A stretch of 64,000 nt of DNA from the NCBI GenBank assembly GCA_002309765.1, contig DBXY01000017.1:52820-116819 (forward strand), read 5' to 3'. Shown here piece by piece: positions 1 through 64,000 of this stretch (within the stretch, counting starts at the first letter, position 1; every line of letters begins with the position of its first letter). The notes below the pieces were generated by a model. That model was not told the DNA's origin and made no database searches. It saw only the letters and a list, made by a program, of their open reading frames with translations. The translations under genes and the position numbers were made by a program. The stretch is from Verrucomicrobia bacterium UBA1200. Lineage in GTDB: Bacteria > Verrucomicrobiota > Kiritimatiellia > RFP12 > UBA1067.

Positions 1-1517
1 GTGTCGCTGCAAGTGTCGGTTATTTTCGCCTTCAGGATATTTCTCGTCACCGATTGCGCGTGCTTAAATTTTTCTTCGCCGTGGTAGTTGGCCTGCGACT
101 CATGCTCCCAATACGATGGGAAAGACGGGCCGAGACCGTAAATCGATTTGTGCGTGCGGGTTTGCTGGAAAAGCGGAACAGCCAACAACGGCGCCAGTGA
201 AAAATATACCGACTTGAAAAAATCATTGTTGAAATCCAGAAACTTTCGCCGGATCTGGTCATAGTCATAATCATAGAACTGGCTGGGATCGGTATCGATA
301 CGGGTGTTGGCCAAATGCTTTGGTACCACCTTGTTGATTTTCCGGCGCTTCTCCATCAGGAAATCATCGCCGTATCCGATTCGCTTGGGATCTTTAAGCA
401 GCAGTATCATCTGCTGTTGCGCCAACGGAGTAAAAAGCATCCTGAAATGCACCTCGCTGCTGCGGTTGGTGCAGTTGAAGAGCACCTCGAACTCTTTGTT
501 CGCCATCATGGTGAAATTATTGTCGTCGTCGAGATTCCTTGAGAAACTCTCCAACTTTTTAACCGCCCGATCCTTTTTGCGACGGTCCCAGAAACCGTCA
601 CCGACATTGGCCAGTCCGGACGGTCTTCTGGAAAAACTCAATTCCGGCGTGGCGTCGTTTCCAAACAGCAGGAACTTTTCCTCGGAGTAAACCGGGATGG
701 GTTTGTCCACCGAAGCGTACAGCGTTTGCGAACGGGTTACGGTACGCGGGCGTCCCTCGGAGTCGGACACGGTTTCCCGCCAAGAAATACGCAAACTGCC
801 GTGATAGGTTTTGGTTCCGGTCGACTTGCGCAGCGTCTGCGCCACCACAAACGGGTTGCCGTTGATTTCGCCGCTCTGCGAGCATAAGACAGATCGGTCC
901 GGATCTTCAAAGCAGTCCCAGCCGAAATCTTCGACCAACTCCGTCATCCGGCTTTCGTTGAAATAAGGGTCGAGCTTGATGCGCGGCACGGTTTGTTCCA
1001 CCAGTCGCGCGGTATGATCCCAATCGAAAAGCGCGTTCAGCGGGGCCATCTGATCCCACGCTTTTGTTTTTACGGTCTTAATCTTTTCCTGCAGCGAGGC
1101 AAGCGCGGAACGGCGCGACTTGATCGACGGGGAAAGGCAGAAAAAGCAAAGCGCTGCCGCCGCCACGCCGACAAGCAACACGATTATGGTAATGCCCGAA
1201 TCGTCAAACAACGAGTCGAACGGGAAACTAAACAAATCGCTATCGGCAAGAAAATTCCAAAACAATACCCCCGCCGCGGCAATCCACGCCAGCGTCAACA
1301 ACGTTCGAAAGGATTGCAGACAATCCAACTTTGACTGCACCTTTTCGGCGGAGGTATTTAATTGGCGCAATTCCGCTAAGGTTTTACGGTTTTCGCGGAC
1401 ATCGATTCCGGACTCGCGAACCAGCCCGTCAAACATTGCCTCCGCATTTTTTGCGAAGGCATCGCGAAACTCGCCATCGAACCGCCCCAGCGGCTCATAG
1501 ACATCAGCTTCAATCAA
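1..1517 (-). CDS. Hypothetical membrane protein immediately downstream of lemA; C-terminal end cut by the window edge
   Basis: Absent from the ORF track because it has no stop inside the window. My own minus-strand translation from 1517 to 1 is open throughout (LIEADVYEPLGRFDGEF...TLLTLAWIAAAGVLFWNFL...ITIIVLLVGVAAAALCFFCL...QANYHGEEKFKHAQSV). Two hydrophobic helices near the N-terminus. Start uncertain: TTG at 1517 overlapping the lemA stop (TTGA), or ATG at 1436. Confidence 0.55.
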   Translation of the reverse strand, partial: MIEADVYEPLGRFDGEFRDAFAKNAEAMFDGLVRESGIDVRENRKTLAELRQLNTSAEKVQSKLDCLQSFRTLLTLAWIAAAGVLFWNFLADSDLFSFPFDSLFDDSGITIIVLLVGVAAAALCFFCLSPSIKSRRSALASLQEKIKTVKTKAWDQMAPLNALFDWDHTARLVEQTVPRIKLDPYFNESRMTELVEDFGWDCFEDPDRSVLCSQSGEINGNPFVVAQTLRKSTGTKTYHGSLRISWRETVSDSEGRPRTVTRSQTLYASVDKPIPVYSEEKFLLFGNDATPELSFSRRPSGLANVGDGFWDRRKKDRAVKKLESFSRNLDDDNNFTMMANKEFEVLFNCTNRSSEVHFRMLFTPLAQQQMILLLKDPKRIGYGDDFLMEKRRKINKVVPKHLANTRIDTDPSQFYDYDYDQIRRKFLDFNNDFFKSVYFSLAPLLAVPLFQQTRTHKSIYGLGPSFPSYWEHESQANYHGEEKFKHAQSVTRNILKAKITDTCSD

Positions 1518-2182
1518 AAGAAGGTGCCTCTGGCTTTGGCCTTGGTTTCAGCCGAGGCCGTAAACGGAATACGTGTGGTGTAACCTTGGCGGGCGGCGAC
1601 GATCATCTTGGTCGGCCAAGAGAAGATGTCGCTGTTCCATTGGGTTACCGTGTCGTTGTATAGCGCGCGGGCGGCGGTGATCTCTTTCTGAAGATAGCTG
1701 TTCTGCTGCATCGCGTCCGCGATCGCCTGATGGGCCTTAAGCTCCGGATAAGCCTCAACCTGCGGGAACAAGCGTCCGAACGCGGTGTCGAGCTGCTGCG
1801 ACACTACGTTGCGCTGGGCATCGTTCGCCGCGCGTCCGCCGCCGCGATAGGCCGCCACCGCCGTCATCACGTCCTTGTCCAGATCAATTGCCTTGGTCAC
1901 CAGCGGAGCGACGTTCTGCAAAATCTGCACCCGCTGCTCAAGGTAATTGTCAATCTGGGAAGCGTCTGCCTGAATCTTCTGTTGAAGCTTGCGCAGGTAA
2001 TTGTGCGCCCCGATTTTCATAAAGAGGAAAATCAGCCCCGGAATAATCCCGAGTACCCAAAGCATAATCTCAAACAACACGGAGCCAAAGCCTACCTTAA
2101 CCGGGATCTGCCGTTCAATGACGTTAATATCGCGCCCCGCGCCGTTCACCGGTCCAGTCAACTCGTCCAACTCGTTTGCCAT
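1514..2182 (-). CDS. lemA: LemA family membrane protein
   Basis: 222 aa. One N-terminal TM helix (VLFEIMLWVLGIIPGLIFLF) followed by a helical domain with LemA-type motifs (NYLEQRVQILQNVAPLV, YPELKAHQ, LQKEITAARALYNDTV). AAGGAG lies 7 nt upstream of the ATG at 2182. Confidence 0.88.
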   Translation of the reverse strand: MANELDELTGPVNGAGRDINVIERQIPVKVGFGSVLFEIMLWVLGIIPGLIFLFMKIGAHNYLRKLQQKIQADASQIDNYLEQRVQILQNVAPLVTKAIDLDKDVMTAVAAYRGGGRAANDAQRNVVSQQLDTAFGRLFPQVEAYPELKAHQAIADAMQQNSYLQKEITAARALYNDTVTQWNSDIFSWPTKMIVAARQGYTTRIPFTASAETKAKARGTFF

Positions 2183-2233
2183 ATCCGTTCTCCTTTTTAC
2201 CGTTTAACCACAAAAAAACGAATCCGCTTCGCC

Positions 2234-3436
2234 TTACACCTTTGCCAATTTTTCTTCCGCCGCAGACTTTGCCCATTCTGACGCGGCGAAAATCTGCTCC
2301 AGCGTATCGCCGGGCAGTACGCGGTGATCGGACATCACCGCCTCGACCAGCCGCCAAATTCCGGCGAAAGTAATCCGCCCCGCCAAAAAGGCGGCAACCG
2401 CCACCTCGTCGGCCGCGTTCAGCACCGCCGGCATCGTTCCGCCGGCGACCATCGCCTCCCGCGCTAACCGCAGGCACGGGAAACGCTTCTCGTCGGGCTT
2501 GCCGAAGGTAAGCCCGCCCAACGCAGGAAGATCAACGGCGGGCATAGGACTCGCGCACCGTTGCGGCCAGGTGAAGGCATACTGGATCGGGTAGCGCATA
2601 TCCGGCGGCGCCAGCTGCGCCACGGTTGACCCGTCGATAAAGGTCACCATCGAATGGATGATGCTTTGCGGATGTACCACCACTTCAATGTCACGCACCG
2701 GCACATTGAACAGCCATCCCGCCTCCATGATCTCCAAGCCCTTGTTCATCATCGTGGCGGAATCCACGGTCACCTTCGGCCCCATAGCCCAACGCGGATG
2801 GTTGAGCGCCTCGAACACCTTGACTCGCTCGAAATCGACCTCCGGCCGCAACGCAAAAGGCCCACCGGACGCGGTAAGCACCAACGAGCGCACGGATTTC
2901 TCGGAGGCCTCTGCCCCGGCGAAAACTCCGTTGCGCACGCATGACGGTACGGCCCGGGAATCCTGCAACGCTTGGAAAATCGCGCTGTGTTCACTGTCCA
3001 CCGGCACCAGCAGACTGCCGGTCTCCCGGCAAGCGGCGGTAACCAGCCCACCAGCCGCGACCAACACCTCTTTGTTGGCCAGCGCGATCCGGCGGCCAAG
3101 ACGCACCGCCGCCATGGTCGGTTTCAGACCGGACATCCCGACCATCGCCGAAAGCACGATATCCACTCCGTCCAATGCCGCAAGTTCGCAAACCCCGGAC
3201 TCCCCGGCCAGAACCCGAATCCCGTGGGGACGGGCAAGCTCCTCGGCCCGGCGGGCGGCGGCAGGATCGCCCACCGCCACGGTCGGCACCCGAAATTCAA
3301 CCGCCTGCTCGATTAACCGTTCCACTTTTGAACGGGCGGCCAAACCCGCCACACGGTGTTCCGGCCCCAGTGCCGACAGCACCCGCAGTGCGTTCTCGCC
3401 AATCGATCCCGTACTTCCAAGCAAAACGTAGTTCAT
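2234..3436 (-). CDS. dxr: 1-deoxy-D-xylulose-5-phosphate reductoisomerase
   Basis: 400 aa. N-terminal GSTGSIG NADPH-binding motif, plus LANKE and VPVDSEHSAIFQ, in the length and order typical of Dxr/IspC. Confidence 0.96.
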   Translation of the reverse strand: MNYVLLGSTGSIGENALRVLSALGPEHRVAGLAARSKVERLIEQAVEFRVPTVAVGDPAAARRAEELARPHGIRVLAGESGVCELAALDGVDIVLSAMVGMSGLKPTMAAVRLGRRIALANKEVLVAAGGLVTAACRETGSLLVPVDSEHSAIFQALQDSRAVPSCVRNGVFAGAEASEKSVRSLVLTASGGPFALRPEVDFERVKVFEALNHPRWAMGPKVTVDSATMMNKGLEIMEAGWLFNVPVRDIEVVVHPQSIIHSMVTFIDGSTVAQLAPPDMRYPIQYAFTWPQRCASPMPAVDLPALGGLTFGKPDEKRFPCLRLAREAMVAGGTMPAVLNAADEVAVAAFLAGRITFAGIWRLVEAVMSDHRVLPGDTLEQIFAASEWAKSAAEEKLAKV

Positions 3437-3441
3437 CTGGA

Positions 3442-5139
3442 CTACTCCGTAACTCTGAACTTGAAGCAGCGTGAGGTTGCTACCGAAATTCCGGTTTTAA
3501 TCACCCGGAGCCCTACCACCGCGTCGCCGGCGCTACCGGCCGGGAAAAGTTTCGGATCGGCTTTAAGCAAGAAACCCCGCCGACCGTTCTCGTCCGGCAT
3601 ATTGACCGTTACCTGCAACCCCGATTCCGGCCACACCACGTAAGGCTCGTAAATCTCCTCCCACGATTTGGTCATATACGGCGAAGAAACGTCCAGCGCC
3701 CCGCCGGCCTTGGCGGAGATTCTTGCCGTAAAGTTTGAAGCCACATTCAAAACGCGGAACTTTGCCACCCTGCCTAAGGCATAGTCAAGCCCCATCGCCT
3801 TGGGCAACGATTGGCCGTCACGCTCCTGCCGCACCGGCTCCACCGGACGGACAATGGTCTCGCCATTCACATTGGCGGACGCCGCCATATCCAGCGAGAA
3901 AGAAGTTTTCGGATAGCGGTGGCTATCGGTGGAAACCGTCATCACGCCCTTGCTCTCACCGGCGGGAATGTAGCCGCCCTCAAAGCAAATTCCCAACGGC
4001 GGGTAGCTCAAAAAAACCTGTATCGGCCCGGTATAGCCGTTCTGCCGTTCCGCTTGCAGCCACACCAATCCGCTGCCGCCGGCGGGAATACTGACCGACG
4101 CCGGCGACATCCAAACCCGGAAATCCGGGGCGGGCGGCAAATCGGAAATTAACTTGAAATCCAGTCCCGGCAAAGCCAGCGAATCACCAAAAATCGCCTC
4201 GCGGCACAGGGCTTCGTCCTTGCCGCCGGTAAATAGCCGGATCCGGTTTTGCGGCAGATTGAACCCGTCCAGCGACACGTTGGTACTGGAACCCTTTTTC
4301 GCCTCCGTCGGCGAGATGCCGGTGATAAGCGGTAGCTTTCCAAGCAGCACCCGGTAAACCGCCGAATTGATATTGTTGGTGACGGAAGTGCCAACCCGGA
4401 GTTTATAAACCCCGGTTTCGGGAATGGTCAACACCTTGGCGGACAGACCGCGGCCCAACTCGAATTTCTCCGATTTGCAAAGGCTGTCATCCGCCCCGTA
4501 GAAATTCAGTTTGGGAGTGGCCGATGAACTCGTAAACGGACGCGTTTGCCAGACCGGATAAGCCACAATCTGCTCGCCGGCAGTGGCTTGGAATCTGTAA
4601 AAATCCGCACTTTTACGGGTCAATCCGGCGCTACCGTTTAGGCACACCGGCAACGGCCCCGCGTCCCGGACACTGGACCGGTCTCTTGCGGTAATCGGCT
4701 CCGTCAATTCGCGCATCGCCCGGACATCGAACATCAGCGGTTCGCAAATCCGGACCGGATTGCAAATACGCAACTCCCTGATCCCCGGTTTCGCGTCAGG
4801 CTCAATGACCACTTTGAACCGATGGACCGGCAAACGCGCCTTGACAAGGTTGGTTTCGGATGTTCTCCCGATATAAACCGCGCGAACCCCCTCGCCGCTG
4901 ACAATGGCGGAATTCACCGTTTCCAAATTCACACCGCCCACCCGGACTTCGAACTCGCTTCCAGGCTCGCCCCCGGAAGGATAGACGTAATTGCATTGCG
5001 GCGAGATGGTCTTGTGCATGGGTGGGGAAAACGCCAACGCCGTGCCCAAGCCGGCAAAACCCGCCGCCCAAATTACGGTGCGACGGATTCTCCTGGCTAA
5101 TGCAAGGTCAATTCGTTTATTGCGAGTGGTCATCATCAA
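3442..5139 (-). CDS. Exported protein of unknown function with beta-sandwich (Ig-like) segments and a PPC-like segment
   Basis: 565 aa. N-terminal anchor/signal (RRTVIWAAGFAGLGTALA). One segment resembles a pre-peptidase C-terminal domain (SADFYRFQATAGEQIV). Gaps of 16 nt to the upstream transglutaminase-like gene and 5 nt to dxr. Confidence 0.5.
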   Translation of the reverse strand: MMMTTRNKRIDLALARRIRRTVIWAAGFAGLGTALAFSPPMHKTISPQCNYVYPSGGEPGSEFEVRVGGVNLETVNSAIVSGEGVRAVYIGRTSETNLVKARLPVHRFKVVIEPDAKPGIRELRICNPVRICEPLMFDVRAMRELTEPITARDRSSVRDAGPLPVCLNGSAGLTRKSADFYRFQATAGEQIVAYPVWQTRPFTSSSATPKLNFYGADDSLCKSEKFELGRGLSAKVLTIPETGVYKLRVGTSVTNNINSAVYRVLLGKLPLITGISPTEAKKGSSTNVSLDGFNLPQNRIRLFTGGKDEALCREAIFGDSLALPGLDFKLISDLPPAPDFRVWMSPASVSIPAGGSGLVWLQAERQNGYTGPIQVFLSYPPLGICFEGGYIPAGESKGVMTVSTDSHRYPKTSFSLDMAASANVNGETIVRPVEPVRQERDGQSLPKAMGLDYALGRVAKFRVLNVASNFTARISAKAGGALDVSSPYMTKSWEEIYEPYVVWPESGLQVTVNMPDENGRRGFLLKADPKLFPAGSAGDAVVGLRVIKTGISVATSRCFKFRVTE

Positions 5140-5155
5140 AGCCGATTGTTCTAGG

Positions 5156-8100
5156 TTATTTTGACTTGGCGTAAATAACGGTGCGCATCGAAGGATGCGA
5201 AAGGATACGGTTGTACTCCATCAGCGCGGGATAAAGCTCCGGGGGCAGCTCTCCGGCAGAGTATGAAACCTGGCGCCGGAAATGCAGCACGGTCCGACCG
5301 TCCCCGCCCTTCTCCTCATCCACCGTAAAGTCCAACGTTCCGGTGCCGTTAGGCATTTCCCAGTTCTTACCCTCGGGAAGCATCTGCCGCACACCGTAAC
5401 CGGGCGGAAGGGTCAGTTCGCAAACCCATTCGCTGGTGGAGTTGGAACGAAGGAACATCGGGGTCTGGCGGGTATCGTCGCGGAACGGGAAAACCGCGAC
5501 CGACGCGCCCGGAAGCTGCACCGTAATCACACCATCTTTGACCACCGCGAAGTTCGGCACTTTCACCTGATAAGTGCGCACACCGGGATAACTCTTCGTG
5601 TCGGTCTCCAAATCGGTGAGCGGCACCGCCGCTTTGGCAACCGCACCGACCAGTTCCAAATAATGACGGCGGCGGTCTTCTGGCAGCATCTCGTCGTATT
5701 GGCGCCGGAATGCGCCGACACTCGTGCCGTAGAATCGGTCGGTAACGGTAATCACGGCATCTCCGTTTTCGGAGAGATCAATCCGAAGTTCGTCGTAATC
5801 GCGGTTCTGCAACGGTTCCGCGACTTCCAATTGCTCGATGCGGCCTTTTCCGTTAAGCGCGTAAGCACCGTTAAGCGCCGAGGTCCCCAATTCGCTGTAC
5901 TGGTCACCTTCGTTAAGCAACCAAGTCTGGCCCTTGCAGCGGACCCGGACCACCGGGCTGGCGAAATAGCCGATTTGCGGAACTTCGCGGCTGGGATAAC
6001 CGTACTCCGGGTACATCGTGGTGTCACCGGACGCAAACAACACTTCCGCGTCAAAACCCGCCGCGTCCAACATCTCCCGCAGCAACAACGCGCGGTCGGC
6101 GGCATGGCCGTACTGGTCGGCCAACGTCTTGTCGGGGCTGGAGAAAGCGCAATCCGACGGAAGCCCGAGGAACGACGGCCCCGCCACGCGGATGGTGCGC
6201 ATCACTTCATTGCGGACCGCCAGCAGCCGTTCACGGGGATCGCGAAGGTCTTTTACCAACTCCTTGGCGCGGCGACGGGCTTCGCGGCTCTCGCCGGCGG
6301 CGGAATTCATTGCTTTGCTGAGCCGCGCGGCATGCGCTTTCCAGTCACCGCAGGACACATAAACCGCGGGCTGGAAGAAGTGCCACGGGGATTGCGAGGA
6401 CTCGTCCTTAACCGCGGGATGCGGCGCGGCGAGCGACCACGTGACGGAGTAACGCTGCGGATCGGAATCGTCAACCGTCTCCACCAACCCTTCGCCGTTG
6501 TAGGTGAAAACCGCCGGATCGCCCAGCGATTTCGGATAATTCAAGGTGTAACTCTCTTCCGCCACCGGAATGCCGCCGCCGAAAGTGTGGCAATGCGAAT
6601 AGAAATAACCATTCTTCTTGGTAACGCGGGTATGCACGGTCACCACGCTGCCCACCTCAACGCCGGGCAGGCTGATCACCTCCTGCTTGGCTCCGGGATA
6701 ACGCGGCGCCGACCCGACCCAAGACGGATCCATCATATTGATTTCCTTCGGGGTGACGTTTTTAACCTCGCCGGTCACATTGGAAACCGTAGCCGAAACC
6801 AGCTCCACCGTCTGCCACACGGGGTTGAAGCTAATGATGACTTCGGAACCCTTCTTCTTGCCGTTGTAGGTGAGAATGCGCTTCGACCAAATGTGGTCGG
6901 TGGTGTATTCGCTGCCGGAATCAAGCGTGACCACCGTGCGGTCAAACAGCACCTCCTGATCCGGCATATCTCCGCCACTGGCGGCAAACAACGGGCGCTC
7001 CCGTCCTGCGGCCTCGATGGCCTTCAAATCTTCTTTCAGCTCCAGATACTGCGCCGGCGAAAATTCGGTACCGGTAATCAAGTGTTCGCGGGTGGCGGTC
7101 AGGGCTCCGCCGTCAAATTTGACCGAAGAGTTGTACACCAACCCGTTTCGGGAAATCGACACCGGCGAAGGCAACTGGCGCGGCTCGCCCATCGCGCCGG
7201 ACAGTCCCAGACGGATCGTCTCCTTAACCCCGCACGGGACTTCGGTCTCCATCGGATAACGGCGTTTAGGCAGACCGGTCGCGCCGATGATGAAATTGAC
7301 GTAACCGAAAGCGCCGCTGAGCCAAGGCAAGTTCAGCATATCTGCACCCTCTCCCCGCACCGGATAATCCGGCACCCGCGTGGTGAGGCGGATCGAAACC
7401 GGGATTTCGGTGTTCTGCAAATCTTTCGGGGAAATCTCGCAAACCAGCACTTCGGCGCCGGGCAAACGGGATTTCAGCATCCGCTCAAAGAACCTGCGTC
7501 GGTCTTCCTCCTTATGGCGCAAGAAATAGCCGCGATAAACCGTGTCGTTAACCCCGTTCAACTTTAGGTCAGAGTTAAACAGAATTGAACCGTTCCGTTC
7601 GATTGTTCCAGAAGTCTCAATCGTGAGCAGGTTCTTTTCGGCGGGATAAACCGGCGAGACCAGCAGCGTTTCGCCCTCCGGGCGGGCCACTAGATAACTT
7701 TTGTTGCACAGATAGGCCGGAAAGATGTCACGCGTGCTTTCGTTGGTCGAGTCCATAAGCATGTAGCCGCCCTTTTCGTCGTCCACCGCGGTAATCGCGT
7801 GGTTGAAGTACGGCATAGGCGCGTCCGGGTCGCGTTTCGCTCCGACATGGATTAGCACCGGGTAGGCTTGTATGCCGGCCACCCGCAACAACGCGGCCAG
7901 CAACGCCGCCTTGTCTCGGCACACGCCGTAACGGTTCTTGAAGGTCATGCTTACGTCGTGCGGCTCGTAACCCGGCGCCACATCTTCGGTAGTGATGCCC
8001 ATGTAGCGGATTTCCTGCGAAACGAACTTGAAGATGCGGCGGATTTTCTCGTCGCGGTTTTCCGCTCCTGCCACCAGCTTAGCCACGTATTCCCGCATCT

Positions 8101-8947
8101 CCGGGGTGATTTTCTCCAACTGCGGCTCGCAAAGTCCCCAGTACCACTTGGAAATGTCCTTCCAACTGCCGATGGTGCTGAGCATCAACCGCTGCACCAC
8201 GGTGGACAACGGCGGCATGTCCGGTTCGGGGAAGATCTGCGGCACGTTGCGGATTGTCCAAACGTACTCTGTCCGCCCGTCGGCCAATTGCCGCTCGGAG
8301 GAGGTCACCGTGCCCGGAACTTCGTCGCGAAGGGTTTTGTGCCGCAACGGCAGCTCCTTGGGCAGTGAAACGGTGTAGGTGTAGTCCAAAATCGGCGAGG
8401 TGTTCTCAAAGATGTTGTAGTCGCACCAGGTTCCCGGCATCCGTTTTTTAATCTCCGTGCGAACCACCACCAAATGCCGGATATCCCCCACCTCAATTCC
8501 CGGCACGGTCAGCGAAAGAATCTTGCAATCAGGATCGTAAATATTTGACCCCATCTGCGAATCGTCGACCCGGACCTTGGAATGTTCCTCGTGGTTGATC
8601 ACCACCACGCGGCCGTCCGGCTTGATCAACTCCATCCGGTACACCGCCACCGTCCCGTAATGGGCCATGAAGGACAGGTTGGCGGTTGCCGCCCCGCGCC
8701 GCCCCTTTTCGGTCAGCACTTTGTAGTACTCGTCATCCCAAGTCACCGCCTTGCCGTCCGGAGCGACCTGTTCCAGCACGGAGTCGTTAACCAGCACCTC
8801 GTCGGCATCCGGGTATTTTTCGGCGGTAACCGCCGCCGCCGAACGTACCACGGCATCGCGGTCCAAAAGGAAATTTTCCGGCGGGGTTAGTTCCGCCCGT
8901 GCGGTCCATGCGACCAAAACGGCCAACGTCAATATGTTTCTAGTCAT
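5156..8947 (-). CDS. Exported tandem DUF3857 / transglutaminase-like protein (second module lacks the catalytic residues)
   Basis: I place the start at ATG 8947 (MTRNILTLAVLVAWTARA signal peptide, GGAGGA upstream), not at the track's 9082. Module 1 has a transglutaminase-like core: YGVCRDKAALL (Cys codon 7919-7921), FNHAI, MDST. Module 2 repeats the architecture but reads YGHAADRALLL (6089-6115). Confidence 0.78.
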   Translation of the reverse strand: MTRNILTLAVLVAWTARAELTPPENFLLDRDAVVRSAAAVTAEKYPDADEVLVNDSVLEQVAPDGKAVTWDDEYYKVLTEKGRRGAATANLSFMAHYGTVAVYRMELIKPDGRVVVINHEEHSKVRVDDSQMGSNIYDPDCKILSLTVPGIEVGDIRHLVVVRTEIKKRMPGTWCDYNIFENTSPILDYTYTVSLPKELPLRHKTLRDEVPGTVTSSERQLADGRTEYVWTIRNVPQIFPEPDMPPLSTVVQRLMLSTIGSWKDISKWYWGLCEPQLEKITPEMREYVAKLVAGAENRDEKIRRIFKFVSQEIRYMGITTEDVAPGYEPHDVSMTFKNRYGVCRDKAALLAALLRVAGIQAYPVLIHVGAKRDPDAPMPYFNHAITAVDDEKGGYMLMDSTNESTRDIFPAYLCNKSYLVARPEGETLLVSPVYPAEKNLLTIETSGTIERNGSILFNSDLKLNGVNDTVYRGYFLRHKEEDRRRFFERMLKSRLPGAEVLVCEISPKDLQNTEIPVSIRLTTRVPDYPVRGEGADMLNLPWLSGAFGYVNFIIGATGLPKRRYPMETEVPCGVKETIRLGLSGAMGEPRQLPSPVSISRNGLVYNSSVKFDGGALTATREHLITGTEFSPAQYLELKEDLKAIEAAGRERPLFAASGGDMPDQEVLFDRTVVTLDSGSEYTTDHIWSKRILTYNGKKKGSEVIISFNPVWQTVELVSATVSNVTGEVKNVTPKEINMMDPSWVGSAPRYPGAKQEVISLPGVEVGSVVTVHTRVTKKNGYFYSHCHTFGGGIPVAEESYTLNYPKSLGDPAVFTYNGEGLVETVDDSDPQRYSVTWSLAAPHPAVKDESSQSPWHFFQPAVYVSCGDWKAHAARLSKAMNSAAGESREARRRAKELVKDLRDPRERLLAVRNEVMRTIRVAGPSFLGLPSDCAFSSPDKTLADQYGHAADRALLLREMLDAAGFDAEVLFASGDTTMYPEYGYPSREVPQIGYFASPVVRVRCKGQTWLLNEGDQYSELGTSALNGAYALNGKGRIEQLEVAEPLQNRDYDELRIDLSENGDAVITVTDRFYGTSVGAFRRQYDEMLPEDRRRHYLELVGAVAKAAVPLTDLETDTKSYPGVRTYQVKVPNFAVVKDGVITVQLPGASVAVFPFRDDTRQTPMFLRSNSTSEWVCELTLPPGYGVRQMLPEGKNWEMPNGTGTLDFTVDEEKGGDGRTVLHFRRQVSYSAGELPPELYPALMEYNRILSHPSMRTVIYAKSK

Positions 8948-9072
8948 TTTCTCTTTCCTCCAAAGTCCCCGCCGCCACGAACCGCGCCCTTCCCGGCCAC
9001 GGGATGGACGCGATCCGCTTCGTTCGAACCGCGGCGTCGCCCACGGGTGCCACGGCAACAAACCGTCTGGTA

Positions 9073-10347
9073 CTATTCCCACTCGATGGTGGCCGGCGGC
9101 TTGCTGGTGATGTCGTACACCACCCGGTTTACCTGCGGCACCCGGGCCGTAATCTGCTCGGAAACCCGCTCCAACAAATCCATCGGCAGCTTCACGAATT
9201 TGGCGGTCATGAAGTCCACCGTGGTAACCGCGCGCAGCGCCACCGTGTAGGCGTAGGTGCGGGCATCGTTGGAAACCCCTACCGAACGGTTGGCGGTCAG
9301 CACCGCAAAATACTGGCTGCAGGGCGATCCCTGCAAACCGGCGGCAACGATCTCGCCGCGGAAAATCGCGTCCACCTCGCGCAGGATGTCCAGCTTGTCC
9401 TTGGTCAGCTCGCCAATGCAGCGCACACCCAGCCCCGGACCCGGGAAAGGCTGGCGGAACGCGATGGTCGAAGGAATCCCCAACGCCGTGGCGACTTTGC
9501 GGATTTCGTCCTTGAACAGATACTTCACCGGCTCAACCAGTCCCTTGAAATCAATCTTCTCCGGCAAACCGCCCACGTTGTGGTGGGCCTTAACCTGCTT
9601 GCCGCCGTCCCAACCCGATTCGATGATGTCCGGGTAGATGGTGCCCTGGATCAGGTATTCCGGATTGCCGGCCGCCTTGGCCTCTTCCTCGAACACCCGG
9701 ATAAACTCCTCGCCGATGATCTTGCGCTTCCGCTCCGGATCGGTAACCCCGGCCAGCTTGGCCAAAAATCTGGCCTCGGCGTCCACCGAGCGCAGACCGA
9801 TGCCGAACTGGTCGCGGAACACCCGCGCCACCTCTTCCGGCTCGCCCTTGCGCATCAAACCGTGATCCACAAACACGCAGGTCAGCCGGTCGCCCAGCGC
9901 TTTGTGCGCCAGCACCGCGCAAACCGAAGAATCCACACCGCCGGACATCGCCAGCAACGCACGGCCTTCGCCCACCTGCGCCCGGATCGATTCCACCGCC
10001 TCCTCGATGAACGCCTCGGTAGTCCAATCCCTGCTGATGCCGCACATCTGGGTGAAGAAATCCTGCATCGCGTTGTCGTCGTAATTCGGCGCGCCCATGT
10101 CAAGGATCGGGAGCCCCATCGCCGCCACATCCGCCGCCGGTTCCCGCCCCAGCGTAGCCTCGCCGCACTGCTTGCCGCGCTGGAACACAATGCTCTTCGG
10201 CTTCAGAGCCAAAATCCGCTCGGCGCTGGCGGTGTAGGGCAGCACCTCGCAATAGATGTTCATGTTGCGGATCCGCTTGGCGGCGGCCTGACTGTTGATG
10301 GCGCCGAAGTCCAGCACCACCACGGTATCGTGCGTTTTTTTGTCCAT
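9073..10347 (-). CDS. guaA: GMP synthase, ATP-pyrophosphatase and dimerisation domains intact, N-terminal glutaminase domain truncated and degenerate
   Basis: 424 aa. SGGVDSSV P-loop, KAHHNVGGLP, FPGPGLGVR and the C-terminal KPPATIEWE are all GuaA hallmarks. Only about 105 aa precede the synthetase domain, versus about 200 in canonical GuaA. See finding. Confidence 0.9.
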   Translation of the reverse strand: MDKKTHDTVVVLDFGAINSQAAAKRIRNMNIYCEVLPYTASAERILALKPKSIVFQRGKQCGEATLGREPAADVAAMGLPILDMGAPNYDDNAMQDFFTQMCGISRDWTTEAFIEEAVESIRAQVGEGRALLAMSGGVDSSVCAVLAHKALGDRLTCVFVDHGLMRKGEPEEVARVFRDQFGIGLRSVDAEARFLAKLAGVTDPERKRKIIGEEFIRVFEEEAKAAGNPEYLIQGTIYPDIIESGWDGGKQVKAHHNVGGLPEKIDFKGLVEPVKYLFKDEIRKVATALGIPSTIAFRQPFPGPGLGVRCIGELTKDKLDILREVDAIFRGEIVAAGLQGSPCSQYFAVLTANRSVGVSNDARTYAYTVALRAVTTVDFMTAKFVKLPMDLLERVSEQITARVPQVNRVVYDITSKPPATIEWE

Positions 10348-10429
10348 CGTAAAATCCTTTCGCCCGGCACCGCGGCCGCGTCCACGCGGACGAGAAACCG
10401 CGGTATATAACCTGCCTTAAATAGGGGAA

Positions 10430-10459
10430 ATTTTACCGAAAAACGCCGTAAAAAGTCAA
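10430..10459 (-). promoter_or_regulatory. Sigma70-like promoter candidate for guaA (TTGACT-18-TAAAAT)
   Basis: The minus strand reads TTGACT (10454-10459), an 18-nt spacer, then TAAAAT (10430-10435). This lies about 85 nt upstream of the guaA ATG. The leader contains nested GC hairpins (CCGCGG...CCGCG-TGGA-CGCGG-CCGCGG). Confidence 0.4.
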
Positions 10460-10480
10460 TGCGAAATCAGCCGCAACGGG

Positions 10481-10520
10481 AAAAAGAAAACCCGCCCCCG
10501 GATTGCATCCGGAGCACGGG
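10481..10520 (-). terminator. Hairpin plus U-tract terminator after secG
   Basis: The minus strand reads ACCCGTGCTCCGGATGCAATCCGGGGGCGGGT followed by TTTTCTTTTT, starting about 30 nt after the secG stop. Confidence 0.5.
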
Positions 10521-10548
10521 TTTTAAAACATCGCCAAAAGCCGCGTTT

Positions 10549-11004
10549 CTAAGGCGCGGGCGTTGCCGGAACGGCGGGCTTTTCTGGAGCCGGGGTGGCC
10601 GGTGCCGCAGGAGCAGGAGCCGGAGCGGCTGGCGTTGCCGGAGCAGACGCAGCAGGAGCCGGCGCAGGCGCGGGGGCGGCATCCGAAGCCGGGGCCGAAG
10701 GCAGTTGCACCGGAGCGGCCGGGGCGGCTGGCGCCGCGGAACGCACCCCCTCCATCACCGAAGAGCTGCGGTGGGAGGTCAAGCGGGAAAGCACCAGGGT
10801 GTTCAAAAGAAAGATGCAGCCCAACACCACCGTGGTCTTGGTCAACACATTGCCCATCTGGGCGCCGAACATTGATTCGCCCATTCCGCCGCCCATCGCC
10901 ACGTTCAGCCCGCCGTCTTTCGGCTTTTGCAACATCACCACGCCGCCAAGCAGCAGGCAAACAATGACTTCAAACACATAAAGGCAGTTAATCAAAATAG
11001 CCAT
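10549..11004 (-). CDS. secG: Preprotein translocase subunit SecG with a long Ala/Pro-rich C-terminal tail
   Basis: 151 aa. The first 76 aa or so match the SecG layout: TM1 and the LLQKPKDGG loop, FGAQMGNVLTKTT, then TM2. About 75 aa of (A/P)-rich low complexity follow. Confidence 0.82.
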   Translation of the reverse strand: MAILINCLYVFEVIVCLLLGGVVMLQKPKDGGLNVAMGGGMGESMFGAQMGNVLTKTTVVLGCIFLLNTLVLSRLTSHRSSSVMEGVRSAAPAAPAAPVQLPSAPASDAAPAPAPAPAASAPATPAAPAPAPAAPATPAPEKPAVPATPAP

Positions 11005-11107
11005 AATCCTCTTCTCCTCAATTGGGAGTGGTATTTATAACAAATCTTGTACCCGAAAAGCAAGCGCAAAAACGCGCCGCACGCAAAATTTTCCAAGCAA
11101 CCGATTT

Positions 11108-11890
11108 TTACAGCAACACCGACACCAACAATCCGACCAAGACGCAGTAAACCCCGAACACCCAGAAGTAGCCGCTTTTGAGGGTCTTCACCAGCAGCGA
11201 AAGCGCCACAAAACCGATCACCGCCGCCAACCCCGCGCCGAACCAGATCTGCCATTCGGGAATCGAGGAGGGCGGGGCGTCATGACTAAAACTGCGGATT
11301 AAGTCCAGTAAAGCGCCCCCGGCCAACAGCGGCAGCGACATCAGGAAGGAAAACTCAGCAGCCTCTTCCGGCTTGACTTCCGTCATCCTGGCGGCGGCAA
11401 TGGTCATCCCGGAACGGCTGACGCCCGGAAGGATTGCAAACGCCTGCGCCAACCCGATCACCAACGCGCGCGGCGCGTTCACCGAGCTGCCGCCATGCCG
11501 GATCCAGCGCAGAAACAGCAAAATGACCCCGGTGAACACCAGAAAACCGCCAACCGCTTTAGGCTGCTCGTAAAACGCCTCAATCCGGTCCTTGAACGGG
11601 AAATAAATCAGGATTGCGGGAATGGCGGAAAGCACAATGTAACCGGCCAAACGCAATTGCTCCCGCTGAAAGCGCAAGCAGCCGAGAACCAAACGCGCCA
11701 ACGCCGCCCGATAGTAAACCACAATCGACGCCAGCGTCCCGAGATGGAGCATCACCTCCAGCCGGATACCCGGCTCGTTCACCCCCAGCAGCCGTTGGGC
11801 AATCACCAAATGGCCGGAACTGCTGATCGGCAGAAACTCGGCCACCCCCTGCAGCACCGCCAGCAATGCCACGTTAACCGCATTGTCCAT
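11108..11890 (-). CDS. uppP: Undecaprenyl-diphosphate phosphatase
   Basis: Start at ATG 11890 (MDNAVNVALLAVLQGVAEFLPISSSGHL, the BacA/UppP signature), with GGAGG upstream. The track's longer ORF (to 12046) translates through the tRNA gene. Confidence 0.92.
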   Translation of the reverse strand: MDNAVNVALLAVLQGVAEFLPISSSGHLVIAQRLLGVNEPGIRLEVMLHLGTLASIVVYYRAALARLVLGCLRFQREQLRLAGYIVLSAIPAILIYFPFKDRIEAFYEQPKAVGGFLVFTGVILLFLRWIRHGGSSVNAPRALVIGLAQAFAILPGVSRSGMTIAAARMTEVKPEEAAEFSFLMSLPLLAGGALLDLIRSFSHDAPPSSIPEWQIWFGAGLAAVIGFVALSLLVKTLKSGYFWVFGVYCVLVGLLVSVLL

Positions 11891-11908
11891 AAAGACCGCC
11901 TCCGAGAT

Positions 11909-11936
11909 AAAAAAAGACCGCCTTGGCGGCGGTCTT
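11909..11936 (-). terminator. Rho-independent terminator downstream of tRNA-Asp
   Basis: The minus strand reads AAGACCGCC-GCCAA-GGCGGTCTT followed by TTTTT. It sits between the tRNA 3' end (11943) and the uppP start. Confidence 0.65.
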
Positions 11937-11942
11937 AAAAAA

Positions 11943-12019
11943 TGGCGGGGTCGACGGGATTCGAACCCGCGACCACCGGATCGACAGTCCGGTGCGCTAA
12001 CCAATTGCGCCACAACCCC
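11943..12019 (-). tRNA. tRNA-Asp (anticodon GTC), CCA encoded
   Basis: A 77-nt cloverleaf folded by hand. Acceptor GGGGTTG/CGACCCC, D arm GCGC-AATTGGTTA-GCGC, anticodon arm CCGGA-CTGTCGA-TCCGG, T arm GCGGG-TTCGAAT-CCCGT, discriminator G, then CCA. Confidence 0.95.
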
Positions 12020-12036
12020 GCAAAAAAGTGAACATA

Positions 12037-12065
12037 AATTTATCAAAACGGAGCGGTAAATGCAA
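12037..12065 (-). promoter_or_regulatory. Sigma70-like promoter candidate for tRNA-Asp (TTGCAT-17-TAAATT)
   Basis: -35 at 12060-12065 and -10 at 12037-12042 on the minus strand. The -10 ends 17 nt before the mature tRNA 5' end. It overlaps a 13-bp tandem duplication (AGCGGTAAATGCA x2, 12052-12077). Confidence 0.4.
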
Positions 12066-12097
12066 GCGGTAAATGCATTATTTTTTAAAATTGTGCG

Positions 12098-12526
12098 TCA
12101 ACCCTGTTTTGGCTCGCTGGGTCTTGCCCACAACTTGAAACCGGTACCCACAAACTGGGCGATATCGCGTCCGGAGTCGTCGGTCACATCCACGTTCACC
12201 ACGCACGAATTTCTTCCGTCCCGCTTGTAGCGGGCTGTCGCAATCAACCGTCCGCTCTTCGCAGGCGCAAGATAGTTGATGCTTACCTGCTGGGCGACCG
12301 TTACCCGGGTGCGGTCGTTCGAAAGCGCCGCGAACGCATAATCCGCCAAGGTGAAGATGGCCCCGCCCATAACCCCGCCAAAGGCGTTGCGGTGCCGTTC
12401 GGTCAGGGTAAGACTGCATACCGCATGGTTTTCGTCCAACTCGTCCAGTGTCATCCCGTTATCGGAGGCAAACCGGTCTTTGGAAAAATAGTCTCTCGCC
12501 TCTTCAAGTGTTTTGAAACTCCCCAT
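12098..12526 (-). CDS. PaaI-family (hotdog fold) thioesterase
   Basis: About 142 aa from ATG 12526, with AAAGGAA 7 nt upstream. Motifs HRNAFGGVMGGAIFTLADYAFA and the overall length are typical of PaaI/YbgC-type hotdog thioesterases. Confidence 0.78.
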   Translation of the reverse strand: MGSFKTLEEARDYFSKDRFASDNGMTLDELDENHAVCSLTLTERHRNAFGGVMGGAIFTLADYAFAALSNDRTRVTVAQQVSINYLAPAKSGRLIATARYKRDGRNSCVVNVDVTDDSGRDIAQFVGTGFKLWARPSEPKQG

Positions 12527-12563
12527 GGCAGGTTCCTTTCTCAAGTTCCTGGCTTTTGACGCG

Positions 12564-15014
12564 CTATCGCGTAAGCTTAAACACGTTTAACGATAACGGC
12601 GGCAATGTCTCGTCCACAATACCCGCCTTTACGGCGGCGGTCCCGGACGCTTCCTTCAACGCCTCGCGGTCGAGCGGATTGTTACACGCTTTGCCGCCCG
12701 GACCGGTGAACCAGATTTTCTTCGCGGAGGAAATCTTCGCTCCGGCAAGCGATATCTTCAAAGGCTGCGGATTCTCGGAGCAGTTGACCGCCTTGACGAT
12801 AATCGAACCGTCCGCATCGCGTACGGCCGACGCCTGCACGGCGCGGCAAGACTTACCGTCTTTCGTTTTCATCCAGCGCACCGTCTGGTCGAATGCCAAC
12901 ACCTCGCGGCCGCGATTCTCGCTAAAGAGTTTCTGCACGTTCCAGCTGGGGTTAACAAAATTTCCGTCAGGCAGCGTGTATATCAGGTCGGGTGTCCACG
13001 ACGTATGTTTCGCGTTCGCGAAGAGCGGCGCGTAGGCGGCGAGTTTCACCACATCCGCGTTGCGTTCCAGCCCGCACATGAACGCTGCCTCCCCAATGGC
13101 GGAGCGGAGGTCGCCCCAACGCCCCACATCCTGCGTTACGGCGTATTCGCCCACGAACACCTCAAACTCGCCGCGGGGATAGTTGTCGTAAAGCTTGGAT
13201 CCAATTGACATGAACCAGTCGGGCGATTTGTAATAATGCTCGTCCCGGATGTGCTGCGGTCTTCCCTTAACCGGCCCGCCCCACAAATCGGAGACGATCT
13301 TGATTTCCGGGTATTTCGCACGCACCGCGTCGTGGATAAGGGCGTACCGTTCATGATACGCGTCGCCGCCGTTTTCATTGCCGATTTCAAGATATTCAAG
13401 GTTGAAAGGCGCGGGATGCCCGTTCGCGGCGCGGACCGCGCCCCATTTGGAGGTGGCGGGGCCGTTCGCGTATTCAATGCAGTCAAGAGCGTCCTGCACG
13501 AATTCGCCCATTTTGTCGAGCGGCACGTTTTCCTTGTGGCTCATGCCGCAGTTGATGCAGAACAACGCTTTCGCCCCAAGCTCCTCGCAGAGCACAAGAT
13601 ATTCGTGGAAACCTACGCCGTTTGCCGACCAGTATCCCCAGATGTTCCACTGGGTGCGTCGATCCCATATGTTGCCAATGGTTTGTTTCCAGCGGTACGC
13701 CTCGGCCATCGTGTTGCCTTCCACCCAGCAACCGCCGGGAAAACGCACGAACGACGGCTTTAGCGCGGCAAGGCGCTCCATGAGATCTTTGCGGAAAAGT
13801 CCGCTTTTCCCATAGGTGTCCCGCGGAAAGAGCGAAACGCAGTCGAGGTAGAATGTCCCGCCCTGCGGCGCGGTGAAGACGAGTTTTGCGTCCGGGTCCG
13901 TATCCGTCGCGGCTAACCGCAGGTTGAACGTTTTCCACTCCGGCCCAACGCCGCTTATCGCGCCGGACGCGAGCGTCTTTCCCAGAGTTTTCAGCGACAC
14001 TTCGACGTCGCCCTTCACGTCGCCGCGCATCGCGACCGACAGACTGTACTCCGCCCCCGCCTGCACCGCCATCCCGAAGTAGCCGTCATTTGCCACGCCG
14101 CCGCCGGGCAGGGCATCAACACGGCAACAGTTGCGATTCTTCTCGGAAATCGGTTTTGACGCGTCGAGCGATAGCGTGGCATGTCCCACGGTGTTCCAGA
14201 ATCCTACGGAGTTCTGCTTTCTGGTCCTTACGAGACCATCCTCGAAACTGCGGTTGCGGACAAGTTCCGCATACACGCCGCCATCGAGTGAGAGGTCGAT
14301 ATCCTCGAAAAAGATTCCCCACATGTCGTCGGAAACCGGGAACCGGACTTTATCGGGATCCACGACAATGCTGTTTTCGCCGTTGGCAAAGGAGACTTCC
14401 GGCACCTCAACGTTTTCAAGGATGTTCTTTCCGTCGAGCTTCATCGTCACGCGGTCGCCCTGGCAAGTCACCTCCAACTCGTACCACTTATCGGAGACGA
14501 TGGGTTCGTACTTCCCGGCTTTTTTCAGCGGTGTCGCAAAATCGTAGTCGCCTTTCGTTTCGATGGCATGCGCCGTGTTGAACCAGCCGCCGTAGTTGGC
14601 GTAGATGCATTGCGCGGGCGAACGTTCGCGCATGTGGAGGATGAACCCCTCCCTGCCAGATAAGCGGCGGGCCTTGACGCGGAGCGTGCAGTCCGTCCAC
14701 AACGGGTCGCCGAAAGACAAGGAGGTGTTGGTTACCGAGGCATCGCTTTGGCGCAGCACACCATCGACCACCGTCCACTTTCCCTCTTTTCCGACCGTAC
14801 ACTTCGCGGGATCCGGCAAACCGCTCCAAAGCGTTTTGCCATCTGGCGCGGTAACGGTAACATCCTTGAATTCGGCGGCGGTCAGCCATGTATGCAACGC
14901 AACCCGTCCGCATTTAACCGTAGCGTCTTGCGCAATTGCGCCAATTACGGTCATAACGACGAAAAACGCCACAAAGAATGTTCTAGCCTCAAGTGCAAAA
15001 AAACGTCTGTTCAT
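12564..15014 (-). CDS. Exported alpha-L-arabinofuranosidase (GH51) with an N-terminal lectin/DUF1080-like module
   Basis: 816 aa with a signal peptide. Catalytic-region motifs RFPGGCWVEGN, LEYLEIGNENGG (acid/base Glu) and VGEYAV match GH51. An N-terminal jelly-roll module of about 190 aa precedes it. Confidence 0.82.
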   Translation of the reverse strand: MNRRFFALEARTFFVAFFVVMTVIGAIAQDATVKCGRVALHTWLTAAEFKDVTVTAPDGKTLWSGLPDPAKCTVGKEGKWTVVDGVLRQSDASVTNTSLSFGDPLWTDCTLRVKARRLSGREGFILHMRERSPAQCIYANYGGWFNTAHAIETKGDYDFATPLKKAGKYEPIVSDKWYELEVTCQGDRVTMKLDGKNILENVEVPEVSFANGENSIVVDPDKVRFPVSDDMWGIFFEDIDLSLDGGVYAELVRNRSFEDGLVRTRKQNSVGFWNTVGHATLSLDASKPISEKNRNCCRVDALPGGGVANDGYFGMAVQAGAEYSLSVAMRGDVKGDVEVSLKTLGKTLASGAISGVGPEWKTFNLRLAATDTDPDAKLVFTAPQGGTFYLDCVSLFPRDTYGKSGLFRKDLMERLAALKPSFVRFPGGCWVEGNTMAEAYRWKQTIGNIWDRRTQWNIWGYWSANGVGFHEYLVLCEELGAKALFCINCGMSHKENVPLDKMGEFVQDALDCIEYANGPATSKWGAVRAANGHPAPFNLEYLEIGNENGGDAYHERYALIHDAVRAKYPEIKIVSDLWGGPVKGRPQHIRDEHYYKSPDWFMSIGSKLYDNYPRGEFEVFVGEYAVTQDVGRWGDLRSAIGEAAFMCGLERNADVVKLAAYAPLFANAKHTSWTPDLIYTLPDGNFVNPSWNVQKLFSENRGREVLAFDQTVRWMKTKDGKSCRAVQASAVRDADGSIIVKAVNCSENPQPLKISLAGAKISSAKKIWFTGPGGKACNNPLDREALKEASGTAAVKAGIVDETLPPLSLNVFKLTR

Positions 15015-15026
15015 ATGAACCCGCTC

Positions 15027-16364
15027 CTATTGGTAAAGACCGCTAACCAACAACAATCCTCGGCAGGAAGAAATCGGCACGGAGAACAAACCGTTGTCCC
15101 GGCGCTTTACCTCAACCTTCCCATTCCCGTCAAAAGCAATGGCGGATGCCGACTTAAACACCACTTCGAAATCCTTTTGATTCTGGTCGCACGGATCGTC
15201 AGCCGCCGTCACAAAAAGCGCCTTAGCGAACAACGTCGAACTACGGGCAACCATCTCCCCTACCAGTAGCGGCGCACCGTTTGAGGCACGCAACCCGGAG
15301 AATGGACCTACGTCAAGCGCATCGCATCGATTGAACGCAAGTGCGGGATTACGTTTCGACTTCTCAGGGAAACCGACGAAATGGGTGGCCACGGTTCTGA
15401 ACTTCATATACTCCGGACCAAGACGTTTCAACTCAGCGTTAATCTTTTGTAACTTCGCGTACTGCGGCGTTTGTTGTCCGGCATCGTCCAACACGTTGTT
15501 TATCCACCAACCTTTGCACCAGCAAGCCCAAGTAATCGCTTCTGCGCCGAAACTCATGGCCGCATAAGCTTGGAAACGAAGTTGATTTTCGCTTGTGTAT
15601 GGCAACCCTTTTCGTGAATTAACTTGCGGAATATACCAGAAAGAACGGTTCATGCGGCGGCATGGGCCAGAGACGTCGATGAAGTTGTCGTACATCTTCG
15701 AAATGAACCGGTCAATGTCCGAAGGTCCGGTATAGACATAGAAATCGTAGGAGATATAGTCGAGCGGCACATCACGGCAATAGGCGGCAATGTGCTCGGC
15801 GTAAGTTTTCGTCCCAAGCTGATTCACGGTCTGTTTGCCGGAATTTTCCGCGACACTCGCATAGTTTGGGTAGAGATTGAGATAAAGCGGCATCCCAGGG
15901 AGCGCCTTGTTCAACTGGCGCACCACCTCTCCGTAATACGGAAAATCGAGCGCCGACGGCTCATCGCCAATGTCCACCGCCCAAATCGCGGGATGGTCTT
16001 TAAACGAAGCGGCGGCAGCCGTGTATTTTTCAATAGGGTTAATCTCGCGCATCTTGCCGGCGCGCTCGCCATCACCACCCCACCAACCCGGAACCACCCC
16101 GTTCACAATCGCGCCAACCCCGTGTTTCGCAAAGAGGTCAAGCGTGGCACGGTCGGATGCGGGGACGCCGATTATGAAATCAACCCCGCAATCGCGGATC
16201 GCCTTCACATGCGCGTCCGTCCGAGCATTCGCCTGCAAACAATACGCCCCAATTAACAGTTTCGACCGATCCATTCGCGGTTTCAACGTACCGGTTTCGC
16301 CAGCTGCAGCTAACACATAAAAAAACATTGCCGCGCAACAAAACGCATTTGCCGTTGCGTTCAT
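15027..16364 (-). CDS. Exported TIM-barrel glycoside-hydrolase-like protein (GH42-like, family uncertain)
   Basis: Start at ATG 16364 (MNATANAFCCAAMFFYVLAAAG, signal-like). Motifs AIWAVDIGDEPS and QLRFQAYAAMSFGAEAITW resemble clan GH-A/GH42-like enzymes. 12-nt gap to the GH51 gene. Confidence 0.5.
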   Translation of the reverse strand: MNATANAFCCAAMFFYVLAAAGETGTLKPRMDRSKLLIGAYCLQANARTDAHVKAIRDCGVDFIIGVPASDRATLDLFAKHGVGAIVNGVVPGWWGGDGERAGKMREINPIEKYTAAAASFKDHPAIWAVDIGDEPSALDFPYYGEVVRQLNKALPGMPLYLNLYPNYASVAENSGKQTVNQLGTKTYAEHIAAYCRDVPLDYISYDFYVYTGPSDIDRFISKMYDNFIDVSGPCRRMNRSFWYIPQVNSRKGLPYTSENQLRFQAYAAMSFGAEAITWACWCKGWWINNVLDDAGQQTPQYAKLQKINAELKRLGPEYMKFRTVATHFVGFPEKSKRNPALAFNRCDALDVGPFSGLRASNGAPLLVGEMVARSSTLFAKALFVTAADDPCDQNQKDFEVVFKSASAIAFDGNGKVEVKRRDNGLFSVPISSCRGLLLVSGLYQ

Positions 16365-16436
16365 ATTCCCCCATTCCTTCCATCGAGCCAATTTCGGCGG
16401 CGATACGCGCGAACGCACATCCGCCGCCGATTCTGG

Positions 16437-19055
16437 TTACTTCAACATAATAATCGTGCCGCTAATGTCGGTGAACACCGCGGAGAAACGCTGAAACTCG
16501 GTGATGGTTCCGCTACTCGTACTTGTCCAAGTCGAAACATCCTCTTGAATGGTCACGGTATAACTTCTGGGACAGTTCGCGACCGCGATCTTGCCGCGGA
16601 TTTTCTCTGCGGCGGCCGCAGTGATGGAGAAGAGCGGAACACTGAAACTGCCGTTGGGAGCGGTATCACCGAAATCAATCTCGACCTGAAGATTATCCGC
16701 GCCAGCGGCAAGAGTTATGGCGGAGTCATTGCCATCCACAAGGCCGAATTCGCCCAAAAGCTCATCGGCAGGGTCTTTGTCCACCATATAGGCGCTGCCA
16801 CTGTAGAAGGTAAGCTGCAGACTGCCGATCGCCTCAACGGTAAGCGGCTTGAAGTATCCCTCCTTAATGTCCATGTTTTTGCTGTTTGAGGTACGCTTCT
16901 CGTTACCCAGCGCCAACGTCCCCGCCCCCGTCTTGGTGGCTTTACCGTTCCACACCGTTTCAGAGGTGATGGTCAGCGTCTTACCCTCCGGAACTTCGAC
17001 AAAACCGTTGTTGAAACAGACCACGCGGTTTACGTCGTCCAGCGTTAGCGACTCCTGAACCGACAGTACTCCGTAGTTATAGATATACAAGCCATACGCC
17101 TGACGCGTGGCGGGGTTACCGCCGATATTGTCCTTGGAGCTGATGTACATAATGGGATAACCGGTCGATGTCCGCTCGTTGTCGCCGATCTGCCAAGTGC
17201 CGGTGAAGTCGGTGTTGTCGCCCGTCACATAGACATAGGAACGCGTGGACGTGCTGTAACTTGTCGCGCAGGCGCATCCCGTGCCGTGCAGGTTAGCCGC
17301 AACCGTGAAGGTTCGGTTCGCCTCCGTTGCGAAATTGGCCTTCATATTGTCCGGCGCCAAGATGGTGACGTTCCCGTAGAGAGTCTGCGACGTCACGCCC
17401 GACGAACCCGCGCCACCGGTGACAATGGTTTTTTGACCCATCCGCAGATCGTTGACCGTCAGGGATTTGTCCTTGATGCGAAGATCGGCGCGGGTTCCCG
17501 AATTGCCGTAAATATAGAGACTCTCGCCCGGGAAGGTCACATCGTTCGCTGTTCCGACACTGGTACGGAGCAGTTTAGCGTAGGTGACGTATGCCGCACC
17601 GGCATGGGCGGCCTGGCCGTCCTCCCACGCGGTAGCGTCGGTAAAGTATTTGTCATTGACGATCTGGTTGATCACCTGAAAACTCTGGCAGAGATAAACC
17701 GTCTGGATACCGGTGTCATCATCAGTCTCGATGGCAATAGAAGAGGTCACCTGCTCCCTCGGATCAGCAACCGAAACATCGATAAAGTCTTCCAACGTCA
17801 CCGTCCGAATCGAGGTTGGAATCTTTAAAACCGGATACCGTTGCGCCATACCATAACCGGTCAGACCAATCTGCATCGGCCACGCCGTGACGTTCTCCGC
17901 TTCGGTTAGCGTCACGCAATCGGAGTCAGACAAAGAAACATCGAACATCAGATTCGAAACCGTATGCCCACTTCCAAGAGTGACGGAGCCGACCGTCCCG
18001 ATTCCGGCGGGATTGAACGAACCGTTATTAAGCATGGTACGACCGTTCAGCTGATCCTGATCCGCACTGAAGGTGGCGCCCGCAAGAGTGGTAAAGGTTG
18101 TGCAATCCGCACCGATCTCTATACCCTGCGTGAAACCGAACGAACCCTGCGTGACCGTGAGATTCCCCGCATTCCAGGCGGCGTCGAAAATCGCAATGCC
18201 AGAGCCCCGTTTCTCCATGGGACCGCCGATGATCGGCATCTGGAAAGTGGCCTTGAAGTCGACGCGGTTCCCGACGAAGATGGTACATCCCGAATCATCG
18301 GCCGTGATACCGCCGTTTTCGCGGGCAATCACCACCCCGTCGGTGTCCGCCGCGCTCAACACGCCCTTGTTGACGAGGTTAATCGCGTCGGGGGTGAAAG
18401 TCTCAAGCGGGCCGCCGACCGCCTTGGTGTTGCTGAAACCGAGGTACATGTTGGCGCCGTTCGCCTGCATTTTGCCGAAGTACCCGGTGTTGTCGCCGCC
18501 AAGAAAACAGAGGTACCGCCCGTCATTCTCACCCGACGTGCGCGACACCTCGAACATCGTGCCGACATCGCCGGTCATCGCAACGTTCCACAGCATCTTG
18601 CGGTCGCCGCCGTTGCCAGAACCCTGCATCTGGAAGGGTGCCGATTCGGGAGAGATAACGGTGCAGGTTCCCTTCACATTACAGGTCTGGGAACCGTCGC
18701 CATGAGAGTATTGGCCGTTCGCCAGTATGAGGTTGTTGTGGGTGATGACGCAATTTCCCTTACTCTTGTGGATCAGTTTACCTTTCGCGCCGCCGACCTC
18801 TCCCAACTGCAGAGAATTCCCGGCAAAGGTGCAAGAATAGTCACCGGAATTCGAGTTTGGCGTCCGAATCACCGCACTGGTACCCAACGCGACGAGGTAA
18901 TCCGCGTCATCATGCGGCGACAGCCCGTCCGACCAGCCGCCCACGCCGTTGAATGACGTGGTGGTGGCGTTGTTGTCGCCTCTCGTCAAGGTGACTGTCT
19001 CCGCATAACCCATCAGCGCTGTCGCCGCCAAACCGAAAATGAGCAATCTTTTCAT
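16437..19055 (-). CDS. Large exported beta-helix surface protein with autotransporter-associated beta-strand repeat
   Basis: Start at ATG 19055 (MKRLLIFGLAATALMGYA), with GGAG 7 nt upstream. The sequence is Gly/Thr/Asn-rich and repetitive, with a KTGAGTLALGN-type repeat. C-terminus ...DISGTIIMLK. Confidence 0.65.
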   Translation of the reverse strand: MKRLLIFGLAATALMGYAETVTLTRGDNNATTTSFNGVGGWSDGLSPHDDADYLVALGTSAVIRTPNSNSGDYSCTFAGNSLQLGEVGGAKGKLIHKSKGNCVITHNNLILANGQYSHGDGSQTCNVKGTCTVISPESAPFQMQGSGNGGDRKMLWNVAMTGDVGTMFEVSRTSGENDGRYLCFLGGDNTGYFGKMQANGANMYLGFSNTKAVGGPLETFTPDAINLVNKGVLSAADTDGVVIARENGGITADDSGCTIFVGNRVDFKATFQMPIIGGPMEKRGSGIAIFDAAWNAGNLTVTQGSFGFTQGIEIGADCTTFTTLAGATFSADQDQLNGRTMLNNGSFNPAGIGTVGSVTLGSGHTVSNLMFDVSLSDSDCVTLTEAENVTAWPMQIGLTGYGMAQRYPVLKIPTSIRTVTLEDFIDVSVADPREQVTSSIAIETDDDTGIQTVYLCQSFQVINQIVNDKYFTDATAWEDGQAAHAGAAYVTYAKLLRTSVGTANDVTFPGESLYIYGNSGTRADLRIKDKSLTVNDLRMGQKTIVTGGAGSSGVTSQTLYGNVTILAPDNMKANFATEANRTFTVAANLHGTGCACATSYSTSTRSYVYVTGDNTDFTGTWQIGDNERTSTGYPIMYISSKDNIGGNPATRQAYGLYIYNYGVLSVQESLTLDDVNRVVCFNNGFVEVPEGKTLTITSETVWNGKATKTGAGTLALGNEKRTSNSKNMDIKEGYFKPLTVEAIGSLQLTFYSGSAYMVDKDPADELLGEFGLVDGNDSAITLAAGADNLQVEIDFGDTAPNGSFSVPLFSITAAAAEKIRGKIAVANCPRSYTVTIQEDVSTWTSTSSGTITEFQRFSAVFTDISGTIIMLK

Positions 19056-19106
19056 AATAATCTCCACGCTATGCCAAACCCTAAAACACTCCTAACTACA
19101 AGTGAA

Positions 19107-19135
19107 AATTTACAAAAAAATCACATAACAGTCAA
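19107..19135 (-). promoter_or_regulatory. Sigma70-like promoter candidate (TTGACT-17-TAAATT) for the 876-aa protein gene
   Basis: -35 at 19130-19135 and -10 at 19107-19112 on the minus strand. The 17-nt spacer contains a T7 run. Confidence 0.4.
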
Positions 19136-19190
19136 GGCGAATTACGATAATCGCGGCAAAGTACCGGTAAAAATTGACTACGGCCCTTGC

Positions 19191-21542
19191 TTACCTCTGA
19201 ACCGGCGACCGCCATTTGTAGATGTGAACGGCAAACGGCGCGAATTCGTCCGCGATAGCATTGCCGCCGCAAATACATGTCCGGTTCTCGTAAAGAACTT
19301 CTACCGTCTCCGCCACCGGTACGGTAAGTTTCGCCGTGACCGACTCGGCCACCGCATTGACCGCCAGAAGATAGGATGTGCCGTCATGCCGCTTCAATAG
19401 GCACGAAACAGACGGTCTGCCGTAACAATCCGTCTTCGGACCGGACAAAACTTCCGGCACCGGAGGCTGTCGGGGGGTACGCTCGACAAGGACCGGCTCA
19501 AGCGCCGAAAGCCGCCCGGCAAGGTCGCAGATGTTCTGCCAGCGTTCCGGCGTGGAGGTGACGCCCTCATTATCTTTGAATCCTCCGTAGGTGTACCATG
19601 TGAGACCGTGGGCACCGTGGATCACGGCGGCGAACGACATGGCAAAAAGCTGTTCGCGCGTGGGGAAGTGTTGCCAGCTGCTCCATCCTTTGAAATATTG
19701 AATGATTGCCCAGCAGGTACGCGGCTGGCCTTTCCCGTACTGTTTAACATCGGAGTGGAACAGCGCCATGTCGCGTATTACGTCGGCCACGCAAGTCTTG
19801 TCGCTGACGTCGCCATCCTTATTGCGGATGGGGTAAATTTCCGGCAAGAAACCGTCCGTTGCGGTCACGTAGTCGGAATATCGGGTCTTCGGGCCGCTGC
19901 CGATCGGATCGGCTTGCACGGTAATGCGCGTGGGATCTACCGCCTTTACCGCCTCGTCATAGTCAGTCTCCAATTCGGGCGGTATGTGATCGTATGTGTC
20001 ATCACCCAGATACCAGGCGATAATGCTGGGGTTGTGGCGGCCGGTATTAATCAGATTTTCCTCCGGGAAACGCGCCGCCACCCAGAGTTTGATCCCGTAT
20101 TTCACCGCTGCGGCGAGGAATTCCGGATCGTAGGCGTTGCCGTAAGTGTGGCCAAGATTGAAACCGGCCTCCTTCAATCCTTTGAAAGCGTTGTCAAAAC
20201 TGTTCCCGTTGAAATCGCGTTTGCAGACGGCGTAAAGCCCAATCGGGAAGAACGGTTTGCCGTCGATAAGCGTCATACCGTCATCGCGCAACGAGATTTT
20301 TGACGTGGTCGGCGCATCGCCAATGTAGAACATCTTTTTGCTCGCCGTCTTGTTGCCGTGGAAATCCGACACGCCCACCTCGGCGACATGCAGGCCCTCA
20401 CCCCAGCCGCCAGTCGGCGCCGCGATGGATACCACGTTGCCGGTTCGCCGGACTGCCGCCGTCCGCTCCGCGCCATCAACCGTAACCGTGAGCGTATTCC
20501 ACAGGATAACCGCTTCGGAGGTACTCTCAATCGCGATACGCAACGGTTCATTCGCGTTGCGTGTGGGACTGTCCGAGATGCGGCGGATACGTGGCGGACG
20601 GACCTCGCGATCAACCGCCCAGTCGTGATCGGTCACCGCCCCAACCGTTACGGTATGGAGAACCGGCGTGGCCTTTCCGTCCGAAACAAGCGTCACGCGG
20701 TACTGGATCACAGGAGTGTCGGCGGTGAAAGGCGCATCGTAGAAACTCCCTTCCGTTCCGTCCGGACCATGGAACAGCTTGCCCGCAAGCCTGTCCGCGC
20801 CTTCCGCCCCGCGCCATTGGAAACGCACTGCGCACCCGGTCGGAATATCCGCCCGCCAGGAGACGGCTCCGCCATTGTGGATTTCAGAATCAAACCGCGC
20901 CCGTTTCGCGAACGTCGGAGCCCCTGTCAACTCTTCAAAGGACAAGGCACTGTAGGTCACACGATTTTCCGGGCCAATGTTCGGCAAGTCAAAACCAAGC
21001 TGCACCGCAAACGCCGTCGCCCCTTTCGGGATGTCGCCATATAAGGCGACATCCGTGCGCCGCCGCTTGATGGCCGTGTAACATATCGGTGTGCTGGGAA
21101 GCTTAACGCCGTCCGCCCCGAACCAATGGATAAAACTGCTCCAAGTCTCGCCGTCTTTACCCATGTCATTGATGGTGACAGTAGGATCTACGCTGAACGC
21201 AAGACGGTACCGTGCGCATCCGCCCTTGAGCGCGATTCTTTCGGAAAGCGCATGCCACGCTGTGTCGCATATCTTGGATGATCCCGTGAGGCAAAGCCCC
21301 TTCCCCTCAACATGGGCAATACCCAACTGGCCTTCATAGTTTTTGTCCGACCAGAACGCCTGGCGGCCAAATGCGTCGGCCGCCACCGTCTCAGTTCCGG
21401 TCAAGCGGCACATTACGGCGTCCGGTCTGACATCAGCGTTCTCTACTTCATAGACCGGCGAAAAAGATAACGCCTGCAACGCAACGGCAAAGGAAGCCGC
21501 CGCGAACGGCAAAACCCATTTACGATTTGTTTCTCGTCTCAT
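19191..21542 (-). CDS. Exported multidomain glycoside-hydrolase-like protein (TIM barrel related to the 15027-16364 product)
   Basis: 783 aa with a signal peptide (WVLPFAAASFAVALQA). N-terminal beta-sandwich regions precede a barrel with IIAWYLGDDT and QLFAMSFAAVIHGAHGLTWY, which parallel motifs in the 15027 gene. Confidence 0.5.
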   Translation of the reverse strand: MRRETNRKWVLPFAAASFAVALQALSFSPVYEVENADVRPDAVMCRLTGTETVAADAFGRQAFWSDKNYEGQLGIAHVEGKGLCLTGSSKICDTAWHALSERIALKGGCARYRLAFSVDPTVTINDMGKDGETWSSFIHWFGADGVKLPSTPICYTAIKRRRTDVALYGDIPKGATAFAVQLGFDLPNIGPENRVTYSALSFEELTGAPTFAKRARFDSEIHNGGAVSWRADIPTGCAVRFQWRGAEGADRLAGKLFHGPDGTEGSFYDAPFTADTPVIQYRVTLVSDGKATPVLHTVTVGAVTDHDWAVDREVRPPRIRRISDSPTRNANEPLRIAIESTSEAVILWNTLTVTVDGAERTAAVRRTGNVVSIAAPTGGWGEGLHVAEVGVSDFHGNKTASKKMFYIGDAPTTSKISLRDDGMTLIDGKPFFPIGLYAVCKRDFNGNSFDNAFKGLKEAGFNLGHTYGNAYDPEFLAAAVKYGIKLWVAARFPEENLINTGRHNPSIIAWYLGDDTYDHIPPELETDYDEAVKAVDPTRITVQADPIGSGPKTRYSDYVTATDGFLPEIYPIRNKDGDVSDKTCVADVIRDMALFHSDVKQYGKGQPRTCWAIIQYFKGWSSWQHFPTREQLFAMSFAAVIHGAHGLTWYTYGGFKDNEGVTSTPERWQNICDLAGRLSALEPVLVERTPRQPPVPEVLSGPKTDCYGRPSVSCLLKRHDGTSYLLAVNAVAESVTAKLTVPVAETVEVLYENRTCICGGNAIADEFAPFAVHIYKWRSPVQR

Positions 21543-21588
21543 CTTATGACCCCCAAATCAACTGTTCCGTGCGAAACATCCCCAGCCG

Positions 21589-24399
21589 TCACGATCCTGA
21601 TGTGGCGACCGCAATGCGTTTGAACTGAAGCCGCCAAGCGTCCGGCTCATCCGCAGCCGGAGTGCCAAGCTCCGTCGCACGGATACGCAAACTTTTCACC
21701 TTCGGATGGCCAATCACCGTGTAGAAATCCACCACAAACGATTCCCCCGGTTTCGGCGGGACCGCGTTGGAATACGACTTCAGAACGCGCCATGCGCCAG
21801 CGTTGTCCATACCTTCCACGACAAACGCGCGCGGAAATCCCGCAATACCGTTGCGAGAATCACGGTCGTCACGAGCCCACAGCTCCAGCTTCTCCACGCT
21901 CTTAACCGCGCCAAGGTCAATCATGAGCCATTCCTCCGCCTTAGCGCTTCCATGCGATTTCGAACTCCAGCCCTTGGCCACCGGCGCGTTCATCGGTTTC
22001 GTAAGATTCTTTATAGTCCACCCGCCGGTCGGCGCTTCATGCGACGATGATGCAGAAATACGCAACGCGCCGCCCTCATCTCCGTTGGCATCATCCGTCA
22101 CGGGATCGATCAACGCCGCAGGTTTTACCTTCTTCGCGACAATCGCATACTCGCCAGTCCCGAACGCATCGAGGGCGTTGGTTGTCTTCCCGTTGACCGT
22201 CACTTCTTCGCACGGCGGCAAAACCGCCGTCGCCATCCCGCCTTTGGGAACGTTAAACTTCGCCACAAGATTCCCGTCTTCCATCCGCCACGCGACCGTA
22301 ATCTCGCCGTGCGGCGTGGGCACCTTCCCCGATGCCTGCGTCACGCCGCCGCACGGATGCGGGCAAAACTCGAACTTCGCATATCCCGGCGCGGTCGGCA
22401 CGATACCGAGGATTCCGGCAGACAGAATCCCCGCAATGGCCGTATCCGGATGCGACTCATCACCCCAGCCTTTCCGCATCAACCCCATGCACTCCGTGGT
22501 GGTGAGTGCCCCTTTCCATGCGGGATCAAGAAGTTTGAACCAGTTGTGCGCGGCTATCGCCTTAAGCCCACGATCCGTGAACCCGTACTCCATAAGACCG
22601 CGCGCGGCAAGTGCTTGGAACTTTCCGTGCCCGGTGTGAATCAAATACGGCGCGATGCGAAGTGCCTCGTCTCGCGTGGCGAAGCGGGTTGCCAGCGCAA
22701 GGGCGTTTGCCTCAAAGCCGAAACCGCGATTCTTGTCGGAGAGCGCGAAAAACCCGTCCTTGCCGATCCAGAAGCGCGAGCGAATCGCCGCAGAAAGCCG
22801 TTCTGCCCACTTCTCGAACCGAACCCTAGCGGCATTGTCGCCAAAGTCCGCCGCCAGCGTCGCCGCATCCTTGCAGCATTTCCAGAGAAGGATGTCCATA
22901 TAAGCGCGGTGAGAAGTGTCGCCGAGATTGAGGTTGCAGGCGTGCTTGGAGGTCTCGCCGCGTTGCACGAACGTGCCGTCTTCCGCCGAGTGCGCCGCAA
23001 GGTAATCCATCAGTTTCAGCACATTGGGGTACAGCGCCCGCGTTGTCGCGGCATCGCCAGAATAAAGGTAGTAGTCGCGCAGAACGGGAACGAACCATGC
23101 GGCGAATTCGTCGGATGGGAACGGGCCGTACTCGCCGTCCACCGGCGGCACGGCGCGTTCGGCATAGGGAGAGGCGTGGACATATCCGGCGGGAGTCTGG
23201 TTGAAGCCGAGCATTTTCACCGATCCGCGCATATACGGCTCGTTGCCCGGATTGAAGGAATAGAAAATATTACGCTCCGCCCACCAAAGGTCTCCGCTCC
23301 AAATGAGCCTATCGCGCTTCGCGCCGTCCGCCACGTATGGCAACGTGCGGGGAAAGTCCCATTCGTCAAGGCCGTCCGCCACATCGAATCTGCTTTGCCA
23401 GCGCGTCACACCATCATCGCCCTGAATCGACATCTTCCACACGACCGGCCACGATTCTTTCTCCACCGCCAAACCAAAACGTTCGTCTTTGCGAATCGGC
23501 ACGGAAACGGTTTTCACCTCATTCGTCGAGGTTTGCACCACTTCGGTACGCCGGTCGCCGACCAGAACATAAAAACGCCCTTGCGGGAAATGCGGGTTGG
23601 CGTCAAATTCGTATTCAATGCGCAACGTTCCGTCGCATGGCGCGGCGGCGCGATGCCACCCCTCGCCCGCCGCCGCCTCAAGCTTGCGCGGAAGAAGCCT
23701 GCCTCCCGCGCACTTCCACGCATCATGGTTTGGGAACGCGGCGATTTGGCATGTCCATACGCTTATCTGCCACAATCTGTCGAGGCGGGGATCGGAACAC
23801 TCGAACGAGCCTTCGGGCTTGCCGTCGCGAAACACTTTCGCGTTTTCAATTTTAAAGGATGAAATCGTCACCTCGGTTCCTGGCGTGTCAAGCTGCAGCC
23901 GCACATACCGCTCCTGCCCTTGGATTAGCGGCGCAACGAAGCGGCCCGTGCGGCAAATGCGGTATATCTCATGGCGGTTGATATTGCCGGGCAGCGCCGG
24001 GATGTCGAACGTCGGCCCAAGATATCGGGCGCTTGTCTCGCGGGAGAAGCATCCTTTCTCGCCGAGACCGTCGGGGTGATTCGCGTAGGCGACACGCAGT
24101 ATCGGACTGCCTTTCTCCGGACTGCTTTTCACCGCCGATACGTCGAACACGGCGTAACCTCCGAAGCTCGATTCGCCCAAATCCAGTCGCAACACCTGTG
24201 ACTTGCCGTCGGCCGGGTAAGACAACGAGATCGGATACTTCACAGAGTCATCGGACGCAAAGGAAAAGTTTTCCCGAAGCGCCGCTGAACACGGGTGTGC
24301 CAAAACCATTGTGACCGCAAAAGCGGCCGCCAAAAGAATACCAGGCTTAATCGCATACGGTCTCCCGCCAAAAAAAGATTCTGTCATTCTTACTCTCAT
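21589..24399 (-). CDS. Exported GH78-like alpha-L-rhamnosidase-type (alpha/alpha)6 hydrolase with a C-terminal F5/8 type C (discoidin) domain
   Basis: 936 aa. KRDRLIWSGDLWW matches the R-E/D-R-x-x-W-x-GD motif of bacterial rhamnosidases, and a six-hairpin-like region follows. The last 150 aa or so (EEWLMIDLGAVKSVEKLELWARDD...) look like a discoidin domain. Confidence 0.65.
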   Translation of the reverse strand: MRVRMTESFFGGRPYAIKPGILLAAAFAVTMVLAHPCSAALRENFSFASDDSVKYPISLSYPADGKSQVLRLDLGESSFGGYAVFDVSAVKSSPEKGSPILRVAYANHPDGLGEKGCFSRETSARYLGPTFDIPALPGNINRHEIYRICRTGRFVAPLIQGQERYVRLQLDTPGTEVTISSFKIENAKVFRDGKPEGSFECSDPRLDRLWQISVWTCQIAAFPNHDAWKCAGGRLLPRKLEAAAGEGWHRAAAPCDGTLRIEYEFDANPHFPQGRFYVLVGDRRTEVVQTSTNEVKTVSVPIRKDERFGLAVEKESWPVVWKMSIQGDDGVTRWQSRFDVADGLDEWDFPRTLPYVADGAKRDRLIWSGDLWWAERNIFYSFNPGNEPYMRGSVKMLGFNQTPAGYVHASPYAERAVPPVDGEYGPFPSDEFAAWFVPVLRDYYLYSGDAATTRALYPNVLKLMDYLAAHSAEDGTFVQRGETSKHACNLNLGDTSHRAYMDILLWKCCKDAATLAADFGDNAARVRFEKWAERLSAAIRSRFWIGKDGFFALSDKNRGFGFEANALALATRFATRDEALRIAPYLIHTGHGKFQALAARGLMEYGFTDRGLKAIAAHNWFKLLDPAWKGALTTTECMGLMRKGWGDESHPDTAIAGILSAGILGIVPTAPGYAKFEFCPHPCGGVTQASGKVPTPHGEITVAWRMEDGNLVAKFNVPKGGMATAVLPPCEEVTVNGKTTNALDAFGTGEYAIVAKKVKPAALIDPVTDDANGDEGGALRISASSSHEAPTGGWTIKNLTKPMNAPVAKGWSSKSHGSAKAEEWLMIDLGAVKSVEKLELWARDDRDSRNGIAGFPRAFVVEGMDNAGAWRVLKSYSNAVPPKPGESFVVDFYTVIGHPKVKSLRIRATELGTPAADEPDAWRLQFKRIAVATSGS

Positions 24400-24536
24400 C
24401 GCATCTTGCCCCTTTCCCAGGTTAGGATCGTTGCCCCCACAACAAGTCCATTATCCGTGCCGCCAAGAATTATATCCCAACCCCCACCGCATTAGTCAAG
24501 GACAACTTACGCCAAATTAGTAACCGGATTTCGCGA

Positions 24537-24566
24537 TTGCAAAACCAATGCGCATTGTGATAAAAT
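24537..24566 (+). promoter_or_regulatory. Sigma70-like promoter candidate with extended -10 (TTGCAA-18-TGaTAAAAT) for the giant LTD-CotH gene
   Basis: -35 at 24537-24542 and -10 at 24561-24566, preceded by TG. The perfect palindrome CAATGCGCATTG (24546-24557) sits in the spacer. An 11-bp inverted repeat (AAAACCAATGC at 24541-24551, GCATTGGTTTT at 24569-24579) flanks the -10. Confidence 0.4.
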
Positions 24567-24705
24567 TTGCATTGGTTTTTAAGGGTGGTTCACCGGTTTG
24601 GGGACGCGCCGACACGGGTAAAAAGGTTACCGTGGCCTTTGTCGAGACCTGGTGAAAGAACAGTTAGCGTCATTTCACACATTAAACTGAAGGCATGCTA
24701 ATAAA

Positions 24706-27700
24706 ATGGGAAATCGATGGGCAATCCTTTGCGGCGCGTTTATTTTCCTGTATGCATCCGTCCTCGGAGCGGATGTTGTCTCACCGCTTGTCATCTCAAA
24801 ACTGCTCACGGCTCCTGTTCTCGATAAGGGTGGGTATATCGAAGTCAGGAACATCTCGGCAGACGAAACGGTTTCGCTTGATGGCGTAAGGCTCGAAGGG
24901 GATGTCGCCTTCGACTTCCCCTCAGGCACCCGGCTCGCGCCGCTCGCCTGCCTCGCCCTCGCCGCGGACGATGCGACGTATGCCGCGCTTTATCCGACGG
25001 CTCCCGCGCCGCTCGGCGTCTATACGGGATCGCTTCCCAAAAACGGCGGAGAGGTGCGGCTCGTCCGTGCGGCGCGCGGGAGCGAATTCGCCGATCCGGT
25101 ACTCGACCGCGTCGCGTGGAGCGCAGCCTGGGGCTGGCCCACACCGGCGGCGGGGCAGCCCCTTGTGCTGATCCGGCCCGGGGAGGACCGTTCGACCCCA
25201 GCCAACTGGATCGCGATCGACGCAAATTCACGGATCAGCCGCGTCCTGGTCGACTGGAACGCTACGTGGCGCTATCTCTGCGCGGCCGCCGCAGAGGGTT
25301 GGCAGACACCGGGCTTCGACGATTCGTCGTGGGCGACGGGTGCGGGACCCCTCGGCTATGAAACCGCGTCGGGTTGGGAACATCCGCTCGTGACGACGTT
25401 CAGCCTTGAGAAAGGGCGAATCACCTACTATTTCCGCACCACCTTCACGAATGACGGCTCGATGACCTTTTCGGAACTTTCGCTCCACTACATGGTGGAT
25501 GATGCGGCGCGCTATTTTCTCAACGGTGTCGAGGTCGCGCGTTCCGCGCTGCTCAAATCCGGCGAGGTGACGGACGAAACGCTCGCGTCGGGTGCGGTAG
25601 ACCCTGAAGGTGTCGTCTACGGGCCGGTTTCCCTCTCGCTCGCCAACCTAAGGACGGGCGTCAATACGCTTGCCGTCGAGGTCCACCAGAACGATACCGG
25701 CAGTACAGATCTGGTGACGGGCACCTGTCTTTCGGCCGCATACGCGCCCGGCATCACACCGCTTCCAGGCGTGCCATGCGATGTCACCGCTTTCAGGCCG
25801 CGTGTGCCCGGTCTGCGTATCGTTTCGCTTGGATCGGACAGCGCGACGATCCGCAACGATGATGCCGAAGCGCTCTCTCTGGAGGGCTGGTCGCTTGGCG
25901 ACGTGATGCTCTCCGGACAGTTGGGAGCCGGGGCGACGCGCACGGTCTCCCTCACTCCGCCCTCGGGTTTTCTCCTCCTGCGCGGCCCCTTCAACGGCGA
26001 AACGCTCGTTGTCGATGCCGTCCCATCGCCGGCCAGATCCGCCTCCGGGATCGTCATCAACGAGGTCGCGGCGCAGAACGCACTCGTCGTCAATCCGGTG
26101 ACGGGTACCTTTGACGATTGGTTTGAACTGGCCAATCCGCAGAATGTCGCCGTGGACCTCTCCGGATGGCTCGTCACCGACACGCTCGCCGCGAGTGACC
26201 CGCCTGAACCGAACACCCGCGCCTCGAAGTCGTTGACGATCCCCTCCGGTGTCGTGCTGCAGCCGGGTGAACACCTGCGGATCTGGACGGGGGGAGACGT
26301 GACGAACGAAACGGATCGGATTTCGAATCCCGCCGCGCTCCAGGCACCGTTCGGTCTCAACAAGCGTGCCGACGCAATCTACCTTTTCGATGCGGGCCTG
26401 CGTCTCGTCGATACCGTCGAGTGGAAGGAGGAGTTCGCCCCGACGAATTCCCTCGGCCGCTGGCCGGACATGACAGGCGACTGGAGCTTGCTGCCCGTTC
26501 CAACGCCGGGATTGCCGAATCGTCCGCCGCGCTTCACCCAAGCCCTCATCCCCGCACCCACGCCCGTTTCGCTCGCTCCCGGCGAAAGCCATTCGTTCAC
26601 GTGCGATACGCCATCCGATGTCACTTGGCGGATTCTGCCCGTCGATGAACTCTCGCCCGTTCCCTCCGCCTTTGCGTTGGACTCCCTTACGGGCACCGTG
26701 ACCTGGCAGGGCGCGGCGACAGGCGCCTACCGGGCCATGCTCTGTGCCTTCAGCGGCGACACCTGCATCGACGCCGTGTGCATGGTCGTGACGGTGCGCG
26801 CATTGGATACGGTGAAACCCGTCCTTCGGACGAACGCCTTCCGCTCGGACAACCGAGAGCTCTTTCTCACCTTCTCGGAACTTCTGGGAGAGGCGGCGTT
26901 CGACCCCGCAACGTGGATGGTGAACGCGGCCAGCGTGCAAGCCGTGCGGCCTATCGCAAACGGAACAGGCGTCGCGCTCCTCCTCTCGGATTCACTTGCG
27001 CCCGGAAGCGACTATACGCTTTCGGCGGCAGTGCCGGATACAGCGGGAAATGTGCTTGCGCTTGAGCAAACGTTCCGCGTGCCCTACCTTCTCGCGCCGC
27101 CGGTCTCGGCCGTGCGAGGCGTGCGCGAGCCTCTCGGCCCCGCCTCCCGCCGCAATCCGCTTGCCGTCACCGAGATCGCCGCATGTCCTCCCGCGCGGCC
27201 GGACGGCCGCGACCTGCGCTTCGTCGAAATATACAATTCGGCTCCCTACCCGCAACGCGTGGGCGGCTACACGCTTTCGGGCGGGCTTTCGTACACGTTC
27301 CCGGAAGGCGCGCAGATTCCGGCCCAGACCTTTGTCGTCATCGCGCCGTCGCCGGAAGACGTTGCGTCCGTCTATGGTCTTTCAGACGTACGCGGGGCGA
27401 TTGACAGTGGTTTCTCGCCCACGGCCAAGATCGAGCTGCGCGACGAGATCGGCGCGCAACTGGCGAAGATCGAGCCCTCCGGAAAATGGCCCTGGCCGGC
27501 TGGAGCGAACGGAAGCGGGCATTCACTCGTCCTGGCGCGCCCCACCTACGGGCACGCCGATCCGAAGGCCTGGAGCCTTTCCGCGCATCCGGGCGGCTCG
27601 CCCGGCGCGGACGATCCCGCGCCTGACGAAGAGGGCGCGCTCGTGCTCATAAACGAGTACCGTGCGCATACCCCCGAGGCGGAAGGCTACATCGAACTCG

Positions 27701-30700
27701 TCAACATCGGCTACGAGGCGTTCGACCTTACGGGATGCCAGCTTGCGATCGCGGGATCTTCCGTCGGCTACACAATCCCATCCGGCGTCATTCCCGCGCA
27801 CGGCTACGCCCTCTTCACGGAGGAGACGCTCGGCTTCCGTCTGCCGGGCACGGCGTGCGATGTTCTGCTGCAACGGAGCGAGGCATCCGGCGACAAGGTG
27901 ATTGACGCCTTCCGCGTTCCTAATCTGGAACTTGACCGCGCCTTCGGACGTACGCCCGACGGAGGGCCGATGTGCGCGCGCCTGGCGCATCCGACGCCGC
28001 TCGCGCGCAATACCTTGCGTGAAATCCCACCCGTCGTGCTCAACGAGATTATGTACAATCCGATCTCAGGTTCGTCCGACGACGAATACGTTGAACTGCT
28101 CAACCTGACGGACGAGGCGATCGATCTCGACGGCTGGACGCTTTCCGGCGGCATCGACCATACGTTCTCTACGGTGATTCCCGCACGGGGATTCAAGGTC
28201 GCCCCGGCGAAGAAATCCGCTTTCAAGGCGCTCTATCCGAAACAGACCGACTGCCTGGACGACGGTGCCTACAGCGGCTCGCTCGGCGACCGCGGCGACA
28301 CGGTCCGCCTCCGTTGCCCGATGATGGTTTGGGATGCCGAGACGGACGAGCCGGTCCTGAAGAATGTCGTTCTTGAAGAGGTGACCTATTGCGACGGGGG
28401 GCTTTGGGGCCATTGGGCCGATGGCGGCGGCAGTTCGCTTGAGCGTGTCGATCCGCGCGCCGACGCGCGTCTCGCCGCCGCATGGGCCGACAGCGACGAG
28501 AGCGGCAAGTCGGATTGGAAAACGATCTCGTTCACGGGGCCGCTCGAATACGGGCGCCCGTTCGAACTGGGATCGACCGGGAAGGGCTACGGCGAGCCGC
28601 TTCGCGTGGAGATCGGCCTCTACGGAGAGGGCGAATGCCTGGTCGATTCCGTGCACGTCGCGATGGAGGGGGGCGCGAACTACGTGCTTAATCCCTCGTT
28701 CGAAGAGCCGAACTCCTCTTGGTCGTGGGTCGGCACGCATCAGGATTCGCGAATCGAGACCTGCAGTGACACCGACAATGGCGCGCGGGTTCTCCACTTG
28801 CGGGCGAGCGGACGCCTCCACACTGGGGGCAACGGCGTGCGCGGGCTTTTTGAAGAGCAGATGCCAACGAACGGGCACGCGACGGTGTCGATGCGCGTGA
28901 AGTGGCTCGCCGGTTCGCCCGATGCGCTGCTGCGCGTGCGCGGCAACTGGATCGAGGCATCCGGCACAACCCTTACCACCTTCGCGCTCGGTTCGCCCGG
29001 CAAGCGTAACTCGCGCGCGGGTACGGCGGTGCCGGACGTGACGGAGTGTTTCCATCTGCCGGCGATGCCCCGTGCGGATGAGATGGTGCAGGTTTGGGCG
29101 CGCATCAACGCTCCCGACGGTCTCACGTCCGTCACGCTCGAATGGGCGTTCGACGATAGCCTTTCGACGAACCGCGTGACGATGTTGCCGTCATCGGGAG
29201 GATGGTACCGCGGGATTATCAGCGGATCGTTCCCTTCGGGTACGCTTGCGGCCTACCATGTCGTCGCCGTCGGCGCGAACGAGTATCCGCGCGCGGCCGT
29301 CTTCCCGGAAGGGCGCGACTGTCTCGTGCGCTGGGGCGAGAGTACCATTGAGAAAGCGTTCGGCACCTACCGCGTGTGGATGACCAAGCGCGCCATCGCC
29401 GCCTGGACGGCGCAAAACAACGACAACAACAAGCCCAATCCTTTTACGTTCGTCTACGGAAACGGCGAGCGCATCATCCAGCGGGCCGGCATGGTCTACG
29501 GCGGTTCCCCGCTCCACATGCAAAGTTACAGCAAGCCGTTCAGCGGCGACATCGATTACATTATGGACTTCCCCAAGGATGATCTCCTGCTCGGGGATGA
29601 CGGCGCCATATTGTGCACCATCTATGAAAGCTCCGAGGTGATGGAGCAGTTCAACTATTCGCTTCTGCGCAAATTGGGCCTGCCGAGCCTCTACCGCCGT
29701 TACGTGCGCCTCGTCGCCAACGGCAAAGTCCAGTCGGGCCGGGGCATTGTCGAAGACACCGAAAAACCGGGCGGCGACATGCTAAAGCACTGGTATCCCG
29801 ATGACAAGTCAGGCCAGCTCATGAAGATCAACGAGTGGTACGAATACGACATCGACAGCTACGCGAAGTTTTCGAAGTCGTATGATTTCACCACGCATCT
29901 CCAGCCGGGCGCTACGCTCGAAGCCTTCCGGACGACGGACGAGACGGGCGCGGTGTGCTACAGGACGGCGCGTTACCGCTGGCACTGGCAGCGGCGCTCT
30001 TACAAGAATTTCGAACCGAGCGACTACACCGAATTCTGGAAACTAGTCGATGTACTCAACGCGCCTTCGCCCTCTCTCGACACCGTGAGGCAGGTGGTCG
30101 ATCTGGATGCTTTCCTTGGCGTGCCGGCCGTCAACCATTTCGTCGGAAACTGGGATACGTACGGGTTTCAGCGCGGCAAGAACATGTACCTCTACAAAGG
30201 CGAGGCGGGATGGGGCCTCGTGGGATGGGATATGGATATCGGTCTTGACGCCGACCAGTCAAGCCGCGTGATCGACCCGCAACGCATTTCCGCAAGCGAC
30301 ATACGCGATCCCGTGTTCCGCGCGTTCCTGCGGCGGCCCGATGTCTCCCGCTGGTGGTGGCGCAAAGTGATCAAGCTCCTTGAGGCCGCCGCGCCCGGTT
30401 CGGAGGAACGCGCCGAGGCCGAGGCGAAGAATCTGGCACTGCGCGCGGACGGCATCAGCGCCGGCAATATAACAAACCGCTTTACCAACATCACGGCCCG
30501 CTACGATAGCGTGGCGTCACAGCGCGCGGCGGTCGACGCGGCGGCGTTTCGTCTCGTGTCGCCGCAGCCGGGTTCGACAACGACGATCGCCTCAAGCGTC
30601 TGCACGCTCGAAGGCGTCGCGCCGTTTCTGGTAACGGAGATCGTCTTTGACGGCGCACCCCTTGCGCTCGCATGGACCACGCCGACGAATTGGGTCGCGC

Positions 30701-33153
30701 AACTGCACCTGAAGGTACCCCGCACGGCGCTCACGCTTGTGGCGCGCGGCGAGGACGGCGCGGAACTGGGCCGCGCGTCGGCCGAGGTTGTCACGACGGC
30801 ACCTGTCGGCGAGGAGGCGGACGGGTTGGTTGTCTTCTCGGAGATCCTCTCGCGGCCGTCCCGCGCGGGCGGCGGCTATGTTGAACTGCGCAACCTCTCC
30901 GCGTCTGTTTCGTGCGATCTCGGAGGCTGGTATCTTGAAGGCGACGCCGAAGCGCTCTTCCCGCCGGGAACGATTCTTGCGCCGGGCGCATGCCTTGTCG
31001 TCGCCGAGAATCCGGCCGTCTTCGCTGAGGTTTTCGGCCATGCGGTGACGCCGGCGGCCATCTTCACTTCGGCTTTGCCGACGGCGGGTGAGCTGCGCCT
31101 CCGGCGGCCGGCGAAAGGAGGGGAACTTGCCGACCCTGTCATCGACCGCGTGGCGTGGGGCGGAACAGGGTGGCCCGCGGCGGCGGCCGACGAACCCTTC
31201 GTCTTGCTCGACGCGCGCGCCGAGAACAACGCGCCCGCGAATTGGACGAACCGCATCGTCATCGTGCGCGAGCCGGAACCGGCAAAATCCCTTATCGGAC
31301 TCGACCACGGCTGGCGCTACTGGACGGGGGGCTTCCCCGGCGCGGAGTGGACAACGCCGGAATTCAACGACTCGGCCTGGCCGACGGGCATGGGTCCGCT
31401 GGGGCATGATAGGGACAGCAAGAACTGGGCTATACCGATTCGCACGGATTTCCCGATGACCTCCGGGCGCATCACCTACTATTTCCGCGCGACCTTCACG
31501 AATTCCGTGCCGATCAACGAGGCGCGGCTACTCCTCTCTTATTTCGTCGATGACGGCGCCGTCATCTATCTCAACGGCAGGGAAATGGCGCGTTCCTCGC
31601 TGATGCCCGACGGCGTTGTGGCCGATTCCACGGTGGCCCGGGACGCGCAGGGCGCGGAAGGGGTCTTCGAGGGGCCGTTCGCGCTTGAGGCGGAGGGGCT
31701 GCGCCTGGGCGAGAATGTGCTGGCGGTGGAGGTCCATCAGAACGGCGGGTCGAGTTCGGATCTCTCCTGGTATGGGCTTCTTTCCGTCACAAATGTCGTT
31801 CCGCCGGCGGGGACGCCGGGCGTGCCGGATGATTTCACCGCCCCGATGGCCGTTCCGCGCGTTTATCTGAACGAAGTCGGCCCGGTGCAGACCGAACTCT
31901 ACAATGCTGATACGACCTCCGTCTCTCTCTCGGGCTGGACGCTTGCGCAGGGCGAGACGCTTCTCCCCCTTGACGGCAACCTGGCTCCGGGCGCGTTCCG
32001 TTCGGTTCCGTTCGCGCGGGGCGAAGGTGAACTCCGCCTCCTGAAAGACGGCGCGGTTGTCGATCTCCTTCTTTGCGCCAATCTGAACGCCGAAGCCGTT
32101 TTCGGCCGTTTCCCTGACGGCACCGACGAGACGCGCCTTCTCAATCCCGAGACACCCGGCGCGGCCAACCGCAGCGATCCCCCCGACCGGCGCGTGGTGC
32201 TGAACGAGCTTATGTCGCAGAACGGGCTTTTCGAGAATCCCGCCACCGGCGAGAAGGACGACTGGTTCGAACTGGCGAACGTCGGTCTGGAGGCGGTCGA
32301 TCTCGAGGGCTGGATCGTGACGGATACGCTCAAGAGCGAGAATCCGCCCGTGCCCTCGACGAAGGCGTCGAAGGCGCTGACATTCCCCTCCGGCGTTACG
32401 CTTGATCCGGGCGAGGTGATGCGCGTGTGGACTGGCTCGGCCGCCGCCGGGGAGCCCTTCGACCGGGAGAACCCCCAAGCGCCGTTCGGACTTGGGAAGT
32501 CCGGCGATCAAATCTATCTCTTCGATGCCGATCTGACGCTTGTCGACTCGGTCGCCTACACGCGGGAGATCGCCAAGACGAACGCATTCGGCCGTTGGCC
32601 GCACGGGACTGGCGGCTGGACGGTTCTCCCGATTCCCACGCCGGGTCTGCCGAACCGCCCACCGCGTTTCACCCAGGCGCTTGTCGCTTCGCCGGCCGTC
32701 CTCCGGCTGGAGGAGGGCGGAACCTGCTCGCTCACCAACACGCTCGACGGTGTGACGTGGGCACTCGTGCCGGCGGAGACGGGCCAAGGACTTGCCGAGG
32801 GACTTCGGGTCGATCCCCTTTCGGGTGTCGTCTCCTTTGAAGGCGGCATAGCCGGTTCAGCGTCGGCGGTTCTCTGCGCGTTTCAAGGCGAGACGTGCGT
32901 CGACGCCGTTACGCTCGTCTTTACCGTCACGCCGGCGGGGACGCTACACATTTCCGCGTTCACGTCGGTAAACGGGCTTTTGAGCCTTGCGTGGGAAACG
33001 CAGACCGGAGCGGCGTACATCGTCGAAACCGCGCCGACGCCCTACGGCCCCTGGAGTGAGGTGCCGAACACGTTGGTAACGTCATCGCAAGTCACGTTCA
33101 AGCCGCTTTCCGGCGTTTCGGCCGCCTTCTTCCGCGTGAAGCGCGTTAGATAG
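24706..33153 (+). CDS. Giant (2815 aa) secreted lamin-tail-domain (LTD) / CotH-kinase-domain protein
   Basis: Signal peptide MGNRWAILCGAFIFLYASVLG. Multiple LTD-like modules (VINEV..DDWFELAN..DLSGW, NEIMYNP..DEYVELLN..DLDGW). The CotH core runs from YRVWMTKRAI to NWDTYGFQRGKNMYLY and WDMDIGL. Ig-like and jelly-roll modules are also present. Last residues ...AAFFRVKRVR. Confidence 0.85.
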   Translation: MGNRWAILCGAFIFLYASVLGADVVSPLVISKLLTAPVLDKGGYIEVRNISADETVSLDGVRLEGDVAFDFPSGTRLAPLACLALAADDATYAALYPTAPAPLGVYTGSLPKNGGEVRLVRAARGSEFADPVLDRVAWSAAWGWPTPAAGQPLVLIRPGEDRSTPANWIAIDANSRISRVLVDWNATWRYLCAAAAEGWQTPGFDDSSWATGAGPLGYETASGWEHPLVTTFSLEKGRITYYFRTTFTNDGSMTFSELSLHYMVDDAARYFLNGVEVARSALLKSGEVTDETLASGAVDPEGVVYGPVSLSLANLRTGVNTLAVEVHQNDTGSTDLVTGTCLSAAYAPGITPLPGVPCDVTAFRPRVPGLRIVSLGSDSATIRNDDAEALSLEGWSLGDVMLSGQLGAGATRTVSLTPPSGFLLLRGPFNGETLVVDAVPSPARSASGIVINEVAAQNALVVNPVTGTFDDWFELANPQNVAVDLSGWLVTDTLAASDPPEPNTRASKSLTIPSGVVLQPGEHLRIWTGGDVTNETDRISNPAALQAPFGLNKRADAIYLFDAGLRLVDTVEWKEEFAPTNSLGRWPDMTGDWSLLPVPTPGLPNRPPRFTQALIPAPTPVSLAPGESHSFTCDTPSDVTWRILPVDELSPVPSAFALDSLTGTVTWQGAATGAYRAMLCAFSGDTCIDAVCMVVTVRALDTVKPVLRTNAFRSDNRELFLTFSELLGEAAFDPATWMVNAASVQAVRPIANGTGVALLLSDSLAPGSDYTLSAAVPDTAGNVLALEQTFRVPYLLAPPVSAVRGVREPLGPASRRNPLAVTEIAACPPARPDGRDLRFVEIYNSAPYPQRVGGYTLSGGLSYTFPEGAQIPAQTFVVIAPSPEDVASVYGLSDVRGAIDSGFSPTAKIELRDEIGAQLAKIEPSGKWPWPAGANGSGHSLVLARPTYGHADPKAWSLSAHPGGSPGADDPAPDEEGALVLINEYRAHTPEAEGYIELVNIGYEAFDLTGCQLAIAGSSVGYTIPSGVIPAHGYALFTEETLGFRLPGTACDVLLQRSEASGDKVIDAFRVPNLELDRAFGRTPDGGPMCARLAHPTPLARNTLREIPPVVLNEIMYNPISGSSDDEYVELLNLTDEAIDLDGWTLSGGIDHTFSTVIPARGFKVAPAKKSAFKALYPKQTDCLDDGAYSGSLGDRGDTVRLRCPMMVWDAETDEPVLKNVVLEEVTYCDGGLWGHWADGGGSSLERVDPRADARLAAAWADSDESGKSDWKTISFTGPLEYGRPFELGSTGKGYGEPLRVEIGLYGEGECLVDSVHVAMEGGANYVLNPSFEEPNSSWSWVGTHQDSRIETCSDTDNGARVLHLRASGRLHTGGNGVRGLFEEQMPTNGHATVSMRVKWLAGSPDALLRVRGNWIEASGTTLTTFALGSPGKRNSRAGTAVPDVTECFHLPAMPRADEMVQVWARINAPDGLTSVTLEWAFDDSLSTNRVTMLPSSGGWYRGIISGSFPSGTLAAYHVVAVGANEYPRAAVFPEGRDCLVRWGESTIEKAFGTYRVWMTKRAIAAWTAQNNDNNKPNPFTFVYGNGERIIQRAGMVYGGSPLHMQSYSKPFSGDIDYIMDFPKDDLLLGDDGAILCTIYESSEVMEQFNYSLLRKLGLPSLYRRYVRLVANGKVQSGRGIVEDTEKPGGDMLKHWYPDDKSGQLMKINEWYEYDIDSYAKFSKSYDFTTHLQPGATLEAFRTTDETGAVCYRTARYRWHWQRRSYKNFEPSDYTEFWKLVDVLNAPSPSLDTVRQVVDLDAFLGVPAVNHFVGNWDTYGFQRGKNMYLYKGEAGWGLVGWDMDIGLDADQSSRVIDPQRISASDIRDPVFRAFLRRPDVSRWWWRKVIKLLEAAAPGSEERAEAEAKNLALRADGISAGNITNRFTNITARYDSVASQRAAVDAAAFRLVSPQPGSTTTIASSVCTLEGVAPFLVTEIVFDGAPLALAWTTPTNWVAQLHLKVPRTALTLVARGEDGAELGRASAEVVTTAPVGEEADGLVVFSEILSRPSRAGGGYVELRNLSASVSCDLGGWYLEGDAEALFPPGTILAPGACLVVAENPAVFAEVFGHAVTPAAIFTSALPTAGELRLRRPAKGGELADPVIDRVAWGGTGWPAAAADEPFVLLDARAENNAPANWTNRIVIVREPEPAKSLIGLDHGWRYWTGGFPGAEWTTPEFNDSAWPTGMGPLGHDRDSKNWAIPIRTDFPMTSGRITYYFRATFTNSVPINEARLLLSYFVDDGAVIYLNGREMARSSLMPDGVVADSTVARDAQGAEGVFEGPFALEAEGLRLGENVLAVEVHQNGGSSSDLSWYGLLSVTNVVPPAGTPGVPDDFTAPMAVPRVYLNEVGPVQTELYNADTTSVSLSGWTLAQGETLLPLDGNLAPGAFRSVPFARGEGELRLLKDGAVVDLLLCANLNAEAVFGRFPDGTDETRLLNPETPGAANRSDPPDRRVVLNELMSQNGLFENPATGEKDDWFELANVGLEAVDLEGWIVTDTLKSENPPVPSTKASKALTFPSGVTLDPGEVMRVWTGSAAAGEPFDRENPQAPFGLGKSGDQIYLFDADLTLVDSVAYTREIAKTNAFGRWPHGTGGWTVLPIPTPGLPNRPPRFTQALVASPAVLRLEEGGTCSLTNTLDGVTWALVPAETGQGLAEGLRVDPLSGVVSFEGGIAGSASAVLCAFQGETCVDAVTLVFTVTPAGTLHISAFTSVNGLLSLAWETQTGAAYIVETAPTPYGPWSEVPNTLVTSSQVTFKPLSGVSAAFFRVKRVR
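24775..26802 (+). repeat. Intragenic module A (LTD, jelly roll, LTD, Ig-like), N-terminal copy
   Basis: Aligns by eye with 30829-32940 at roughly half of amino-acid positions (e.g. GRITYYFRTTFTN / GRITYYFRATFTN, LAVEVHQN in both). The run PTPGLPNRPPRFTQAL is identical, but its codons differ at synonymous sites. Confidence 0.75.
29300..30260 (+). other. CotH (atypical protein kinase) domain of the giant protein; approximate bounds
   Basis: YRVWMTKRA starts at 29368. NWDTYGFQRGKNMYLYKG and GWDMDIGL end near 30245. These are CotH family signature stretches. Confidence 0.75.
30829..32940 (+). repeat. Intragenic module A', C-terminal copy of the 24775-26802 module
   Basis: Same domain order as the N-terminal copy, with co-linear motifs (VIDRVAWGGTGWP, LDHGWRYW, NDSAWPTGMGPLGHD, DDWFELANVG, PTPGLPNRPPRFTQAL). 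Confidence 0.75.
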
Positions 33154-33208
33154 ATAAAGGAGTATCCATCCGATAGGCTTAACGAAACGCATGACGTTTT
33201 GAGTGTCG

Positions 33209-34897
33209 CTATTCGACCTTCAGTGCCGACCACTGGGCAGCCTCGCAAAACCAACCGGTAGGCTGATTGAGCAATTCGATGGTCACCTCCCGGCCTGCCC
33301 ATGGCGCGAGATTAATCTCGAACGTCCGGAAATTCCTGTCGCCTTTCCCGCCGATATCGGTCGCCAAGATCGTCACGTCGTCGACCTTCACAAGCAACCG
33401 GAAATCTCCCGTCGTGTTGGAGACGCGGAAAGACAGTGTCGGGTGTTCGGAAAGTTTCACCTTCCGGGAAAGAACCGCCGGCTCGTCTTTCTTCGGCGGA
33501 TGGGTCAGGAACACCCCCGTCTCGTTTACGACTTCTTCCCGATACCCCGGATTCATATCCGGCGCATTGGGGCCAGTCACCCATCCGGGATAGAAGTGGT
33601 CCAAAACCTTCTGCACGCGCCGCGTAGGATCGGGATCGTCGAAGCCCCGGGGATTCGGTCCGTTGATCGGGAATTTCAATTTTGCCTTCTCTTCCGGCGT
33701 GAAGACGGAGTTGGCGATCGGACCGGGTTCCCAGCTGAGGGCAAGCGCGTCGGGACGCGCAGCTTGGGAGGGAATCAGAAAATACTCTTTACCGTCATCC
33801 CCGGTCTCAATCTTTCCCCCTTGCTGCAGGAGAATCTGGCGGGTGAGCTTCTCGCAGACCGCCATCAGTTCCGGCACCGAGTAGGCGGTAAAGGAGAACT
33901 TCCGTTTCAAATCCAGCTTCTCAGTAAAACGGGCGGGGAGACGAGAAAATCCGATTGAAGCGAACAGCGGTCCCGCCGCGCTGGAGGGGTTACAGTCGGA
34001 ATCGAACCCGCCGCGCATAGCGATCGTGATGGTCTTATCCAAATCCCCCTCGCCGTAGAGGAATCCGAGCAGAACCATCGCCCCGTTGATCTTCACATCG
34101 ATCCCGCCGTTGGAGCATTTCTGATAGGCGGGGTTCTTCCGGTACTTTTCAATACACTTCTGCCAGCACTTTTGCCAATCCTGAGGTTGCTCACGATGCC
34201 AAAGGAGCAGGTCACGAACCATCTCGGCATATTGGCTTTCCGCCGGAATACAGGCAAGTCCCGCACGGACAATAGCCTCCCGATCCTGCGTAAAAAAGGC
34301 TTCGGCGTACATACCGCCCATGAACTGGCCGCCATACACCCCGTCGCCATAATTCATCAAACGCCCGAACAGATTCCCCAGCCGGATAACCGAATTGGGC
34401 ATACCGGGCGAAATGAGCCCCGCGAAATCGGCTTCGATTTGATAATCGATGTCGTTTGGGCAGGCGTTGAAAGCGGGATGGGAAGAGTCCGGCGGGGCAA
34501 TCCCCCGACGAAGGTTCTTGCGTCCCGCCGCATTCGCGCACCAAAGCGCATATTCGCTGTTGGCGAAATCGAGTCCCGCCTGGCGGATATCGACATCCAG
34601 CCCGTACTCCTCCAACGTGCGAAGGAAAGTCATCTCGACGTACAAGTCATCCTGCCCGAACGCATCGTTAATCATCTCGGGCCGCCAGACCGGCACCTTG
34701 TCAGACGGAATGATGGCATCGTTCCATTTGAACTCGGTCGGTGCGCCCCAGCAGACACCAGCGATCTGGCCGATCCACCCGCCCTTCATCTTGTCGCGGT
34801 ATTCATCAACCGAAAGTTTCCTGAACTCAACGCCACGCGCCGTCATCCCCGCCAGGAGGATGACCGCCATCCAGCCATATCCCATCCGATTCATCAT
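33209..34897 (-). CDS. Exported ADP-ribosylglycohydrolase-fold protein with an extra C-terminal beta-sandwich domain
   Basis: Start at ATG 34897 (MMNRMGYGWMAVILLAGMTARG signal), with GGGGAG upstream. ARH-family stretches: DDLYVEMTFL, NDIDYQIEADFAGL, YGDGVYGGQF, MRGGFDSDCNPSSAAG. About 200 additional C-terminal residues follow. Confidence 0.75.
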   Translation of the reverse strand: MMNRMGYGWMAVILLAGMTARGVEFRKLSVDEYRDKMKGGWIGQIAGVCWGAPTEFKWNDAIIPSDKVPVWRPEMINDAFGQDDLYVEMTFLRTLEEYGLDVDIRQAGLDFANSEYALWCANAAGRKNLRRGIAPPDSSHPAFNACPNDIDYQIEADFAGLISPGMPNSVIRLGNLFGRLMNYGDGVYGGQFMGGMYAEAFFTQDREAIVRAGLACIPAESQYAEMVRDLLLWHREQPQDWQKCWQKCIEKYRKNPAYQKCSNGGIDVKINGAMVLLGFLYGEGDLDKTITIAMRGGFDSDCNPSSAAGPLFASIGFSRLPARFTEKLDLKRKFSFTAYSVPELMAVCEKLTRQILLQQGGKIETGDDGKEYFLIPSQAARPDALALSWEPGPIANSVFTPEEKAKLKFPINGPNPRGFDDPDPTRRVQKVLDHFYPGWVTGPNAPDMNPGYREEVVNETGVFLTHPPKKDEPAVLSRKVKLSEHPTLSFRVSNTTGDFRLLVKVDDVTILATDIGGKGDRNFRTFEINLAPWAGREVTIELLNQPTGWFCEAAQWSALKVE

Positions 34898-35069
34898 GGA
34901 ACTCCCCACAGCCAACTTCTGTACGCAAAGCTCAAACGGCATTCAATATGCGACTCGCCGAGGACGGCTCGCCCTACCATTTGGCGAACCTTCAGGTGGG
35001 GCGAACCCTCCGGGTGAGCCGCGCAGTTCAGATGCATTCCACAAAAAACAAGGTGCCTTACGACATCGG

Positions 35070-36152
35070 TTACAGGTTAATCACGCTAATGGTGTTGGCT
35101 TTGTCGTTGCTGGTGTTCATCAGTCCGGGGAAGGTCCAGTCGAAGTTGACGATTAAGAGCTTGCCTTTCCAGACCATCGGCTCGCAGGGTTGGTCCAGCA
35201 GACCGTCCGCGCCGTCGGTATCACCGTTCTGCCAGATTAGGCCCAGCTTCTTGGCGTCGATATCCCAATAGCGGACCGCGTTCATGGCGGAATCGGTCAT
35301 GATGACCCAATTCTTCTTCGCGTAGTAGCAAATGCCGTCGCAGCACGGCCACACATTCGGATCGTAGAATAGCAGCTCCGGCTTGCCATACGTGCCGTCC
35401 GCATTACGCTTCATCGTGTAGAAATGCCCGTCGCCGAACGTGCCGGTATAGATGTTGCCGTCCTTGTCGAGGCAAACGCCGTCCGCGCCGGAATTGTCAT
35501 TACGGACCGGAAGCAGCACGGTATCGGTCTTGCCGAGGAAATAGGGATCTTTCTCCATCTGATCCTTGTTTAGCAACTGAACGGGCTTCTCCGAAAACGC
35601 GCTCATCGGCACGCGGTAAACCGCGCCGTGGTTCGCGTTGGGCAAATCGGACTGGGTATCGGAAAAAATCAGCTCGTCCTTGTAGAAACGGATTGCGTTC
35701 GCCAATTTGATCCGCTCGATGACCGGCTCGATCCTCACGGGTTGACCGTTAGGACCAATCACAACGCGCAATATCCGCGACTGGTAATCCTTGTCGAAGA
35801 AGTACTGGTTGTCGCAATAGTAGAGATTGCCGTCCGGCCCCAGTTCAATGCCCATCGGGCCTGCCCGCCCGGTTTTCTCATTCAGAAGCGCCTGAACGAA
35901 AATCGACCACTCGCCCTTCGCGGTCCGCTTCATGATCACCGGCGCATAGCGCTTGTCGATGTAGTTCGGAACTGACATGTAGATGTCACCGTTTTTATGC
36001 TGGGTCAAGCCGTCCAGCACATGCAGGTTGTCGCCGAACATCGCGAAGAGTTTCGGACGGTATTTCTCATTGGGTTTCTCCTGCGCGGAAACCAACTGTG
36101 CGCCGCATAGGAGCGCGGCCGTAAGAACGAGAAGCATGGGAGATGTTTTCAT
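35070..36152 (-). CDS. Exported SMP-30/gluconolactonase/LRE-like six-bladed beta-propeller protein
   Basis: Signal peptide MKTSPMLLVLTAALLCGAQLVSA (start 36152; alternative 36158). Repeated GPDGNLY / DKDGNIY blade motifs. Paralogous to the 42554-43669 product. Confidence 0.68.
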   Translation of the reverse strand: MKTSPMLLVLTAALLCGAQLVSAQEKPNEKYRPKLFAMFGDNLHVLDGLTQHKNGDIYMSVPNYIDKRYAPVIMKRTAKGEWSIFVQALLNEKTGRAGPMGIELGPDGNLYYCDNQYFFDKDYQSRILRVVIGPNGQPVRIEPVIERIKLANAIRFYKDELIFSDTQSDLPNANHGAVYRVPMSAFSEKPVQLLNKDQMEKDPYFLGKTDTVLLPVRNDNSGADGVCLDKDGNIYTGTFGDGHFYTMKRNADGTYGKPELLFYDPNVWPCCDGICYYAKKNWVIMTDSAMNAVRYWDIDAKKLGLIWQNGDTDGADGLLDQPCEPMVWKGKLLIVNFDWTFPGLMNTSNDKANTISVINL

Positions 36153-36286
36153 GTTCATTCCTTTCGATTGATTTTGATCTCTATCGTTGGATGAGTATGC
36201 CATAAATTAAGCCCCGGCGCAAGGCGAAATTTTGGCCAATCAAAATCGACTCGCGTCAATCATCTCCATTGCCCCGGGCTCAGACT

Positions 36287-38080
36287 TCACCGACCTCCGG
36301 ATGAAAGTTCATGCGCGAGGACCAGAAACGCCGATGCCGTCCACGTGTAGGCCGGATCGCGGCGGGCCTCGCCGGTCTTTGCGTCGAAGTTTTCTGAGAA
36401 GCCGGACTTCATTATGAGCTTGCAAAACTTGAGCGAAATCTCGTCCGCAAGCGCGTCCTCGCCGCAGGCGCGAAGCCCTTCCACCGCGATGAGGGTGGAC
36501 GGTCCCCAGATCGGGCCTTTCCAATACCCGTCGGGGTGGTAGTGCTTGCTGTTCACTGACTCCGAAGCGAGTCCCCACTCGGTGATGAAACCCTTCTCCT
36601 TGATGTCGGCTATCATCCTCGCACGGCATTTCTCGGGCAGACGCTTGCCGAGGATGAGCGGCAAACGGGTGACGAGCGATAGCGAATCGCGGTCGAAACC
36701 GCCGTCGCGCAGCCGCCGCACACGCGGCGCACCATCCTCGTCGAAGAGTGTCTTCACCGTCGCGTCGAGCATTTTCCGCGAACGCGCGGTCCACTGCGAA
36801 GCTTCCCCGTCCTTGCCGATCGTCTTCGCGATATCGGCAAGGCACTCCATCTGGAGAATCAGGAACGCCTGCAGGTCGGGCGTTTCGAGCGGAGGACGAT
36901 TCATGCAAATCGCGGTGGAGTTGTCCCACCCCGAATCGCAGCCGTCAAGATACTCTGCAAGGCCGTTGCGGTCGAAATCGCGGCAGGTTAGCCACCACTC
37001 CGTCCACTTGCCGATCAGTGCGTAGGCGGTCTCAAGTCGGTCCTTCGGAAACTCCTTCATGGCGCGCAACTTTGAGAAGATCCATCCGTGGACCGGCGGC
37101 TTGACCGCAAGCCAAAAAATCTGCTCGTCGGAGACCATGTCGGGCATCATGCCTTCGGGAGACATAAAGTCGAACATGCAGCGGAACTGCTCCCATGCGG
37201 CATCTTGGTCGCGGTAGCCGAGACTGAGCGAATTGATCGCATGGTCCCAGCTCCAGGTCTTGTTCATCCAGTTGTTGCTCATCAGCATCATGGGGCGCTT
37301 GAACATTCCTCGCGGACCCGCGATGGTAGTCCAAAACAGCACCGCCGCCTCGTGCCGCGCCCACTCGAATTCCTCCGGCACCGAAGGCAGCGAGGCGTAC
37401 ATCTTTTCGAAACTCGCCTTCTGGGTAACTACCGCCGCTTCGAACGTCCCCTTAACTTCTGCGCCGTCCCAGTCTCCGGTATGGATGTCCAGAAGCGCCA
37501 CTTCGATGCCGTCCTTCGACGGATGCACGCGCACGGTGTTACCCTGATCGGGATCGCGCACTCCGGTACGGGTGTCCATCAAAATGCGGTCCGCATTGAA
37601 GTGCATATAGTCGATGGTACGCCCGAAAGTGGACGGGAAGTCGTACTTCTGGCGCGGAAACTGGTACTCGAAACGGATGTGCATCTCCGGGGACTTCGAA
37701 CGTACCAGCACCACATCGGGACGCGCATAGGCGAATTCGATCGCCCCCTTCGCCGTCCGCGCCTCCAGCCAGCCGTCGCGCATCACGCACTCCGTAACCT
37801 CAACATCCTTGCCGTCCACCGACGGCACGAGGCGGCACACGTCCTCGCGCCAGGCGGTGCTGACATTGCGGATCCAGAGTCCGGGATACGTCTTGAACAT
37901 GTACTTTCCCTTCTCATGGCGGCCCACGGTCAGGAACGACCCCGGTACGCTGTACGGGAACCCCGGATTGCCCACCTTCACCGGCTCTGCGGCTGATACC
38001 GCCGTTGCCGCCGCAAAGACGGCGGACATTACCAATGTCTTCAATTCTTTGGTCTTGTAGAGTGCTTTCCCTGTCGCCAT
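36287..38080 (-). CDS. Exported GH63 / MGH1-like (alpha/alpha)6-barrel glycoside hydrolase
   Basis: Start at ATG 38080 (MATGKALYKTKELKTLVMSAVFAAATAVSA), with AAGGA upstream. Motifs LDGCDSGWDNS, GYWKGPIWGPS and YTWTASAFL are typical of GH63/trehalase-like barrels. Confidence 0.68.
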   Translation of the reverse strand: MATGKALYKTKELKTLVMSAVFAAATAVSAAEPVKVGNPGFPYSVPGSFLTVGRHEKGKYMFKTYPGLWIRNVSTAWREDVCRLVPSVDGKDVEVTECVMRDGWLEARTAKGAIEFAYARPDVVLVRSKSPEMHIRFEYQFPRQKYDFPSTFGRTIDYMHFNADRILMDTRTGVRDPDQGNTVRVHPSKDGIEVALLDIHTGDWDGAEVKGTFEAAVVTQKASFEKMYASLPSVPEEFEWARHEAAVLFWTTIAGPRGMFKRPMMLMSNNWMNKTWSWDHAINSLSLGYRDQDAAWEQFRCMFDFMSPEGMMPDMVSDEQIFWLAVKPPVHGWIFSKLRAMKEFPKDRLETAYALIGKWTEWWLTCRDFDRNGLAEYLDGCDSGWDNSTAICMNRPPLETPDLQAFLILQMECLADIAKTIGKDGEASQWTARSRKMLDATVKTLFDEDGAPRVRRLRDGGFDRDSLSLVTRLPLILGKRLPEKCRARMIADIKEKGFITEWGLASESVNSKHYHPDGYWKGPIWGPSTLIAVEGLRACGEDALADEISLKFCKLIMKSGFSENFDAKTGEARRDPAYTWTASAFLVLAHELSSGGR

Positions 38081-38157
38081 GGACTTTTCCTTTCTTGGGC
38101 TGTTGAACGTATTAGGCACATGCGTAATCCTCTTAACTGTGAGAACTTCGTATATCC

Positions 38158-38197
38158 CGATATTTTCAAGTGGCACTTGAAAATATCGGTTAAAAAC
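38158..38197. promoter_or_regulatory. 40-bp palindromic element, copy 1 (CGATATTTTCAAG-TGGCA-CTTGAAAATATCG followed by GTTAAAAAC)
   Basis: Perfect 13-bp inverted arms. It lies 78-117 nt upstream of the GH63-like ATG. A third half-site, TTGAAAAT, is at 38225-38232. A near-identical copy is at 48233-48272. Confidence 0.6.
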
Positions 38198-38253
38198 GGA
38201 TGCGATTTCTCATAAACACCTCTTTTGAAAATACTCCTCAACTGAATGAGTGC

Positions 38254-38282
38254 ATTATACCGTTTCTTGACCGTCAATACAA
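38254..38282 (-). promoter_or_regulatory. Sigma70-like promoter candidate (TTGTAT-17-TATAAT) for the GH63-like operon
   Basis: -35 at 38277-38282 and -10 at 38254-38259 on the minus strand. If this promoter is used, the palindromic element lies inside the 5' leader. Confidence 0.35.
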
Positions 38283-38453
38283 GTTACAAAAAGCACAGTA
38301 TCTCCTTCAAAAGAGCCGGCCCGAAAGGCTTGAGCATCAAAGTTCCGGTGTTCCGTCCGTACAACGGTTGCGAATCGTCGAAAAAAATCTTGATTAGAAC
38401 TGGCAACAGTTCCACATCATGACCGCCATAGCCTCGGCGAAGGCGGTTGGCAA

Positions 38454-40856
38454 CTATCTGAACAGAACGGTTGTGCCGCCCACATAGAACAGCTTCAGGC
38501 CGGTCTCATCCGCGCGAATGAGGAATCCTCTGCGCCTGGTGTCGTCGTCGAGAGTGAAGGCGACGTTCTCCAAAGCTTCGGCCCATGTCACAAGAAGCGT
38601 GCCCGCCCCCGCAAGCGCATAGCGATCCTGCCGGCCGGCGAAGTTCACGCGGACCGCCGCGTCGGCTGCGAACGACACGTTGGCGATCGGCCACTCGCCG
38701 TTCCAGTCCACGAGGCAGAGCGTGGACTCGCCGGAGAGGGTGCATCCGTACGCGCCCGTTGCAACGGGCGTGTAGGCATTGAGGAACGAAAACGTTCCGC
38801 TTGCAATGCCGGCACCGGTGTTCAAGGCCTTCGCGCCCTCCGCGAAATCGTAGATGTAGGCCTGCATATTGGCGTTGCCGTTGAAATCGACCGCGCCGGC
38901 AGCAGACGACTCGATTCCCGCGCCATCCGCGCCGCATGGACGCGCACCGGCGCCTGCCTTGAGAATGCCTCCCTCGATCACCGTTCCGCCAGCGTAGCCC
39001 TGAAGCGCCTTCGCCATCACGAGCGTTCCAGCGCCTTCCTTCACGAGTTTCAATCCGCCCGTAAGAGCGACGGCGCAGAACGCGGTCTCGCCGTCCGCCA
39101 CCACGATGTGCAGCCTGCCGCCTACGACCGGCGTGAGCGGCTCTTCCGGCGTGTCGAACTCAGCGGAACCGGCATTCGCCTTGACATAGAATCCGCCCTC
39201 TACCAGATCGAGCATGCCCGGCCTGCCGTCGATCTTCCTGCGCACGGGCACGAAGTTGCGCACGAGCTTTCCGGCGTCGTATATCTTGCAGAACCACACC
39301 TTGCACTTGCACGGCCACCCCCCCGTAGCGGAACTGTCCGACTGGTTTATAGCGAAAAGAAAATCGTTTCCCGAGGTGTTGTTGCCGTCGGTTCTATTGC
39401 CGTTTGCGAGATCGTAGTTTATAGAGGCGTCTTCAGGGGATGTCACCGTGTTCGCGCCGCTTTTCGATATATGTATGTCGTAGACTCTGTTGGCCGTCAC
39501 ATTGTAGGAAGAAGTTCCTGCCTGGTTCTGGCACGTCTTGTTCATGAATTTGGAACCATTCAGCCATACGCCGAACTGTGTGGCGTTATTGTTGGTGTTT
39601 CTGGCGCCGTAAACGACCTGATAGCTGCCGGGACTCGTATAAGCCACGCGCACGTCAACTTCAGTCTTCGCGTTGTGGCGGTAGCCGGTGTCGATGTACT
39701 GAGTCTTGTTTCCTCCATTGGCCGATTGGGCCGCGCCGTCCTGCGTGGCCTGTAGGTAGTCATAGCGTTCGTATCCCGAAAACGCCGTGCCGAAATTGTC
39801 CGTGATCGTGCCGTCGCCGACGAGCGCCGGAACGCGGAGGTCGTATCCGGCAAGGTCGAGAACAGTGCCGGCCTCGACGATTAGGAGCGGCAGCGCGCTC
39901 CAGTCGGTGTCCTTCGCAACCACGCCGCCCACCACGACGCATTTGGCGGAGACGGAAAGGGACGCGAGGTCGTACGATGCGTCTTCCGATGTGGCGAGCC
40001 GCAGATGGCCCGATTCGTCCGCATCCGCTCCCGCGACAAAAGTCCCCGAGCCCATGTTGGGGTAGAACGTGGCGTCGTTCGCGAGATCCAGCATTCCGAG
40101 GGCGCCGTCGGCATCGCGCCGCACCGGCACCATGTCGCGCACAAGCGTGTCGCCGGAGTAGATTCTGCAGAAATAGATCTTCGCGCGGGAGATAAAGGCC
40201 GGCGCCTTTCCGTTGGCGCCAGCGTCCTGATTGATGGCGAACAGAAAATCCGTCCACGTGAGCGCGTCGCCCGCAGTGGCGGTGCCAAGGCTGACGGGCT
40301 CGCCCTCCCCAGGCGTGACCGTGCTTTCGCCGCCTTTGTCGAGATGCAGATCGTAGATTGTCGTCGTATCCACCGTAAGCGAATCGATGTTCGCCGCCGC
40401 CGCGCCGAATGCCCGGCGGAACTTGGCGTAGTTCAGCCACATCGAGAAACCTTTTGCCGTGTCGGCCTTGGTGTTTCTGGCTCCGTAAAAGCTCTGCCAC
40501 TGCTCGCCGACAGACGTGAACGAGATTCTCAGGTCAACCTTGGTGGTCGTGTCGTGAATGTATCCGGTGTCGATATACTGGCTGCCCGTGGACTGGATGT
40601 ACGCAAGCCGGGTATAGCCGCCTGAGTATTTGCTGTCGATGATTCTGCCGGCGCCGGAAAGGCCGACTACGGTCAGCGAATGGCCGTTGAGATCCATCGT
40701 CACGCCCTCCGCAATCGTCACAGTGCCTTCAGACGTCCAGTCGGCGTCTTCCGTCAACGTGACATCCTCGGTGATGTTCACCGCTGCATACGACTGCAAA
40801 GGCGCCGTCGCTACGCAGATTGCCGCCACGAATGCAATCAGTTTGCTCATGCTCAT
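38454..40856 (-). CDS. Exported 800-aa surface protein with two copies of an unclassified ~250-aa module and an autotransporter-associated beta-strand repeat region
   Basis: Signal peptide MSMSKLIAFVAAICVATAPLQSYA. Duplicated module with QYIDTGY, YGARNT, DFLFAINQ and VPVRR..DG..GMLDL. LVKEGAGTLVMAKALQGYAGGTVIEGGILKAG repeat. C-terminus ...YVGGTTVLFR. Confidence 0.7.
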   Translation of the reverse strand: MSMSKLIAFVAAICVATAPLQSYAAVNITEDVTLTEDADWTSEGTVTIAEGVTMDLNGHSLTVVGLSGAGRIIDSKYSGGYTRLAYIQSTGSQYIDTGYIHDTTTKVDLRISFTSVGEQWQSFYGARNTKADTAKGFSMWLNYAKFRRAFGAAAANIDSLTVDTTTIYDLHLDKGGESTVTPGEGEPVSLGTATAGDALTWTDFLFAINQDAGANGKAPAFISRAKIYFCRIYSGDTLVRDMVPVRRDADGALGMLDLANDATFYPNMGSGTFVAGADADESGHLRLATSEDASYDLASLSVSAKCVVVGGVVAKDTDWSALPLLIVEAGTVLDLAGYDLRVPALVGDGTITDNFGTAFSGYERYDYLQATQDGAAQSANGGNKTQYIDTGYRHNAKTEVDVRVAYTSPGSYQVVYGARNTNNNATQFGVWLNGSKFMNKTCQNQAGTSSYNVTANRVYDIHISKSGANTVTSPEDASINYDLANGNRTDGNNTSGNDFLFAINQSDSSATGGWPCKCKVWFCKIYDAGKLVRNFVPVRRKIDGRPGMLDLVEGGFYVKANAGSAEFDTPEEPLTPVVGGRLHIVVADGETAFCAVALTGGLKLVKEGAGTLVMAKALQGYAGGTVIEGGILKAGAGARPCGADGAGIESSAAGAVDFNGNANMQAYIYDFAEGAKALNTGAGIASGTFSFLNAYTPVATGAYGCTLSGESTLCLVDWNGEWPIANVSFAADAAVRVNFAGRQDRYALAGAGTLLVTWAEALENVAFTLDDDTRRRGFLIRADETGLKLFYVGGTTVLFR
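39159..39923 (-). repeat. Intragenic module copy 2 in the 800-aa protein (aa 312-566)
   Basis: DTDWSALPLLIVEAGTVLDLAGYDL...GYERYDYLQAT...QYIDTGYRHNAKTEVDVRV...VYGARNTNNN...NDFLFAINQ...VWFCKIYDAGKLVRNFVPVRRKIDGRPGMLDL. Co-linear with copy 1. Confidence 0.75.
40035..40775 (-). repeat. Intragenic module copy 1 in the 800-aa protein (aa 28-274)
   Basis: DADWTSEGTVTIAEGVTMDLNGHSL...GYTRLAYIQST..QYIDTGYIHDTTTKVDLRI...FYGARNTKAD...TDFLFAINQ...IYFCRIYSGDTLVRDMVPVRRDADGALGMLDL. Confidence 0.75.
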
Positions 40857-40943
40857 TTTGTCTTGTCCTTTTTACGTTTTGCATTGCCGCTTCTTGGGGA
40901 AACAGCTGCAACTTCCGCCAGTACCCCTTAACAAATAACTTAT

Positions 40944-40969
40944 ATTATACCCCCCCCCCTCCTTGTCAA
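40944..40969 (-). promoter_or_regulatory. Consensus -35/-10 promoter whose 14-bp spacer is mostly a G10 homopolymer (candidate phase-variable promoter)
   Basis: The minus strand reads TTGACA-AGGA-GGGGGGGGGG-TATAAT. -35 at 40964-40969, C10 on the plus strand at 40950-40959, -10 at 40944-40949. It lies 88 nt upstream of the ATG at 40856. Confidence 0.6.
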
Positions 40970-41114
40970 TTATAAAATGTAAAAAAAATATGGTCGCTCA
41001 ATGCCCCAATCCGAGGAGCCGGGAGAACGGAACGATTGCACGGCGAACGCGCCGTTCGCCGTGTCGTTGCTGGATGTTAGATAACCCCACATGCCACTTT
41101 TCCGATTCCAACAC

Positions 41115-41450
41115 CTAGATATCTCCCGTCCTGATTGGCGTCTTGCATCTTAAATTAGGACGCCACGCCGACGTATCCTCGATCGCAAACAGCCGTTTCA
41201 ACGCATTAATGTACGAAGATACCGTGTCAACCGAAATCGGCGCAGCTTCGTTCGCCACCAAGTCGGCCTTAATAACCGAAACCGCCGATTGCGTTGCCTG
41301 AAGCCGTGCACAGGAGCGCATGAGCCGTCTGGCCCGGCTTTCATTCCTCTCCACACCGTCCACCCGCGAAATGTCACGTTTAACGACTGCATCAAGATAG
41401 GCAAAAGCCCTTCTGAGTGCTGTCCACCCCGTCAACTTGTACTGTTTCAT
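41115..41450 (-). pseudogene. Internal fragment of an AAA-ATPase/DUF4143-family gene
   Basis: A 111-aa ORF (RRLMRSCARLQATQSAVSVIKADLVANEAAPISVDTVSSYINALKRLFAIEDTSAWRPNLRCKTPIRTGD) matches the middle of DUF4143 ATPases (about 400 aa). The N-terminal ATPase domain and the C-terminal third are missing. Confidence 0.65.
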
Positions 41451-41667
41451 GCGGGATTTGTAACTTTTTCTTTATTTCGATGCAACCGCAATTCCGTAAT
41501 TTGTTGGATTATTGTTCCTCAATTTGTTGGCGGAAAAAATCAAGTGCCGCCGCGGTTTTCCAATAATTATATTTACCGATTTTGATGTTAAATCCGGGCA
41601 TTTGTCACAATTTTAGATGGAATGATGTTAATAAACCAAACCACATAAGTTGACCAACAAGTCATGA

Positions 41668-41697
41668 TTGACACAAGATGCCAACACATGTTAATAT
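41668..41697 (+). promoter_or_regulatory. Sigma70-like promoter for vapBC (TTGACA-18-TGtTAATAT)
   Basis: TTGACA at 41668-41673 and TAATAT at 41692-41697, preceded by TG (extended -10). It lies 27 nt upstream of the vapB ATG, which has a GGAGG RBS. Confidence 0.55.
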
Positions 41698-41723
41698 ATG
41701 GCGTTTTCAAGGAGGATTCTATC

Positions 41724-41954
41724 ATGCAGACAGTAATGAACGTAAACGAAGCGAAAGCTAACTTTTCCGGAATGCTTTCCGAGGTGGAATCGGGTCTCGT
41801 CTCGTTCACTATAATGAGATACGGACACCCGATTGCAAAACTCGTCCCGATCGAACGAACCCGTAAAATACGCCCGCTGTCCGGTTATGGCTCGAAGATA
41901 GCGATCAAAGGAGATCTCTTTTCCGACGACTCCGCTTTGTGGGAGAATGCCTGA
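41724..41954 (+). CDS. vapB: Type II antitoxin, Phd/YefM family
   Basis: 76 aa from ATG 41724, with GGAGG 8 nt upstream. MQTVMNVNEAKANFSGMLSEVESG..FTIMRYGHPIAKLVPIE is the Phd/YefM N-terminal fold signature. Its stop overlaps the vapC start (TGATG). Confidence 0.85.
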   Translation: MQTVMNVNEAKANFSGMLSEVESGLVSFTIMRYGHPIAKLVPIERTRKIRPLSGYGSKIAIKGDLFSDDSALWENA

Positions 41955-42337
41955 TGCGTTATCTGCTCGACACCTGCGCACTAATCTGGCTCGGTATGGG
42001 CGGTGGAGACCTTAGCGCCGACGCCCGTAGGCGCATTTCCGTAGCCTCCGTACTCCATTATTCATCCATATCGGTTTGGGAAGTCGCACGTCTTATGAAA
42101 GATGGCAAAGTCATCATCCCTAACAACGTTGACAACTTTATTGCCGACCTTAAAGAACAATACGGAATCGCCGTCATTCCGCCAACGGATGACATCATGA
42201 TCCGTGCCGCCCAGCTTCCGGATTTTCACAAAGACCCTGCCGATAGAATTATCATTGCCACTTCGCTGGTCTATGATTTGACGATCGTGACCGGTGACGG
42301 CAAGTTTCTTCAATACGGCGTCAGAACCATCTGCTGA
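41954..42337 (+). CDS. vapC: Type II toxin VapC (PIN-domain ribonuclease)
   Basis: 127 aa from ATG 41954. MRYLLDTCALIWL (first acidic residue), SVWEVARL, DPADRIIIATS and IVTGDGKF give the PIN-domain pattern. Confidence 0.9.
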   Translation: MRYLLDTCALIWLGMGGGDLSADARRRISVASVLHYSSISVWEVARLMKDGKVIIPNNVDNFIADLKEQYGIAVIPPTDDIMIRAAQLPDFHKDPADRIIIATSLVYDLTIVTGDGKFLQYGVRTIC

Positions 42338-42362
42338 AAACGCCAGCCGCCGGAAAAGAAAA

Positions 42363-42393
42363 GCCGAGACGGCCTAAAAAGACCGCGCCCGGC
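42363..42393. terminator. Imperfect GC hairpin between convergent vapC and the adhesin remnant (bidirectional terminator candidate)
   Basis: GCCGAGACGG-CCTAAAAAGA-CCGCGCCCGGC, flanked by an A-run upstream and TTT downstream. A homologous hairpin is at 48511-48541. Confidence 0.45.
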
Positions 42394-42411
42394 TTTAAGA
42401 CCGAATACCTT

Positions 42412-42534
42412 TTAGCGAAAATTCATAATCGTCGAAACATCTAGCCGGATGAACCGGCGCCCGTCACCCGTCTTGCAGAATACGTCGACGATGCCGTTCT
42501 TCTCAAGGGAAGTGCGCGGCGGCAGTTCGGCGAC
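42412..42534 (-). pseudogene. Remnant: last ~40 codons of a paralogue of the 1751-aa surface-protein gene
   Basis: The minus strand translates ...VAELPPRTSLEKNGIVDVFCKTGDGRRFIRLDVSTIMNFR*. Compare ...TGEIPPLVNLDIKNGMVRIWRDVSTIMILR* at the end of the 48560-53815 gene. No upstream coding continuation. Confidence 0.6.
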
Positions 42535-42553
42535 ATGTACTCGACATCGGTTA

Positions 42554-43669
42554 TCACCTGGCCGTCCGGCACGAAATCTTGCTGAGCGTACAGGGGAAGT
42601 CGGTCTTGGTGTTGACCTTGTCCGGGGAGACTACGGCGTCGAAGTTCGAGATGACCAGATGGCCATGCCAGATTATCGGCTCGCCCGGCTGGTTCAACCC
42701 GCCGTTCAGCCCGTTGCCGTCGGGATCGCGCCGGATGACACTGATCTTTCCCTCCGGAGTGACCTTGGCGATGGCGTTGTTGGAAAAGTCGGCGACATAG
42801 ATGTTGTCACGGCTGTCCACGCAGATACCGTCGGTCGTCCGCATCTTCGTCTTCACCGCGCGGTCGATAAACCCCTTCGCAGCGGGATCGCCGTAATCGA
42901 AATCGGTCTTCGCAAAGAGGGTGTTGGAGGTGACCCTGCCCTCGGCGTCGAAGGTGACGCGGTGGAGCGTGCCGTCGCCGAAGTTGCCGACGAAGAGGTT
43001 GCCCTTGCTGTCGAAGACGATTCCGTCGAGACCGTACTGGCAATACGGGTTCTGTGTGACGAAGGTCAGGATCAGCTGCGGATCCTCTTTCGTGTTCTTG
43101 ACGGTGATATCCTTGTCGGTCGGGTTGAAGCGGTAGACGCCGCTCACCAGTTTGCCCGAAGGATCCTTGATGGCGGAGAGGCAGCTCTGGGTGACATAGA
43201 GTTTGCCGTTGTGGTAGCGGACACCGTTGGGATGCTCCATCCCGCGCGCGATTACGACGTAATCCGCCAGCTTGTCGTCCTTGAAGTTCAGGCGCAGCAG
43301 ACGGCCCTCGTTCTTGCCCTTCTCCGTGCCGGACCACCCCTGGTTGTCGCAGACGTACAGCTCGCCCTCCGGCCCGAAGCAGATGCCCATCGGAGCGGCG
43401 AGGCCGGTCTTCTCCAGCGTCGGAACCAGCGCCCAGCGGTAAGGAGTGCCGCCCGGCTCATCCAACCGGAAAAGCGCGGCCGGCTGTTTGGTGTCGTTGT
43501 AGTTCGGCGCGGCGATCACCAGCCGCCCCTTCGCGTCAATCGCCATCCCGTCCGGCGTCGTGCATGTCTCCGGAAAAACGGCGAACGGCTTCCCGCCGCA
43601 ACACGGACAACAACACCCCGCCAACAGGACGGACCCCAGTAAACCCATCATCAAGCCGAATCTGTTCAT
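42554..43669 (-). CDS. SMP-30/gluconolactonase/LRE-like beta-propeller lipoprotein
   Basis: 371 aa. Lipoprotein-type signal MNRFGLMMGLLGSVLLAGC followed by CCPCCGG. Blade motifs GPEGELYV, DSKGNLFV, DSRDNIYV. Paralogue of the 35070-36152 product. Confidence 0.7.
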   Translation of the reverse strand: MNRFGLMMGLLGSVLLAGCCCPCCGGKPFAVFPETCTTPDGMAIDAKGRLVIAAPNYNDTKQPAALFRLDEPGGTPYRWALVPTLEKTGLAAPMGICFGPEGELYVCDNQGWSGTEKGKNEGRLLRLNFKDDKLADYVVIARGMEHPNGVRYHNGKLYVTQSCLSAIKDPSGKLVSGVYRFNPTDKDITVKNTKEDPQLILTFVTQNPYCQYGLDGIVFDSKGNLFVGNFGDGTLHRVTFDAEGRVTSNTLFAKTDFDYGDPAAKGFIDRAVKTKMRTTDGICVDSRDNIYVADFSNNAIAKVTPEGKISVIRRDPDGNGLNGGLNQPGEPIIWHGHLVISNFDAVVSPDKVNTKTDFPCTLSKISCRTAR

Positions 43670-43739
43670 TCTAATTCTCCTTCGTTGCGCTCAACCACAA
43701 GACATCGGACATCGGGCACCAGACTTCCGGCACCGAATC

Positions 43740-43767
43740 CCTAAAACCTGACACCTAACACCTCAAT
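43740..43767. repeat. Four tandem heptamers (CCTAAAA CCTGACA CCTAACA CCTCAAT) spanning the deoC stop codon
   Basis: Read directly from the sequence. CTGACACCTAACACC (43748-43762) recurs as CTGTCACTAACACC at 45507-45520, just upstream of the ADH start. Confidence 0.55.
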
Positions 43768-44447
43768 TGCTTCAGCTCCTCGACGATCGCCACGCCGGCA
43801 CTGGTCCCGATTCGCGTGGCACCCGCGCGAATCATCTCAAACGCCGATTCCAGCGTCCGGATCCCGCCGGCCGCCTTGACGCCCATCTCGGGGCCGACCG
43901 TCCGGCGCATCAGGGCGATATCCGCCGCCGTCGCGCCGGCCGTTCCGAACCCGGTCGAGGTCTTGACGAAATCGACCCCCGCCTTCACCGCCAGCTCGCA
44001 GGTACGCACCTTCTGCTCATCGGTGAGGTAACATGTCTCTAGGATCACCTTGGAGATCACGCCGCGCGCGCGGCAGACATCCGCCATGTCCTTCAGCTCC
44101 GCGAACACCAGCGCGTCATTCCCGGCCTGAAGGGCACGGACGTTCTGGACCATGTCGATCTCGCCCGCGCCCTTGTCGATCGCGTCACGGATCTCGAACG
44201 CCTTTGCGGCGGATGTCATCTGGCCGAGCGGGAAGCTAATCGCGGCACCCACGCGGACTTTCGTCCCCTTAAGCAGCTCGACACACCGCGTCACCTCAGA
44301 CGGGTTAATCGCCACCATCGCGAAGCCGTATTCACGAGCTTCAGCGCAAAGCTTTTCGATCGGCTCCGGTCCGCCAAAAGGTTTCAGGAAGGTGTGGTCG
44401 ATCATCCCGGCGAGTTCGGCGGGCGTTATCGTCTCAACGTCATACAT
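43755..44447 (-). CDS. deoC: Deoxyribose-phosphate aldolase family (DeoC-type class I aldolase)
   Basis: 230 aa. IDHTFLKP, KVILETCYLTDEQK, DFVKTSTGF (Schiff-base Lys context) and VKAAGGIRT are the DeoC signature series. Confidence 0.85.
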   Translation of the reverse strand: MYDVETITPAELAGMIDHTFLKPFGGPEPIEKLCAEAREYGFAMVAINPSEVTRCVELLKGTKVRVGAAISFPLGQMTSAAKAFEIRDAIDKGAGEIDMVQNVRALQAGNDALVFAELKDMADVCRARGVISKVILETCYLTDEQKVRTCELAVKAGVDFVKTSTGFGTAGATAADIALMRRTVGPEMGVKAAGGIRTLESAFEMIRAGATRIGTSAGVAIVEELKQLRC

Positions 44448-44459
44448 GGTTGGCTCTCC

Positions 44460-45479
44460 CTAGAACGTCATCAGCACCTTGAGCGCCTCGCCCGACTTGA
44501 CGGCGGCGAGCGCCTTCTCCAGATCGGCGATGTTGAAGCGGTGGGTCACAAACTCGTCCGCGCTCAACTTGCCCTCTTTAATCCACTGGCAGATCGGCTC
44601 CATCGCCAGCCGCTCGCGCCAGCGGGTCGGCCACTGGTGGATGATTAAGTTGAAGTTGTAGGGACCCTTCCCCTTCTCGACCGTCAGGACCGGCTGGGAG
44701 ATCACGCCGTAGACGCCGATCGTCCCGCCAAGCTTAATCATCGGGATCGCGGCGTTGACGATCTTCTCGCTACCGACCGCATCGACGATCACATCGAAGG
44801 TCGAGGCCGGGAAGTTCACCTCCTCCGGCGCAAAGACGGCGTCCGCGCCCATCTCCAGTGCCCGCGCGCGCTTGTTCGGGTGCGGATCGACCAGCCCCAC
44901 CCACTTCACACCCATCAGTTTGGTGAACTTCACAAAGCTCATCCCGACCGGCCCCGCGCCATAGATCAGAATCTTGTCCTTGGGTTGGATGCTAAAATCG
45001 CCAATCCCGCCGTAGACCTCGCGCCAAGTGCAGAGCAGTGCGCCCGCATCGGCGCTGATCCCCTCGGGGACGGCGCGCTGGATCTCGCAGCTGTCAAACC
45101 AGCCGTGTTCCGCGTCCGCCACGCCGTCGCGAACCATCGCATCATGGTCGTGGACAATGACATACTCGCAGAATCCGCCCCATCCGGATGCGATGCCGGT
45201 GTCGCCGAAGTCCGAGACCATCCCGCCAATCACCCGGTCTCCGGGCTTGAACTGGGTCACCTTCTCGCCGATTTCCACCACGATCCCGGCATCTTCATGG
45301 CCCAATGCCATCGGATACTTCTCCATGCCGGGGAAGTGGCCTTCGATCAACTTGCTGTCGGTCGAATTGCAAAGCGCCATCACCTCTGTCTTGACCAACG
45401 CCTGATACGGACCAGGTTTCGGGGTCGGAACCTCCTGAATCTCCATCATACCCGGACGGGGAATCACCATCGCTTTCAT
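44460..45479 (-). CDS. Zn-dependent medium-chain alcohol/polyol dehydrogenase
   Basis: Start at ATG 45479 (MKAMVIP), with AAAGGAA upstream. CNSTDSKL (Zn Cys), GHEDAGIVVEIG and the GAGPVGM Rossmann motif. Confidence 0.85.
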   Translation of the reverse strand: MKAMVIPRPGMMEIQEVPTPKPGPYQALVKTEVMALCNSTDSKLIEGHFPGMEKYPMALGHEDAGIVVEIGEKVTQFKPGDRVIGGMVSDFGDTGIASGWGGFCEYVIVHDHDAMVRDGVADAEHGWFDSCEIQRAVPEGISADAGALLCTWREVYGGIGDFSIQPKDKILIYGAGPVGMSFVKFTKLMGVKWVGLVDPHPNKRARALEMGADAVFAPEEVNFPASTFDVIVDAVGSEKIVNAAIPMIKLGGTIGVYGVISQPVLTVEKGKGPYNFNLIIHQWPTRWRERLAMEPICQWIKEGKLSADEFVTHRFNIADLEKALAAVKSGEALKVLMTF

Positions 45480-45523
45480 CGCACTTTCCTTTCTCTTGCC
45501 AATCATCTGTCACTAACACCTGT

Positions 45524-45558
45524 CGTTGAGCGTTGAGGGTTGAGCGTTGAGGGTTGAG
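45524..45558. repeat. Five tandem heptamers (CGTTGAG CGTTGAG GGTTGAG CGTTGAG GGTTGAG) in the kinase-ADH spacer
   Basis: Read directly from the sequence. On the mRNA (minus) strand they read CTCAACC/CTCAACG x5. Confidence 0.7.
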
Positions 45559-45612
45559 AGAACGTCATTCGCCAGTCTTCAATGTTGTCAGTGGGACACG
45601 CGACAAGCGAAC

Positions 45613-45684
45613 GACATTCGACATCCGTCATCCCATTCTTCACTCTTCATTCTTCATTTTTCATTCTCTCTCGTCACTCGTCAC
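45613..45684. repeat. Eight tandem 7-nt units (GACATTC GACATCC GTCATCC CATTCTT CACTCTT CATTCTT CATTTTT CATTCTC) plus TCGTCAC x2
   Basis: Read directly from the sequence. On the mRNA strand an AUG/GUG triplet recurs every 7 nt, so it cycles through all three frames. The last TCGTCAC unit contains the kinase stop codon (45681-45683). Confidence 0.7.
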
Positions 45685-47207
45685 TTCCCCTTAGCCAACT
45701 CGCCATACACCTCAACCAGCCCGCGGTAAGCCTTCACGATCACAGCTTGCCGGTCACGGTAAAACGCAACATGTTCCGGAACCGGCCGCACCGTCTCGGC
45801 GGTCTTCAGCAGGTCATCCACGACATCAAAATTAGGGAAGATCCCGCAGGCCACGCCGCCGACGATCGCCGCGCCCATCGAGGTCGCCTCGGCCGTCGAT
45901 TGGAGCGTGTGGACCGGGCACCCGCAGGCGTCCGCCAGAATCTGCCGCAGTACCCGGCTCTGGGCGCCGCCGCCGATGATCCGCAATCCGTCATCGAACG
46001 AAACATGTTTCCGGAAGATATCGACGATGTACCCCAGGTTCATCGCCACCCCCTCCAGCACGGCCCGCAGCATATCGGCGCGTTTCGTCGCGAGGTTCAA
46101 TCCGATAAAGGCCCCGCGCGCGTCGGGATTCCACCAGGGCGTCCGCTCCCCCAGCATGTACGGTAGGAAAATCACCCCGTTCGCCCCGACCGGCGCCGCC
46201 TCGGCCTTCACGTCAATCAGCGCGTACTTCGAGACGCCGATCCGTTCGGCCTCGGCGGCCTCCTCGGCGCAAAGCTGTTCGGCGAGCCACTTGAAACTCG
46301 ATCCGGCGGTCTGCATCGTGCCCGACGGGTGGAGGTAGCCGGGCACACAGTGCGCCCAGTTCATCGTCCGCATCTCCGCGTCCACCACCGGCTTCGTCAC
46401 CGTGAGCCCGATCCAGCTGGAGGAGCCCATGCAGTTGTAGGCGGAACCGGGCCGCACGCAACCCACGCCGACCCCCGCCGCGCTCCCGTCGCCCCCGCCC
46501 GCCGCCACCGGCGTTCCCTCCAGCAGACCGGTCGCGGCGGCGGCCTCGGCCGTCAACCCGCCAAGAATGGCGGTGGACGGCAACGCCTCCGGGAAGAGGG
46601 ATTCCGGGATCTCCGCGCAGGCCAGCACCTCCTTCGACCACTTGAAGGTGTTGATGTCGAAGGCGTTGGTTCCGCTCGCGTCGGAGTAGTCGGTCGCCAT
46701 GCGTCCCGTCAGCCGGAAGTTGATGTAGTCCTTGGCGCAGAAGGTCTTGTCGGTCTTGGCGAAGACCTCCGGCTCGTGCTCGCGCAGCCACATCAGCTTT
46801 TCGAGCGAGTACGACGCGCTGACCCGGTGGCCGACGATCCGGTAGAAGTCCGCCTGCGGAATCTGCGCCAGAATCCGGTCCGCCTCGGCCGTCGCCCGTT
46901 GGTCGCAATAGAGCATCGAGGGCCGGAGCGCGTTCCCTGCCGCGTCAACCGGCGTGCAGCCCATCATCTGACCGCTCAGCGCGACCACCGCGATCTCGGA
47001 CGGTTTAACGGCGGCGCACTCCAGCAGGAGACGCGTCGATTCGCACACCGCCCTCCACCAATCCTCCGGATCCTGCTCCGCCCAGCAGCCGTTGAAGAAA
47101 TGGGAGTCATATGAGGCCAGAAAACTTCCGCAGGCGGTTCCGTCGGCGGCGTAGAGCGTCGCCTTGTTCCCGCTCGTCCCCAAATCGTGCGCCAGAATAT
47201 ACGGCAT
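45681..47207 (-). CDS. FGGY-family carbohydrate kinase (xylulokinase-like)
   Basis: 508 aa. N-terminal HDLGTSGNKA phosphate-1 motif, GGGDGSAAGVG, FLPYMLGERTPWWNPDARG and GGGAQS are typical of FGGY kinases of the XylB type. Confidence 0.88.
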   Translation of the reverse strand: MPYILAHDLGTSGNKATLYAADGTACGSFLASYDSHFFNGCWAEQDPEDWWRAVCESTRLLLECAAVKPSEIAVVALSGQMMGCTPVDAAGNALRPSMLYCDQRATAEADRILAQIPQADFYRIVGHRVSASYSLEKLMWLREHEPEVFAKTDKTFCAKDYINFRLTGRMATDYSDASGTNAFDINTFKWSKEVLACAEIPESLFPEALPSTAILGGLTAEAAAATGLLEGTPVAAGGGDGSAAGVGVGCVRPGSAYNCMGSSSWIGLTVTKPVVDAEMRTMNWAHCVPGYLHPSGTMQTAGSSFKWLAEQLCAEEAAEAERIGVSKYALIDVKAEAAPVGANGVIFLPYMLGERTPWWNPDARGAFIGLNLATKRADMLRAVLEGVAMNLGYIVDIFRKHVSFDDGLRIIGGGAQSRVLRQILADACGCPVHTLQSTAEATSMGAAIVGGVACGIFPNFDVVDDLLKTAETVRPVPEHVAFYRDRQAVIVKAYRGLVEVYGELAKGK

Positions 47208-47216
47208 GGCTTCCCC

Positions 47217-47702
47217 CTAGTTGAAAAGTTTCGCGCCGGAGAAGCCGATCAGGCCGGTCAGCACCCCGCCCAGAATTCCGCCGAGCAGCGCCCAGAAGAT
47301 GCGCGGCAGACTCTCCTTCACCAGCGCGCCGCGCGTACCGCGCTTCGCGCCCACCAGCCCGTGTACCCAGAAACCGCAGAAGATCGCGCTGCCCATATCG
47401 ACCCACGGGCTCGCCGCGTAGAAGGCCTGGTTGATCAGGCCGAACTGCTGGACATTCCCGTCCGCGTCCTTGATCTGGTCGGGGTTGATCCCGAATCCCG
47501 GCAATTTGTGGTTCAGCAGCCAGAAGGTCCCGATCAGGAACGCCGCGCTGATGAAACCGCCGATTGGCCCAAAATCCTTCACCAGCTTCGGCCAGCATAT
47601 CAGCACCGCGAAAGTCGCGATGAACGCACCGAAGATCGATGAGATGACCGAGGCGGGCGTCATGCCCCACACTTCACTATACGTTGAAAGAAATTCCGTC
47701 AT
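47217..47702 (-). CDS. Small 4-TM membrane protein, paralogue B (candidate transporter subunit)
   Basis: Start at ATG 47702, with GAGG 7 nt upstream. About 161 aa with four hydrophobic helices. It shares the motif GGF(I/L)(S/T)A(A/T)F(L/V)IG..W..NH with the upstream gene. 9-nt gap to the kinase gene. Confidence 0.7.
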   Translation of the reverse strand: MTEFLSTYSEVWGMTPASVISSIFGAFIATFAVLICWPKLVKDFGPIGGFISAAFLIGTFWLLNHKLPGFGINPDQIKDADGNVQQFGLINQAFYAASPWVDMGSAIFCGFWVHGLVGAKRGTRGALVKESLPRIFWALLGGILGGVLTGLIGFSGAKLFN

Positions 47703-47710
47703 CCCGTACC

Positions 47711-48136
47711 TCACGCTTTCGTCTCATCTCGCCACGCGGGCACCACCTGTTTCGCGATATGGGCCGCCACGCCCGCCAGCGACCCGCCAATGATGCAGCA
47801 CACCAGCGTCGGCCAAATCTTTGCGAGCGCGCCCCAGCAGTACGACCAGCCGCAGGCCGAGGGGTCCAGCGGCCAAAACCGGACAACGCCCCACGCGACA
47901 CCCGCGCCAAAGATCGGCAACCCCTGGTCAACCCAAAGTTTCCCGTCGGGATTCTCAATCACCCCCAGCCAATGGTTCATATACCACGAAATCCCGATAA
48001 CGAACGTCGCCGTCAGGAAACCGCCCATGATGCCATACGTTTTCCACATCTCCGGCCAAACCCCGAACGAGAGCGACCCGACAATCGCCCCGCCAATCAG
48101 AGTGGTCAGACTCCGTTTCCAGCCACCTTTGTCCAT
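47711..48136 (-). CDS. Small 4-TM membrane protein, paralogue A (candidate transporter subunit)
   Basis: 141 aa with four hydrophobic helices. MGGFLTATFVIGISWYMNHW parallels IGGFISAAFLIGTFWLLNH in paralogue B. AGGAAAGGGG RBS region upstream. Confidence 0.7.
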   Translation of the reverse strand: MDKGGWKRSLTTLIGGAIVGSLSFGVWPEMWKTYGIMGGFLTATFVIGISWYMNHWLGVIENPDGKLWVDQGLPIFGAGVAWGVVRFWPLDPSACGWSYCWGALAKIWPTLVCCIIGGSLAGVAAHIAKQVVPAWRDETKA

Positions 48137-48167
48137 TCACATACCCCTTTCCTAATTTTCTAAACCC

Positions 48168-48197
48168 ATTTTACCCGCAAACCTCCCCAAAAGGCAA
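48168..48197 (-). promoter_or_regulatory. Sigma70-like promoter candidate (TTGCCT-18-TAAAAT) for the six-gene operon
   Basis: -35 at 48192-48197 and -10 at 48168-48173 on the minus strand. The -10 ends 31 nt upstream of the ATG at 48136. Confidence 0.4.
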
Positions 48198-48232
48198 GCC
48201 AAAAAAAGAAGCATCGGTATTCGGGCGAATCT

Positions 48233-48272
48233 CGATATTTTCAAGTGCCACCTGAAAATATCGGTTAAAAAC
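48233..48272. promoter_or_regulatory. 40-bp palindromic element, copy 2 (CGATATTTTCAAGTGCCACCTGAAAATATCGGTTAAAAAC)
   Basis: 38 of 40 nt identical to 38158-38197, in the same orientation relative to the downstream minus-strand gene. It lies 97-136 nt upstream of the ATG at 48136. Confidence 0.6.
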
Positions 48273-48340
48273 CGCACATCCGCGATGGCGGAGAAACCAG
48301 TCGGCACAACCGCCGCCACGAAGGCGAAACCCCCGGAAAG

Positions 48341-48484
48341 ATCATGATTCGTGCCGCCCAGCTTCCCGACTTTCAAAAAGACCCTGTCGATAGAATTATT
48401 ATTGCCACTTCGCTGGTCTATGATTTGATGATCGTGACCGGTGACAGCAAGTTTCTTCAATACGGCGTCAGAACCATCTGTTGA
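48341..48484 (+). pseudogene. vapC 3' fragment (last 47 codons plus stop), with no start codon and no antitoxin
   Basis: Translates IMIRAAQLPDFQKDPVDRIIIATSLVYDLMIVTGDSKFLQYGVRTIC*. There are 4 aa differences and 9 nt differences from the intact vapC (42194-42337). Confidence 0.85.
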
Positions 48485-48510
48485 ACACGCCTGCCGCCTG
48501 AAAAGAAAAA

Positions 48511-48541
48511 GCCGGGGCGGCCTAAAAAGACCGCACCCGGC
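48511..48541. terminator. GC hairpin downstream of the 1751-aa gene and the vapC fragment (bidirectional terminator candidate)
   Basis: GCCGGGGCGG-CCTAAAAAGA-CCGCACCCGGC, flanked by an A-run and TTT. Confidence 0.45.
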
Positions 48542-48559
48542 TTTAAAACCGAATCCCTC

Positions 48560-51500
48560 TTAGCGGAGAATCATAATCGTCGAGACATCGCGCCAGATAC
48601 GGACCATTCCGTTCTTGATGTCAAGATTCACCAGCGGGGGAATTTCGCCCGTCACCTCGAAGTCGTCTGCCGTAAGCGATGTTGTCGCCTCCGTAAGATC
48701 GATGAGGTTGCGCGTGCCATTGAAGGACGAGAGCTCCAGTTTCACCTTGCCGTTCGCGCGCACATCGCCCACCAGCTTGAGAATACCAGTGGAAGAATCG
48801 AACGAAATCGTGTCCCCGAGAATGATCGGCACAGCGGCGGCCGACGAGACCGTCGCTCCGCCCGAAAGCGTCGTGCCAGCCAGTTCAACCGCCGGGGCGG
48901 ATGCCGAAGCGATTGAGAGATTTGCGCCATCTTGCAGGATCAAATCGGAGAAACCTACCGTGCCCATGCCGAGATTCATCTGCACCGCGCCATCAACCAC
49001 GAACGGGTTGGCATAACGCGAGAGATCCATCTCCTCGTATGCAAACGAGAAATCGTACACAATCTGGCAGGCATACGATCCGCCCGTCGCGCCCGTGAAG
49101 CCGATCCACGCCGTGTTGTCACCCATTACCGCCGCCAAATTGACTTCGCGCGAGGCGGAAACGGAGGAATTGCCACGGGTCGCCGTCAGCGTCAGCTCGC
49201 GCAAATCGTACGACAGCGTGAATTCGGTGTCTTCGCCGTTAGCGAGATCCCATGCCGTAAGGGGCACGGTATCGCCGGAGAAGAGGCCGTCCAACACATA
49301 CTTGAAGCACTGGTCGTTTTGGCTCGGGTAGAGGTTGATACCCCAGCCCGCCGTCTTCGTGCGATCGGAGCCATCGTTATAGACGATGCCGAGTTTTCCG
49401 CCCGTCTGACCGTAGCAGTCCGCCGCGTTGGACGAGAAGTTCTGTAGAACGATCGCCATGCCGTCCGCCGGAGAGGCACTGTGCTGGGTTACGCGATACT
49501 TGAAGGACGCACGGAAAGGACGGTTTACATATACGCGCGTCGAGTTCCAGGTCGCACTCCGGGCGTAGTCCACATTCGCCGTTAACTGGAACGCCGGCTT
49601 GTCATCGACCGTCGTGTAGGTCGGCGCGTATTTCGTAGGCGTCCAGCCCGTTTCGCCGATGCCGGGAATGCTTGATCCATCCGCGATGCTGCGGAACGAG
49701 AAGCCGCTGATCGTCTGCTCGCATCCGGTCGAAGCGCCTGTGGTACCCGTGAAGCCGATCCACGCGTATTCGCTGCCGAGAATTGACTTGAGGTCAACCG
49801 TCCATGTCATCGGGCCACTTGTCGGGCGAACGGTACCGTTGCAATCCCACGACGCACTAAGGACCGCGCCGTCATAGCTTACGGTAATCTTGATCACGTT
49901 GCCGCCATCGGCCGCGATAGCGTTGGAGCGCGAGGAGGTGTCATCCGAGATCGTGCCGGCATTGCTGAAGCCGTAACGGTCACGGGTATCGGATTCGATA
50001 CCGACACGCATGATTACACCAATCGACTTGGTAAAGGCGCACCCCAAAGTCGAACCCGACGATGCGCTGCCAATCGCGTTTGGTCCCGCCGCTTCGTTCT
50101 GCAGGACGAGCGCGGCACCGAGCAGATCCGTCGTCCAATCGTCATGTTCTCCCGCCTGATAGGAGAAGGTTACCTGCCAAGGATCGGTCACGCGCACGCG
50201 CCGGGAGTAGAACGCCGACCCCACATTCGCTGTCGCATACGGAGTCAGCTTCAGATTACCCTCGGAAATCGCCGTGCTGCCGTTGAGCAAGAACTGGTCG
50301 AATCCGTCAATCTGGTTTACAATACCGCTACCGAGCGTTACGCTCGATCCGTCATCGAGACGCACTTCGGTCTTATCGCTGAAGGCCGGCATATCAATGC
50401 CCAGCGAGGCGCCGTCCAGGATCTCAAAGTCCGGGTTGCCGACAAGGCGGGCCGCGTCGAGATCGGTCGTGCCGGAAACAACGAAACGCCCGGAACCGGA
50501 AATAGCTCCGGTACCCAGTAGGTCGAACGAATCGAGGAAGACCTCACCGTTGTTGCGGAAGGTTGACGTGTTCGCCAGATTAACACCGTCAGCGAAAACG
50601 AGCGTTCCGGCTTCGACGGAGGTCGAACCCGAATAGGTCTGGGATTTAGTGAGCGTCATACGCCCTTCGCCCTGCTTCTCTAGGCTGCCCGTTCCGGAAA
50701 TGACGTCATTGAACGTATCGTCACCCGAGTTTTTGAGGATCACCTTGCCGGGAGTGGAGATACCGTCCGTCGAGGCCCACGAGAAGTTCACGTCGCCACC
50801 GATCGTCAACACCTGATTGGCTTGGGTTACCGTCACCGGACCTTGGAAGGTGTTGTTGGCGCCCGACAGAATGATATAGCCGCCGTCGGTGATTTGGACC
50901 GGTCCGGCGCCAGTCAAGCCGCCGGGGATTTCCATTGAGTAGGTACCCCAAGGATGGAGTATCGCGCCGTCCGGACCGACCTTAACGCCGCGCGTCGGGG
51001 CAAGGGAGAAAACGGTGTTACCGTTGCGGAGGATACCGCCGTTGATGTAGATGTTGTCCTCATCGAACTCCGCCGGGATGGCACCGAATCCGTCCGCCGT
51101 CACGAAGACGGTACCGCCGTCGAGAATCGACGTGCCGCCGGAATAGGTGTTTGCCGTATTTGAAAGGTTGACGATACCGACCGTCCCCACCTCAACGCGA
51201 GCCGCACCGGCGGAATTGTCCGACAAAACGGAGGGCTGGAAGCCCGGATTGCTCGTCTGATAATACGGCACGGCGCCGCCGCCGAGCAGGAAGACGTTAT
51301 CGACGCCCGGGAAAATCGAACCCGTCTGAGTCATTACCGAACCGGTCTTGTCGGTACCAAGGCGACAGCCGGGGAAACGGGAAAGATCGACGCTGCAGTT
51401 CGCGGAGTTGTCGGTGAGCAGAATCGTCGCCGGCTTGGAGCCTTCGGCAATCCGCGAAGTGAAGAAGGTCGCGCCCACAAGCGCGTCAAGTTTGAAAGCG

Positions 51501-53815
51501 GTACCTTCTGCGAAATAAAGCTTCGTCAAGTCTGGGTTGCCCGCCGCATACGACGAGCCGGAAATGCCGAGGATGCCTTTGTACACGCTGATGTTGCCGC
51601 TCATGCCGTCGTTGAGACCGGAGAGCGTTACGCCGTCCGTATCTGTCTCGCCGTAGATTTCGACTGACGCTGGCAACCCGTCCCTGTCGGAGATGTTGCC
51701 GGCATAGACCATAAGGCCATTGGTGGGGCGGAAGATGTACTTATTCTGGTAAGGTGTTATCGTTCCCGTATAAGTAAAGGTGCCGTCGGGAACGATGGTA
51801 AGCCCGGGATACTCGGAGAAGTTGAGAGACTCCGCCGCATTGTTGCCGTGAAGGACGAATACGCCCACGGAAGTCTTGTCGATGCGAGACAGAAGCTCTG
51901 CCGCTCCGCCCGCGTAATCGGCGCTAACCGCACCGCCTTCCAGTTTGAACGTAGCCGCGTTGTTTGCGACCAGCGCGGTGGCGCTGCCGATTGTCAAACG
52001 GCCCTCTTTGACAATGAACGTCGAAGAAAGATTACTCGGCGATTCCGTATCGTTGGGCAGGAGAATCAGCGTGCCTTCGCCAATCTTGACGATCTCCGCC
52101 GCACCGCCCTCCGTCAAATCGTGGATGGTGGTCCGGATTGTGGAACTCAAGTCCGCCGGGACATCGAACGTCACCCTGTTCTTGATGTTGAAAATGACGG
52201 GCGGCTCGACCAGCGACGTGCGCTGGCGCTGGATGCAGATGGTCGCGTCATCGATGTTGACCGTACCCGTCGTGGTGGTGGCGTTGCCCTCGACACGCAA
52301 AATGGAGTTGTTTAACACCGAGCCAGGATGGAGGTTGAGCGTGCCGGAACCCGCCGCCGAGTTCGCCGTGAGATAAATATTCGGCGTTGTGTCGGGCGTA
52401 CCGCTTGTGAACGTGCCATACACGTCGAGCACGCCCGTTCCCGTACCAGAGCAGATGTACGAGGCGCCAAAAACGGTTAGTTCGCCGCCCGGTTCGACCG
52501 TGACAAGACCTTGGGCGTCATCGCCGTCGGCGATGCGGAACGTGCTCTCGACACTCACGACACCGTTCGTCTTGATGGTCAGGTCGCCCGAGCTTCCGGG
52601 ATATTGCCCCACGCGCAGGGAGCCGCCGCGGATGGTAATGGCTCCCACGGCGTCCGCGAGGCCGCCCACCACGCCAACGCCCGTGTTGTAGGGGCCGCCG
52701 ATCGTGAGCGAGTTGGCCGCGGTCGCAAATTCGCCGTTCGGAATAGTGAGCGAGAACGTGCCGCCAGCCCTGTTGCCAAGCTCGACGGTGCTGTTGTTGC
52801 TAGCGACTGTCAGCGTGCTGCCGTTGTCGATCGTCAGGCCGGTGTTCTTCGAGGCGTTCACCGTCAGGAAGTGCACGGCGTTGCTTGCGCCGTTGTCGAT
52901 CACGAGCGGCTGGTCGCCCTCGATAATAAGGTTGTCGTCAAGCGCGAGCGCCTTGCCGTTGTACCAAGTCGCGCCGTCCGTCCAGAGCGTGTCGGGCGTG
53001 TCAGTCACGCCGTAATACGCCTTCTCTGCGTTGTAGTTACTGATTACCTGCGCGGCCGTGAGCGCCCCCGTCTGGATGCGGAGATGGCCGTAGTCAGCGT
53101 AAGGCTGGCGTTCCCAGGACGAGCTGGAGACTTTATAGATGCCCGAGATGATGATGTAGCTCGGATCTTCGTTGGTCAGGTTGAGGATGGTGTTGCCCAC
53201 CGAGGTGAGGCAGCCGTTCAGGTAGACCCGCTCATAGCCCGACGCCTCGTGGACCAAACAGATGTGGTACCAGTTGTTGGGCTGGGGGCGGTATTCGCCC
53301 TGGTTGCTACGGCCCCAGTAGAGGTTGTAGGTGTTGTGGTCCACGGCGGCGTTGCTGTTGTCGATGCGGAATGCCGCGCGCGTCAACGCCTCGGCTGCGG
53401 CGTCGGAGACCTTGTAGTACGTCGAGAAACTCAGGAAGTAGCGCGTGCTCTGGTCCTGCGTCGGCGCGATCCAGGCCTCGACCGTCCAGGGGTTGTTGCC
53501 CGCGAGCGAATCTGGCGTGGGCACGCCGTTCGTCATGCTGCCCGTGCCCGAACCCGCGAAGCGCACCGCCGCCGCGCCGTTGCGAAAACGGTAGGTCGGC
53601 CGCGTGTTCTGATTGTGAGTGTTGACATGGGCGAAATCGGGCATGGTTCCGGCATTGGGCCACAGTTCCACATTGTTGCCCTCCTCATACCCCGTCAACG
53701 TCGATGCGTCGAGATCCACCAGCAACTCTCCGGCGGTCTCAAGCTCCACCGCGCCAAGCGTCAGCGCAAAAAGCGCCACCACGCCGCTCAAACATTTCAA
53801 GCCAGTCATAGACAA
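48560..53815 (-). CDS. Giant (1751 aa) exported surface protein: N-terminal LamG-like domain, beta-helix with autotransporter-associated repeats, two L-type-lectin-like domains
   Basis: Signal peptide MSMTGLKCLSGVVALFALTLGA. LamG-like N-terminus (approximately 53125-53728). KIGEGTLILL and EKQGEGRMTLTKSQTYSGSTSVEAGTLVF repeats. Lectin-like AWIGFTGTTGAS / AWIGFTGATGGS. C-terminus ...RDVSTIMILR. Confidence 0.8.
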   Translation of the reverse strand: MSMTGLKCLSGVVALFALTLGAVELETAGELLVDLDASTLTGYEEGNNVELWPNAGTMPDFAHVNTHNQNTRPTYRFRNGAAAVRFAGSGTGSMTNGVPTPDSLAGNNPWTVEAWIAPTQDQSTRYFLSFSTYYKVSDAAAEALTRAAFRIDNSNAAVDHNTYNLYWGRSNQGEYRPQPNNWYHICLVHEASGYERVYLNGCLTSVGNTILNLTNEDPSYIIISGIYKVSSSSWERQPYADYGHLRIQTGALTAAQVISNYNAEKAYYGVTDTPDTLWTDGATWYNGKALALDDNLIIEGDQPLVIDNGASNAVHFLTVNASKNTGLTIDNGSTLTVASNNSTVELGNRAGGTFSLTIPNGEFATAANSLTIGGPYNTGVGVVGGLADAVGAITIRGGSLRVGQYPGSSGDLTIKTNGVVSVESTFRIADGDDAQGLVTVEPGGELTVFGASYICSGTGTGVLDVYGTFTSGTPDTTPNIYLTANSAAGSGTLNLHPGSVLNNSILRVEGNATTTTGTVNIDDATICIQRQRTSLVEPPVIFNIKNRVTFDVPADLSSTIRTTIHDLTEGGAAEIVKIGEGTLILLPNDTESPSNLSSTFIVKEGRLTIGSATALVANNAATFKLEGGAVSADYAGGAAELLSRIDKTSVGVFVLHGNNAAESLNFSEYPGLTIVPDGTFTYTGTITPYQNKYIFRPTNGLMVYAGNISDRDGLPASVEIYGETDTDGVTLSGLNDGMSGNISVYKGILGISGSSYAAGNPDLTKLYFAEGTAFKLDALVGATFFTSRIAEGSKPATILLTDNSANCSVDLSRFPGCRLGTDKTGSVMTQTGSIFPGVDNVFLLGGGAVPYYQTSNPGFQPSVLSDNSAGAARVEVGTVGIVNLSNTANTYSGGTSILDGGTVFVTADGFGAIPAEFDEDNIYINGGILRNGNTVFSLAPTRGVKVGPDGAILHPWGTYSMEIPGGLTGAGPVQITDGGYIILSGANNTFQGPVTVTQANQVLTIGGDVNFSWASTDGISTPGKVILKNSGDDTFNDVISGTGSLEKQGEGRMTLTKSQTYSGSTSVEAGTLVFADGVNLANTSTFRNNGEVFLDSFDLLGTGAISGSGRFVVSGTTDLDAARLVGNPDFEILDGASLGIDMPAFSDKTEVRLDDGSSVTLGSGIVNQIDGFDQFLLNGSTAISEGNLKLTPYATANVGSAFYSRRVRVTDPWQVTFSYQAGEHDDWTTDLLGAALVLQNEAAGPNAIGSASSGSTLGCAFTKSIGVIMRVGIESDTRDRYGFSNAGTISDDTSSRSNAIAADGGNVIKITVSYDGAVLSASWDCNGTVRPTSGPMTWTVDLKSILGSEYAWIGFTGTTGASTGCEQTISGFSFRSIADGSSIPGIGETGWTPTKYAPTYTTVDDKPAFQLTANVDYARSATWNSTRVYVNRPFRASFKYRVTQHSASPADGMAIVLQNFSSNAADCYGQTGGKLGIVYNDGSDRTKTAGWGINLYPSQNDQCFKYVLDGLFSGDTVPLTAWDLANGEDTEFTLSYDLRELTLTATRGNSSVSASREVNLAAVMGDNTAWIGFTGATGGSYACQIVYDFSFAYEEMDLSRYANPFVVDGAVQMNLGMGTVGFSDLILQDGANLSIASASAPAVELAGTTLSGGATVSSAAAVPIILGDTISFDSSTGILKLVGDVRANGKVKLELSSFNGTRNLIDLTEATTSLTADDFEVTGEIPPLVNLDIKNGMVRIWRDVSTIMILR
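49030..50304 (-). other. Two tandem legume(L-type)-lectin-like domains within the 1751-aa protein (approximate bounds)
   Basis: Each unit starts with a (F/A)xL(N/T)... stretch: VGSAFYSRRVRV..PWQVTFSY and ATWNSTRVYVNRPFRASFKY. Each contains GAALVLQN / GMAIVLQN and ends with AWIGFTG(T/A)TG...(F)SF. Confidence 0.6.
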
Positions 53816-53933
53816 CTCCCTTCTTTTCCTATCCCAAAGTTTTTTGCCGTTTATCGTTTAACCGTCAGCGCACTCCCAATTGCGACGAATAAACACAAAA
53901 AGACACAAAACCACTTAACAAATAACTATTAAA

Positions 53934-53962
53934 AGTTTAGCAAAGAAGCAACCGGTTGTCAA
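53934..53962 (-). promoter_or_regulatory. Sigma70-like promoter candidate (TTGACA-17-TAAACT) for the 1751-aa protein gene
   Basis: -35 at 53957-53962 and -10 at 53934-53939 on the minus strand. Six nt downstream comes AGTTATTTGTTAAG, which is also found downstream of the G10 promoter at 40927-40940. Confidence 0.45.
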
Positions 53963-54109
53963 CCCCGCCTTTGGACCGATTTCGACCTTATTCGTTGTTC
54001 AAAATTTCGCCTTGCTTGTTTTCGCGGTAAATTGTACCATATTCGCAGTTTTGATGGTTATGGCGCATGGCGCGCCGGGATATGACGGGTGGAAATCAGG
54101 AGGTCGTAA

Positions 54110-54487
54110 ATGAATCTGTTCGATTATTTTGTGCAAGCTGTCACGACAAAGTACTTGGATTTCAGCGGCCGGGCCCGCCGCAAAGAATATTGGGGTTTCA
54201 TACTGTTTGATTTTATTATCAATGTGGCTATCGGTTTTGTGTCCCACCGCTTGCGCGGATCTATTCTTATCGGATCTTTATCCCCATTCTACTCGCTGGC
54301 AGTGCTTTTGCCTAGGCTCGCAGTGGCAGTACGCCGGTTGCATGACAACGACAAAAGCGGTTGGTGGTTTTTTATTTTCCTGGTTCCGATTATCGGACCA
54401 ATCTGGTTGTTCATCCTGCTGATCCGCGAGGGTACTCCCGGAGCTAACCGTTTCGGACCCGATCCCAAGGCGGGCGCGATGGATTAA
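54110..54487 (+). CDS. DUF805-family inner-membrane protein
   Basis: 125 aa. FSGRARRKEYWGF, VRRLHDNDKSGWW and GANRFGPDP are the DUF805 (YhaH/YhaI-like) signature. AGGAGG RBS. Confidence 0.85.
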   Translation: MNLFDYFVQAVTTKYLDFSGRARRKEYWGFILFDFIINVAIGFVSHRLRGSILIGSLSPFYSLAVLLPRLAVAVRRLHDNDKSGWWFFIFLVPIIGPIWLFILLIREGTPGANRFGPDPKAGAMD

Positions 54488-54510
54488 CCTATAATAATGT
54501 AGAGGCGGAA

Positions 54511-56748
54511 ATGCGCGGAATGGTTTTTTTTACGTTATTGATGATCGCAGCGGCCGTCAACGGTGACACCGTTTTTGACGCCGGCGAATGGCGGGTGGAT
54601 TTTTCTCCCTCGTCCAAATCCCTCAAACTCTCCCACCCCGCCACGGGGACCGAACTTTCCGGAACGCTGTCGTTTTTAGGCCCGGCCAAGGCCAACGCTT
54701 CCGAAACTATGGGACACGAGGTTCCGGCCGACCGCAAATGGCAGATTGAGGATCCCCGCGACGGGGCAAGGCAACGGCTGGCGTTAATTGACCCCAACGG
54801 CGACGCGCAGGGGTACGTGACATTCCAACCCGATGGCGGACGGCTTCGACTGTTGGTGTATCACCGTACCGCGCTTGCCTACCCCGGAACGCTGTCGTTC
54901 CAAGGAACAGCGAAATTTTTCCCCGACGCCTTTGCCGCCCGCACCAGATCGCCGGGCGGACGGGTGTTGCAATTGGCGGCAGGCGATGCCGACTCGCTGT
55001 TAAACGACACGCTGTTTTCCCCGGAAAACGACTGCGCGTTGCGGTTGGACGCCGCAAAGCTAACGTTGTCCGCACATCCCGGCACCGGCTGGGACTTCGG
55101 ATTCGAGGGGCGGATTGACGACGCGGCGCAGGCGGAGTTTACCATCGCGCTGGAGCGGGATTACTACAAAAACCGCTGGGTTCCGTACTACAAGCCGATC
55201 GACCGTTCCCGCGCCCCGCATCCGCCAACCGGTTGGATGAGCTGGAACACCTACTTCGACAAAGCCGGCTCAAAAGAAAACCTTGCCGAGGCGCGGTTGG
55301 GCGCGAAGTTCCTAAAACCGTTCGGGCTGGAAATCTGGTCAATCGAGTCCTGGCAGGCGAATTCCAGCGAATTGCCGGTCTCGAAGTTCCACAACATGAA
55401 TCTCGAACACCATCCGGAACAGTTTCCTGAAGGTATGAAATGGCTGGCGGGAGAAATCCGCAAACTCGGATTTCGCCCCGGTCTTTGGGTGGCGCCGTTC
55501 GGCACCGGCAACGAGGGGTTTTACCGGGCGCACCGGGATTGGTTCCTGCACCGGAGCGACGGTTCCCCGGTCGGTTGCTGGAACGGCAAATACACGCTCG
55601 ACCCGACGGTCAAGGCGGCGCGCGAACATCTGCGTGGCATCTTCGACAAGGCATCGCACGACTGGGGATACGAGTTCTTTAAAATCGACGGCATGAGCGG
55701 TCGCGGACCGGGTTACTGCGCCCATCTTTACGAACGCCCGGAAATCCGCAAATGTTTCAGCGACCCGTCATGCCCGAACCCCTTTGAACTGTGCGTTAAA
55801 GCCTTCCGCGACGGCATTGGACCCGATCGGATCCTGCTGGCGTGCCAGGGGCATTTCACCGGGGCGGAAGCGGCCTATGCCGACGCTTCCCGTACCGGCG
55901 CGGACATCGTCCACCCCAACCAGCCGGTGAAATGGGCGAACATTCTGCTGCAAGCGCGATGCACCATCAACCAGATCTTCGCCCATAACGTGGTCTTCTG
56001 GTCCGATCCCGACTGTATGATGATCAGCCAGCAAGCGCTGGATATCGAACAGGCGCGGGTAGAAACCACGGTTGTGGCGCTGCCCGGCCAACAGATGTTC
56101 GCCGGCGACAAGCTGGGCGAACTCGCGCCCGACCGCATCCGGCTGCTGCAACAGTCGTTGCCGGTCTGCGACGTCCACCCGGTTGCGCTGTGCCCAAGGT
56201 TTGGACATTTGCCGGTATGGGATTTGGCGGTGCGGCGCAAGTTCGGCTCGTGGCACGTGGCGGCGCTGTTCAATTGGGGCGACCAGCCACAGCGGATAGG
56301 TGTGGACTGGGGAGAAATCGGCGAGGATCCGAAAAAGAACTTTCTGGGTTGGGAGTTTTGGGAAGGCAAATGGCTGGGACGGCTTCAGTCGCGGCTGGAG
56401 CTGGAAGTGCCGCCGCGTTCGGTGCGGCTTGTGGCGTTGCAACCGGATGCCGGTCGGCCGCAGTTTCTCACCAGCGACCGCCACCTCACCCAAGGCGCGG
56501 TGGAAGTGAAAAACAGCCGTTGGGATAACGGGAAGCTCACAACAGAGGTAGAGGCGGTGGGCGGTTTCCCGCTGACCCTGCGGTTCACGGTGCCAAAAGG
56601 ATTTTCATGCGAGGGAGTGGCACAGGTGCCGGGCGCAGTGCTGCGGGGACAACCGGAATCGAACGGCGAGATTTACGCGGTGACGGCGGAAACGCCGGAA
56701 ACGCGGACGGTTGCCCTGGAACTGAAGTTCACGAAAACGGGCAATTAA
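54511..56748 (+). CDS. Exported clan GH-D (GH27/GH36-like) alpha-galactosidase-type hydrolase
   Basis: 745 aa with a signal peptide. PTGWMSWNTYF, FPEGMKWLAGEIRKLGFRPGLWVAPF and GYEFFKIDGM parallel the GH27/GH36 catalytic-barrel motifs (P.GWNSWN, FP.G.K.L, Y.K.D). Confidence 0.68.
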   Translation: MRGMVFFTLLMIAAAVNGDTVFDAGEWRVDFSPSSKSLKLSHPATGTELSGTLSFLGPAKANASETMGHEVPADRKWQIEDPRDGARQRLALIDPNGDAQGYVTFQPDGGRLRLLVYHRTALAYPGTLSFQGTAKFFPDAFAARTRSPGGRVLQLAAGDADSLLNDTLFSPENDCALRLDAAKLTLSAHPGTGWDFGFEGRIDDAAQAEFTIALERDYYKNRWVPYYKPIDRSRAPHPPTGWMSWNTYFDKAGSKENLAEARLGAKFLKPFGLEIWSIESWQANSSELPVSKFHNMNLEHHPEQFPEGMKWLAGEIRKLGFRPGLWVAPFGTGNEGFYRAHRDWFLHRSDGSPVGCWNGKYTLDPTVKAAREHLRGIFDKASHDWGYEFFKIDGMSGRGPGYCAHLYERPEIRKCFSDPSCPNPFELCVKAFRDGIGPDRILLACQGHFTGAEAAYADASRTGADIVHPNQPVKWANILLQARCTINQIFAHNVVFWSDPDCMMISQQALDIEQARVETTVVALPGQQMFAGDKLGELAPDRIRLLQQSLPVCDVHPVALCPRFGHLPVWDLAVRRKFGSWHVAALFNWGDQPQRIGVDWGEIGEDPKKNFLGWEFWEGKWLGRLQSRLELEVPPRSVRLVALQPDAGRPQFLTSDRHLTQGAVEVKNSRWDNGKLTTEVEAVGGFPLTLRFTVPKGFSCEGVAQVPGAVLRGQPESNGEIYAVTAETPETRTVALELKFTKTGN

Positions 56749-56761
56749 GAAAGGGAATGCG

Positions 56762-57196
56762 ATGCGACAAGAACCGGTTATACCTAAACAGGTGGTCGAT
56801 TTGCTGGTAAAAGCCGCCCGAGAAGCGGCGGGACAAGCTTACTGTCCATACTCCGGGTATCCCGTGGGGGCGGCGGCGCTGACATCCGACGGGCAGATTT
56901 TCACCGGCTGCAACGTGGAAAACGCGTCATCAGGACTCACGGTGTGCGCCGAACGCAACGCGATGTTTAAGGCCGTCAGCTCCGGCTGCCGCGAGCTGGC
57001 GGCGATCGCGGTAACCGGAGGAACCTCGCGCGATCCCGCGATGCCCTGCGGCGCGTGCCGGCAGGTGATGGCGGAATTCGCGGGAGACGGACTGCAAATT
57101 TTTGTGGCGGGACTGACCGGGCGACGGGTGACGGCAGTCACGTTGGGTGAATTGCTGCCAAAAGCTTTTCGGCTGGACAGCAAGAAAAACAAATGA
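56762..57196 (+). CDS. cdd: Cytidine deaminase (homotetrameric type)
   Basis: 144 aa. Zinc-binding CAERNA and PCGACRQ motifs at the correct spacing. Confidence 0.92.
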   Translation: MRQEPVIPKQVVDLLVKAAREAAGQAYCPYSGYPVGAAALTSDGQIFTGCNVENASSGLTVCAERNAMFKAVSSGCRELAAIAVTGGTSRDPAMPCGACRQVMAEFAGDGLQIFVAGLTGRRVTAVTLGELLPKAFRLDSKKNK

Positions 57197-57210
57197 AAAG
57201 GGAGGCATTT

Positions 57211-58497
57211 ATGCGGCGCAGGACTTTTGTCAAACATTCGGTAGCGGCGACAGTAACCGCGGTATTGGCTGATTTCATGAAGGCATTCGCCGCCGGCGAG
57301 GCGGACACCGCCGTCGGCAAACCGCTGGGACGATGGGAAAAAGGCCACTTCCAAGTGCATTTCATTTACACCGGGGTGGCGGAATCGATGTTTATGATTT
57401 ATCCCGACGGCACCACGCTGCTGCTGGATGTCGGGGACCATCCGGCTCACATGCGCGGGAAAAAGCAAATACCGATCCTACCGGATATGTCGCGCCACGC
57501 GGGCGAATGGATTTCCCGGTACGTAACCCGGGTAAACCCCAACGGGCGCAAGGTCGATTACTTCATGCTCTCGCACTACCACTCCGACCACGGAGGGTCG
57601 CGTTCCTACCACGCGGGATTGTCGGAGAACGGGAAATATTACAAATCCGGGTTGGGGCAGGCAATCGACTTTCTAGATATCGGCAAGGCGATAGACCGCG
57701 CGTACCCGACCTATGACGACCCGATTGTCAAGCTGGACAATGACGACGGCTATATGTGCGCCAACCTCAAGGAAGTTTACCAAGAGATGATCCGGCGTGG
57801 CTCCAAGGTCGAAAAATTCCGGTTGGAGAAAGGTTCCGACCAGCTGAATCCGCTGCATGAAAAAACCGACGGGTTCAGTATCCGTCCGCTTTGCGCCAAT
57901 GGCAGAATCATGCTGCCGGACGGCACGGTGAAAGACCTGTACAAAGATCTGATCGAGCGCAATCACCCGAAAGCTCTTAATGAAAACGGAATGTCGCTGG
58001 GGATGGTCTTCAACTACGGGAAATTCCGTTTCTACACCGCCGGGGACTTTTCCGACCGCATTAAAAAGGCGGACGGAACTGCAGTGCAGGTAGAGGACCT
58101 GATGGCCGAAGCCTGCGGCACGGCAAACGTGGTCAAGGTCAACCACCACGGCCACCACTCGATGTTCCCCGAACTGGTAAAAGCGCTAAAAGGGCAGGTT
58201 TACGTCGCCTGCATGTGGGATCAGCTGCACATGACCGCCGACACGATGGAACGGTTGGCGGACCGCAACCTTTACCCGGAGCCGCGTTTGCTGTGTCCAG
58301 GCGTGTTCACCAAGGAACGCCGGGAGGAAGACGCCGGGAAAGCTTGGATAAAAGATATCCCGGAAACGCTGTACGAGCCGAAACACGTGGTGCTGGACGT
58401 GCCGCCGGGCGGTGAGACGTTCAAGTTCAGTTTTGTGCGGGCGGCGGACGAATCGATGACCGTGGAGTCGGTGATTAGTCTGGTAACCCGCGGATAG
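57211..58497 (+). CDS. Tat-exported MBL-fold metallo-hydrolase
   Basis: Start at ATG 57211, with AGGGAGG 7 nt upstream. Twin-arginine signal MRRRTFVKHSVAATVTAVLA. HYHSDHGG metallo-beta-lactamase motif. Confidence 0.78.
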   Translation: MRRRTFVKHSVAATVTAVLADFMKAFAAGEADTAVGKPLGRWEKGHFQVHFIYTGVAESMFMIYPDGTTLLLDVGDHPAHMRGKKQIPILPDMSRHAGEWISRYVTRVNPNGRKVDYFMLSHYHSDHGGSRSYHAGLSENGKYYKSGLGQAIDFLDIGKAIDRAYPTYDDPIVKLDNDDGYMCANLKEVYQEMIRRGSKVEKFRLEKGSDQLNPLHEKTDGFSIRPLCANGRIMLPDGTVKDLYKDLIERNHPKALNENGMSLGMVFNYGKFRFYTAGDFSDRIKKADGTAVQVEDLMAEACGTANVVKVNHHGHHSMFPELVKALKGQVYVACMWDQLHMTADTMERLADRNLYPEPRLLCPGVFTKERREEDAGKAWIKDIPETLYEPKHVVLDVPPGGETFKFSFVRAADESMTVESVISLVTRG

Positions 58498-58505
58498 GGT
58501 CGTCC

Positions 58506-60260
58506 CTATTTGTCGGTATGGCTGAGGATATCTTTTACCAGCAGTTCGATTGACTGGTCACCCATGTAATCGTCTATCGCTAATTCAAACGCGATATCCG
58601 TCAAATCGCCGCAGCGATACTTATCCGCATCTTCGCCGTGGTTGAACCAGACGGCGCGAAACTTATGTTTGCCGGCGGCAACCGTGAGCGAGAGGTGTTT
58701 TTCGTCTGCGCCGATTTTGTTGATCCGGTCGATTCTCGCGTTTGCGATCGCCCAGCACGGTTTGGGGTTGCCGAAACCGAACGGCGCGAGCCGCTGTTGT
58801 TCGCGGTAAAATTCCAACGTCAGGAGGTCAGGCGCTAGGATACCGTCCACGACCAATGCCTCGGTCTCCCCCCTGGCAACGGCGCGCTGCGCCTGGCAAA
58901 CGGCCTCAAAACGCTGGCGGAATTCGGGGAATTTCCCGGGTTTTACCGTAAAACCGCCCGCCCTTTCGTGGCCGCCGAACACGCTCAACAGGTCGGCGGT
59001 TTCTGACAGCGCCGCCATCACATTATACCCTGCCCCCGCCCGAACCGAACCGCGGGCGACCGCGTTAGATTCGTCTGGCGTATCAAACACCGCCACCGCG
59101 GCAGGGCAGCAGAATTTTTCGCACAACCGCGCCGCCACAATCCCGATCACGCCCTTGTGCCAGCCGTGCCGGGCGACAACCACGGCGGCCGGCGGGGATT
59201 CCGCATAACCATCCAAACCGCAACCGCACATGGCGGCGTCAAAAATCTCGCCCTCGGTCTCTTTGCGACTGCGGTTAAGCTCCGCCATCTTCCTCGCCAA
59301 CTGTTGGGCAAGGTCGGGATTGTCGGTGGAAAGCAGTTGATAGGCGATCTCCGCCGACTCCATCCGTCCGGCGGCGTTAATCATCGGGCCGACGAAAAAC
59401 CCGAAAGTCTCGGTATCGGGGTCGCCGCCCTTGTTCCGGTGGGCAAGCAGCCGGTCCAGCCCGTTGGTATGGAAGGAACCCCAGCGATTGGTGACATTGG
59501 AGACGATAATGCGGTTTTCCCCCACCAGCGGAACGATGTCCGCCACGGTGGCTACCGCCACTTCGGCTATTATCCGTTTGGCGATACTTCTGTTGTCAGA
59601 ATACCAACCGTTGGTGCGGCCATATTCGACCAGTGCTTGCGCCAGTTTGAACGCCACCCCCGCCCCGCAAAGATATCGCAACGGCTCCGGGGTTCCGGGC
59701 AATGTCGGGTCGATCAGCGCGTCCGGCTCCGGCAACCGCTCGATACGCTGGTGGTGGTCGGTCAACACCACGCGGCAGCCGAGTTTTTTCAACGCCGCGA
59801 CCTCGTCCACGGCGGTGATGCCGCAATCGACGGTAATCCAAAAATCGGGATTGCCGCATTCAGCGCGGCAACGGTCAATCGCCGCCGGGGTGAGACCGTA
59901 CCCTTCGGTCTGGCGTTGGGGCAGAAAATGGTCCGCCCTAGCTCCAAGCAGCCGCAAAATCCGCACCATAATGGCGGTAGAACAGACCCCGTCGGTGTCA
60001 AAATCGCCAAACACCACGAAGTGGGCGTTGGAACGGATGCCGTCCCAAATCAACCGGACGGCATCGCTGACGCCGGGCAAGGCGTCCGGCGGCACCAGAT
60101 CGCGAAAATTGGGGTTAAGGAATTTTCTGGCAGCCGCCGGGTCGGATATTTCCCTTTTAACCAATATTCCGGCCAGCGGCTTCGGCAAATCAAGCTCCGC
60201 CGCCAGCCGGTCTGCGGCGGCTATGTCAAAATCCGGGGTTATCCAAGACCTCGGAGCCAA
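58506..60260 (-). CDS. recJ: Single-stranded-DNA-specific exonuclease RecJ
   Basis: 584 aa. DHH motifs in RecJ order: VVFGDFDTDGVCS, ITVDCGITA, VLTDHHQ, followed by GGHERAGG. Confidence 0.92.
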   Translation of the reverse strand: MAPRSWITPDFDIAAADRLAAELDLPKPLAGILVKREISDPAAARKFLNPNFRDLVPPDALPGVSDAVRLIWDGIRSNAHFVVFGDFDTDGVCSTAIMVRILRLLGARADHFLPQRQTEGYGLTPAAIDRCRAECGNPDFWITVDCGITAVDEVAALKKLGCRVVLTDHHQRIERLPEPDALIDPTLPGTPEPLRYLCGAGVAFKLAQALVEYGRTNGWYSDNRSIAKRIIAEVAVATVADIVPLVGENRIIVSNVTNRWGSFHTNGLDRLLAHRNKGGDPDTETFGFFVGPMINAAGRMESAEIAYQLLSTDNPDLAQQLARKMAELNRSRKETEGEIFDAAMCGCGLDGYAESPPAAVVVARHGWHKGVIGIVAARLCEKFCCPAAVAVFDTPDESNAVARGSVRAGAGYNVMAALSETADLLSVFGGHERAGGFTVKPGKFPEFRQRFEAVCQAQRAVARGETEALVVDGILAPDLLTLEFYREQQRLAPFGFGNPKPCWAIANARIDRINKIGADEKHLSLTVAAGKHKFRAVWFNHGEDADKYRCGDLTDIAFELAIDDYMGDQSIELLVKDILSHTDK

Positions 60261-60290
60261 AAACGCACCTCCTTCAACCCCGAAGCCCGA

Positions 60291-62150
60291 TTAGTACTTA
60301 ACCACCGCCAAAGGCTGGCCTTTGGCGACGTTGTCGCCGTGCTTGACCAGGAATTTGACCACGGTCAGCGGCTTGTCCGCCTTAATCGGGTTGAACATCT
60401 TCATCGCCTCGATCACGCATACCGGATCGCCGGCCTTAACCGCGCCGCCCTCTTGGGCCAACTCCGGCTTGCCGGGGCCGTCGGAACGGAAGAAAGTGCC
60501 GTTGAACGGGGCGTTGACGGTCGGGCCGGAAACTTCGTCCGGCTTCTCTGCCGCCGGAGCGGGAGCCGCCTCGGGGGCCGGAGCCGACTTCTTGGGCAAC
60601 GGCACGGCGGGAACGGAGCCGGCGGTCATGCCAAGGCGGCTCGCCAATTCCGCCACCAACTGGCCGATCTCGGCGAATCGCTCGGTTGACTCGTCAGCCG
60701 CCGGAGCCGGCGCGGGAGCAGGGGTCCCCGCAGGAGCGGGCTGGCGCTCCAAGTCGGCGGGGATCGGGTCGCGCTGGCCTTCGGGCTGGGCGCGCCACTT
60801 GAAGTAGCCGAGAGCCACTTCCGGGAAGAGACAATAAGAAAGGATATCCTCTTCCTTTTGAACCAGCTTGGGTTCCAATTGGTTTGCGGCCTCGGCCAAA
60901 CCCGGTTTCAGCAGATCCGCCGGGCGGCAGGTAATCGGCTTTTCGCCGCCAAGGATCTTCTTTGCCACTTTGGGGTTGATCGGAGCCGGTGCGCGGCCGT
61001 AAAGGCCCTTAACGTAATTCTTGGTCTCCTGGGTAACCATCTTGTAACGGCCCTGCAGCACATTCAGCACCGACTGGATGCCGACAATCTGGCTGGTTGG
61101 GGTCACCAACGGCGGATATCCCATGTCGGCGCGGGTCTTGGGAAGCTCGTCCATCACCTCTTGCAACCGATCCAGCGCCCCCTGCTGGTCAAGCTGGGAA
61201 CGAAGGTTGGAAATCATGCCGCCGGGAATCTTGTGCTCCAGCACCCCGGCGTCAACCGGCTCGGTGGCAGTGGTGCGGGGGGCGCGGTCCTTCTTAAGCC
61301 CTCTGAAATAGGCGTTGATTTCCGCCAGCTTGGCGTGGTCGAGGTTGGTGTCGTATCCCTCGGCCTCGAAAATCGCCGCCATAGTCTCGGTGGGCGGCTG
61401 GGAAGAAAAGCTGGACATGGTGGAAATCGCGGTGTCAACCGCGCCGGCGCCGGCCTTTACCGCCGAGAGATACATCGCCGCCGCCATGCCGCTGGTCATG
61501 TGGGAATGGACCTGAACCGGGACCTTGATCGACTTGACCAGCGCCCCGACCAGCGTGGACGCCTCGGCGGGAGTCATGATGCCCGCCATATCCTTGATAC
61601 ACAGCGAGTCGATGCCCATCGACTCCATCTGTTTCGCCAGCTGGACAAAACTCTCAACGGTATGGACCGGGCTGGTGGTGTAACTGATGGTGCCCTGGGC
61701 GTGCCCGCCGTATTTCTTGACCGACGAAATCGCCTTTTCCAGATTGCGGGGGTCGTTCAGCGCGTCAAAAACCCGGAAGATGTCCATGCCGTTTTCGCAG
61801 GCCAAAGCGACGAAGCGTTCCACCACATCATCGGGATAGTGCTTATACCCCAGCAGGTTCTGGCCGCGGAGCAGCATTTGCAGCGGCGTGTTTTTGCAGA
61901 CGGCCTTGATTTTGCGGAGCCGCTCCCAAGGGTTCTCGCGCAGGAAACGCATGCAAACGTCGAAAGTCGCCCCGCCCCAGCACTCCAGCGAATAATAGCC
62001 GGCCTGGTCAACCGCCTCGGCAATGGCAAGGATATCGTCTGTGCGCAACCGGGTCGCCCAAAGCGACTGGTGCGCGTCGCGCAAAGTGGTGTCGGTGATT
62101 CGGATCCGCGTTTTCCGGGCAGCGGTTCCGACAGTTTTCGTCTGTTTCAT
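60291..62150 (-). CDS. Biotin-dependent carboxyltransferase (oxaloacetate decarboxylase alpha / pyruvate carboxylase subunit B type) with a C-terminal biotinyl domain
   Basis: 619 aa. ITDTTLRDAHQSL, ECWGGATFD and MLLRGQNLLGY (5S/OadA carboxyltransferase), a Pro/Ala linker, then the CVIEAMKMFNPIKA biotinylation motif. No beta or gamma subunit genes in the window. Confidence 0.86.
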   Translation of the reverse strand: MKQTKTVGTAARKTRIRITDTTLRDAHQSLWATRLRTDDILAIAEAVDQAGYYSLECWGGATFDVCMRFLRENPWERLRKIKAVCKNTPLQMLLRGQNLLGYKHYPDDVVERFVALACENGMDIFRVFDALNDPRNLEKAISSVKKYGGHAQGTISYTTSPVHTVESFVQLAKQMESMGIDSLCIKDMAGIMTPAEASTLVGALVKSIKVPVQVHSHMTSGMAAAMYLSAVKAGAGAVDTAISTMSSFSSQPPTETMAAIFEAEGYDTNLDHAKLAEINAYFRGLKKDRAPRTTATEPVDAGVLEHKIPGGMISNLRSQLDQQGALDRLQEVMDELPKTRADMGYPPLVTPTSQIVGIQSVLNVLQGRYKMVTQETKNYVKGLYGRAPAPINPKVAKKILGGEKPITCRPADLLKPGLAEAANQLEPKLVQKEEDILSYCLFPEVALGYFKWRAQPEGQRDPIPADLERQPAPAGTPAPAPAPAADESTERFAEIGQLVAELASRLGMTAGSVPAVPLPKKSAPAPEAAPAPAAEKPDEVSGPTVNAPFNGTFFRSDGPGKPELAQEGGAVKAGDPVCVIEAMKMFNPIKADKPLTVVKFLVKHGDNVAKGQPLAVVKY

Positions 62151-62386
62151 TCGGACACTTCTCCTAATAAACTGAAAGAACTCTTATATTATGTGAGATT
62201 TGCGCCCAAAAGTCACGCCCGATTTCACCGATTTGGGGTAAAAAATGGCAATTTAGTCGCCTCAAACATTTTTTTTCACTTTTTTATCATTTTAAGGTTG
62301 CAGTTTGCACCGCTAATGGGGTAAATTATTCCCGTACACATGAGTGTAGCTAGGAGTGTTGAATAACAGCATTTGAGGTTATTGCG

Positions 62387-63523
62387 ATGGGTAATGCACT
62401 ACGTGGTTTGGTTTTTGTAATTTTGGCACTGAGTATTGCCGCTTTGGTTTTTGCGAACTTGCTGTTCGGCAAGCGTGAGCTGTTGATGCAGCGCAACTAT
62501 GCGTTGGAAGAGAGTATCGTAAAGCTGGCCAAGACGATTGAGATGAAGAACGCTGAGGAGCAGACCGCTCCCGAGCTGAAACAGGACGTCTCGGCGGTGG
62601 AAGACCGGGTACTGGACAACCCGGAAACCGATTCCCCGCTGGAAGGTTACGCGCTTCAGTTGGAGTCTGAGAATCAGCCCACGTTCGAAATCGGTGACAA
62701 CGACTCCCGCAGCCAGCTCCGTACCTTCTATAAGGTCGGCACCGATGGCAAGTACGTTCTGGATTCGCTCACCCAGAAGCCGTCCACGACCGGCGAGGGC
62801 ACGATGGCCGAGCTGCTGGACAAGGTGTTTGACCGGGCGAAGGCTCAGCAGGCGAACCTGAACAAAACCCGCGGCGAACTTCACAAGATGCGCGATCGCT
62901 TCACCACCGCGGTTGAAGAGATCAACAAGCTGAAGATTGACGGCCGTCTGGTTAAGAAGGACTTGACCGAGCGCAAGGCTGACATTGTCCGCCTGAACGA
63001 CGAGAAGGAAGTCCTCGAAGGCCGTATCGCCAAGCTGAACAACGAGAAGAAAGAGCTTACCGCCGAGCTGGCGGACACCAAGAACGAGGTCGAGAAGCTG
63101 AATGAAGATAAGCTGACCCTCACCGACGATTTGGCGAACGCCCAGAAGACGATTGAAGAGATGAAAAAGCGCCTGAACGGCACCAACGACCGTCCTGGTC
63201 AGTATGTTGACGGCGCGGTTGCCGCCGCGCAGATGACGGCCGGCGACAAGGGCAAGATCATCTCCGCCAACGACGAGATGAAGTTCTGCATCATCGAGTT
63301 CTCCCCGGCCGCCATCGCCGAGATGATGGGTCCGGAGCGCGAGAATCCGCTGCCGCAGCTGGAAATGAGCATTCGCCGTGCGGGCCGCCAGAGCGCTTCC
63401 GGCGAGTTCGTTACCCGCATTAAACTGCGCCAGGCGGTTCGCGGCAAGAATATCGTGGTGGCGGACATCTTGAATGATTGGCAGCAGACCGCCGTGGAGA
63501 AGGGTGATGTGGTCTTCTTCTAA
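62387..63523 (+). CDS. Membrane-anchored coiled-coil protein of unknown function
   Basis: 378 aa. N-terminal TM helix (LVFVILALSIAALVFANLLF), about 200 aa of heptad-rich Lys/Glu/Leu sequence, and a C-terminal globular region of about 110 aa. Confidence 0.6.
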   Translation: MGNALRGLVFVILALSIAALVFANLLFGKRELLMQRNYALEESIVKLAKTIEMKNAEEQTAPELKQDVSAVEDRVLDNPETDSPLEGYALQLESENQPTFEIGDNDSRSQLRTFYKVGTDGKYVLDSLTQKPSTTGEGTMAELLDKVFDRAKAQQANLNKTRGELHKMRDRFTTAVEEINKLKIDGRLVKKDLTERKADIVRLNDEKEVLEGRIAKLNNEKKELTAELADTKNEVEKLNEDKLTLTDDLANAQKTIEEMKKRLNGTNDRPGQYVDGAVAAAQMTAGDKGKIISANDEMKFCIIEFSPAAIAEMMGPERENPLPQLEMSIRRAGRQSASGEFVTRIKLRQAVRGKNIVVADILNDWQQTAVEKGDVVFF

Positions 63524-63686
63524 GACCATCGCCCGCGCCCTCGCCGCGCTGTCCTGTACAGCGTTGCTGGCGGCGGCAGGTTGCATGGCCAGCCGCCCGG
63601 CGGAAACGGATATGCCGTGGTCCGCCCCGTCAGCCTGGGAGGGAACCATGCCGCTTCCGAGCGGTTATCTGAATCGGTTCGATTGA
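63507..63686 (+). CDS. Small (59 aa) putative lipoprotein overlapping the preceding gene by 17 nt
   Basis: MWSSSKTIARALAALSCTALLAAAGC has a lipobox-like AAGC. The ORF ends just before a strong terminator. No recognisable family. Confidence 0.45.
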   Translation: MWSSSKTIARALAALSCTALLAAAGCMASRPAETDMPWSAPSAWEGTMPLPSGYLNRFD

Positions 63687-63693
63687 GTTTGAA

Positions 63694-63730
63694 GGGTCTC
63701 GCCAATAACGGCGAGACCCCTTTTTTGTTT
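63694..63730 (+). terminator. Rho-independent terminator
   Basis: GGGTCTCGCC-AATAAC-GGCGAGACCC followed by CTTTTTTGTTT, starting 8 nt after the stop at 63686. Confidence 0.78.
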
Positions 63731-63778
63731 AGGACACGGTCCGGCGCAACGCGCCAAACTACAATAAGGAGAGTTAGG

Positions 63779-64000
63779 ATGGCTTATTATCTTGGAGTGG
63801 ATGTCGGTGGTTCCCACATCACGCTAAACCTGGTAGATTCGGAAACCTTCGCAATCCTCGAAGGAACGTCGCTGCGCAAACCGCTCAACACCCATGTCGA
63901 GCCGACCAAAGTGCTTGAGGTGTTCGACCAGGCTATCCGCGAAATCGCCGACGCCGTGGGCCGCGACAATATCCTCGGGGTTGGGCTGGCCTTCCCCGGA
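63779..64000 (+). CDS. ROK-family sugar kinase/regulator, N-terminal part (runs off the window)
   Basis: ATG at 63779, with AAGGAGAG upstream. MAYYLGVDVGGSHITLNLVD is the ROK/glucokinase N-terminal ATP-binding motif. The frame is open to the window end. Confidence 0.78.
   Translation, partial: MAYYLGVDVGGSHITLNLVDSETFAILEGTSLRKPLNTHVEPTKVLEVFDQAIREIADAVGRDNILGVGLAFPG

Follow-up and report, generated by a model that had tools for sequence, protein, structure and literature searches.

A run of ten G residues (G10) forms most of the spacer between perfect −35 and −10 boxes upstream of the gene for an 800-aa LamG/PATR surface-type protein in a rumen member of the Kiritimatiellae. We put the chance that this is a slippage-controlled promoter of the gene at about even, and class the element as a candidate phase-variable promoter for which switching is plausible. 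Judged by its sequence, the promoter-like architecture is real and of a known type, found here in a phylum that is unstudied. The layout recurs in relatives, long G/C tracts are confined to genes of this type in the loci surveyed, and the gene itself is intact and constrained.

The promoter-like element and its gene

A sequence-only reading of the window (the whole 64,000-nt stretch of DNA that was analysed) had placed TTGACA-AGGA-G10-TATAAT on the minus strand, with a 14-bp spacer, 88 nt before the 800-aa gene, and the sequence bears this out. The element occupies positions 40969–40944, both hexamers match the sigma70 consensus perfectly, and the ATG of the ORF lies 88 nt downstream from the last T of TATAAT. 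On the minus strand the region reads ...ttttacattttataa TTGACA AGGA GGGGGGGGGG TATAAT ataagttatttg..., and its parts are as follows.

41115–41450, minus strand: truncated DUF4143 ATPase fragment of 111 aa, the upstream neighbour and the anchor for locus retrieval
40970–40992, minus strand: AT-rich stretch catattttttttacattttataa, 5′ of the −35 box, with a putative UP-element-like role
40964–40969, minus strand: −35 hexamer TTGACA, perfect consensus (sequence, promoter scan)
40960–40963, minus strand: AGGA, the 4-nt non-repeat part of the spacer, compared with 8–9 nt (AAACTGAC) in homologous modules
40950–40959, minus strand: G10 homopolymer, C10 on the plus strand (sequence, run scan)
40944–40949, minus strand: −10 hexamer TATAAT, perfect consensus, 14 bp from the −35 box (sequence, pattern count)
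40939–40947, minus strand: overlapping alternative −10-like hexamers in the AT run TATAATATAAG
40927–40940, minus strand: 14-nt box AGTTATTTGTTAAG just 3′ of the −10 box, with an exact second copy at 53927–53914
40857–40926, minus strand: rest of the 5′ leader, with a Shine-Dalgarno-like AGGA at 40869–40866
38454–40856, minus strand: gene for the 800-aa secreted protein, an intact ORF

The AT-rich stretch contains a T8 run (T8/A8 at 40981–40988 in the run scan) and a second TATAAT that overlaps TTGACA by 1 base; alignment showed a conserved counterpart at two related loci described below (L008a and L170). Two alternative −10 hexamers overlap the consensus box. TAATAT (40947–40942) lies at a spacing of 16 bp, and the promoter scan scored TTGACA-16-TAATAT at 10 of 12 matches; TATAAG (40944–40939), read by eye from the sequence, lies at 19 bp. 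When the 258-nt intergenic region was scanned, the focal element was its only strong sigma70-like site. Reading the tract as C10 on the plus strand gave no convincing promoter and no plus-strand gene to serve. An RNA element in the leader was likewise rejected: shuffles fold as well as the 104-nt leader does (z = −0.52), and Rfam returned no family for it, only a sub-threshold match to sroE (23 bits against a gathering score of 51). Compared with the L008 modules, the focal leader carries an extra 46-nt insertion.

The earlier description of the downstream gene as encoding a signal-peptide surface-type protein also held, and PATR and LamG-like domains were found in the product. A Sec-type signal peptide spans residues 1–24, with cleavage between MSMSKLIAFVAAICVATAPLQSYA and AVNIT (...SYA/AVNIT), and one PATR repeat (TIGR02601, “autotransporter-associated beta strand”) at residues 604–635 scores over its cut-off. 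The AlphaFold model (mean pLDDT 75) contains two tandem concanavalin-like jelly rolls, which match laminin LG4-5 and neurexin LNS pairs in a structure search (E about 1e-6). Neither Pfam nor NCBIfam matched an autotransporter beta-barrel domain in the protein. A classical (type Va) autotransporter adhesin was rejected because the C-terminal beta-barrel is absent and only one PATR repeat is present, and we therefore name the protein PATR-containing rather than autotransporter. The description that suits it best is that of a secreted, lectin-like surface protein with a PATR repeat, the surface location being a prediction. Phase variation by intragenic frameshift was rejected for this gene, since G10 lies 88 nt 5′ of the ATG and the only intragenic run is a G7. 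That G7 (39318–39324), the second longest G/C run in the window, encodes a conserved ...TGGWPC... and is the same in a second haplotype and in a 90%-identical orthologue; it is probably just Gly codons.

Beyond the DUF4143 fragment lies a vapBC-like pair. The window is part of a chromosome. Among its genes are dxr, guaA, recJ, one for an oxaloacetate decarboxylase subunit and others for sugar metabolism; the nearest named Dxr homologues are in Kiritimatiellae MAGs (about 65% identity), and one assembly record carrying the locus is labelled bovine gut metagenome. Two Logan contigs from independent assemblies (L001 and L002) both break at the same base, ~42329 in the vapC-like gene, which suggests a repeat or a strain-variable junction at that point.

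The window contains a single exact match to TTGACA-N12-20-TATAAT, where 100 shuffles that preserve dinucleotides predict 0.01. By the same measure a G10 considered by itself is nothing unusual, being present in 20 of the 100 shuffles. Because the real sequence avoids long runs, the focal tract is nevertheless an outlier from the run-length decay of the genome: the window holds 314 G/C runs of 4 nt, 47 of 5, eight of 6 and one of 7, none of 8 or 9, and one of 10, so that the focal G10 is the sole G/C run of at least 8 nt in 64 kb. The frequency of G10 in shuffles, and the proneness of homopolymers to sequencing error, would fit a chance coincidence or a sequencing or assembly artefact. But six independent assemblies from six runs have the identical sequence, and with G10 read in all six of these other assemblies of the locus, an assembly artefact is rejected. 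Chance would produce the hexamer pair only 0.01 times and the same architecture recurs in other genomes, and we consider this explanation extremely improbable and effectively refuted.

Spacers of 17–18 bp had been reported for other promoter-like sites in the window, and this proved true for guaA (TTGACT-18-TAAAAT), vapB (TTGACA-18-TAATAT) and the genes for the 2815-aa protein (TTGCAA-18-TAAAAT), the 1751-aa PATR protein (TTGACA-17-TAAACT, at 53914–53962 including the 14-mer) and the 876-aa protein (TTGACT-17-TAAATT). With five sites at these distances, the normal spacing here is 17–18 bp. The overall number of consensus sites in the window is not significantly above that in shuffles; despite this lack of overall enrichment, the matches in intergenic regions 5′ of genes are coherent, and the organism appears to use a sigma70-like consensus at 17–18 bp before guaA, vapB and three large secreted-protein genes. 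The 14-mer AGTTATTTGTTAAG is found in two exact copies in the window, one downstream of the focal −10 box and one at the 1751-aa site, where 0.15 would be expected even with 2 mismatches allowed. Sharing of this 14-mer suggests a common initial transcribed region or operator. The sister promoter of the 1751-aa gene has an ordinary mixed-sequence spacer of 17 bp and no tract, so the G tract is an add-on rather than a requirement of this promoter type.

Related promoters and long tracts in the lineage

We traced the protein family into species-representative genomes and saw tracts upstream of homologues in Kiritimatiellae/Lentisphaerae MAGs. Four related promoter loci had the following layouts.

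L008a: TTGACA-AAACTGAC-G10-TAAAAT, spacer 18 bp
L008b, a paralogue 4.5 kb downstream of L008a: TTGACA-AAACCGACA-G9-TAAAAT, spacer 18 bp
Gene P0118 (L169–L171, three samples): spacer, G10 and −10 box as in L008a, 18 bp
L007, an independent promoter: TTGACT-AACA-G10-CTGA-TATACT, spacer 18 bp

The P0118 protein is 60% identical to that of L008a. In alignment A2, the window, L008a and L008b have a homologous 5′ module in common, in which an AT-rich stretch is followed by TAATTGACAA, the G tract, TAWAATA, CGTMAAAAGGACAARACAAAATGA and the start of the signal peptide. The focal TATAAT is the positional counterpart of the TAAAAT directly 3′ of the G tract in L008a, L008b and L170. With all four related loci at 18 bp, the focal 14 bp is the outlier. 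The G region measures 10 nt at all five promoter-type loci, L008b differing by a substitution and not by an indel, and what the focal copy lacks is 4 non-repeat spacer bases (4 versus 8 nt). A slipped 17-bp promoter is therefore a poor account of the 14-bp spacer: the missing bases are not repeat units, and G10 is the same as in the homologues.

The 5′ regions of these genes turn over often. A 90%-identical orthologue of the focal gene (L016) has an unrelated upstream region and first codons and no tract, and orthologues of L008a at 72–96% identity (L156–L160) have a different 5′ region, also without a tract. The break falls within the signal peptide and immediately precedes a conserved AAICVA-coding stretch. 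Unrelated 5′ regions in such close orthologues mean that 5′ cassettes have been swapped between surface-protein genes. Relative to L170 and L171, L169 has a ~155-nt deletion (about 930–945) that took out the UP-like stretch and the −35 box and left G10, the −10 box and the gene intact. Exchange and deletion of promoter cassettes are thereby demonstrated, at the level of these aligned sequences, as a second source of diversity at the 5′ ends. Tracts are not universal in the family, since the P0021/P0005 and P0105/P0108/P0113 loci have none.

A different leader was seen at other loci. In L023–L034 (about 4930–5200), in L165/L166 (1–330) and at the N-termini of P0110 and P0123, a conserved small ORF or leader, MTTGKVLNGKPYAGNPHVRFDEGEV..., is followed by the motif GGGTCTCTACTCTAC; it precedes different surface-protein genes. 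From sample to sample its junctions differ, with indels and different downstream genes. Pfam and NCBIfam gave no family for the small ORF, and the window does not contain it.

Frequent cassette turnover, with unrelated 5′ regions in orthologues of 90–96% identity and the −35 deletion of L169, would also be consistent with a relic promoter at the focal gene, in which a 4-bp spacer deletion disabled the cassette and the gene owes its transcription to read-through out of the DUF4143 fragment or to an unrecognised start. A spacer of 14 bp is too short for a working sigma70 promoter, the ORF upstream has the same orientation as the gene, and no terminator turned up when the interval separating the two was scanned. 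However, perfect hexamers and an uninterrupted tract are unexpected in a decaying relic, and two haplotypes share an identical promoter region (a single SNP in about 1250 nt upstream). The intergenic region offers no alternative promoter-like site, and the upstream gene is itself a truncated fragment. We regard a relic as unlikely.

A census of long G/C tracts covered 160 kb of non-redundant lineage loci, chosen because they flank PATR-family genes. Run lengths were bimodal, with a geometric fall to 7 nt (28 runs of 6 nt, three of 7, none of 8) and then a second group (one of 9, three of 10, two of 11, one of 14). All seven long runs (9–14 nt) lie between −300 and +40 of PATR-gene start codons; three are poly-G in promoter spacers, one is a G11 in L005 and three are poly-C. 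As in contingency loci, the long tracts stand above the run-length decay and are concentrated where surface genes begin, here within loci that flank such genes. Bimodality together with positional bias is the usual footprint of selected tracts kept for their mutability, again in loci pre-chosen beside these genes.

The G11 of L005 (244–350) is uninterrupted, lies in signal-peptide codons and is one base out of frame with a Shine-Dalgarno-bearing ATG, whereas the orthologues P0028–P0030 have G5TG4 in frame; judged from this alignment, it resembles a tract that has slipped, in a member of the same gene family. It was rejected as a spacer-type promoter, as the tract is inside the only open frame and the orthologues encode RGWGK there. 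An in-frame G7 also occurs in L165 (427–470) and L166, in codons of the signal-peptide n-region (...RGGGK/RGGK...). The poly-C tracts, on the coding strand, are a C10 in L014 (2635–2644), a C11 in L158 (1217–1227) and a C14 in L167 (1031–1044), located 157–285 nt 5′ of PATR-family genes; those of L158 and L167 have common flanks (CAAATA-Cn...TGACG). We could fit no promoter geometry to any of the three on either strand.

Tract length across assemblies and the predicted spacing states

With the exact 111-aa DUF4143 neighbour as an anchor, contigs of the locus were obtained from six sequencing runs. Five of them match the window at 100% identity, L022 among these ending before the tract, and two others (L018 and L021) represent a second haplotype of the locus. 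Tract-length variants were not detected in these consensus sequences: G10 was read in the window and in L001, L002, L018, L019, L020 and L021. The assemblies represent only two near-identical backbones, which makes this a weak test of the focal length. At the homologous P0118 promoter, G10 was likewise read in 3/3 assemblies. The sequence-only reading had held that an invariant tract would speak against it, and the result goes part of the way there, with G10 in six other assemblies of the focal locus, from those two backbones, and in all three of P0118.

The second haplotype has 74 differences, all in the gene, and only 1 SNP in ~1250 nt upstream. The differences fall in blocks (codons 42–277, 433–448 and 592–638; pS 0.074), and their clustering points to mosaic recombination or gene conversion in the gene. 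Between the haplotypes the gene has a dN/dS of 0.21, that is, it is under purifying selection and so is functional and expressed at least some of the time.

As a control, we scanned metagenomes for TTGACA-N0-14-G8+-TAWAAT and obtained at least 120 loci in 91 groups. Promoters of this form, with tracts of G8–14, are common in metagenomes from the gut and from other sources. Among the matches listed, most loci come from other gut bacteria, on contigs of about 60% GC as well as of low GC, and many lie upstream of lipoproteins with an LTGC lipobox; the spacers show modes at 18–19 and 15–16 bp. Tract length differs between assemblies in 9 of the 15 listed orthologous groups with at least two members, and in additional control assemblies for the listed matches about half deviate from the modal length. 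Contig consensus sequences are thus able to reveal tract-length variation. The focal locus was not among the metagenome matches listed (at least 120), and a scan of viral contigs for the focal module returned nothing.

G runs of 9 nt or more are intrinsically slippage-prone, so that a G10 unavoidably slips at an elevated rate, and the strength of sigma70 promoters is strongly controlled by spacer length. We propose that a sigma70-type promoter in which the slippage-prone G10 makes up most of the −35/−10 spacer drives the 800-aa gene, with a predicted start of transcription downstream. Gain or loss of G residues during replication would alter the distance and rotation between the boxes and would thereby change transcription in a heritable and reversible way. 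At G10, the perfect boxes would be at 14 bp and inactive, and TAATAT at 16 bp would be weak. At G11, TAATAT would come to 17 bp; at G12, TATAAT would be at 16 bp; and G13, with TATAAT at 17 bp, would be the strongest state. Given three overlapping −10 hexamers, output would probably be graded rather than strictly on or off. Expression would thus be expected to depend on tract length, with the sequenced G10 as a low-expression state; the stronger claim that it is OFF is unsafe, because TTGACA-16-TAATAT (10/12) and TATAAG at 19 bp are also available and because purifying selection on the gene implies some expression. The need for 3–4 successive insertions to reach 17–18 bp counts against a switch.

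The same constancy of length could mean that G10 is a fixed part of a lineage-specific PATR promoter cassette with no meaningful switching. The tract might then be a structural spacer or a regulator site, and the focal copy, a derivative minus 4 spacer bases, would fire weakly via TTGACA-16-TAATAT or need an activator. In keeping with this, the G region is exactly 10 nt at five loci and invariant in two multi-assembly loci. L008a and L008b have kept a common core from −38 to −4, the non-repeat spacer AAAACYGAC included, between flanks that have diverged; L008a and L170 are nearly the same from −55 to −6, even though their proteins share only about 60% identity. Such a conserved spacer sequence is unusual for plain sigma70 promoters. 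The 10/12 match of the 16-bp alternative and the purifying selection on the gene also fit a fixed element. On the other side, the sister promoter in the same genome has a mixed 17-bp spacer, and this promoter type can therefore do without G10. Apart from such tracts, the lineage keeps itself free of G/C runs of 8 nt or more, which is hard to explain unless long runs are selected, and the other long tracts near these genes vary (C10, C11, C14 and G11). No candidate regulator is known, and a G10 must in any case slip at an elevated rate. We consider a fixed-length element, the strongest of the alternatives, possible though not probable.

A related possibility joins this constancy to the turnover of 5′ regions. 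G10 would then be not a stochastic switch but the length-conserved core of a mobile promoter cassette that recombination moves between surface-protein genes in rumen Kiritimatiellae and that is made up of the UP-like stretch, TTGACA, a short spacer, G10, TAWAAT, the conserved leader and the signal-peptide start. Diversity of expression would come from replacement or deletion of cassettes, as in the unrelated 5′ regions and L169, and G10 would act in a sequence- or structure-specific way, for example as a regulator site. We regard this as rather doubtful.

For the slippage-controlled promoter, the tract is an uninterrupted homopolymer of the length expected of such loci (~8–9 nt or more), and the product has a signal peptide, a PATR repeat and two LamG/LNS-like folds and is presumably located at the surface. 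Variation in repeat number, sought at the level of consensus sequences that represent two near-identical focal backbones, was absent, and for this reason we do not file the element as a confirmed phase-variable member. The match to spacer-length phase variation that had been proposed from the sequence stands for the layout and for its recurrence with G9–G10 in relatives, and falls short in that no length variant was found.

Comparison with known systems

The Kiritimatiellota are abundant and mostly uncultured glycan degraders of the rumen and gut, and we know of no account of the ways in which their very large repertoires of surface proteins are varied. We found no report in the literature on phase variation in Kiritimatiellae or Lentisphaerae. 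Should the tracts switch, they would give the phylum its first described contingency-locus system and add a second PVC lineage, after Chlamydia, with homopolymers at surface-protein genes. It would be relevant to interactions with phage, protozoa and the host, and would affect gene calls in MAGs, where frameshifts at tracts can be real biology. If the length is instead conserved, the element would be an unusual case of a constant homopolymer in a promoter spacer. Either way the mechanism is of a textbook class, so the advance is taxonomic and ecological rather than conceptual.

The closest parallels are in Neisseria meningitidis, where porA (poly-G), opc and fetA (both poly-C) have a tract of ~9–14 nt in the sigma70 spacer of a surface-protein promoter. 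Expression is set by spacer length and is graded at successive lengths, and the tract differs among isolates and within cultures. The focal element resembles these in having a G/C homopolymer between the −35 and −10 boxes of a surface-protein gene. It differs in that G10 was read in every assembly, in that its spacer is 3–4 bp short rather than 1–2 bp, and in that the host is a non-pathogenic rumen member of the Kiritimatiellae and the product a LamG/PATR protein, not a porin or Opa-like protein.

In Treponema pallidum, poly-G tracts occur at the sigma70 promoters of outer-membrane genes (TP0126 and the subfamily II tpr genes), and transcription depends on the number of G residues, which varies from about 7 to 12 within and between strains. 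Here too, poly-G lies in or beside a putative sigma70 promoter and is repeated at several paralogous genes in one genome, although the gene families are unrelated and the variation documented in the treponeme was not seen at our locus. The poly-A tract of Mycoplasma hyorhinis vlp and the TA repeats of Haemophilus influenzae hifA/hifB are spacer-repeat switches with experimentally proven switching. They share with the focal element a repeat inside the promoter spacer of surface genes, lipoprotein or fimbrial in their case, and the vlp cassette is also common to paralogues; the repeat type is different, and the Kiritimatiellae element is a candidate where those are proven.

General background on homopolymer phase variation is given elsewhere (PMC5084427, PMC2831843). 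Bordetella pertussis carries homopolymeric tracts that include the fim poly-C promoters (PMC1891110). As in the window, poly-C/G is found in promoters of surface structures in a genome otherwise poor in such tracts, but the fim tract has an activator (BvgA) site on one side and the −10 box on the other, and its length variation is documented. Within the PVC superphylum, homopolymer variation has been described in Chlamydia (PMC4514472) and tracts have been predicted in Akkermansia muciniphila, there only within genes (PMC3048395). In both, as here, long G/C runs are tied to surface or capsule functions and are proposed sites of phase variation; their tracts are mostly in coding sequence, where they act by frameshift, whereas the focal tract lies in a promoter spacer.

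Follow-up and report, generated by a model that had tools for sequence, protein, structure and literature searches.

Remnants of toxin-antitoxin turnover on both sides of a sugar-catabolism operon in a Kiritimatiellae genome from the rumen

The window, by which we mean the whole stretch of 64 kb that was analysed, belongs to a rumen Kiritimatiellae genome and contains a six-gene operon that is bracketed by two copies of a gene junction. Loci from relatives are grouped by lineage: W is the lineage of the window, T comprises contigs L010-L013 and L016, the R-type contigs are L095, L022 and L164-L167, and UBA1211 is represented by L023. The locus has the following features.

41115..41450, minus strand: internal fragment of a DUF4143 ATPase gene (Pfam DUF4143), part of an AT-rich islet left of vapBC
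41649..42337, plus strand: vapBC module of about 690 nt, with promoter/operator, vapB and vapC (Pfam, promoter scan, homology span)
41724-41954, plus strand: vapB, intact, Phd/YefM-type antitoxin (PhdYeFM_antitox, E 2e-5, below Pfam's cut-off)
41954-42337, plus strand: vapC, intact, PIN toxin with an ATG start at 41954 (PIN profile positions 1-117 of 120, E 1e-14)
42194..42450, plus strand: X_L, the left repeat copy, made up of the 3'-terminal 48 codons of the intact vapC, a spacer with hairpin, and 39 nt from the start of an adhesin-like tail
42360..42396, minus strand: hairpin of the left copy, a predicted intrinsic terminator (folding and terminator scan)
42412..42580, minus strand: decayed stump of an adhesin 3' end, ~56 codons, ending ...LDVSTIMNFR-stop (local protein match)
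42580..42581: join point J1, where the beta-propeller gene has lost ~6 native codons from its end and continues into foreign sequence
42554..48136, minus strand: six-gene sugar-catabolism operon (Pfam; same gene order in relatives)
42554-43669, minus strand: SGL/NHL beta-propeller (Pfam)
43755-44447, minus strand: DeoC (Pfam)
44460-45506, minus strand: Zn-ADH (Pfam)
45681-47207, minus strand: FGGY kinase (Pfam)
47217-47714, minus strand: DUF6905b (Pfam)
47711-48136, minus strand: DUF6905a (Pfam)
48137..48214, minus strand: conserved upstream region of the operon, common to lineages W, R and T (delimited by the ends of homology)
48215..48340: filler of 126 nt peculiar to the window lineage, with no match to L010 or L164
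48229-48272: palindromic element of 44 nt within the filler (folds with z -3.75)
48341..48598, plus strand: X_R, the right repeat copy, with vapC stump, spacer, hairpin and 39 nt from the 3' end of the intact adhesin gene
48341-48484, plus strand: vapC stump of about 46-48 codons, C-terminal part of PIN (profile positions 80-117 only)
48508-48544: hairpin of the right copy (minus-strand fold)
48560..53815, minus strand: intact gene for a 1751-aa lectin/PATR surface protein, the adhesin (Pfam Lectin_legB, Lectin_L-type_dom, Laminin_G_3, PATR)

The gene content given in the original prediction (an intact vapBC on the left, six genes, a vapC stump and a 1751-aa adhesin) agrees with these Pfam assignments. 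It had also described copies of the junction in the same orientation with reciprocal gene stumps, and this topology was upheld by repeat search, MAFFT and blastn. By the same three methods, the last as a self-comparison of the window, X_L and X_R align over 258 columns with 89.9% identity and one indel. With blastn they form a single alignment (E = 6e-97), and no third copy was found in the 64 kb. For the 3' end of vapC, 135 of 144 nt are identical, exactly as had been stated, while the spacer, previously put at about 90%, is identical together with the hairpin at 65 of 74 positions plus one indel (88%). The right vapC homology was likewise seen to begin abruptly at 48341. The repeats had been drawn as 42194-42534 and 48341-48652; their starts hold but their outer ends do not. 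In the adhesin tail, the first 39 nt match at 32 positions (82%), and past 42450 and 48598 DNA similarity is no longer significant, the local score being matched by 7 of 500 shuffles. The more distal segments are therefore not part of the repeat at the DNA level, and what persists there is a weak resemblance at the protein level (AELPPRTSLEKNGIV against GEIPPLVNLDIKNGMV, with a 12-codon indel). The longest exact block common to both copies has 34 nt (42300-42333). As they have at most 34 identical bases in common, these 258-nt repeats are poor substrates for further recombination.

Both junctions are real, since each is seen in independent assemblies, and the possibility of an assembly chimera was thus rejected. 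The left junction is present in L001, L002, L003, L022 and L164-L167, the right junction in L005-L009, and the two co-occur in samples DRR855108 and SRR5324810.

As judged from its sequence, the left copy is a predicted type II toxin-antitoxin system vapBC, composed of a PIN toxin and a Phd/YefM-type antitoxin. The vapB stop and the vapC start overlap (ATGA, 41952-41956) and a promoter-like site (41668-41697) lies upstream of vapB. All of the 345 VapC homologues have about 127 aa. Where vapBC modules occur in unrelated contexts (L159-L163), homology covers exactly 41649-42337, and comparison with these other-context loci shows that the generic module ends at the vapC stop. The vapBC islet is a compositional outlier (GC 0.49), only 1% of controls being equally distant. 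The DUF4143 fragment (E 5e-9, profile positions 1-73 of 160 in Pfam) also adjoins vapBC in the R-type contigs L022 and L164-L167. When W is compared to R, the left vapBC has a single difference in 101 four-fold sites, as opposed to 12-22% in the operon genes, which argues for a recent exchange of the left copy between lineages. The near-identical tract extends from about 41830 to 42860, and elsewhere these lineages are about 17% apart at four-fold sites. This recent exchange blurs where the left copy originated.

The right copy has no vapB, and it does not contain a complete PIN domain with a cognate antitoxin. In its vapC stump, four residues on which all 36 retrieved VapC homologues agree have been replaced (H>Q, A>V, T>M, G>S). 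The filler next to it occupies the place of about 760 nt in lineage T, which comprise 200 nt of spacer followed by the promoter of vapBC, vapB and two-thirds of vapC from its 5' end; the filler's 44-nt palindrome recurs at 38154-38197 (window self-blastn). On the other side of X_R, the adhesin has an orthologue in lineage R (P0122), with 95% identity over the queried C-terminal 502 residues and about 86% protein identity for the whole gene. The adhesin tail within X_R is almost identical to the R-type tail.

On the minus strand, the left hairpin folds with -29.6 kcal/mol (z -2.7) and is followed by UUUUCUUUU; the fold of its plus strand is poor (z -0.55). The right hairpin reaches -35.7 kcal/mol (z -3.8), again on the minus strand. 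Both minus-strand hairpins run into a U-run (UUUUCUUUU or UUUUUCUUUU), as is characteristic for intrinsic terminators, and the left hairpin region is also a match in the terminator scan. Because the stem differences between the two change G-C to G-U on the minus strand, terminator function is probably kept in both. The left hairpin is now the predicted terminator of the operon transcript.

The stump that adjoins the left hairpin was compared to the tails of long ORFs. The best match is the 1751-aa adhesin (score 52), followed by its R-type orthologue (43), with all others at 35 or below. We considered that the stump might be a mere C-terminal tag shared among surface proteins, but this was rejected as the tails of other surface proteins score below the adhesin. 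Most likely, the decayed tail continues up to the break in the beta-propeller gene at 42580/42581. In relatives, the beta-propeller ends with ...CTLS(V/A)xPL(K/R)-stop, while in the window and in R-type contigs CTLS is followed by KISCRTAR-stop; the protein thus has a new 9-residue C-terminus. DNA homology to UBA1211 stops at 42581. J1 is one novel join between an adhesin-like tail and a truncated beta-propeller gene, as expected from a tandem duplication.

Relatives show alternative arrangements of this region. The order in T-type contigs is operon, 75 conserved nt, 200 nt, vapB-vapC and a convergent surface gene. When L010 is compared to the window, its positions 1-1632 correspond to 46584-48211 and 1833-2554 to 41637-42358, while 2391-2554 also correspond to the stump at 48341-48505. 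Where the window has the right stump, lineage T has a full-length vapBC that adjoins the same operon; its vapC is followed by an unrelated 343-aa gene, and 21 nt past the vapC stop are common to the T-type vapBC and X_R. Homology upstream of the operon ends at 48211 relative to L010, L011 and L016, and at 48214 relative to L164.

For lineage R, the locus is covered by L095 and L164, which are 100% identical in their overlap. The operon is found at the same place and in the same orientation between the vapBC islet and the adhesin, but only the left copy exists; X_R is replaced by a 12.9-kb GH32 locus (GH32, sensor kinase, MFS), and the adhesin is followed by a different hairpin and then by this locus. 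Between shared flanks, W and R thus differ by 340 nt versus 12.9 kb, with breakpoints at 48214 and about 48556. As lineage R keeps the gene order (adhesin, operon, J1, stump, hairpin, vapBC) with the GH32 locus in place of X_R, the linkage of operon and adhesin predates the present state of the repeats. UBA1211 carries the operon without the left copy; its beta-propeller is followed by a HAD hydrolase gene, and the 10 kb downstream of the beta-propeller contain no vapBC. Homologues of the genes that flank the locus in UBA1211, T and R do not occur elsewhere in the window, and synteny of the far flanks in outgroups is therefore uninformative. The four lineages (W, R, T and UBA1211) are mosaic and at roughly equal distances from each other, which makes parsimony with three relatives a weak guide.

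Relatives also show that the operon is native, and they speak against the vapBC/adhesin repeats as marks of its insertion. Its genes have the identical order in L022, L023, L025 and L164, and its composition is native-like (GC 0.62, GC3 0.77-0.86, tetranucleotide distance within controls). A search of metagenome contigs for DUF6905a returned only relatives of at most 85%, in other contexts and with no vapBC nearby. In distant relatives, the operon occurs in an older circular permutation with the beta-propeller first. A connection of this permutation with the repeats was rejected, as L023 and L025 are already permuted and L023 lacks the left copy.

When the sequence of T is taken as outgroup, 8 of 144 nt are derived sites common to X_L and X_R, which are therefore sisters. 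The X_R branch has 8 changes, four of them replacements at family-invariant residues, compared to a single change on the X_L branch, which fits a stump that drifts as a pseudogene. Among the fetched loci, spacer, hairpin and tail are common only to X_L and X_R, so that the whole junction seems to have been duplicated and not the toxin-antitoxin module alone.

We tentatively propose, with a probability of about 0.45, that an ancestral unit made up of adhesin 3' end, terminator hairpin and convergent vapBC once existed twice, and that the repeats are its remnants on either side of a long-resident operon, the second copy having arisen by segmental duplication. The comparison with relatives shows that in this clade operon and vapBC were ancestrally divergent neighbours, as they are in lineage T today. 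The right copy is this resident vapBC after a deletion of the promoter, vapB and the first 80 vapC codons, which left 126 nt of unrelated filler and after which the stump drifted. The left copy, its sister relative to lineage T, is joined at the single breakpoint 42580/42581 to the beta-propeller gene, with the loss of the last ~6 codons. The simplest form of the presumed segmental duplication would be a tandem duplication of adhesin tail, hairpin, vapBC and operon, which creates exactly one join, that of the adhesin tail to the truncated beta-propeller. Two reductive deletions may have followed, one removing the redundant second operon and the other cutting down the now-redundant right vapBC, so that one vapBC, predicted to be working, remains. 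No trace of a second operon copy was found left of vapBC, where 41451-41636 has no homology to the operon upstream region, and thus the tandem form needs a clean deletion. None of the fetched contigs shows a relative that carries an intact vapBC on each side of the operon. Identity drops strongly from the vapC part (94%) to the tail, where it amounts to 82% in the first 39 nt and is undetectable thereafter, and where there is a 36-nt indel. This counts against the proposed duplication, because uniform decay after a single duplication would predict otherwise.

The same gradient is what one would expect from two long-lived functional loci, as divergence climbs while constraint falls, from 6% in vapC over 12% in the hairpin to 18% in the tail and beyond detection. 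It is possible, though with a lower probability than the duplication, that the left unit comes from another full-length vapBC/adhesin locus, either a paralogue or the orthologue of another lineage, that it was trimmed by a deletion of its own, and that it was brought beside the operon or spread into the lineage by homologous recombination, while the right unit decayed independently. The vapBC module does occur in several unrelated contexts, and the left tract must have moved recently to be near-identical across such distant lineages. However, relative to T the two copies X_L and X_R are sisters, they have in common a spacer and hairpin absent from the other fetched loci, and the stump is matched best by the 1751-aa adhesin itself. 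The original prediction had named two vapBC/adhesin units, each trimmed by a separate deletion, as its alternative; this comes close to the duplication account that we favour, but a second full-length locus was not found in any fetched contig.

A related and rather improbable idea concerns the tract of ~0.7-1.2 kb with vapBC and its join to the beta-propeller (~41830-42860). This tract might be a selfish allele that sweeps species-level lineages of rumen Kiritimatiellae by homologous recombination, and its arrival, by providing a second antitoxin copy (anti-addiction), might have permitted the deletion of the resident vapBC. In a bolder variant, the two repeats might still allow the operon to leave as a circle of 6.1 kb, rarely and without an integrase, which would restore the vapC-hairpin-adhesin site.

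Insertion of the operon by Campbell-type integration, the interpretation given in the original prediction, is disfavoured by the layouts of T, R and UBA1211 together with the native-like composition, and we consider it quite unlikely. A circle with the operon and a junction fragment would have been integrated by a single crossover into a vapC/adhesin junction, making both repeats at once. Repeats in the same orientation with reciprocal stumps fit this model exactly, and a donor of T-like layout could have furnished a circle of operon plus stump. In addition, Logan contig L004 is a closed cycle of 6.16 kb that consists of the operon and one hybrid repeat. However, the hybrid switches inside the sole exact block of at least 31 nt, and as the diagnostic SNPs are 36 nt apart, a k=31 graph cannot tell a hybrid from the parental repeats. 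The cycle and the adhesin flank have equal depths (7.7 and 8.0), and contigs from the flanks are fragmentary, with 3-5x. With a switch within the 34-nt exact block and a depth that equals the flanks, L004 was rejected as evidence of a circle or tandem array. More generally, a k=31 assembly is expected to yield a closed "circular" contig when repeat copies share an exact block of at least 31 nt. The search covered Logan contigs, the form in which 23 runs were found; in 12 metagenome runs, no joints that skip or go back across the repeats were detected. An uninterrupted vapC-hairpin-adhesin junction was found neither there nor in relatives, and R, T and UBA1211 have no empty site. The operon is already linked to vapBC in T and to the adhesin in R. 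It has a GC of 0.62 and a tetranucleotide distance within the controls, and it is the vapBC islet that is the outlier. There is no integrase in the neighbourhood by Pfam, as the original prediction had said, nor a plasmid or phage match, and more events are required than in the alternatives. The prediction would be in conflict with relatives that carry the operon in place without repeats, and this is largely what they show: R has only the left copy, UBA1211 lacks it, and T has an intact vapBC.

It is very improbable that an R-like ancestor lost the 12.9-kb GH32 locus by a deletion whose repair used the left copy as ectopic template, anchored on tail homology, so that X_R would be a copy of X_L which brought hairpin and vapC 3' end to the adhesin end. 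The sole difference of W and R within their shared flanks is indeed one of 340 nt against 12.9 kb, and the X_R adhesin tail is nearly identical to the R-type tail, but the intact vapBC of T at the same position and orientation, with 21 nt past the vapC stop shared with X_R, would be a coincidence, and X_R, having accumulated 8 private changes, is not a recent copy.

Rather than a new mobile cassette, the locus is a scar of the ordinary kind that turnover of toxin-antitoxin modules leaves behind, and no new mechanism is revealed. Its components can be related to several known systems. Flexible or replacement genomic islands occur between conserved flanks in closely related strains. Similarly, the slot from the adhesin stop to the operon upstream region holds 340 nt, a 12.9-kb locus or an intact vapBC, depending on the lineage; unlike such islands, the slot in the window is very small and has neither a tRNA gene nor a recombinase.

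Campbell-type integration by a single crossover, as for lambda and suicide plasmids, leaves the shared homology as a direct repeat on either side of the insert. The locus resembles this in its direct repeats and in the truncated gene copy on each side, but here the supposed insert is native and adjoins vapBC in relatives too, and searches for an empty site and for a foreign insert were negative. Repeats with reciprocal stumps thus can mimic a Campbell insertion, although the enclosed DNA may be resident and the repeats may be the newcomers.

Tandem duplication with a single novel join, followed by reductive deletion, is known as duplication-remodelling in Salmonella and Acinetobacter. The similarities are the one join (42580/42581), copies in the same orientation and one unit apart, and the loss of one redundant copy. 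Here, however, there is no remnant of a second operon and no intermediate, and the copies are 10% diverged, so that the event would be an old one, unlike a transient amplification.

Chromosomal type II toxin-antitoxin modules were reportedly the subject of work by Makarova and colleagues in 2009. In the neighbourhood of vapBC, neither a transposase nor an integrase was found. A stepwise model of acquisition and erosion of type II modules is described by Belot et al. (2026, Mol Biol Evol, PMC13617665). As in that model, vapBC lies in a spot of high turnover and its module is found in unrelated neighbourhoods, loss proceeds via deletion and pseudogenisation of the toxin, and linkage to neighbours is short-lived. 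It differs in that eroded and live sister copies are found here only 6 kb apart, with the same terminator and adhesin tail, and because these copies coexist with the same flanks the turnover event can be read directly. The locus is thus a clean natural example of chromosomal toxin-antitoxin turnover, with three related lineages that display alternative states of one slot.

The repeat search, MAFFT and a self-blast of the window agree on one alignment only, between 42194-42450 and 48341-48598 (258 columns, 89.9% identity, one indel, E = 6e-97), and a third copy was found neither by the repeat search nor by self-blast within the 64-kb window. The direct repeat of the original prediction is thus confirmed, with exactly the 135 of 144 identical positions that had been claimed for the vapC 3' end. 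Identity declines from there through the spacer and hairpin (65/74 identical and one indel) to the adhesin tail, where 32 of the first 39 nt match; no exact block is longer than the 34 nt at 42300-42333. The copies had been thought to extend to 42534 and 48652. Their inner core stands, but past 42450 and 48598 there is no significant DNA similarity, and all that persists is a weak resemblance at the protein level, interrupted by a 12-codon indel. Pfam agrees with the predicted gene content.

Features of the region:
40857-42553: islet with intact vapB (Phd/YefM-type) and vapC (PIN), on the left side
42194-42450: left repeat copy, X_L
42554-48136, minus strand: operon between the copies, coding for two DUF6905 proteins (a and b), FGGY kinase, Zn-ADH, DeoC and an SGL/NHL beta-propeller
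48341-48598: right repeat copy, X_R, with a 46-codon PIN C-terminal stump, followed on the right side by the gene for a 1751-aa lectin/PATR protein (the adhesin)

Both junctions are genuine. Among independent contigs retrieved by exact-protein look-up, the left junction (vapC, stump, beta-propeller) was found in L001 (97% identical), L002, L003, L022 and L164-L167, and the right one (DUF6905a, stump, hairpin, adhesin) in L005 and partially in L006-L009; samples DRR855108 and SRR5324810 each hold both. Logan contigs usually end at 42304, 42329 or 42333 and at 48451, 48476 or 48480, the edges of the 34-nt exact block, as happens in a k=31 graph when both repeat copies are present. Contigs also end elsewhere. 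Every k=31 assembly breaks at 45515-45815, a spacer of heptamer repeats that separates the FGGY gene from the ADH gene, where word depths reach hundreds to thousands in every run and strains vary (in two runs, 23 nt stand in for a 157-nt stretch, and there are indels of 5, 14 and 16 nt). Two independent assemblies of the related lineage R (L022, L164) stop at 40965 and 40955 within a G10 tract (40944-40969), which is probably an assembly difficulty at the homopolymer.

The region was compared with partial, mosaic loci of three outgroup lineages (T, R and UBA1211), which together with the lineage of the window (W) are roughly equidistant, with 12-37% differences at four-fold sites. In T (L010-L013 and L016, including GCA_017958965.1), the operon adjoins 75 conserved nt, beyond which lie 200 nt, intact vapB-vapC, and then a convergent 343-aa gene and a 1197-aa TSP3-repeat gene. 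As L010 aligns with the window at 1-1632 (46584-48211) and 1833-2554 (41637-42358), and additionally at 2391-2554 with the vapC stump (48341-48505), the intact vapBC of T occupies the exact site of the stump and is oriented towards the operon as the stump is. Lineage R (RGIG3692 and similar; L095 and L164 merged over a 100% identical overlap) has the operon in the same place as the window but carries the left copy only: the operon is followed by the same join, stump, hairpin, vapC, vapB and a DUF4143 fragment. On its other side, between breakpoints 48214 and about 48556, a 12.9-kb locus (L095 15251-25250 plus L164 1-6364) takes the place of the 340 nt of filler, stump and hairpin in the window. 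Read from the adhesin orthologue and a different hairpin, it codes for a hybrid sensor kinase, a response regulator, a binding protein, a GH32 protein, an MFS protein, a 967-aa LamG protein and a 612-aa protein. The slot between adhesin stop and operon upstream region (48215-48556) thus has alternative contents in W, R and T. In UBA1211 (L023), FGGY, ADH, DeoC and beta-propeller genes are followed by a HAD hydrolase gene, no vapBC occurs within 10 kb after the beta-propeller gene, and homology to the window ends at 42581. An uninterrupted vapC-hairpin-adhesin site, as expected from the original prediction, was found in the recovered loci of none of the three.

The UBA1211 beta-propeller gene (L023 2524-3653) consists of two overlapping ORFs, 2524-2922 and 2745-3647, reflecting a frameshift or an assembly error. 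In distant relatives from Kiritimatiellia, Verrucomicrobia and Lentisphaerae (L037, L041, L042, L044, L046, L049, L087) the order is beta-propeller, DUF6905a, DUF6905b, FGGY, ADH, DeoC. The beta-propeller gene is last rather than first in the clade of the window, a circular permutation which predates the repeats, since contigs L023 and L025 are already permuted and L023 lacks the left copy.

Homologues of vapBC that are more distant (proteins 83-84% identical) occupy unrelated neighbourhoods, namely a DUF499/YafQ region and the vicinity of an HZS_alpha-like gene next to a GFO_IDH operon. Their DNA homology to the window spans exactly 41649 to the vapC stop at 42337, so that a vapBC module of about 690 nt is the unit that relocates. 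Composition agrees with this. That of the operon is native-like, at GC 0.62 and GC3 0.77-0.86, with 11% of controls exceeding its tetranucleotide distance; the islet, at GC 0.49 and 1% of controls, is an outlier. The plasmid and phage collections gave no match. Spacer, hairpin and tail are common only to the two copies of the window, T sharing just 21 nt past the vapC stop. The operon had been taken for inserted DNA; its native-like composition and its position beside vapBC in T and beside the adhesin region in R speak against this.

A circular or excised form was also sought. Contig L004 (6190 nt, 30-nt terminal overlap) contains the operon and a single hybrid repeat, whose vapC portion is right-type and which is left-type from the stop codon on. 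As the switch falls within the 34-nt block, and 36 nt separate even the closest diagnostic SNPs, the hybrid and a parental copy look alike to any 31-mer. The cycle and the adhesin flank are equally deep (7.7 and 8.0), and the vapBC flank is in pieces (220-380-nt contigs at 3-6x). We reject L004 as evidence of a circle or amplification and read it as a tip-clipped graph cycle. In the 12 runs placed on the region, depth is flat and no joint skips or re-enters the 6.1 kb on assembled contigs, which rare molecules could escape.

The beta-propeller C-terminus is ...CTLS(V/A)xPL(K/R) in relatives and ...CTLS|KISCRTAR in the window and R. It follows that a single illegitimate join at 42580|42581 fused the gene, without its last ~6 codons, to a decayed adhesin-like tail, hairpin and vapBC. 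Of every long-ORF tail tested against it, the left stump best matches that of the 1751-aa adhesin (score 52), ahead of its R orthologue (43) and others (at most 35). The resemblance goes beyond the short C-terminal tag common to the surface proteins. On the minus strand, both hairpins are strong stem-loops followed by a U-run (-29.6 kcal/mol left, -35.7 right), their stems differing by G-C to G-U changes; on the plus strand, folding of the left one does not surpass that of shuffled sequences. The predicted role of the left hairpin is now to terminate the operon, and that of the right one to terminate the adhesin gene. Near the 5' end of the beta-propeller gene, a 9-nt in-frame insertion at 43588 (CTTCCCGCC; 374 vs 371 residues) was seen in L004 and in contigs of metagenome runs X5, X7, X8, X10 and X13.

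With T as outgroup, X_L and X_R share 8 derived sites in 144 nt and thus are sisters. The branch of the stump has 8 changes, 4 synonymous and 4 replacements (H>Q, A>V, T>M, G>S), the latter at residues invariant in the 36 homologues retrieved; that of the live vapC has 1. This fits a stump that may be drifting as a pseudogene, with counts too small for a selection test. The filler that replaced the deleted part of vapBC contains a 44-nt element (48229-48272) that includes a palindrome with 12-bp arms (CGATATTTTCA...TGAAAATATCG). This element also occurs at 38154-38197, each time upstream of an operon, and on several other contigs (R-type metagenome runs) with different flanks. Either an operator or a small dispersed repeat is conceivable.

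Divergence between W and R at four-fold sites is 12-22% for the operon genes and 21% for the adhesin gene, but amounts to only 1 of 101 sites for vapB and vapC together, and the near-identical tract reaches from about 41830 to 42860 (against L164/L022). Other W-type strains have zero mismatches over 41600-42333, yet differ by 1-2% in the operon. In the beta-propeller gene, L001 carries a patch of ~120 nt (42647-42770, about 15 SNPs) nearly identical to the UBA1211 allele, which shows mosaic recombination between species-level lineages. Together with the identity of the tract beside diverged neighbours, the patch indicates that the lineages recombine freely, and, as judged from sequence, this points to a recent gene-specific spread of the left tract among them. 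A gentler reading is possible, in which a lineage-specific segment cannot import diversity from relatives without that segment.

In our interpretation, the operon is the resident. The right copy is what remains in situ of the vapBC adjoining the operon in T, and the left copy repeats the same junction at the far end of the operon, set there via one novel join. We tentatively favour a segmental duplication followed by reductive deletions (probability of about 0.45); in its simplest form, the duplication would be in tandem, with [adhesin tail, hairpin, vapBC, operon] as the unit. The main rival posits two separate loci, of which the left one was imported through recombination. It accounts better for the recent exchange and for how steeply divergence climbs into the tail, and we consider it less likely than duplication; the alternative named in the original prediction, two vapBC/adhesin loci trimmed separately, came close, although as separate loci it ranks below duplication. 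Campbell-type integration of a foreign operon predicts the right topology but requires more events, finds no empty site in the recovered loci of T, R and UBA1211, fails on foreignness of the insert, and has as its only circle the cycle L004, which the k=31 graph would explain; it is improbable. Least probable is templated repair, by which the right copy would have arisen from an R-like ancestor, as this conflicts with lineage T.

We regard the repeats as an ordinary scar that toxin-antitoxin turnover has left in a flexible slot of the genome, though one that is unusually easy to read. According to a study on chromosomal toxin-antitoxin modules (PMC13617665), these are gained in high-turnover spots, are briefly linked to their neighbours and are lost by deletion or toxin pseudogenisation, and the window repeats fit this pattern.
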